The notes beneath the pieces were generated by a model. That model was not told the origin of the DNA and ran no database searches. It saw only the letters and a list, made by a program, of their open reading frames with translations. This document shows positions 1-26,459 of a DNA stretch of 26,459 nucleotides, piece after piece. Source of the stretch: an uncultured Bacteriovoracaceae bacterium (lineage in GTDB: Bacteria; Bdellovibrionota; Bacteriovoracia; Bacteriovoracales; Bacteriovoracaceae); the NCBI GenBank assembly GCA_964012805.1, contig CAXGUD010000047.1, positions 1 to 26,459 of the forward strand. The letters are read 5' to 3'. The first letter of the stretch is position 1, and every line of letters begins with the position of its first letter. Made by a program: the position numbers and the translations under genes.

Positions 1-1366
1 AGGGAGAAGCATTTGAATCAACAAAAATATGCTTAGTTTTTCTTGCCATGGTCTGGGCAAAACGCCTGAAGTTTATAGGAGTGACACTTCGGATCCAAGT
101 TGTTGAATGCTCTTCGCTAGAACCACCCAGGTTAACTTTTTCTTGATCGGACAATTGACCCATTTCAGCTAATGACTCAGAAATTAACCATAGGGTGTTT
201 TTTACCGACTCTTCGATCGTGAGACTACAATTGGAAGATAGATCTTCAGTTAAAGCAACAAGAAAATGCCCAATTATTTGGCCTGCATAGTGGATATCCT
301 CAATGCAATCACTTGGATGATTTGGATCATAACAGAGGTAGTTTGGGTAAGAGAGTCTCGAATCATCAGATGAGTCTATTCCAGGAGCATGCATCCTATC
401 CGTTTCTTTCAATGGTCTTGAAGCATTTAAAAATAGACCAAGTGCCCACTCAAAGACATGAGGTCTTTCGTTCATGAAATAACTGAAGAAGTCCGCAAGC
501 CCCTCACCAATTGCCCCTGCTTCATCATAAAATAAATCTCCAAGGTCTATTCCAGTTGTATTGTTGTTTAAATTCAAAAGTATCTGGTTAAATACATGTC
601 CCATCTCATGATAGATGATTGTGGGGTCTTCTGAAAAATAAAAGTTTCTATACTGAGAGCTATGTCCTAAACATAGAGTCATTGTTGTAGGACTAAAAAA
701 TGCATTGTCCTTAAAGGAGCAGGTAGCATAAGTGGTTAAAGTATCATTGGTGCTATCTGTTCCGTCTAAGGTGTGCCTCCAATATCTATATTTATTATCT
801 GTAAAAAGGTCTGATGAGATATCACTTATGATATCAGACGTACTTTGTGCAAAAGCTATTTTTTCTTTAAGAGTGTCATGAAACTTTGTGATAATCTTCT
901 TCTTGTGGCCAAATGTATGAACTTCCAAAAACTCTTTTGATCTGGGATTAAATGCCCATTTCCCATTACTTGATCCTATTGCATCTTTATTTTTATCTTT
1001 TAAAACTTTATAGCAGCTAGTAACTGAATCACAGCTTTCCTCAAGCGTTTCGTTGTATGTTATGAAGTCTGCTCCAGGTTTTAGGAATTGTCCAAGGTTA
1101 ACATTTGGATTTAATTGCCTTTTTCCTGAAAGAATATAGGGGTTATCCTTAAGAATCCTGCCGTGTCCTACTGGAACCGTTGAAGGCAAATTTTTGAAAA
1201 CAGGGGAATTAGTTAATTCCTCAGACGGGTTTTCTAGTAAACAGGAAGAGGTAATTATTAGGATTAAAATAAAAGAAACAATATTTAACAAAAAGGAATT
1301 AAAATAAACCATTTTATCTTTTATTTTACTTATTCTTGAATACAGAAAACAAAAAATACGTTTCAT
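1..1366 (-). CDS. Zinc metallopeptidase lipoprotein, thermolysin-like (M4/M36 gluzincin); 3'-partial, runs off the window
   Basis: Not in the ORF track. My translation of the minus strand is open from ATG 1366 (alternative ATG 1312) to position 1. It begins MKRIFCFLYSRISKIKDKMVYFNSFLLNIVSFILILIITSSC (hydrophobic stretch plus lipobox-like Cys). It then contains DNAFF, IIYHEMGH (HExxH, 610-596), EAGAIGEGLADFF (GxxxExxxD third zinc ligand, ~490-525) and DIHYAG, the same motif order as thermolysin (NAFW...HELTH...GAINEAISD...VHINS). Confidence 0.85.
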   Translation of the reverse strand, partial: MKRIFCFLYSRISKIKDKMVYFNSFLLNIVSFILILIITSSCLLENPSEELTNSPVFKNLPSTVPVGHGRILKDNPYILSGKRQLNPNVNLGQFLKPGADFITYNETLEESCDSVTSCYKVLKDKNKDAIGSSNGKWAFNPRSKEFLEVHTFGHKKKIITKFHDTLKEKIAFAQSTSDIISDISSDLFTDNKYRYWRHTLDGTDSTNDTLTTYATCSFKDNAFFSPTTMTLCLGHSSQYRNFYFSEDPTIIYHEMGHVFNQILLNLNNNTTGIDLGDLFYDEAGAIGEGLADFFSYFMNERPHVFEWALGLFLNASRPLKETDRMHAPGIDSSDDSRLSYPNYLCYDPNHPSDCIEDIHYAGQIIGHFLVALTEDLSSNCSLTIEESVKNTLWLISESLAEMGQLSDQEKVNLGGSSEEHSTTWIRSVTPINFRRFAQTMARKTKHIFVDSNASP

Positions 1367-1368
1367 GC

Positions 1369-4300
1369 TTACCTTATATTGGTATCCGAATCGTTAACAG
1401 TTTCATTAATATTTTCTTCTCTTATATCACTTAAGTCTTTTTCTTTTCTTGTACTTTCATTTTGAGTAACGCAGGGATTATCCACTTCTTCTCCTAAATT
1501 AAGCCACTGTCTGCTAAATTCTGATCCTTTTGAATGTTCAACAGAGAGCTCTAGATCACCTATTAGACTATTTAAAGTTCTATATTGGCCTAGGTTTTTT
1601 TGAGCGTTACCATATTCCTCTTCAACACAAGTACTCCCGGAGGACTTTTTATCTTCACATACGCTTCGAGCTTTTCTTTTTAAATAATCATCAAGATGAA
1701 TACAAATATTGTTATTTTCTTTTTCGGGTGAGTTGCTTTTTTCTTCTCCAAAATTAATCGGTTTCGTTTCAAAAATGCTTTTGCTTATATCTAAAATATT
1801 ACTGATTCTGTTAGTTAATTCTGTTTCAGTTAAAGCTTCATTATTTTCATCACTAGAGCTAGATAAACCAAGGGAAGACTTTATATATTCTTTCTGCTGG
1901 GTTGTTAACTTAGGGTTATTTTCTGTCAGAGCATTAAATGTCTTGTGTCCAAGACTCTTTTTTACTTTATTCCAGTCATTGCCTTTAGCACTGCATAGCT
2001 TTACAAGATCAGGAGTATCATCTTCCTTTTTTTCAGTATCTTTTTCCGATTCATTTTGGTTTAGGTGGCAGAGGCTATCAAAGCTAGAAATATCCTTTAG
2101 AACTGTGATGTCATCATTTAGGAAAAAAGAAATTTCAGTGGCTTCTTTATAGAGAGAAGATGCCGAAAAATCACCTTCACATCCACCTAAAGGGTTAATT
2201 CTTAATCTATCAAATTTTCTACAAACCTTTGACACCTTATCAATTCTTTCCTTCAACTCTTTGTCTTTTTCAGCTTGTTTTTCACTTAATTTACTTTGAA
2301 TTTCTTTTTGACCCTTTTGAAAGTTTGAGATCGCTTCCATGCATTGATTTTTAACGTTATCCCAAGATTCTCTCGCCCTCATTAAATTTTCCTGGAAATT
2401 CTTTATGTAATTTTCTGCTAAGCTGTCGGCTTGTTTGGCTTGCTTTACTATGGCCAACTTTAACATAGTCAGTTTACGGGGGAGGTCCTTCTCGAGAAAG
2501 TCTAGATTTCCACCGCCTCTTAAAAGGACGTTATATTTTGATGCTTTAAGCTCAGGTAATGTTAGGCTTAAGCCCTCTGGAAGAGGAAAATCTGTCGTAG
2601 GAAAATATTTTTTCAAAGGATCAACGATGCTTTTTTTAAGAAATGCACCGACTTCATTTAAAAATAGCTGTTGTTTGGTAGTAGCATTTTTTATTGCATT
2701 ATTGTAACTATCTGCTGTTTTCACTAGGTCTTTATTTGTATTTACAATCATATTTTTTGTTTCTAGATAGCAAGTTTGAGTTTTCAATGCACAACTTGTT
2801 GCATGTTTAAGGCAAAAAGAAGCACCTCCAGGATACATTTTTTCTCCACATTGACTTTGGTCTAGTTCTATTCCTGAGCATTCAAGAACTCTATCGTTAA
2901 TTTCATTAGCTACATCGGTTACAAAATTGGATTCAAGTTCTTTGAGTTCGTTTAAATATTTTTCAGCTTTTTCCAAACGATACTTACGTGAATTAAGCCT
3001 CTTATTTTGTGAGGATAAGCTTTGGTCACTCTTAAAGAAATTTTTACAATTATCTACTGATTTTTTAAATAGATTGTAAGGCGAATCAGACGCTCTCCGA
3101 CCTTCAGCATTTTTATATATTACTTGAATAACCGTACCAAAAGTTTTTTCAAGGGCCTTAACTCTTGCTAATTTATCCTGAATGAATGCGTCTGATGTAA
3201 GAATTCTGTTTAATGCAGTTTTATATTGAGAAACTGTTGTACCACCACCTTCAATATTTATCTGCTTGATCCCACTCATTATTGAATCAAGCCCTATTCC
3301 TTTACCACCCTTACTTGGAGCATCAAAAACACAATCTTGAACAAACTTCTTTCTTTCAAAAACGATTGTATCGTTTATCTTTTTTCCGATTTCTCTATTA
3401 AAATCTTTATCAAAGGGAGGTGGTGAAAAATCCTTTCCAAGTAAATCTGGTTTTCTTAACTCCTTTTCTATTCTTGCTCTTTTTACTTTCATATTTCTAA
3501 TCTTTGAAAAAATAGCGTCAGTCGCTGGACGGAAAAGGGTAAGACCTCCTTTTGCCATATCGCTCATATTAAAACTAGACGTCCAATCATCAATTCCATT
3601 TGTGTTTACTTCACTAAAAATTCTAGATTTTATTTTATCGACATCCATTTCATATTTTCTTTTATTCTTTAAGTAATCTGCAGATGATCTAACTAAGCTT
3701 TTACCTGATTTTTGAGACTGAGAGTCCATTTCTTGTTTAATATTTAATAAACCGGCTTTTGAACCAATCATGTTTTGGTCATTAATGAGACCATCGCAAG
3801 CGGGAACTATGTTCCTAAGATCGCGGTTATCTGCTTCGACACTATTAGCACTATTTCCACCTCTTAAGATATCATTCAGAGAATCCATTTTTCTTTTTGC
3901 TAAAGACATTTCTTCTTTAAAAGCATTTACCATTTGTTTCATTCTATCTTCATAGCCTGTTAGGCCATTTAACTGATCCTTAATAAAGGATTTTTGAGCT
4001 TCTCGACTTTTTTTAAGGCAACCAAGTCCAGTTTGCTCATTATCTTCGGATAAGTTCTGAGCGTATGCAGTTTGATGTTGGTAGGAAGCATTGATAATCA
4101 TTTGGGCCATAGCTAGGCCCTGTGAATCATTGACCATACATGAAGGGGGTGTCGCTGTTTGAAGTGGTCTCATACAATTTGGGAAAATTTGATTTGGTAC
4201 TGGCTGTACTTTAGGCGTCAGATAAGATTGGAGAGAAGCCTGTTGCATTTTTAATTGCATTAGTTTGTATTGTTCATCCTGTTGCTTGCTAACTGCCTCT

Positions 4301-4416
4301 AGTGTTTTGACAACAACTCCAGCATTTTTGGTAAAGGCGTCCAATGCTTCTTGAGACTTAAGGTGAGTTGGAAAAAGCGAAGAAAATAAAAATGCGAAAA
4401 AGATAACTCTTTTCAT
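1369..4416 (-). CDS. Large secreted coiled-coil hypothetical protein (~1015 aa)
   Basis: Long ORF. ATG at 4416 gives a signal-peptide-like start (MKRVIFFAFLFSSLFPTHLKS-QEAL), so it is preferred over the track start at 4500. K/E/Q/L-rich helical sequence with 20 Cys. The stop lies 2 nt before the peptidase ATG at 1366. Confidence 0.8.
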   Translation of the reverse strand: MKRVIFFAFLFSSLFPTHLKSQEALDAFTKNAGVVVKTLEAVSKQQDEQYKLMQLKMQQASLQSYLTPKVQPVPNQIFPNCMRPLQTATPPSCMVNDSQGLAMAQMIINASYQHQTAYAQNLSEDNEQTGLGCLKKSREAQKSFIKDQLNGLTGYEDRMKQMVNAFKEEMSLAKRKMDSLNDILRGGNSANSVEADNRDLRNIVPACDGLINDQNMIGSKAGLLNIKQEMDSQSQKSGKSLVRSSADYLKNKRKYEMDVDKIKSRIFSEVNTNGIDDWTSSFNMSDMAKGGLTLFRPATDAIFSKIRNMKVKRARIEKELRKPDLLGKDFSPPPFDKDFNREIGKKINDTIVFERKKFVQDCVFDAPSKGGKGIGLDSIMSGIKQINIEGGGTTVSQYKTALNRILTSDAFIQDKLARVKALEKTFGTVIQVIYKNAEGRRASDSPYNLFKKSVDNCKNFFKSDQSLSSQNKRLNSRKYRLEKAEKYLNELKELESNFVTDVANEINDRVLECSGIELDQSQCGEKMYPGGASFCLKHATSCALKTQTCYLETKNMIVNTNKDLVKTADSYNNAIKNATTKQQLFLNEVGAFLKKSIVDPLKKYFPTTDFPLPEGLSLTLPELKASKYNVLLRGGGNLDFLEKDLPRKLTMLKLAIVKQAKQADSLAENYIKNFQENLMRARESWDNVKNQCMEAISNFQKGQKEIQSKLSEKQAEKDKELKERIDKVSKVCRKFDRLRINPLGGCEGDFSASSLYKEATEISFFLNDDITVLKDISSFDSLCHLNQNESEKDTEKKEDDTPDLVKLCSAKGNDWNKVKKSLGHKTFNALTENNPKLTTQQKEYIKSSLGLSSSSDENNEALTETELTNRISNILDISKSIFETKPINFGEEKSNSPEKENNNICIHLDDYLKRKARSVCEDKKSSGSTCVEEEYGNAQKNLGQYRTLNSLIGDLELSVEHSKGSEFSRQWLNLGEEVDNPCVTQNESTRKEKDLSDIREENINETVNDSDTNIR

Positions 4417-4510
4417 ATTCTCAATTTTAGAGACGACTGTTTTCAATCGTGTGTGGCGCAAAACTTCCTCCACAAATTTTAACTTACTCCATTGAATCAA
4501 ATATCTAGCT

Positions 4511-4537
4511 TTTTCGGTAAGTTAGAGCATAAAGTGA
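4511..4537 (-). promoter_or_regulatory. Weak sigma28/FliA-like promoter candidate for the 1015-aa protein/peptidase pair
   Basis: Minus strand reads TCACT-N14-ACCGAAAA versus consensus TAAAG/TCAAG-N14-GCCGATAA, about 95 nt upstream of ATG 4416. Confidence 0.25.
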
Positions 4538-4760
4538 GGGCGATTAACTCCTTTTTTCGTACCTCCATTTTAATACCTGTCTAAACTAGTCACAATTTTT
4601 CAAGATCATAAATAAATTCTCTTCCAAAAAGGTTGGCAATTTCAAGGACTTAAGTAGAATAGAGGATGAAAAAACAAATACTTAGGTATAAGGCTCCATC
4701 ACACCCTATTTTTTTTTGGTGAAGTTTGGAAAGCCCTAAATTTTTGCCACGATAGTTTAA

Positions 4761-6482
4761 ATGACAAATACCCGCCCTCAACAACAAGCTGATAGTGAAA
4801 CACTCCTTCAGAAGGTAAAGGGTGGAGGACTTCGTTTTCTGGCCGTTATTTTTGATTTTTGTTTGGCCTTTATTCTTTTTTCATTCCTATCTAAATGGGA
4901 ATTTTTAAATGATTTTTACAAGGAAATACATAAGGTCATCATATCTTTAAACTTATTTAAGAAATATCAATTTCTAAATCACACACTTCCTTTCGTTTGT
5001 TTAATTTTTTCATTATTTTTTATTCTTCGTTTCTGGACAACATTAATTTTTGGGGTCAGCTTCTCACAATTTATTTTAGGTTTGAGGGGAGACGTTTCCC
5101 GTTTATGGGACCGGATAGGGGGCTCAATTAGAGTTATCTTCGAATTACTTTTCTTACCTTTATTTTTATTTGAACTTATCTCTATCTTTAGAATGAGAAC
5201 ACTAAAAGAGTTTTTGACTTATACTCATGTTGTAGACCGAGATCCTAAGCTACCTATTTTTAGAATAATTATCATAACACCGATCATTTTATTCTTTACG
5301 ATTGTCTCGCCCTTATATAACAATCCTTCACTTTCACTGAATAAAGAGGTTAAAGTTTTAGATGCAATAAAAGAGTTGAGAATTAAGAAGAAAAAGATAA
5401 AAACACCCAAGAAATATTATGGTTCTAACTCTTATAAATTTTCGTCTTTTTCATCTTTGGGCAATGGACGTTTTATTATTTTCCCCTCATTTGATATTTT
5501 AAAAAAGGGTAAAGTAAGGACTGTTGTTCCTTTTTTTAAAATTTATGATAGAGATTCCAAAACGATGGGCAGCTGGAGGATAGAAAGGAAATTAGACCTC
5601 TTTGAACTTTTTGACCGTATAAAAGGGATGCAGCCACTCTTTTCTAAAAATTACCCTGGGCTTTCAAAATCTCTGGAAAAGGAGAGAAAACATTTTTTAA
5701 TAAGAAAGTATGAGGACCAATATCAGAATAGTTCCTTAATGGATTCCACAACCTTAGATGACATAAAAAAATATGCAAAAACCTCATTTAATCTTCAATT
5801 AAAAAACCTCTTTGATCATATGTTAAAGTCAGGACCATTTCTTAGCGGTTACGTTCTTTTTAAAGAAAAAATGATGGACTTCGTTCCGCCCCATGAGTCA
5901 TCTAGAGTTGATCAGGTTAAGTTTGGTAACGCTATATTCTTAAGGTTAAGGCAAAATTTATCGAAAAAAACCTTTTTAGAAGGGGAATGGCGGGAAACTC
6001 TCATAAACTTAAGCTCTCCAAACTCTTTTGTTTTTATCTTAAATTGGGGAGGGAGCTTTTCTCCGAAGAAGAGTCTTAGTGATTTTTATAAAGAATTCTT
6101 TACTCCTGCAAGGTGGTACTTTGACTATAAAGAACTTTTTGCTTTTCCATTAAAAAAGGAAAATATAAGACCTTTTCACGTTGCAGACTATTATACAAAG
6201 AGGCAACTTTCTCTTTCAAAAAGAGAACTTTTACAAAATTATATTTTAAAATATAACTTTTCCTTGGCCAAAGAAAATTTATTGTCTGGGAAAATGGATC
6301 CTGTATTGAAAGAATTATTAGCTAAACATGTTCAGAGAATGATAGACGTGGGTATATTAAGGAACCAAAGAAAAGAAAACTACTACAGCGCGTCTTTTTT
6401 TGATTCTTTAAGGCTGCTAAAAGGTGCAATTGAAACGGATAATAGGGCATTTTTTAAGAAAGTCTTTAATTATATGAGGTAA
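4761..6482 (+). CDS. Membrane protein with N-terminal RDD-like domain and large soluble C-terminal region
   Basis: LRFLAVIFDF and RTLKEFLTYTHVV resemble the first and last RDD-family motifs (R..A..ID; xlhD.la.T.VV). About 4 hydrophobic segments are followed by a ~390-aa hydrophilic region. 8-nt gap to uppP. Confidence 0.6.
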   Translation: MTNTRPQQQADSETLLQKVKGGGLRFLAVIFDFCLAFILFSFLSKWEFLNDFYKEIHKVIISLNLFKKYQFLNHTLPFVCLIFSLFFILRFWTTLIFGVSFSQFILGLRGDVSRLWDRIGGSIRVIFELLFLPLFLFELISIFRMRTLKEFLTYTHVVDRDPKLPIFRIIIITPIILFFTIVSPLYNNPSLSLNKEVKVLDAIKELRIKKKKIKTPKKYYGSNSYKFSSFSSLGNGRFIIFPSFDILKKGKVRTVVPFFKIYDRDSKTMGSWRIERKLDLFELFDRIKGMQPLFSKNYPGLSKSLEKERKHFLIRKYEDQYQNSSLMDSTTLDDIKKYAKTSFNLQLKNLFDHMLKSGPFLSGYVLFKEKMMDFVPPHESSRVDQVKFGNAIFLRLRQNLSKKTFLEGEWRETLINLSSPNSFVFILNWGGSFSPKKSLSDFYKEFFTPARWYFDYKELFAFPLKKENIRPFHVADYYTKRQLSLSKRELLQNYILKYNFSLAKENLLSGKMDPVLKELLAKHVQRMIDVGILRNQRKENYYSASFFDSLRLLKGAIETDNRAFFKKVFNYMR

Positions 6483-6490
6483 ATAAAAAG

Positions 6491-7306
6491 ATGGATATTC
6501 TTCAGGCCACTTTTTACGGAGTCATTCAGGGGCTCACAGAGTTTTTACCCATTAGCAGCAGTGGACATTTGGCTTTATTGCCTCAATTCCTTAAAATTCA
6601 AGACCCAGGCGTCGCATTTGATTTGACGATGCATGTAGGGACAGCTTTGGCCGTCATTCTTTATTTTAGAAAAGAGTTGAAGGTTCTCATTAGAGATACT
6701 GTTTGGACTTTTCTTGGTAAAAAGGAAAAACTAACTTCTAGGTCTTTACTGCCTCTTTATATGATTGCTTCCACGATTACCACGCTTGTTCTTGTTATCG
6801 CACTAAAAGGTTTTGTTGACTCATGGGGTGCCAGGGCACCTAAAATAATTGCCTTTAATTTGGCCTTTTTTGGAATTTTGATGTTTTGGGCAGACTTTAG
6901 AACTTCAAAAAGTTCAACAGAACTTATGATTGAAAAAGGGCAGTGGAAGAAGGCGCTTCTCATTGGTTTTTTTCAAGGATTTGCTATTTTTCCCGGTGTG
7001 AGCCGCTCCGGGGCAACACTTACGATTTCTAGGTTTCTGGGGCTTGAAAGAGATGAGGCTTCACGATACTCTTTTCTACTTTCTCTTCCAATTATTTTAG
7101 GTGGATTTGTTCTCAAGTTACCGGATCTACTCAATTCCGGAGGACAAGGAGTTTCTTTCGCTGCTTGTTTATGGGGAACTTTGATGGCATTCATTATGGG
7201 TCTTTTATCAATTCACTTCTTTTTGAAATTAATTCAAAATCTGGGTTTAGGTGTTTACGCCATTTATCGAATTTTGCTGGCCGGTTTTATTTTGTGGGTA
7301 CTATAG
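6491..7306 (+). CDS. uppP: Undecaprenyl-diphosphate phosphatase (BacA/UppP)
   Basis: Signature motifs QGLTEFLPISSSGHL, HVGTALAV, FPGVSRSGAT and YSFLLSLP; 271 aa, polytopic membrane protein. Confidence 0.97.
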   Translation: MDILQATFYGVIQGLTEFLPISSSGHLALLPQFLKIQDPGVAFDLTMHVGTALAVILYFRKELKVLIRDTVWTFLGKKEKLTSRSLLPLYMIASTITTLVLVIALKGFVDSWGARAPKIIAFNLAFFGILMFWADFRTSKSSTELMIEKGQWKKALLIGFFQGFAIFPGVSRSGATLTISRFLGLERDEASRYSFLLSLPIILGGFVLKLPDLLNSGGQGVSFAACLWGTLMAFIMGLLSIHFFLKLIQNLGLGVYAIYRILLAGFILWVL

Positions 7307-10300
7307 GCAATCTATTATGGCCATGTCTTGGCTTGTCGTTTGCAAGTCCCCAGGTACACAATAAATGGAATTATTCCACCTTAACCCTGCCTCAAAGAAC
7401 TTGGTCCTGTCATTAACCTGATTGGCCCTGGTATCACCATCTAAAAAACGCCTGACATTTTTTTCACTATCTTCATGCCCGGGAACTTTTAAATTTGATA
7501 ATGCGATACCTTTAGCGACCTTATTGGAGGCACATGCATTCAATTGACAGGCAAGTTGAATAACAACATCTGAACTTTTAATAAAACCAGTCATTTCATC
7601 AAAATATCCATCGGGCAGATTCTTTAAAGCTGAGGATACATAGCGGTTAAAAAAGATAGAAACATTGGTATAGTCAGGAAGATTACACTTAAGGGTTGTG
7701 GAATCATAATGACCAGAACAACAAACGTCTGGAGAAACTGTACTGTCTTTAACTTTTGTACCTAGAGGAAGGCAACAAGAGATTTTATCAGGGGAAAAAA
7801 TGGTTTTAAGTGAACTTGAAAAATTATTTGGATCATCTGCACCAAAGTATCTTTTATCGCTGGAATCCTTGTACTCAGCGTCCGTTGTTGCGGTTTGAAT
7901 AAAGTCTCCAATAGAAAAAGTATTTCCATCTACACTTTGATCAGTTGGGCTTACTTTACATTGGATATCAGTCTCATCCATGCTGGATACAGACACTTGA
8001 GGTATTCCTAAGAGCTCCAGGGAACTAATCCACTTTAAAATAGTATTGGCCTCTGAATTACCGATACTTCTCGCCAAACATTTGGGGTCATCTATATCGG
8101 GAACATGGGCACAGTCAAATTGATTCTCAGAGCATGTTATGTAAGTACCGCTTGTTTCACATTTTTCCCAATTAATACATTTAAAAGCGGTCATTGGAAT
8201 TGTCTGAGTCTTATCAGGGCCAAATCTATGCCCTCCTCCGTTTTGATCCTGATTAAATTCTCTTACCCAATGGCCAGAGCAACATGTCTTCGAAGAAACA
8301 TCGTTAAGTGTTTTAAATTGATTTTTCAAATCTTCATGTAGCATACAGTTATCTGCACCAGTTGTATTACTGCATTTATCAGGGCTTGCTGTCTTAAGAA
8401 CTGGGTAAACGATAGGAGAGTCCTGCATATTTTTATAATAGCTTGAAATTCTAGAGTATCTTTTTGTATCTGCTAGAGAAATATGAACTCCAGGAATTTT
8501 CTCACTATCAAAATCTGGAATTTCACTATTTGTGATTGCATCTCCAGTCTGGTCGACAAGAGTTCCAATAGTTATTGTTTTCCCCGTTTCTCTACAACAT
8601 CTATTCCTGGTTAAATCATAAAGTGGACTTTTGATAGATTCACTTTGAGAGCAAATTAATTCTTCTTTCCAGAAGTTTATTTCATATTTATTCAGAAGAT
8701 TTGTATAGGTTGTATCATTTTCATCAATAAGGGCCATGGCATTACTTACAAGATTCGTTGGAGCACAATCCTGGTCGGTGTGGCAAACAGATCCTGGGGC
8801 CCTTAAACAACGGTTTTTTTGCAAAATTGGCTCGGTTATCTGTTGGGAGTCGTAATCGACTAGCAGATTGCTAACACCAATAATTTCTTCAATTTTGTTA
8901 ACCGCATTTGTTGGTATCGCCTGGGTTACAGCAAGATTAGTTAGATTTGTATCATTTAGATTTTTTCCTAAGTCTGATGTGGAATCGATTAAGTGTACAA
9001 AGTTTAATGTTTGATCATCTAAAATAGCACAGGAGTTGACCATCTCAGTTGTCATGGTGACTACATTAGGAGTCATTCCAATACCGTTAAATTGATCCCC
9101 TCTAAATTGGTTTGCAGGTATTGTAGAGTTTTGTTCTTTAACAGTTAAGGTGTTTGAGTGTGTCGGCTCTCTTCCTGGAAGACAGATAGAGGTAATATTA
9201 TTGTAACTTAAGTTTTCCTGAGCTGTGGGGTTGATTTCTTCTTCACCATAATACTTTAGGGGTCTTCCAATAAGCCTTGTTCCGATGCCAAATGTATTGG
9301 CATTACTCTGCCCATCCGTTGAGTTTACATTTTGAGTTTTTATCGATTTTCCATAACGGGCTATTTTGTTATTAAATTTCTTGATAGGGACACCGTCAAT
9401 AAAGCTTTGGCAATAATAGTTAGGATTGCATGCATGGAGGCCTAACTCTTTATTACCACTGTAACTGGTTGAAGAGTTGGTTAATTTATAATCCTTTTTA
9501 CAAGGAGCGCCTCTTCCTCTGTAAACACACCTTTTCATAGAACCACCTAGATTTCCTAAGATATTTTTAAGGATTTCCATGCTGGAGACTGAATTGGGCT
9601 TTTCCTCAGCATTTTGATCAAATTGAGGCCAATTTGTACGGATTTGTGAAATTGACTGGCAAGAGTATTCCCAGCCTAGTTGAGTTACACAATCGGCATC
9701 AGAAAAACAAGTATGATAATTTTGGCATTGGGCCCCATCGCTTTCAATATCTTGTTTTGCATTTGGTTCAGAACCACTTACATTAGAGGGTAAGGTTATG
9801 AGAAGCCTAAAGGAGCTTTCAGTGGTGAGGTCTCCAAAGTAAGCATTAATTGCTACAAATAGTTTATTAGATGTAGCTTTTATTCTTCTTTGATTTCCAA
9901 TTGAAAACCACCTGACACCGTCAAATGATCCGATGATTGACCCATAATCAAAACCATACCAGTCTCTTTGGTATCCATTGGCGAAAAGAAAATGTTGGGC
10001 CGCTAATCGGTTCTTTCTTTGTTGTTGTGGATCTGAAAGTGGCTTGTGACTCCAGGGAATCATTGTGGCTGGAACGAAGCAAGCCCTCCCAAATAAATGA
10101 TCATCTGCTCTTGCATGATCTGGGTTGGAGATAAATTTATTCGTATTAGTAGGGTGCGGCAGATAACCTCCACCTTTAAAGTCAAAATTATTTGGGAAGA
10201 GTCTTGAAATATTTGAATAGTATTCGTTTCCACAATTTAAACAAGATGAAAAAGAGCCTTGTTCTATCCATAAATCGTATGTTTGATTGAAGGTTACAGG

Positions 10301-12304
10301 AATCTCCATAGCTGGCTTAGAGCTTCCCGGAGCTACTGAATAAGACCCATAAATTTCATTAAAGCCTATATAGGACGAGATATTATTCGGTTTTAGTAGA
10401 TCACTATTTGTATATGAAAAGGCCTCACCTTCTTGAGTTGGAGTTTTTGAACTAATCTCTTTATGGTAAGATCCAGTGTTGTCAAAGTATCTGTGAGGTG
10501 TTCTTTTTGAACTTATGTAAAACCATTCAGGAGGATTAAGGGCAGGAACCTCTGGTTCCTGATAAACGCAAGCATAATCAACGATGTCCATTGAAGTATT
10601 AAAAACTTTTCTTAAACCACAGGTATCTCCACCGCATTGGCAAATTTGTCCAACTTTATTCAGTGCAGTTTGTTTAGCTAGAAGAATATTGGAGTTGGCA
10701 TTTATGTCAACAAAAAAAGTGATTTTTACTTTTTGAGTGTCATACACCTGGAGAGTCGTTCCAGAAAAAAGAACTTCTGCTGGAGATGTCGATTGAAGTG
10801 TCCAATCGAAGTTTTTAATTTTATTAATATCATTAACTTCAACCTTAATGGTTCTATTTACGTCAGCATAAGTGGGTATTTTAAAAGAGTTAGAAGCAGG
10901 AAAGTGGTCAGTAATCTTACCATCGTTTTGACCTTGGATATATACTTTGTAACATTTTGCTAAACTGTTATTTATCTTTTTGCAGCTTCCATCAATCTTA
11001 TAACGGATCTTTAACGTATCATCAGGGGCATTACTTTTCTTAACGTGAGAAAGATTTACAGTTACGGAATCTGTTTTTATATCGTCATTACCTGGACCAA
11101 TAGCGAAGCCGGTTTGAAGAGTCGTACCATTGGAAAATAATTTTTCTCCTGCATGTATAATTTCATGGATGCTATGATTTGAAAGAGTTCCAGTTCCTGA
11201 ATAGGTCGTAGAAAAGTTCCTGTCATCTTCCCCGGTTTTAAAATCAGGATAGCTTTCATTTGTCGATGCGTTTTCAAATTCGTAGGTACAAATACTCATT
11301 TCTCCATCGCTATCATCATCACCTGTAGAGTCTTGATCTAATGGAGTTATGCAGTCGTATAGCTCTTTAAGCATGATAAGTCTTTTTTCTCTTTCGTCGT
11401 AGGGGTCAAGAGTCGATCCTGTACCACCTCCATCGCCATAATCAACGGGGGTTTCTGTACAAACGTGATAATATTGGGGATAAAATTTATAATTACTTGA
11501 GTTGGCGATGATATCTTGAACTGATTGAAGGTAATCGGGTTCGCTTTCAAAGTTGCCAGCTTTCTTTTCTCCATCTTTGACACATGTTCCGCCTGAGCAA
11601 CAATCAAATCCAAGGCTTTGACAGTACATTGAATCACTACATGTTTTTGTTTGAGGGTTTTCTGCTGAGGAAACCTTGTTAACTTGAAGACTTAGGTGTT
11701 TGGTCCCTATAGCAGTTAATTTTACACCACTTGTATCAAAAAGATGAACTGTTTTCCCAAGAATAAATGACCCTTTGTAGTTCGAAGAAAATTCTTGAAG
11801 AGAATATGATTTCATTGTGTTGGTATAAACACCAGCACCGGTTTTGCAAAAATTGGAGTTTTCTGAGGATGGGGTGACTTTAAAAAAGTAATACCATTCT
11901 CTTGTATTATTGGAAAAGTTTAAAAATGATTGTGGATAAGCAGCAAGAATAAGAGCCCTTTCAAGACCATTAATAGGATTGTTACCTGAAACGTCAAAGT
12001 GGACTGCCATACACGTCATGGCATTCGAACTTTTAAGAATATAATCGTGTACGTCTTGCCCTCTCATATAAAAACCATCAAGAAGATTATCTCGAAGAAT
12101 TAATCTTGTTGCAGAAATGTTGCTTCCTTCTTGGAAATAAGTTTGAGTTTGGGTTCCATACTGTGGCTTACCGACAGGCTGTTTTTTTGCGAAGTATTTT
12201 GTTTTTCTGAGGTCTCTGGGTTCTTGAACCATGCAAGACATGAGACCTAAGAAAAGGAAGCTTTGAAGAAAAATAAGAACACACTTTCGTGCTTTTTCGG
12301 CCAA
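7301..12304 (-). CDS. Very large cysteine-rich lipoprotein (1667 aa), probable surface/adhesin-like protein
   Basis: TTG start preceded by a strong SD (TAAGGAG). The N-terminus MAEKARKCVLIFLQSFLFLGLMSC is a lipoprotein-type signal. I count 56 Cys, with repeated CCSG and CxxDxDC modules, in S/T/N/D-rich beta-type sequence. Confidence 0.85.
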   Translation of the reverse strand: MAEKARKCVLIFLQSFLFLGLMSCMVQEPRDLRKTKYFAKKQPVGKPQYGTQTQTYFQEGSNISATRLILRDNLLDGFYMRGQDVHDYILKSSNAMTCMAVHFDVSGNNPINGLERALILAAYPQSFLNFSNNTREWYYFFKVTPSSENSNFCKTGAGVYTNTMKSYSLQEFSSNYKGSFILGKTVHLFDTSGVKLTAIGTKHLSLQVNKVSSAENPQTKTCSDSMYCQSLGFDCCSGGTCVKDGEKKAGNFESEPDYLQSVQDIIANSSNYKFYPQYYHVCTETPVDYGDGGGTGSTLDPYDEREKRLIMLKELYDCITPLDQDSTGDDDSDGEMSICTYEFENASTNESYPDFKTGEDDRNFSTTYSGTGTLSNHSIHEIIHAGEKLFSNGTTLQTGFAIGPGNDDIKTDSVTVNLSHVKKSNAPDDTLKIRYKIDGSCKKINNSLAKCYKVYIQGQNDGKITDHFPASNSFKIPTYADVNRTIKVEVNDINKIKNFDWTLQSTSPAEVLFSGTTLQVYDTQKVKITFFVDINANSNILLAKQTALNKVGQICQCGGDTCGLRKVFNTSMDIVDYACVYQEPEVPALNPPEWFYISSKRTPHRYFDNTGSYHKEISSKTPTQEGEAFSYTNSDLLKPNNISSYIGFNEIYGSYSVAPGSSKPAMEIPVTFNQTYDLWIEQGSFSSCLNCGNEYYSNISRLFPNNFDFKGGGYLPHPTNTNKFISNPDHARADDHLFGRACFVPATMIPWSHKPLSDPQQQRKNRLAAQHFLFANGYQRDWYGFDYGSIIGSFDGVRWFSIGNQRRIKATSNKLFVAINAYFGDLTTESSFRLLITLPSNVSGSEPNAKQDIESDGAQCQNYHTCFSDADCVTQLGWEYSCQSISQIRTNWPQFDQNAEEKPNSVSSMEILKNILGNLGGSMKRCVYRGRGAPCKKDYKLTNSSTSYSGNKELGLHACNPNYYCQSFIDGVPIKKFNNKIARYGKSIKTQNVNSTDGQSNANTFGIGTRLIGRPLKYYGEEEINPTAQENLSYNNITSICLPGREPTHSNTLTVKEQNSTIPANQFRGDQFNGIGMTPNVVTMTTEMVNSCAILDDQTLNFVHLIDSTSDLGKNLNDTNLTNLAVTQAIPTNAVNKIEEIIGVSNLLVDYDSQQITEPILQKNRCLRAPGSVCHTDQDCAPTNLVSNAMALIDENDTTYTNLLNKYEINFWKEELICSQSESIKSPLYDLTRNRCCRETGKTITIGTLVDQTGDAITNSEIPDFDSEKIPGVHISLADTKRYSRISSYYKNMQDSPIVYPVLKTASPDKCSNTTGADNCMLHEDLKNQFKTLNDVSSKTCCSGHWVREFNQDQNGGGHRFGPDKTQTIPMTAFKCINWEKCETSGTYITCSENQFDCAHVPDIDDPKCLARSIGNSEANTILKWISSLELLGIPQVSVSSMDETDIQCKVSPTDQSVDGNTFSIGDFIQTATTDAEYKDSSDKRYFGADDPNNFSSSLKTIFSPDKISCCLPLGTKVKDSTVSPDVCCSGHYDSTTLKCNLPDYTNVSIFFNRYVSSALKNLPDGYFDEMTGFIKSSDVVIQLACQLNACASNKVAKGIALSNLKVPGHEDSEKNVRRFLDGDTRANQVNDRTKFFEAGLRWNNSIYCVPGDLQTTSQDMAIIDCL

Positions 12305-12375
12305 AACTAAAGACTCCTTATTTTGGCCCCGAATAGTTTTTTAAGGGCTTTTTCGAGGCATAGGCTCTAAAGGCT

Positions 12376-12402
12376 TCTTCGGTATAAAACATCAATTCTT
12401 TA
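12376..12402 (-). promoter_or_regulatory. sigma28/FliA-like promoter upstream of the giant lipoprotein
   Basis: Minus strand reads TAAAG-aattgatgttttat(14)-ACCGAAGA, matching TAAAG-N14-GCCGATAA in -35 sequence and spacing, about 70 nt upstream of TTG 12304. Confidence 0.55.
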
Positions 12403-12619
12403 TGTTTATGACTCCTTTAATCTATTATAGGGGAGTGATGACCTCTGGAGGAGAAGGGATCCTATAAATACCTGATTTTAATAGTTAAATTATTCTCCTA
12501 TCCAGGCCTTTGTTACCACTCAAGTGGTTATTTTTTATGGCAATTACTCTTAATGAAAAATTACAGTTTTTTCTTTTGCTCTGGACACTTTTTTGGTGGA
12601 GGTGGTAGACGCAAGAGTT

Positions 12620-14188
12620 ATGACCAATAAAATCTCACTTACTTTATCTTACTCAGAGGATGTTGAAGCTGCTCTTAACAAAAAGTGCCCTAAATGGGTC
12701 GATTATAGGGTTTTGTCAAAATCTTTGGACGCGAGAGGTGCTAATCGGGGAAAGGCACCAAAATATCATTATATTGTTGAGTGGATTAAGGAAGGTGAAG
12801 CGTTTAGTTCCTATGAAGAGACTTTTCCTAATTTAGGTCCTTTTGAAAACCCACCCATTATCATAGGAGCAGGACCCGGCGGCCTCTTTTGTGCTTTAAG
12901 GCTCGCTGAATATGGGATACCTTCTTTGATTTTTGAAAGAGGGGAAGCCGCTCATAACAGAATGAAAAAGATTGCAAGATTTTGGCGTTATGGTGAGTTT
13001 GATAGGGAAAACAATGTATGTTACGGCGAGGGCGGAGCTGGTCTATTTAGTGATGGTAAATTAATTACAAGAATAAAATCTCCTTTTGTAAAATACGTTA
13101 TGAAGCGTTTTGTAACCTTTGGAGCTCCTAAAGAAACAGCCTATATTTCAAATCCTCATTTGGGTTCAAATAAAATTAGAAACCTCATTTCTAAACTAAC
13201 GGATTATTTAAAAGAGAAAAAGTGCAAAATTTTTTATAATTCAAAAGTAGAAAAAATACTTGTCGATAAAATGGGAAAAATAGAGGGTGTAGAGCTTTCT
13301 AATGGAAAACGTTTCTATTCTTCTCACGTTGTCTTAGCTACCGGTCATTCACCTCAAGATATGTTCTCTCACCTCAATGATTTGGGGGTAAAGATGAAGC
13401 CTAAAGACTTCGCCGTAGGCGTAAGGATTGAACACCCAAGAAAACTCATTGACCATATTCAATTAGGAAAGTTTGCTGAGGATAAAAACTTAGGCTCGGC
13501 CCGATACAGACTTAGTTATCATGATTCAAACACTGAAAAGGGAACTTATAGTTTTTGTATGTGTCCTGGTGGCTATGTTCTTTCTTCTGGAACTGAAGAA
13601 GATGGAATTGTTGTTAATGGTATGAGTAATTATGCTAGAAATTCTCGATGGTCTAACTCTGCATTAGTTGTTTCAGTTAAAGCTGGTAAGGATTTTAGCA
13701 CCTCAAAAAGTCCACTTGAGGGACTGCACTTTCAACGAGAGATTGAAAAGAAAGCTTTTTCTTTTTCTAAAGAAAAAGCATCGGGAAAAGAATTGCCAGC
13801 ACAAAGATTAAAAGACTTTTTAGATCATAAGCTTAATCCCAATAAGCTTTCTAAGACCTCTACTCCATCTGGGCTATTCCCTTTAGCTATGAATCAAGTC
13901 CTCCCAAGCTTTATTGTGGAACACCTTCATGAGTCTTTTAAGTCTTTTGAAAAATCTCTGGGAGGTTTTTGCTTTGATGATGCTCTTCTAATAGCTCCCG
14001 AAACGAGGACAAGTTCACCTGTTACAATTGAAAGGGATAGAGAAACGTTAGAATCTCCCTCCCATGAAGGACTCTATCCTTGTGGCGAAGGTGCAGGGCA
14101 TGCAGGTGGTATTACCTCAGCGGCTGTTGATGGGGTCAAAATAGCCATGAGTTTGATCAAAAAAGAAACAGGTTTTGAAGCTAAATAG
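12620..14188 (+). CDS. Uncharacterised NAD(P)/FAD-dependent oxidoreductase (COG2509-type)
   Basis: Rossmann motif IIGAGPGG plus GEGGAGLFSDGKL, VGVRIEHP, FCMCPGG, ETRTSSP and GLYPCGEGAGHAGGITSAAVDG. ATG 12620 chosen; the track uses TTG 12593. Confidence 0.88.
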   Translation: MTNKISLTLSYSEDVEAALNKKCPKWVDYRVLSKSLDARGANRGKAPKYHYIVEWIKEGEAFSSYEETFPNLGPFENPPIIIGAGPGGLFCALRLAEYGIPSLIFERGEAAHNRMKKIARFWRYGEFDRENNVCYGEGGAGLFSDGKLITRIKSPFVKYVMKRFVTFGAPKETAYISNPHLGSNKIRNLISKLTDYLKEKKCKIFYNSKVEKILVDKMGKIEGVELSNGKRFYSSHVVLATGHSPQDMFSHLNDLGVKMKPKDFAVGVRIEHPRKLIDHIQLGKFAEDKNLGSARYRLSYHDSNTEKGTYSFCMCPGGYVLSSGTEEDGIVVNGMSNYARNSRWSNSALVVSVKAGKDFSTSKSPLEGLHFQREIEKKAFSFSKEKASGKELPAQRLKDFLDHKLNPNKLSKTSTPSGLFPLAMNQVLPSFIVEHLHESFKSFEKSLGGFCFDDALLIAPETRTSSPVTIERDRETLESPSHEGLYPCGEGAGHAGGITSAAVDGVKIAMSLIKKETGFEAK

Positions 14189-14200
14189 GTTTATTGAATC

Positions 14201-14491
14201 TTAATGAAAGATTTTTTTATTCTGCAGGTCCCAAAGTATCTTTTCCAAGATCTTTTTTTTATCATAAGGATCATTTTCTAATTTCTTTGATAAGGTTGTA
14301 AGGAGATTGTAGAGAGATTCTCCTTGGCCGTCTTCAATTTCTTCACAAGCTCTTTTATAAAGGTGGTCCAATATAATTTTAAAAGAGTACTTTCTTAGCT
14401 CTTTGTTATTATTAAACAGAATCTTGTCATTTTCCTCTGTCGAAATTTTTTTAGGAAAAGGGATAATATTTTGGAGCTGGTCTGTTTTCAT
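14201..14491 (-). CDS. Small hypothetical protein (96 aa)
   Basis: ATG-started ORF filling the gap between the FAD enzyme and the kinase; helical, charged composition with an N-terminal NIIPFP motif; no family recognised. Confidence 0.55.
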   Translation of the reverse strand: MKTDQLQNIIPFPKKISTEENDKILFNNNKELRKYSFKIILDHLYKRACEEIEDGQGESLYNLLTTLSKKLENDPYDKKKILEKILWDLQNKKIFH

Positions 14492-14651
14492 TTACACATT
14501 CTGGTATCAAATCACCCTTATGGCAATCAGAATTTTTTGTTGTTAAAAAGAAAACCTGAGAGTGTTAGTCTTTTAATAGCGATGAGTAATTTCTGGCCAA
14601 TGGTGTTCTTTGGCGAGAAAATAAAAAAAAATTATTTCGGGGATGATTTAT

Positions 14652-15287
14652 ATGAACACTGAAAAGAAAAAAAGAAAAAAGAGGGATAAGGATGGAAACT
14701 ACTTATTTGGAGTCTGTGGAGGTAGTTGTTCTGGTAAGTCTACATTTGTAGCAGCATTGGCAAAGGTTTTAGGAGAAGAAAACTGTTCTCTTTTTTCTCA
14801 AGATAATTTTTATTACGAGAACTTTGACAAGGTGCGCTTCGAATACCCCGAGTCCATAGATAACGATAAAATGAGGTTTTCTCTTTACGAACTTAAAATG
14901 GGACTTATGGTTGAGCTGCCGGTATTTGATGTTGCGACAAGATCGCTCATGCCTTTCATGGAAGACTTAGAATCAAAAAAAATTCTTATTTTAGAGGGGA
15001 GCTTTCTTTTGCATTGGGAAGAAATTCGAGGTGCCCTTGATGAAAGCGTATTTTTAGATTTTCCAACAGAGGAAAGGCTTCAAAGAAGAATTAAGCGTGA
15101 TACGATTGAAAGAGGTTTTCCAAAGGAGCAAGTGGAAAAAGAGTTTAATGAAAGTGCTGAAAAAATTCATCAGGATTTAATAATCCCTTCAAAAAATTTT
15201 GCTACGCATGTTGTGAATGATGAAGAATCTTTTTCTAAACTTGTTAATGACCTTGGAGAAAAGTTTAAAGGAATTATAGAATCATAG
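14652..15287 (+). CDS. udk: Uridine/cytidine kinase family protein (divergent base pocket)
   Basis: P-loop GVCGGSCSGKST, QDNFY (catalytic Asp), ILILEG and RLQRRIKRDTIERG. GGGGA SD 8 nt before ATG 14652 (alternative start 14643). Confidence 0.8.
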   Translation: MNTEKKKRKKRDKDGNYLFGVCGGSCSGKSTFVAALAKVLGEENCSLFSQDNFYYENFDKVRFEYPESIDNDKMRFSLYELKMGLMVELPVFDVATRSLMPFMEDLESKKILILEGSFLLHWEEIRGALDESVFLDFPTEERLQRRIKRDTIERGFPKEQVEKEFNESAEKIHQDLIIPSKNFATHVVNDEESFSKLVNDLGEKFKGIIES

Positions 15288-15412
15288 ATTTTTCTTAAAA
15301 CGTTATAAAAAGATTTCAAAATAATTTCCTGAGGAAAGTCAATTTTTGTTTCCATCTTGAAGAGAATAACTAAATTGATAATTTTGATACCTCGCTAACT
15401 CAAATAAAAGTT

Positions 15413-15441
15413 TTGACACCCCCATTTAAAATCATTAAGGT
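15413..15441 (+). promoter_or_regulatory. sigma70-type promoter of the pyrimidine catabolism operon
   Basis: Perfect TTGACA (15413-15418), 17-nt spacer, then TAAGGT (15436-15441), which keeps the T, A and final T of the -10 element. Confidence 0.55.
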
Positions 15442-15486
15442 TTTTGGTCCAAATTTAATTTTAGGATGCCAAAGGAGGACCTTGTT

Positions 15487-16977
15487 GTGAGTGGCTTTTT
15501 AAAAAATTATGTAAACGGAGCATTTGTAGAATCAAAAGCGAAGGAAAAGTTAGATATTATTAATCCTGCTACTCTAGAAGTATTGGGACAGACTCCTCTT
15601 GGTACGAGAGAAGACGTGGATGAAGCTGTTAAAGCGGCTAAGGAAGCTTTTAAGACTTGGAGCAAAGTTCCTGTTGTCGATAGAGTTCAACCTCTTTTTA
15701 AACTTAAAATTCTTCTTGATGAAAACGTCGATGAGATTGCTACTCTCATCGTCAAAGAACACGGCAAGACATTTAAAGAAGCGAAGGGTGATATCCTTCG
15801 TGGTATTCAAATGGTTGAAGTGGCCACCGGCATGCCCACTATTATGCAAGGTGAAAATTTAGATAATATAGCGCGAGATATTGACTGCCATGTGACCAGA
15901 AGACCTTTAGGCGTTTTTGGCGGAATAACACCTTTTAACTTTCCTTCAATGGTTCCTTTTTGGTTTTGGCCTTTTGCTATTGCTTCAGGAAATACTTATG
16001 TTTTAAAGCCTTCAGAAAGGGTGCCTTTAACACAGATGAAGATTTTTGAACTTATTCAACAAATTGGTTTACCTAAAGGTGTCCTTAACATGGTTCACGG
16101 AGGAAAGGATGTTGTTAACGGACTTCTCGACCATGAAGATATAAAGGGTATAAACTTTGTTGGCTCTACACCTGTGGCCAAGTATGTTTACCAAAAAGGC
16201 TCTCATAATGGAAAAAGAGTTCAAGCTCTAGGTGGAGCTAAAAATTATATTGTTATGTTACCGGATGCCCCTATTGAGCAATCTGTAGCAGCTATGGTTG
16301 ACTCTTGTCTCGGTTGTGCAGGAGAAAGATGTCTTGCTGGTTCAGTTCTTGTCGGTGTTGGTGAAGCCTACGACAGATTGAAAGAACAGGTTCTTAAAGA
16401 AGTCGGCCAAGTTGTTGTTGGAGATGGCCTTGATGTAAAAACAACGCTTGGTCCAGTCATTAGCGCCGAAGCTAAGTCAAGGATTGAAAAAGATATTGAG
16501 GCAGCTTTAAGTGAAGGGGCTGAACTACTTGTCGATGGAAGAAATCCTAAAACTAAAGAGAAAGGTTATTTTTTAGCACCAACAGTTTTAGATAAAGTGA
16601 AGCCAGGGACGACAATGGCCCAAAAAGAAATTTTTGGACCAGTTATTGGCCTCATGCAAGTCGGGACACTGGATGAAGCGATTGAAATCCTTAATTCTTC
16701 AAATTATGCCAATACAACGTCTATTTTTACTTCAAATGGAGGAGCCGCCAGAAAGTTTGTCGCTGAGGTAGCACCATCAATGGTTGGAGTTAACTTAGGC
16801 GTTCCAGCTCCTATGGCCTTTTTTAGTTTTGGTGGGTCAAAAGACTCCTTTTTTGGGGATGTAAAGGTTCATGGGAAAAGCTCTGTAGAATTTTTTACAG
16901 AAAAGCATACGACGATGACTCGTTGGTATGTTGAAGGAATGAATGATGCTGTCTCTCCAGTATGGAAAAGTGAGTAA
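15487..16977 (+). CDS. mmsA: CoA-acylating (methyl)malonate-semialdehyde dehydrogenase
   Basis: ITPFNFPSMVP, LKPSERVP, FVGSTPVA, KRVQALGGAKN, GCAGERCLA (catalytic Cys), EIFGPV, VGVNLGVPAPMAFFSFGGSKDSFFGD. An AAGGAGG SD favours GTG 15487 over ATG 15466. Confidence 0.95.
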   Translation: MSGFLKNYVNGAFVESKAKEKLDIINPATLEVLGQTPLGTREDVDEAVKAAKEAFKTWSKVPVVDRVQPLFKLKILLDENVDEIATLIVKEHGKTFKEAKGDILRGIQMVEVATGMPTIMQGENLDNIARDIDCHVTRRPLGVFGGITPFNFPSMVPFWFWPFAIASGNTYVLKPSERVPLTQMKIFELIQQIGLPKGVLNMVHGGKDVVNGLLDHEDIKGINFVGSTPVAKYVYQKGSHNGKRVQALGGAKNYIVMLPDAPIEQSVAAMVDSCLGCAGERCLAGSVLVGVGEAYDRLKEQVLKEVGQVVVGDGLDVKTTLGPVISAEAKSRIEKDIEAALSEGAELLVDGRNPKTKEKGYFLAPTVLDKVKPGTTMAQKEIFGPVIGLMQVGTLDEAIEILNSSNYANTTSIFTSNGGAARKFVAEVAPSMVGVNLGVPAPMAFFSFGGSKDSFFGDVKVHGKSSVEFFTEKHTTMTRWYVEGMNDAVSPVWKSE

Positions 16978-17054
16978 TTTCTAAAGACGTGTGAGTGAGA
17001 GAAAAAGAAAGTACAAAATTAAAAAAATAAAAAGTGAAAGTTAAGGAGAAAAGA

Positions 17055-17933
17055 ATGTCAGAAAATAATAAAAGGATTGTTAAATCAGCAGTTATTCAAA
17101 TGGCCAATAAGGTTCCAACGGAAGCCTCTTGTGAAGAACATAGGAAGGGAATGTTGGACGCCCATATTCCTCTTATTGAAGAAGCTGGTAAAAAAGGTGT
17201 TCAAATTCTTTGTTTTCAAGAGGTCTTTACTGGACCGTACTTCTGTCCTTCTCAAGATTCAAAATGGTATGGGTTAGCCGAAAGAATTCCTGAAGGCCCA
17301 ACAACTCAAAAGATGATGGAAATGGCCAAAAAACACAAAATGGTCATTATTGTTCCTATCTATGAAGAAGAAATGCCTGGTGTTTACTATAATACTGCAG
17401 CCGTTATTGATGCTGATGGAACTTACCTTGGTAAGTATAGAAAGAACCATATCCCTCAGGTTGCTGGCTTTTGGGAAAAATTCTTTTTCAAACCAGGAAA
17501 CACAAACTACCCAGTTTTTAAAACTAAGTATGCAACCGTTGGTGTTTATATTTGTTATGACCGCCACTTCCCAGATGGAGCAAGATGTCTTGGCTTAAGC
17601 GGAGCTGAAATTGTTTTTAACCCATCTGCTACTGTTGCAGGTTTAAGTGAATACTTATGGAAACTAGAGCAGCCTGCTCACGCAGTTGCTAATGGTTACT
17701 ATATTGCTGCCATCAACAGAGTTGGAACTGAAACTCCATGGAATATTGGTGAGTTTTATGGGCAAAGTTATTTTTGTAATCCAAGAGGACAAATTATCGC
17801 TGAAGCGAGTAGAGACAAAGATGAACTTCTCGTCGCTGACCTCGATATGGACATGATTAAAGAGGTAAGAGATCTTTGGCAATTCTATAGAGATAGAAGG
17901 CCTGAGACCTACACTCAGTTGACGAATCTCTAA
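17055..17933 (+). CDS. Beta-ureidopropionase (N-carbamoyl-beta-alanine amidohydrolase), nitrilase/CN-hydrolase superfamily
   Basis: E-K-C triad in CFQEVF / YRKNHIP / ICYDRHFP, plus FNPSATVAGLSEYLW, AINRVGTE and WQFYRDRRPETY. Operon context fits. TAAGGAG SD before ATG 17055. Confidence 0.88.
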   Translation: MSENNKRIVKSAVIQMANKVPTEASCEEHRKGMLDAHIPLIEEAGKKGVQILCFQEVFTGPYFCPSQDSKWYGLAERIPEGPTTQKMMEMAKKHKMVIIVPIYEEEMPGVYYNTAAVIDADGTYLGKYRKNHIPQVAGFWEKFFFKPGNTNYPVFKTKYATVGVYICYDRHFPDGARCLGLSGAEIVFNPSATVAGLSEYLWKLEQPAHAVANGYYIAAINRVGTETPWNIGEFYGQSYFCNPRGQIIAEASRDKDELLVADLDMDMIKEVRDLWQFYRDRRPETYTQLTNL

Positions 17934-17956
17934 TCAACATTTTTTTGGAGTTTTAA

Positions 17957-19249
17957 ATGGAAAACGAAGAAATAATGGGCCTTAGAAAGGCTCATCTTTA
18001 TCCCACAAAAATTCCCTATTACAAAGACCCCATTCAGCTTGTAAGAGCAAGTGGGTCTTATGTATGGGATAATCAAGGAAAGCAATACCTTGATGTAATA
18101 GGTGGAATCGTCTCGATTTCAGTAGGACACAACCATCCTCAAATTAAGGAGAAGATGAAGGCGATGATTGCTGAAGATGCTATTCAGCACACGACCTTTC
18201 TTTATCTTTCTCAATATATGGCAGAGTTAGGTAAGAAAATCTCTGATGTTGCACCTGATGGCCTAAACAAGTGCTACTTCGTAAACTCTGGTTCTGAAGC
18301 TAATGAAATGGCCATTATGAGTGCCAGGGTTGCTACCGGTGAGCAAATGGTTGTTTCTCTTCGTCATGGCTACCATGGTGGAACGAATGTTCCACTTGCT
18401 CTTTGTGGACATGGGACATGGAAGTATCCAGCCCAACCTCAAGCTTCTGTCGTTCACGCTATGGCACCTTATTGTTACCGTTGTCCTTTCAACAGTAAAA
18501 ATGGCTGCCACATGGAGTGTGCTGAAGATGTGAAAAATGTTATCGAAACGACAACCCACGGGAAAATTGCAGCTTTTATTGCTGAGCCTGTTATGGGTGT
18601 TGGGGGCTTTATTGATCCTCCAGTGCAATACCATAAAAGAGTTCATGAAATTGTGAAAAGCTATGGTGGTCTCTATATATCTGATGAAGTTCAAGCAGGT
18701 GTTGGAAGAACAGGGAAGCACTTTTTTGCTATTGAAGAGTCTGGTGTAACTCCTGACCTTATAACGATGGCCAAAGGAATTGGTAACGGAGCTCCTGTTG
18801 GTGCTGTGATTGCTAAAGATGAGGTTGCTGAAGCGATGAAAGGAAAACTCCACTTTAATACTTTTGGAGGAGACCCCTATCAAGCGATGCAGGCCTCTGA
18901 GGTTGTTGATATTGTTTTAAATGATAACCTTATTGAAAATTCAAAAGTCATGGGGAACTATTTAAAAGAAGCTTTTAAAGATCTTCAAAAAGATTTTCCT
19001 GTGATTGGTGACGTGAGAGGTCGAGGCCTCATGCTAGGTCTTGAGCTTGTCAAAGATAGAAAGACAAAAGAGCCGGCGGCCAACGAAGCGGCTCTTTTAA
19101 TGGAGCTTTCAAAAGGCGAAGGACTCCTCATTGGTAAAGGTGGCCTTTACGGAAACGTCATTAGAATCGCTCCATCTCTAGGTATCTCAAGAAGTGAAGC
19201 CGATGAACTAGTGACAAAACTTAAAGCTTCTTTTCAAAAGCTTTCTTAA
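17957..19249 (+). CDS. Class III PLP aminotransferase, AGXT2-like; probable beta-alanine/beta-aminoisobutyrate:pyruvate transaminase
   Basis: NSGSEANE, GYHG, SDEVQAGVGRTG, TMAKGIGNG (PLP Lys), HFNTFGG and DVRGRGLMLG; lies between the ureidopropionase and the NCS1 gene. Confidence 0.88.
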   Translation: MENEEIMGLRKAHLYPTKIPYYKDPIQLVRASGSYVWDNQGKQYLDVIGGIVSISVGHNHPQIKEKMKAMIAEDAIQHTTFLYLSQYMAELGKKISDVAPDGLNKCYFVNSGSEANEMAIMSARVATGEQMVVSLRHGYHGGTNVPLALCGHGTWKYPAQPQASVVHAMAPYCYRCPFNSKNGCHMECAEDVKNVIETTTHGKIAAFIAEPVMGVGGFIDPPVQYHKRVHEIVKSYGGLYISDEVQAGVGRTGKHFFAIEESGVTPDLITMAKGIGNGAPVGAVIAKDEVAEAMKGKLHFNTFGGDPYQAMQASEVVDIVLNDNLIENSKVMGNYLKEAFKDLQKDFPVIGDVRGRGLMLGLELVKDRKTKEPAANEAALLMELSKGEGLLIGKGGLYGNVIRIAPSLGISRSEADELVTKLKASFQKLS

Positions 19250-19286
19250 ACTTTAGACCCCCTAGCGGTCCATAAAGGAGGGTGAT

Positions 19287-20753
19287 GTGAAACTCATCAA
19301 TGATGATTTGGCACCAGTTACAGAGAAGGGAAAAACCTGGAGTACTCTCAATTATTTTTCTCTTTGGGTAGGGATGGCCGTTTGTATCCCCTCCTATATG
19401 ATCGCTTCAAGCCTTATAGCTGCTGGAATGAGTTTGTGGCAGGCCATGGGCTGTGTTTTTTTAGGGAATATGATTGTTTTAGTTCCCATGGTTTTAAACG
19501 GAATGGCGGGAACAAAGTATGGTGTTCCCTATCCCGTTTTTGCGAGGGCGAGCTTTGGCGTTTTAGGCTCTAATGTCCCTGCCCTTTTAAGAGCAGTCGT
19601 CGCTTGTGGTTGGTTTGGGATTCAATCATGGATCGGTGGAACTGCGGTCAAAGCTGTTATAAGCCAGGTTTGGCCAGCTTTTTTAGAGCTTCCTCAAGTG
19701 ATGCCCGCTTTTATGGGAGTTGATACACCGTCTTTTATTAGTTTTCTTATTTTTTGGGGCTTCAACGTTTACCTCATTTTAAAAGGTGTTGAGTCCATTA
19801 AGTTTTTAGAAACGGCTGCAGCACCGATTCTTTTGATTGCAGGCGTTGTTCTTTTAGGGTGGGCCGTTTCCCAAACAGGTATTGAGCCTCTTTTAAATCA
19901 GCCATCAACTTTTAAAACAAGTGAAGAATTTTGGAATATTTTTATTCCAAGTCTTACGGGCATGGTCGGCTTTTGGGCCACCATGAGTTTGAATATTCCC
20001 GATTTTACTCGTTATGCTAAAGACCAAAAAAGCCAAATGATTGGTCAGGCCTTAGGTCTTCCAACGACGATGACTTTATTTGCTCTCATTGGTGTGATGG
20101 TGACAAAGGCAACACAAGTCCTTTACGGGACGGCCATTTGGGATCCAGTTCAAGTTATTCAGAAATTTGATAATCCTGCGATTCTTTTGATTTCTATGAT
20201 TATTATTAGTATTGCTACTTTATCAACCAACGTTGCTGCCAATGTTGTGGGCCCTGCTAACGATATTTCAAATGTTAATCCGGATAAAATTAATTTTAAA
20301 ACAGGTGGAATGATCACAGCTTTCCTAGGTATTTTTATGATGCCTTGGAAGTTGATTGCTGATCCTCAAGGATATGTTTTTACCTGGCTTATAGGTTACT
20401 CCTCCCTTCTTGGTCCTATAGGAGGAATTCTTTTAGTTGATTATTTCCTATTAAGAAAACAAAAATTAGTAGTAGAAGACCTTTACAAAAAGGATGGGGT
20501 CTATTGGTATTCAGGTGGTTTTAATACAAAAGCGCTCATGGCCTTTGTTTTAGGAGTACTTCCTAACGTGCCAGGTTTTTTAAAGCAAATTCAGGTTGTG
20601 AATGAAATTCCTGGGGTTTTTGAGACCATTTATAGTTACGCTTGGTTTGTTGGCCTACCCCTTGCTGGTCTTGTCTATTACGGGCTAATGATGGCCAAAG
20701 AAAGTGAAGAAATTTCCGAAATCGATTCGGGAGAGGAGTTCCAAAATGTCTGA
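19287..20753 (+). CDS. NCS1 nucleobase:cation symporter (uracil/dihydropyrimidine/allantoin permease type)
   Basis: LWVGMAVCIPSY, GTKYGVPYPVFARASFG, ACGWFGIQSW, FWATMSLNIPDFTRY, NVAANVV and MPWKL; about 12 TM segments; AAGGAGG SD before GTG. Confidence 0.95.
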   Translation: MKLINDDLAPVTEKGKTWSTLNYFSLWVGMAVCIPSYMIASSLIAAGMSLWQAMGCVFLGNMIVLVPMVLNGMAGTKYGVPYPVFARASFGVLGSNVPALLRAVVACGWFGIQSWIGGTAVKAVISQVWPAFLELPQVMPAFMGVDTPSFISFLIFWGFNVYLILKGVESIKFLETAAAPILLIAGVVLLGWAVSQTGIEPLLNQPSTFKTSEEFWNIFIPSLTGMVGFWATMSLNIPDFTRYAKDQKSQMIGQALGLPTTMTLFALIGVMVTKATQVLYGTAIWDPVQVIQKFDNPAILLISMIIISIATLSTNVAANVVGPANDISNVNPDKINFKTGGMITAFLGIFMMPWKLIADPQGYVFTWLIGYSSLLGPIGGILLVDYFLLRKQKLVVEDLYKKDGVYWYSGGFNTKALMAFVLGVLPNVPGFLKQIQVVNEIPGVFETIYSYAWFVGLPLAGLVYYGLMMAKESEEISEIDSGEEFQNV

Positions 20754-21825
20754 AAAATTAGAAGTTTATTCCAATGGTGTTCGTTTCGAAAACCCTTTCC
20801 TAGTGGGTTCTGGACCTCCATCAACAAATGGAAAAATTATTGCCCGTTCTTTTAAGGCGGGATGGGGTGGATCAGTCCTCAAAACTCTAAGTCTTGACCA
20901 TACCAAAGTGAGAAACATTGCTCCTCGCTATGGTAAACTTATGGATCACGGAAAATGTATTGGGTATACTAATAACGAGCTCATCACTGACCGTCCTCTT
21001 GATATTTGGCTTGATGAAATAAAGGCCCTAAAAAAAGAATTTCCAGATAAGGTTATTGTGGCCTCCATTATGGAAGAACCTATTCGAGAAAATTGGCAAA
21101 AACTCACTGAACTTGTTTGTAAAGCGGGAGCCGACCTTATTGAGCTAAATCTTTCTTGTCCTCATGGGATGCCTGAGCGAAAAATGGGTCAGGCCATGGG
21201 GCAAGACTGCAGTATGGTTCAGGAAGTGACTGGTTGGGTTAAAGATGTATCAACAGTTCCAGTTTGGGCAAAGATGACTCCAAATGTAATGGACATCACT
21301 CAACCTGCAGCAAGTGCTTATAAAGCTGGTGCTGATGGTATTACGGCCATCAATACAATTTTGAGTGTTGCTGGCGTTGACATGAAAAGCTTTAAGCCAA
21401 CCCCTAATGTTAAAGGTATTTCAGCTTTTGGTGGCTACTCTTACAAATCAGTTAAGCCAATCGGTCTTCGTATGGTAGCCGAACTTGCTATGGCCTTCCC
21501 AAAATCTATTATTAGTGGTGTTGGGGGGGTAACTGATGGCCATAGTGCAGCTGAATTTATGTGCATGGGGTCAACTACTCTTCAAGTTTGTACTGGAATT
21601 ATGCTAGACGGTTTCAAGATTGTTGATCAGCTAAAAGAAGAGTTAACTACTATTCTTGACGGTCATGGAATGGCCAACGTTTTAGAACTTAGAGGCAAAT
21701 CTCTAGAGTTCTTTGGAACGATGAAAGAAATGGCAGACCGAATGGAAGCCAGCAAGAAAAAGACGGCTCATACCAATGCATTTGAAGGAGACAATATCGT
21801 CAATGTCTCTAATGAACTCTGCTAG
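20746..21825 (+). CDS. preA: Dihydropyrimidine dehydrogenase FMN subunit (PreA/plant PYD1-like), lacking the C-terminal 4Fe-4S domain
   Basis: NPFLVGSGPPST, GWGGSVLKT, NELITDRP, NLSCPHGMPERKMG (catalytic Cys), WAKMTPN, AINT and QVCTG. ATG 20746 has a GAGGAG SD and overlaps the NCS1 stop (ATGTCTGA). No CxxCxxC motif is present. Confidence 0.9.
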   Translation: MSEKLEVYSNGVRFENPFLVGSGPPSTNGKIIARSFKAGWGGSVLKTLSLDHTKVRNIAPRYGKLMDHGKCIGYTNNELITDRPLDIWLDEIKALKKEFPDKVIVASIMEEPIRENWQKLTELVCKAGADLIELNLSCPHGMPERKMGQAMGQDCSMVQEVTGWVKDVSTVPVWAKMTPNVMDITQPAASAYKAGADGITAINTILSVAGVDMKSFKPTPNVKGISAFGGYSYKSVKPIGLRMVAELAMAFPKSIISGVGGVTDGHSAAEFMCMGSTTLQVCTGIMLDGFKIVDQLKEELTTILDGHGMANVLELRGKSLEFFGTMKEMADRMEASKKKTAHTNAFEGDNIVNVSNELC

Positions 21826-21851
21826 CCATTAAGCGTTTTATTTTTTATGAT

Positions 21852-21879
21852 AAGGGTCCTTAATAAGGGCCCTTTTTTT
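21852..21879 (+). terminator. Rho-independent terminator closing the pyrimidine operon
   Basis: AAGGGTCCTT-aat-AAGGGCCCTT stem (one G-U pair) running into a T7 tract, 26 nt after the preA stop. Confidence 0.85.
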
Positions 21880-21934
21880 GTAAAGTGACCCTTCCAATTT
21901 TATTAATATAAAAGAATAAAATAAGGATTTTTGA

Positions 21935-22252
21935 ATGAATTTATTGTCACTTGATGAGCTTTATGAAAAATCTAAAAACCTTAAAGAGGGTGAAGTCATT
22001 TTAGATGTTCGAGGACCCAGTGAGTTTGCTGAAGGTCATATTGAGGGAAGCCTCAATATACCTCATGATTCAGTAGTAGAGCATGTTGATAAGTTGAAGG
22101 AATATAAAAATATTTATATCCACTGTAAAATGGGTGGTAGAGCAAAAATGGCCTATTCCATGCTAGAAGAAAGTGGTATTAATAACATGGAAGTCTGTGT
22201 CGAAGCCGGTTTTCAAGGCTGGATAGAGAAAGGTTATCCTGTACATAAATAG
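21935..22252 (+). CDS. Single-domain rhodanese-like sulfurtransferase
   Basis: ILDVRGPSEFAEGHIEGSLNIP, active-site loop HCKMGGRA and GFQGWIEKGYPV; TAAGGA SD. Confidence 0.92.
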   Translation: MNLLSLDELYEKSKNLKEGEVILDVRGPSEFAEGHIEGSLNIPHDSVVEHVDKLKEYKNIYIHCKMGGRAKMAYSMLEESGINNMEVCVEAGFQGWIEKGYPVHK

Positions 22253-22269
22253 ACCTAAAGAATTAGTTC

Positions 22270-23076
22270 TTAGCGCTTAAACTTGAACTGCCTAAATTTA
22301 TTTTCTTTTGTAAGGGGTGTTGGTTTGAAGCCAACACAACTTTTTATATGCTTGGCTTTTTCATCAGGAATTCTTATAAACTCCTTAAAAGGCATAAAGG
22401 ATCCTTGCCTCCGATTCCTTTTAGAGTTGTAAAAGGCCAATTCAAAAGTGTAAGAACCTTTCATTTTCATGCCACCATTTAAACGCGTGAAAAAGCCAAT
22501 CTCTTCACTTTTTGAAGTGAGGGGATATTTTGCTCCTCTTTGGACTAAAATCCTTTTTGTTGAACCTGTCTTTCTTTCTTCAATGCTAACATCTGGAATT
22601 ATCTTATTGTGTTCAAAAGCTGGACAAGAGAACTTTTCAAATCGGGAGGAATGAGCAGCAGCACTGTAAAAAATAGAAAATCCCGTTTTTTTTATATCTC
22701 TGAAAAACTTTCCATTGGATGACTTTCTCCAGTTCTTTTGAACAAGAGGCAGAGTGATGTGTCCTAAGATAGTTTTATTTCCAGTCCTACTAATTTTGGA
22801 AACTTTAATAAGCCATGAGTCGACTTCTGTTTTTTTATTAATGTCTTTCAAATGCTCTTTAGAGAGAGAAGGTATATTTAATGAAACGAGAATTCCTTTA
22901 GAAATTTTATTCAAAGATTTTCCTCTACCCACTTTCCAATCGACTACCCTAACTCGATCAATAGTACCTTTAGGTAAATCAATCATAAAAGAGTGAGAGT
23001 TTAAGGGAGAATAGGTATAGTTTTCGGAACAACCTAAAAGTAAAAGAGGTATAAAAATATAAATCCAATTTCTCAT
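22270..23076 (-). CDS. Hypothetical basic lipoprotein (268 aa)
   Basis: MRNWIYIFIPLLLLGC is a canonical lipobox; K/R-rich mature region with one additional Cys pair. Confidence 0.8.
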   Translation of the reverse strand: MRNWIYIFIPLLLLGCSENYTYSPLNSHSFMIDLPKGTIDRVRVVDWKVGRGKSLNKISKGILVSLNIPSLSKEHLKDINKKTEVDSWLIKVSKISRTGNKTILGHITLPLVQKNWRKSSNGKFFRDIKKTGFSIFYSAAAHSSRFEKFSCPAFEHNKIIPDVSIEERKTGSTKRILVQRGAKYPLTSKSEEIGFFTRLNGGMKMKGSYTFELAFYNSKRNRRQGSFMPFKEFIRIPDEKAKHIKSCVGFKPTPLTKENKFRQFKFKR

Positions 23077-23145
23077 TCGATCCGTTTCGGAATTAAATTA
23101 TATTTTATTAAAACCTGATCTAATCGGTAGAGATTTTTAAAAATT

Positions 23146-23172
23146 TCAAAGTTTGTAAATGAAATTCGATAA
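23146..23172 (+). promoter_or_regulatory. sigma28-like promoter candidate, adjacent to an oppositely oriented ACCGATTA -10 element at 23121-23128
   Basis: TCAAAGTTT-gtaaatgaaa-TTCGATAA versus TAAAGTTT-N11-GCCGATAA, 40 nt upstream of ATG 23212. Confidence 0.4.
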
Positions 23173-23211
23173 GAAACTTGTGAAATATTTAGAAAAATTG
23201 AGCTTATTAAA

Positions 23212-23899
23212 ATGAATAATATTTTAATAATTCTGTTATTTTCATTTTTATGTTTGGAGAATTCTTATTCATCACAAAAAGAATTAGAAAGCTCTTTTGA
23301 CTTATCTCCCTTAAAAAATAATGAAAAAAAGAAAAGAAGACGACTTCTATTGTTACCGTTCTGCGGATGTAAATGGACCTCTACAAACTCACCTCTTGGC
23401 AAAAGAAACAGCAACTCTTTTGGAGAAACGATCACTCGAAATACCCTTTTTAAGTTTTCTTTTTGCTGGAGATAGAAGGGCATTGGATCCACAAAAAGTG
23501 CATAAAATAATGGTAAATGGCTTTAAAAAACTTAATTCCTTTGTGTATCTTGAGGAAGATACTGATTTAGATTATCTGAAACAATTTGGTGGCAATCCAA
23601 AGAAAGTAAAAAGCCATAATAAAAAGGATAAAATTTATGGTCAATCTCATCTATCTTTAATAACACCACCTAAGGATTTCTATTATGGAAAAAGTGGTAT
23701 TTATAGAGATTGTGAGCACTATCCAGAAAAGTCGAAAGACTTTAAGAATTGTAAAAGTGAGGGGTTTGACAATAAAGTGTGGATTGGAGAGGCAACTAAA
23801 AAAAACTTAAAAAAGGGTCTTATGAGGCGTTTACGCTATAATCCACTGTGGAAAACCATGCTTAAAGAAATTAAAAAACACCTTATAGCTACAGAATAA
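23212..23899 (+). pseudogene. Disrupted secreted alpha/beta-hydrolase-like gene (frameshift and apparent internal loss)
   Basis: A signal-peptide ORF from 23212 (MNNILIILLFSFLCLENSYS...SFDLSP) and the 23321-23899 ORF are in different frames, joined at A-runs around 23313-23340. The second ORF resembles an alpha/beta-hydrolase C-terminal half (PFLSFLFAGD...SHLSL...YYG...RLRYNP), but no GxSxG appears in either piece. Confidence 0.55.
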
Positions 23900-23980
23900 C
23901 ATCTTTCTTCTATTATTATCTTTTATCATAATGAGGTATCTATTTTATTGATTTACTGCAGTTGATTAGTAAAACCTGTC

Positions 23981-25039
23981 CTATTTATTAAAAATCAAAT
24001 TAGATTTTTCTAATTGTTCAACATGAGAAACAAGAGTTTCTTTTGCATCCTTATATTGAATTCCTAGTCCTTTTATACTTTTTGTATTATCAAACTTAAT
24101 TTCATAGCCTATATTTTTTGAAACCCACTCCCAGGAAAGACCTGCTATAATAGGTCCTAAAATATAAAACATAAACTTTGGAACTTCTTTTTTAGGAATT
24201 TTATACTTACCTTCAAAATTTTCTCTTAATAATTTTGCCATTTCAAGCATACTAATGGATTTTGCAGTTAAAATATGTCTTCCTTTTACGTCTGGGCTTA
24301 AACCGGCTTTAATGTGGGCATTTGCCACATCTCTTACATCGACGATGCCTATTTCAGTTTTTGGCACTCCAGTTGCTAATTTACCGTTAACCATAGACCT
24401 AATAAAATCGACACTGGCACCATCAATTCTCTCTGAAAGAGAAGGACCAAGGACAAAAGAGGGGTTGATGGTAACAAGACCCCATTTATCTTGCTTATCA
24501 TGAATTTCCCAAGCTTTTTTTTCTGCTAGTGTTTTGGAATAAGAATAGGGGTTATGTTTTAAAGATGATGTTGTGTTCCAGCATCCTTCGTCAAAAATGC
24601 CTTTTGGGGTTTGGCCTATATCTATTGAATCACTATAAATAGCTGCTACACTCGAGGTTAAAACAACTCTTTTTACACCTCCGACTCTGTTAACTCCATC
24701 TAAAACATTTTTAGTTCCATTTTCAGCTGGCTCAATAAGATCTTTAAGAGGGTCTTTAACTTTTCCAATAACAAAGGGTGAAGCTGTGTGAATAACCAGT
24801 TCGCAATCTTTAATTGCTTTATCAAAAGACCCTTCTGAATTTAGATCAGCTTCAAATAATTCTAGTTCACCTTTTGTCTCCGAATTTATTTTGTCTAAAT
24901 GGGAGACCTTTTTAGTATTTTTCTTGTCCCTGACTGTTGCCCTTACCTGATGACCATCTGCAAGTAAATACTGAATTATCCAGGATGCAATATAACCACT
25001 GCCACCAGTCACCAAGATAGGTTTTTTTTTATCGATCAT
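23981..25039 (-). CDS. Extended SDR NAD(P)-dependent epimerase/dehydratase, aldehyde reductase/dihydroflavonol-4-reductase-like
   Basis: ILVTGGSGYIA, VIHTASP, VVLTSSVAA, YSYSK (YxxxK), INPSFVLGP and VDVRDVA; ATG 25039 preferred over TTG 25075. Confidence 0.92.
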   Translation of the reverse strand: MIDKKKPILVTGGSGYIASWIIQYLLADGHQVRATVRDKKNTKKVSHLDKINSETKGELELFEADLNSEGSFDKAIKDCELVIHTASPFVIGKVKDPLKDLIEPAENGTKNVLDGVNRVGGVKRVVLTSSVAAIYSDSIDIGQTPKGIFDEGCWNTTSSLKHNPYSYSKTLAEKKAWEIHDKQDKWGLVTINPSFVLGPSLSERIDGASVDFIRSMVNGKLATGVPKTEIGIVDVRDVANAHIKAGLSPDVKGRHILTAKSISMLEMAKLLRENFEGKYKIPKKEVPKFMFYILGPIIAGLSWEWVSKNIGYEIKFDNTKSIKGLGIQYKDAKETLVSHVEQLEKSNLIFNK

Positions 25040-25471
25040 ATTAAACCCTTTTTCAGATGGATTGATTAATTCCAAATTATTAAAAAATTATCCTAATTAT
25101 TTTTTTTAAAAAAATCCATAACTATTTATATTTTAAAAAAATTAAATAACAAAAATTAAGTTTTATAGGAGGCGTTTTTATTTTTGTTTTAAAGCTTCTA
25201 AATTTTCTACCTTTTAATTTCTTTACGTCCCATTCAATTTATTTTGGTACCGCTTTTTATATAAAATTACCAATTATTATTTAAATAAAATGTTTTTAAT
25301 GGCCTATTAAAAATCCTAATAAAGAATTTATTTTTAAAATTAAATATCACTTTTTATGAATAATAAAAAAATGTTCAGTGTTATGACTTCCAACTCACAA
25401 TTAATCTCTTTTTTGTCAATTAAAAAGGATGGTTTTCTAATGGAGGATATTTGTAATTTTTGGAATAATTA

Positions 25472-26459
25472 ATGGATAAAATGGTCAAGAGAAGTTATTT
25501 TGTTGTCATTCTATCTATTCCTGCATGGATAGCAATATTCTTTTCTAATTTTCTCTTTTCAATTTTTTTTAAAGTGGATTTCCCTTTTGATCTATTGTAC
25601 TTAATTTATATTCCATTACTCATTATGGTTCTAAATGCCATCTTTATTAAATTTAAAGTGTTAGGAATTATTATTAGAGATGAGAAAAATATGTTTCGTT
25701 ATACTCGTTTACTATTTATAGCTCTAAACGGGTGTTGGGCAACCTATATTTGTGTTAATCAACCAGATATTTATAATGGATTCGCAATACTTTTCACTTT
25801 TTTACTTGGGCTTATTTTTTCAAATAGAATGCTGGATTTTAAAGGAACAGTATTTTCTTGTATCATTTTCTTTTTGATTTTTCTTTTTATGTTAAAAATA
25901 TCTGGTACAAGCTTTGGGAATGATGAAAAATTACTTTGTTACTTTTTTGGTTATTCAGCGATCATTTTTGGTATTGGAAATGGTTCTACTATCAAGCAAA
26001 TAAAAAAAGAAAGAGAATTAATTAAAATTCAGAAGAATTATGCAAAAGATCTTGAACTAGAAGTGGAGGAAAAAACGAATAATGTAAACACTCTTATTGA
26101 GAACTTGGATCAAGGTTTTATGGTTTTAAATAAAGAAGGACTTATTCAAAATGGAGCCACAAAAGCAACAATTAATTTATTTGGTGAGGATCCAGCAAAT
26201 AAAAAAATGGCGGATCTTTTGAAGTTAAATAGAAATGAAAATAAAAACTTTAAAACTTGGCTTTATCATGCTTTTAGTGGCAGGGTTCCATTTAAAGACT
26301 TAGTTGATTTGGCGCCTAAAAAGTTTAAAAACCTAGAGAATAAGTTTATTAATTTAGATTATAAGCCGGTTTATAGAAATGGAAATAAAAAAGAAATTAT
26401 CCAAATAATTTGTATAGCGACTGATATTACAGAAAAAATAAATTTTGAAAAAGAAGTTA
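25472..26459 (+). CDS. Membrane-bound PAS-domain sensor, probably a histidine kinase or CheA-like signalling protein; 3'-partial
   Basis: Not in the ORF track. Open from ATG 25472/25481 to the window end, with an in-frame TAA at 25466. About 6 hydrophobic segments are followed by a signalling helix (YAKDLELEVEEKT) and a PAS domain (NTLIENLDQGFMVLNKEGLI...IICIATDITEK). Confidence 0.8.
   Translation, partial: MDKMVKRSYFVVILSIPAWIAIFFSNFLFSIFFKVDFPFDLLYLIYIPLLIMVLNAIFIKFKVLGIIIRDEKNMFRYTRLLFIALNGCWATYICVNQPDIYNGFAILFTFLLGLIFSNRMLDFKGTVFSCIIFFLIFLFMLKISGTSFGNDEKLLCYFFGYSAIIFGIGNGSTIKQIKKERELIKIQKNYAKDLELEVEEKTNNVNTLIENLDQGFMVLNKEGLIQNGATKATINLFGEDPANKKMADLLKLNRNENKNFKTWLYHAFSGRVPFKDLVDLAPKKFKNLENKFINLDYKPVYRNGNKKEIIQIICIATDITEKINFEKEV

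Follow-up and report, generated by a model that had tools for sequence, protein, structure and literature searches.

A short, Fe-S-free probable dihydropyrimidine dehydrogenase of the plant PYD1 type in a predicted pyrimidine-catabolism operon of a Bacteriovoracaceae bacterium

Introduction

Plant pyrimidine catabolism begins with dihydropyrimidine dehydrogenase, and relatives of several architectures have been described. The mammalian enzyme (pig DPD; PDB 1GT8/1GTH/7LJT) is a fused chain of 1025 residues that also carries FAD, NADPH, and four Fe-S clusters, and the E. coli PreA-PreT enzyme is an NAD-dependent heterotetramer. PydAc of Clostridium chromiireducens, which is encoded in a pyd cluster, is a ferredoxin-driven precedent that keeps its Fe-S clusters and loses activity without them (PMC7332683). 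The survey of 3419 bacterial enzymes in the same paper required a 4Fe-4S domain, so a short family lacking this domain was excluded by construction (PMC7332683). The plastid PYD1/DPYD of green plants and green algae consists of the FMN barrel only (PMC2713857, PMC3223058, PMC9930899). PYD1 knockouts accumulate uracil, and Arabidopsis PYD1 shows no activity when targeted to the cytosol, suggesting a plastid cofactor (PMC3223058). Recombinant rice enzyme, in a truncated and tagged form, was inactive with NADH or NADPH alone in both directions and also failed a class 1A assay (PMC9930899). In the plant-enzyme assays we reviewed, only NAD(P)(H) or fumarate/DCIP had been used. The plant enzyme has resisted assay in vitro, and papers from 2009, 2011, and 2023 could not yet name its electron partner.

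In the literature, we found no description of a bacterial short family free of Fe-S domains. Here, we analyze a 359-residue bacterial reductase of this kind, encoded in a 26,459-nucleotide window (contig CAXGUD010000047.1, assembly GCA_964012805.1) from an uncultured marine Bacteriovoracaceae bacterium.

Results

An FMN barrel without redox modules

The reductase was predicted to fold as an FMN TIM barrel followed by a helical tail. DHO_dh (residues 5-304) was the sole Pfam match over cutoff; a Dus profile matched below cutoff (E 0.025), Fer4 did not match, and Pfam, NCBIfam, and a motif check revealed no Fe-S, FAD, or NAD(P)H domain within the chain. The NCBIfam PreA model scored over its cutoff yet covered only model positions 4-331 of 422, and past residue 282 the sole cysteine is the final residue. 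A first-pass annotation of the window had described a protein without an Fe-S domain, and these scans bear that out. PyrD family models fell far below their cutoffs (TIGR01037, 169 against 270; NF005574, 165 against 269), and the best solved relative was pig DPD by both sequence (E 5.7e-62) and fold (TM 0.78).

Cys138 (codon 21157-21159) aligned with Cys671 of pig DPD, for which PMC8097209 describes a catalytic role, and was invariant in all 37 aligned family members. The Asn/Thr/Lys pocket positions of pig DPD also aligned with residues of the reductase. Sequence comparison confirms the protein as an intact FMN barrel carrying the active site of a dihydropyrimidine dehydrogenase. The chain begins directly at the barrel with no plastid transit peptide, as expected in a bacterium, and thus represents a bacterial family member rather than a plant gene. 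The C-terminal end of the translation agrees with that given in the first-pass annotation. The reductase ATG overlaps the stop codon of the NCS1 gene, and the sequence upstream of the open reading frame is GGAGAGGAG.

Table 1. Features of the reductase locus (window coordinates).
Feature	Position	Strand	Basis
CoA-acylating (methyl)malonate-semialdehyde dehydrogenase, first gene of operon	15466..16977	+	TIGR01722 over cutoff
Carbon-nitrogen hydrolase, likely beta-ureidopropionase	17034..17933	+	Pfam CN_hydrolase
Class III aminotransferase, likely beta-alanine aminotransferase	17957..19249	+	Pfam Aminotran_3; substrate from context
NCS1 nucleobase:cation symporter, likely uracil/thymine uptake	19287..20753	+	TIGR00800 over cutoff; substrate from context
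Short (PYD1-type) dihydropyrimidine dehydrogenase, 359 aa	20746..21825	+	Pfam DHO_dh only; pig DPD likeness; tree with PYD1
Active-site loop ELNLSCPHGMPERK	21142..21183	+	Alignment with pig DPD
C-terminal tail, residues 310-359, replacing the 2x[4Fe-4S] domain	21673..21822	+	Tail HMM; predicted model
Intrinsic-terminator-like hairpin and T run, operon end	21852..21881	+	Hairpin search, shuffles

The tail is shared with plant PYD1

Two helices were predicted in the tail (residues 326-337 and 351-358, pLDDT 64-72). A profile HMM built from the tails of 50 other bacterial short forms matched this tail (34.5 bits, E 5e-11) and all 21 plant PYD1 tails (68-87 bits, E 1.4e-21 or better); the top Fe-S-bearing protein scored 21.6 bits, and E. 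coli PreA scored 4.1 bits (E 0.15). Judged by this profile, the tail is homologous to that of plant PYD1, although most plant tails have FTTH where the reductase has diverged to FFGTM.

A multi-phylum bacterial family

None of the 120 closest homologs of the reductase bears an Fe-S motif, and 117 of them are 355-395 residues long. Of 120 mostly green-lineage matches, 112 carry GSGPP, 119 carry SCPHGMPER[KR]MG, and 15 carry GGYSYK. E. coli PreA has none of the three, in line with the first-pass annotation, which had judged its motifs closer to plant PYD1. In a 48-row barrel-only tree, bacterial short forms and green-plant PYD1 formed one clade apart from PreA (support 100/100), and the same clade was recovered in a 70-row barrel tree (SH-aLRT 94) and a 141-row FastTree phylogeny (support 96). 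Grouping of the reductase with ordinary PreA was rejected (p-AU 0.004). Its assignment as a PYD1-type enzyme, originally made from the sequence alone, is thus upheld by both tree and tail. Six plant and algal proteins share 46-49% identity with the reductase. Its own subgroup forms an early, divergent branch on a long stem that does not adjoin the plants, although a plant-sister position was formally not rejected (p-AU 0.054). The plant proteins instead nest beside Planctomycetota and Verrucomicrobiota.

The reductase is not a one-off but belongs to a large bacterial family that spans several phyla. Named carriers include Luteolibacter, Haloferula, Anatilimnocola, Plesiocystis pacifica, and Halobacteriovorax marinus. 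NCBI labels the short family PreA ('NAD-dependent subunit PreA'), and some other sources call its members dihydroorotate dehydrogenase. A search of a 50%-representative set returned mostly fragments and frameshifted records. Two PreT-fused enzymes (P0122 and P0123) were considered as fusion clues and set aside, as both have Fe-S tails and lie outside the short clade, and longer plant records joined to unrelated domains were read as gene-model artefacts.

The reductase gene ends a predicted pyrimidine-catabolism operon

The reductase is encoded by the last gene of the predicted operon (Table 1). A terminator directly after this gene had been noted earlier, and we located a terminator-like hairpin of 10 pairs, followed by a T run, at 21852-21874, 27 nucleotides past the stop codon (z = -3.05; 1 of 200 shuffles was equally good). 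The operon's carbon-nitrogen hydrolase matched no NCBIfam model over cutoff; a homolog adjoins the reductase gene at 45 of 96 family loci, and a dihydropyrimidinase or hydrolase gene is present at 63 of the 96. In the genome that carries the reductase (G000; 130 contigs, 100% complete), the dihydropyrimidinase gene is unlinked (G000:C25:29290-30732, over cutoff). Dihydropyrimidinase was found in 13 of 18 genome entries with the reductase gene versus none of 20 family genomes that lack this gene. Three genomes (G112, G128, and G308) have the reductase gene yet no dihydropyrimidinase over threshold, and two loci (L183 and L184) have no pathway genes near it. RNA runs yielded scattered short contigs, one of which (151 bases) lies inside the reductase gene, and a repeat scan of positions 14000-23500 returned only chance-like matches.

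The operon and the co-occurrence with dihydropyrimidinase suggest that the enzyme would reduce uracil and thymine in vivo, and we consider it very probable that it catalyzes this first step of pyrimidine breakdown.

No linked electron donor

No preT/gltD-like gene had been seen in the window, and this absence extends to all of G000: PF14691 had 0 matches in the assembly (control, 9/14), tblastn with E. coli PreT gave only short Rossmann-motif matches or weak ones (21-27% identity), and PyrK was not found. In a genome-wide scan of short-form genomes from the phylum of G000, the PreT-like domain was missing from 19 of 24. By contrast, in all 15 canonical-PreA genomes from this phylum, preT lies beside the PreA gene.

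No recurring redox partner was found in 96 reductase neighborhoods, nor did any dedicated partner recur among 150 scanned neighbor representatives. A search of 5565 six-frame ORFs from the 96 loci with 18 redox queries gave 0 matches at E 1e-3, with a small library that also missed the pyruvate:ferredoxin oxidoreductase encoded divergently near the reductase gene at L116. Redox genes near the reductase gene were singletons or rare, and included an SdhB-like gene at L133 (with similar sequences at L121 and L130) and a nitronate monooxygenase at L129. The lack of a recurring partner and of the PreT-like domain in most of these genomes indicates that the donor is unlinked.

G000 encodes several candidate carriers, including a 108-residue [2Fe-2S] ferredoxin on C11, a 61-residue 2x[4Fe-4S] ferredoxin on C19, and a long-chain flavodoxin on C40, as well as a 2-oxoacid:ferredoxin oxidoreductase alpha subunit. 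Neither flavodoxin, the [2Fe-2S] ferredoxin, nor POR_N co-occurred with the reductase gene. The [2Fe-2S] ferredoxin, which is only weakly acidic (orthologs have net charges of +1 to -8), was present in 12 of 18 genome entries with the reductase gene versus 18 of 20 without it, and POR_N was unmatched in 7 of the 18. Flavodoxin had been among the donors suggested at first but occurs in just 2 of the 18 and is unlikely to be a general donor.

Discussion

Taken as a whole, the best explanation, to which we give about an even chance, is that this PYD1-family FMN-barrel enzyme, with neither Fe-S domain nor PreT, reduces uracil and thymine using electrons from a free housekeeping ferredoxin. NCS1 would bring the base into the cell, reduced FMN would transfer hydride to the base with Cys138 as the proton donor, and dihydropyrimidinase, hydrolase, aminotransferase, and semialdehyde dehydrogenase would then yield CO2, released nitrogen, and an acyl-CoA. 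FMN might be re-reduced in two one-electron steps by soluble ferredoxin, which could dock at the site of the lost Fe-S chain, much as ferredoxin-dependent glutamate synthase works without a GltD-like subunit (PMC8097209). PydAc needs its clusters, and driving a bare barrel with ferredoxin is thus an extrapolation from that enzyme. The absence of a dedicated partner near the gene is as expected for a shared carrier. By analogy with these precedents, we slightly favor a ferredoxin-type donor, probably a housekeeping ferredoxin encoded elsewhere.

Alternatively, the same uracil reductase could draw its electrons from free reduced flavin, from a flavin reductase encoded elsewhere, or from a dedicated protein that escaped recognition, perhaps bound to the tail. 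Conservation of the tail from bacteria to plants would suit a binding or dimer role, and no ferredoxin candidate tracks the reductase gene. An NADPH-dependent FMN reductase gene does lie ~2.4 kb upstream of the reductase gene at L110, but this neighbor is a single case. Moreover, a dedicated partner should sometimes share the operon and none recurs, and in none of the 120 longer homologs listed was a barrel of the short clade joined to a bacterial redox domain. We regard a donor of this kind as unlikely, although it is the chief competitor to ferredoxin.

We are more doubtful of direct NAD(P)H binding by the barrel, with no partner needed. tRNA dihydrouridine synthases bind NAD(P)H and work by a ping-pong mechanism at one FMN, and the weak Dus match, the lack of a partner in any neighborhood, and reductase genes that stand alone would all fit such a scheme. 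Against it are the failed assays of the plant enzyme, including that of the rice protein with both nucleotides (truncated and tagged as it was), and the inactivity of Arabidopsis PYD1 in the cytosol.

A different substrate or direction is very improbable. Stand-alone FMN barrels do include class 1A dihydroorotate dehydrogenase and fungal dihydrouracil oxidase (PMC9585004), and the dihydroorotate dehydrogenase label is already applied to some of these proteins. However, the PreA model scored over cutoff and the PyrD models did not, and the rice enzyme failed the class 1A assay. The first-pass annotation had raised the possibility of a protein acting only as a dihydroorotate dehydrogenase, but in G000 a class 2 PyrD scores over cutoff as a separate protein. 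Dihydrouracil oxidation would oppose an operon that consumes dihydrouracil, and is at odds with uracil accumulation in plant knockouts.

Still less probable is a standard PreT-PreA chain rebuilt from an unlinked GltD-like subunit and a free ferredoxin. Unlinked PF14691 matches do occur in 5 of the 24 short-form genomes, and G000 has a free 2x[4Fe-4S] ferredoxin; however, PF14691 is unmatched in the remaining 19, G000 among them, canonical PreA keeps preT alongside, and the two top matches examined (G306 and G344) each come second in a PRK06222-type gene pair that we read as NfnAB-like. Finally, the automatic PreA label might suggest that an ordinary preA was recently truncated or broken in assembly, but this reading is refuted by the lengths and Fe-S-free sequences of the homologs, the conserved tail, the tree test, and DNA contigs from two other studies (runs X4 and X5) that cross the reductase stop without gaps.

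For the evolutionary question, the trees suggest that the plant gene came from bacteria of a PVC-like kind. Tentatively, and with somewhat more doubt than belief, we suggest that this undescribed multi-phylum, Fe-S-free family was the source of plant PYD1, that the donor to the green lineage was of Planctomycetota/Verrucomicrobiota type, and that ferredoxin may reduce FMN directly in both the bacterial and plastid enzymes, with no on-board cluster. A bacterial family of the same architecture makes the plant enzyme's electron partner a question of genetics, and its members could reveal that electron source, likely free ferredoxin. The earlier proposal that the present protein could model the plant enzyme holds for shared clade and tail; its subgroup is early and divergent and thus not the best model, and the Planctomycetota and Verrucomicrobiota proteins, being nearest to the plants, should be better ones. 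Automatic annotation as PreA or dihydroorotate dehydrogenase hides what is a third or fourth architecture of this enzyme.

Compared with known systems, the reductase corresponds to the barrel of mammalian DPD alone. It shares barrel homology with E. coli PreA (39.5% over 324 residues), but has no 2x[4Fe-4S] tail or preT and falls in a separate clade. Like PydAc, it has no FAD/NAD(P)H module; unlike PydAc, which retains ferredoxin domains, it has none of these. Class 1A/1B dihydroorotate dehydrogenases and fungal dihydrouracil oxidase (PMC9585004) are also stand-alone FMN barrels (TM about 0.72-0.75), but match less well in sequence (E 1e-26 or worse versus 6e-62 for pig DPD), and, unlike class 1 dihydroorotate dehydrogenases, the reductase has a catabolic context and no PyrK in its genome. 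Plant and algal PYD1 differ in being plastid proteins, whereas the reductase is bacterial, operon-borne, and free of a transit peptide; the two nevertheless share the lone FMN barrel, the loop motifs, and the tail, and both do without an Fe-S, FAD, or NAD(P)H domain or a known partner.

A barrel-only reductase with a dihydropyrimidine dehydrogenase active site

The last gene of a five-gene run in the window encodes a probable short dihydropyrimidine dehydrogenase. Pfam DHO_dh spans residues 5-304 of this protein, and no ferredoxin domain was detected by a Pfam scan of all 359 residues. The protein passes the NCBIfam PreA cutoff but covers only positions 4-331 of the 422 in that model, bearing out its first-pass annotation as a barrel without an Fe-S domain. 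As that annotation also held, a terminator follows directly: a terminator-like hairpin lies 27 nt 3' of the stop codon. DNA contigs from two other studies span this stop without gaps, so the gene end is not an assembly break.

Pig DPD was the closest solved relative (E 5.7e-62) and ranked first in a Foldseek search with the AlphaFold model (pLDDT 81, pTM 0.82), which comprises a TIM barrel and two less certain tail helices. Because ELNLSCPHGM is identical in both proteins, Cys138 is placed on the catalytic Cys671 of pig DPD. K46, N76, N135, K176, N203, and T204 align with the same residues at pig positions K574, N609, N668, K709, N736, and T737, which we take to have cofactor and substrate roles. 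Class 1 dihydroorotate dehydrogenases matched at 1e-26 or worse and a class 2 PyrD is encoded elsewhere in the genome (G000), making an ordinary dihydroorotate dehydrogenase unlikely; PyrK was not found in G000.

Features of the window, of G000, and of related loci
Feature	Position	Strand	Description
Short dihydropyrimidine dehydrogenase	20746-21825	+	Complete 359-aa ORF; Pfam DHO_dh
Five-gene run			Semialdehyde dehydrogenase, carbon-nitrogen hydrolase, class III aminotransferase, NCS1 transporter, short reductase, in order
Site between first two operon genes	16977-17034		Dihydropyrimidinase here in relatives L012, L014-L016; none in window
ORF	7301-12304	-	1667 aa, cysteine-rich, lipoprotein-like
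ORF	1369-4500	-	1043 aa, coiled-coil-like
Dihydropyrimidinase	G000:C25:29290-30732		Outside the five-gene run
Class 2 PyrD	G000:C3		
Operon of genome G299	L059:4140-10458		Window's operon order
Phycisphaerae-type locus	L116:2157-7215		Divergent pyruvate:ferredoxin oxidoreductase adjoins short-form gene
Archaeal locus	L019:6332-8819		Two tandem Fe-S-bearing PreA-like genes

Operon and neighbourhoods

The inferred lack of a PreT partner extended to the whole genome: PF14691, the Fe-S domain at the N-terminus of both PreT and GltD, had 0 matches in G000 (100% complete, 130 contigs; control 9/14), and tblastn with E. coli PreT gave no convincing match. Close relatives are labelled Halobacteriovoraceae (98%) and Bacteriovoracales (91%), and the runs containing this DNA are marine metagenomes. 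Putative substrates of the hydrolase, aminotransferase, and NCS1 transporter are read from gene context. The unlinked dihydropyrimidinase of G000 is merely 43-51% identical to operon-borne copies, which suggests displacement. At the G299 locus, neighbours are 66-86% identical to those in the window. For the reductase, identity drops to 47% and the protein belongs to another subgroup, suggesting in-place replacement of the reductase gene.

Among 96 short-form loci (80 metagenomic, 16 genomic), neighbours included dihydropyrimidinase (45), hydrolase (45), NCS1 (39), aminotransferase (35), and aldehyde dehydrogenase (33). Only 37 of the 96 had 2.5 kb on both flanks, and 28 of these 37 had a pathway gene. 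Dihydropyrimidinase exceeded threshold in 13/18 genome handles with the short-form gene versus 0/20 family genomes without it; G112, G128, and G308 were exceptions, and in G159/G304 a contig end interrupts the gene. At five loci (L053, L054, L017, L183, L184) no pathway neighbours lie beside the reductase. From such stand-alone loci and the three exceptions, the short reductase may serve a purpose other than full catabolism.

A wide bacterial family related to plant PYD1

Among the best 120 of 7028 homologs, CxxCxxCxxxC occurred in none and 117 were 355-395 aa long; source names among the homologs include Myxococcota, Acidobacteriota (Pyrinomonadaceae), Planctomycetota, and Verrucomicrobiota. 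The query is thus a member of a wide family, not an accident. Searches of PubMed Central and bioRxiv, limited to open-licence literature, found no description of Fe-S-free bacterial members or of the plant enzyme's donor. The bacterial survey in PMC7332683 counted only enzymes that have a 4Fe-4S domain, which left the short family outside its view. The accessible part of a superfamily phylogeny (PMC4016543) treats PydA/PreA only as PydX/PreT partners; its supplementary trees may hold Fe-S-free sequences.

Multiple comparisons place the query with plant PYD1, as the first-pass annotation had proposed. First, it is 46-49% identical to six green-lineage PYD1 proteins versus 39.5% to E. coli PreA; the green-lineage set covers Brassica, Oryza, Marchantia, Chlorella, and others, Arabidopsis not among them. 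Second, a tail profile built solely from 50 other bacterial tails gave 68-87 bits for each of the 21 plant tails and 34.5 bits for the query tail, against 4.1 for E. coli PreA. Third, in a 48-row tree (22 of 70 rows, long branches among them, were dropped; all trees used the barrel region alone), a 100/100 branch had short bacterial forms and plants on one side. Plants (100/100) and six bacterial rows share a 98/97 group; the four rows looked up come from clusters of Phycisphaerales, Anatilimnocola, or Chthoniobacterales, apart from L115, for whose own cluster no taxon was returned. Trees of 70 and 141 rows gave the same picture, the large clade having SH support of 94 and 96, respectively. 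P0265 and P0316, both Fe-S-free and highly divergent, carry a plant-like tail end and fall immediately outside the main short clade.

AU tests, on groups named after the first tree had been seen, rejected grouping of the query subgroup with PreA (p 0.004) and a clade of short bacterial forms excluding plants (p 0.003); the query subgroup as sister to plants was not rejected (p 0.054). Because the subgroup stem is long and the groups were named at that stage, confidence in the early position of this subgroup is lower than in the clade. An Atlas look-up with a rice protein also ranked Planctomycetota-rich clusters first. The simplest reading is that the green lineage would have received the gene from a PVC-like donor (Planctomycetota/Verrucomicrobiota-type bacteria); we infer direction and timing from trees sampled for bacterial and green-lineage sequences. 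In this way the bacterial family hints at the origin of the plant gene. The earlier interpretation is supported as a whole, with the electron donor a prediction. The query is a divergent member of the wide family, and cultured carriers among PVC bacteria or myxobacteria suit experiments better than G000 does.

Electron donor

Orthology and gene context point to uracil reduction as the probable direction; PMC9585004 is the basis for a rival reading as an oxidase. PMC10415118 is the basis for the plant role. According to PMC3223058, Arabidopsis PYD1 knockouts accumulate uracil, and PYD1 sent to the cytosol shows no activity.

We give roughly even chances to a shared ferredoxin, encoded away from the gene, that would feed electrons to the short reductase. 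This donor is favoured because of two precedents: PydAc, the clostridial enzyme, is ferredoxin-driven but retains its clusters (PMC7332683), and ferredoxin-dependent glutamate synthase works without its GltD-like subunit (PMC8097209). Among the proteins encoded by G000 are a [2Fe-2S] ferredoxin of 108 aa, a dicluster ferredoxin of 61 aa, a long-chain flavodoxin, and the alpha subunit of a 2-oxoacid:ferredoxin oxidoreductase. Flavodoxin, [2Fe-2S] ferredoxin, and POR_N were profiled over 18 handles with single-protein or single-family queries, so that other ferredoxins are possible, and none tracked the short-form gene: flavodoxin was present in 2/18, [2Fe-2S] ferredoxin in 12/18 versus 18/20 controls, and POR_N was missing from 7/18.

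An unlinked flavin reductase or other partner protein, the first of two main rivals, is a less likely donor. PMC2713857 terms the plant enzyme's partner unidentified. When 150 of the 151 representatives of neighbouring genes at the 80 metagenomic loci were scanned with Pfam, no redox partner recurred. SdhB-like Fe-S genes lie near the short-form gene at L121, L130, and L133 (PVC-like branch); these and the oxidoreductase at L116 probably reflect chance synteny. Direct use of NAD(P)H by the barrel, the other main rival, is less probable again. In PMC9930899, rice enzyme produced recombinantly showed no activity with NAD(P)H or in a class 1A assay. The short family makes the question of the plant donor, posed since at least 2009, testable.

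Three architectures in the phylum

A match was present in 42 of 301 sampled genomes of the phylum, in counts that are descriptive because kin are not independent; two matches end at contig ends and were set aside. Fifteen genomes carry Fe-S-bearing PreA, with preT adjoining in 15/15, and nine carry the short form. Addition of further relatives and removal of five duplicate handles gave 24 short-form genomes; PF14691 was absent from 19 and had unlinked matches in 5. The top match, examined in two of those 5, came second in a PRK06222-type gene pair, which we read as NfnAB-like; in G344 a weaker match lies 26 kb from the short-form gene. Two genomes of the window's family (G329:C60, G332:C39) encode a fused 838-843-aa single frame with PreT domain and barrel, and the archaeal genome with tandem PreA-like genes had 0 PF14691 matches.

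The remaining 16 genomes, all in family f6, encode long frames and lack any PF14691 match above cutoff; eight of the 16 were checked for Fe-S motifs. At L038, L040, L042, L043, L044, L049, L050, and L051, the Fe-S-tailed PreA forms a long branch of its own. This f6 architecture, an Fe-S tail with no PF14691 over cutoff, resembles ferredoxin-dependent PydAc, here outside Clostridiales.
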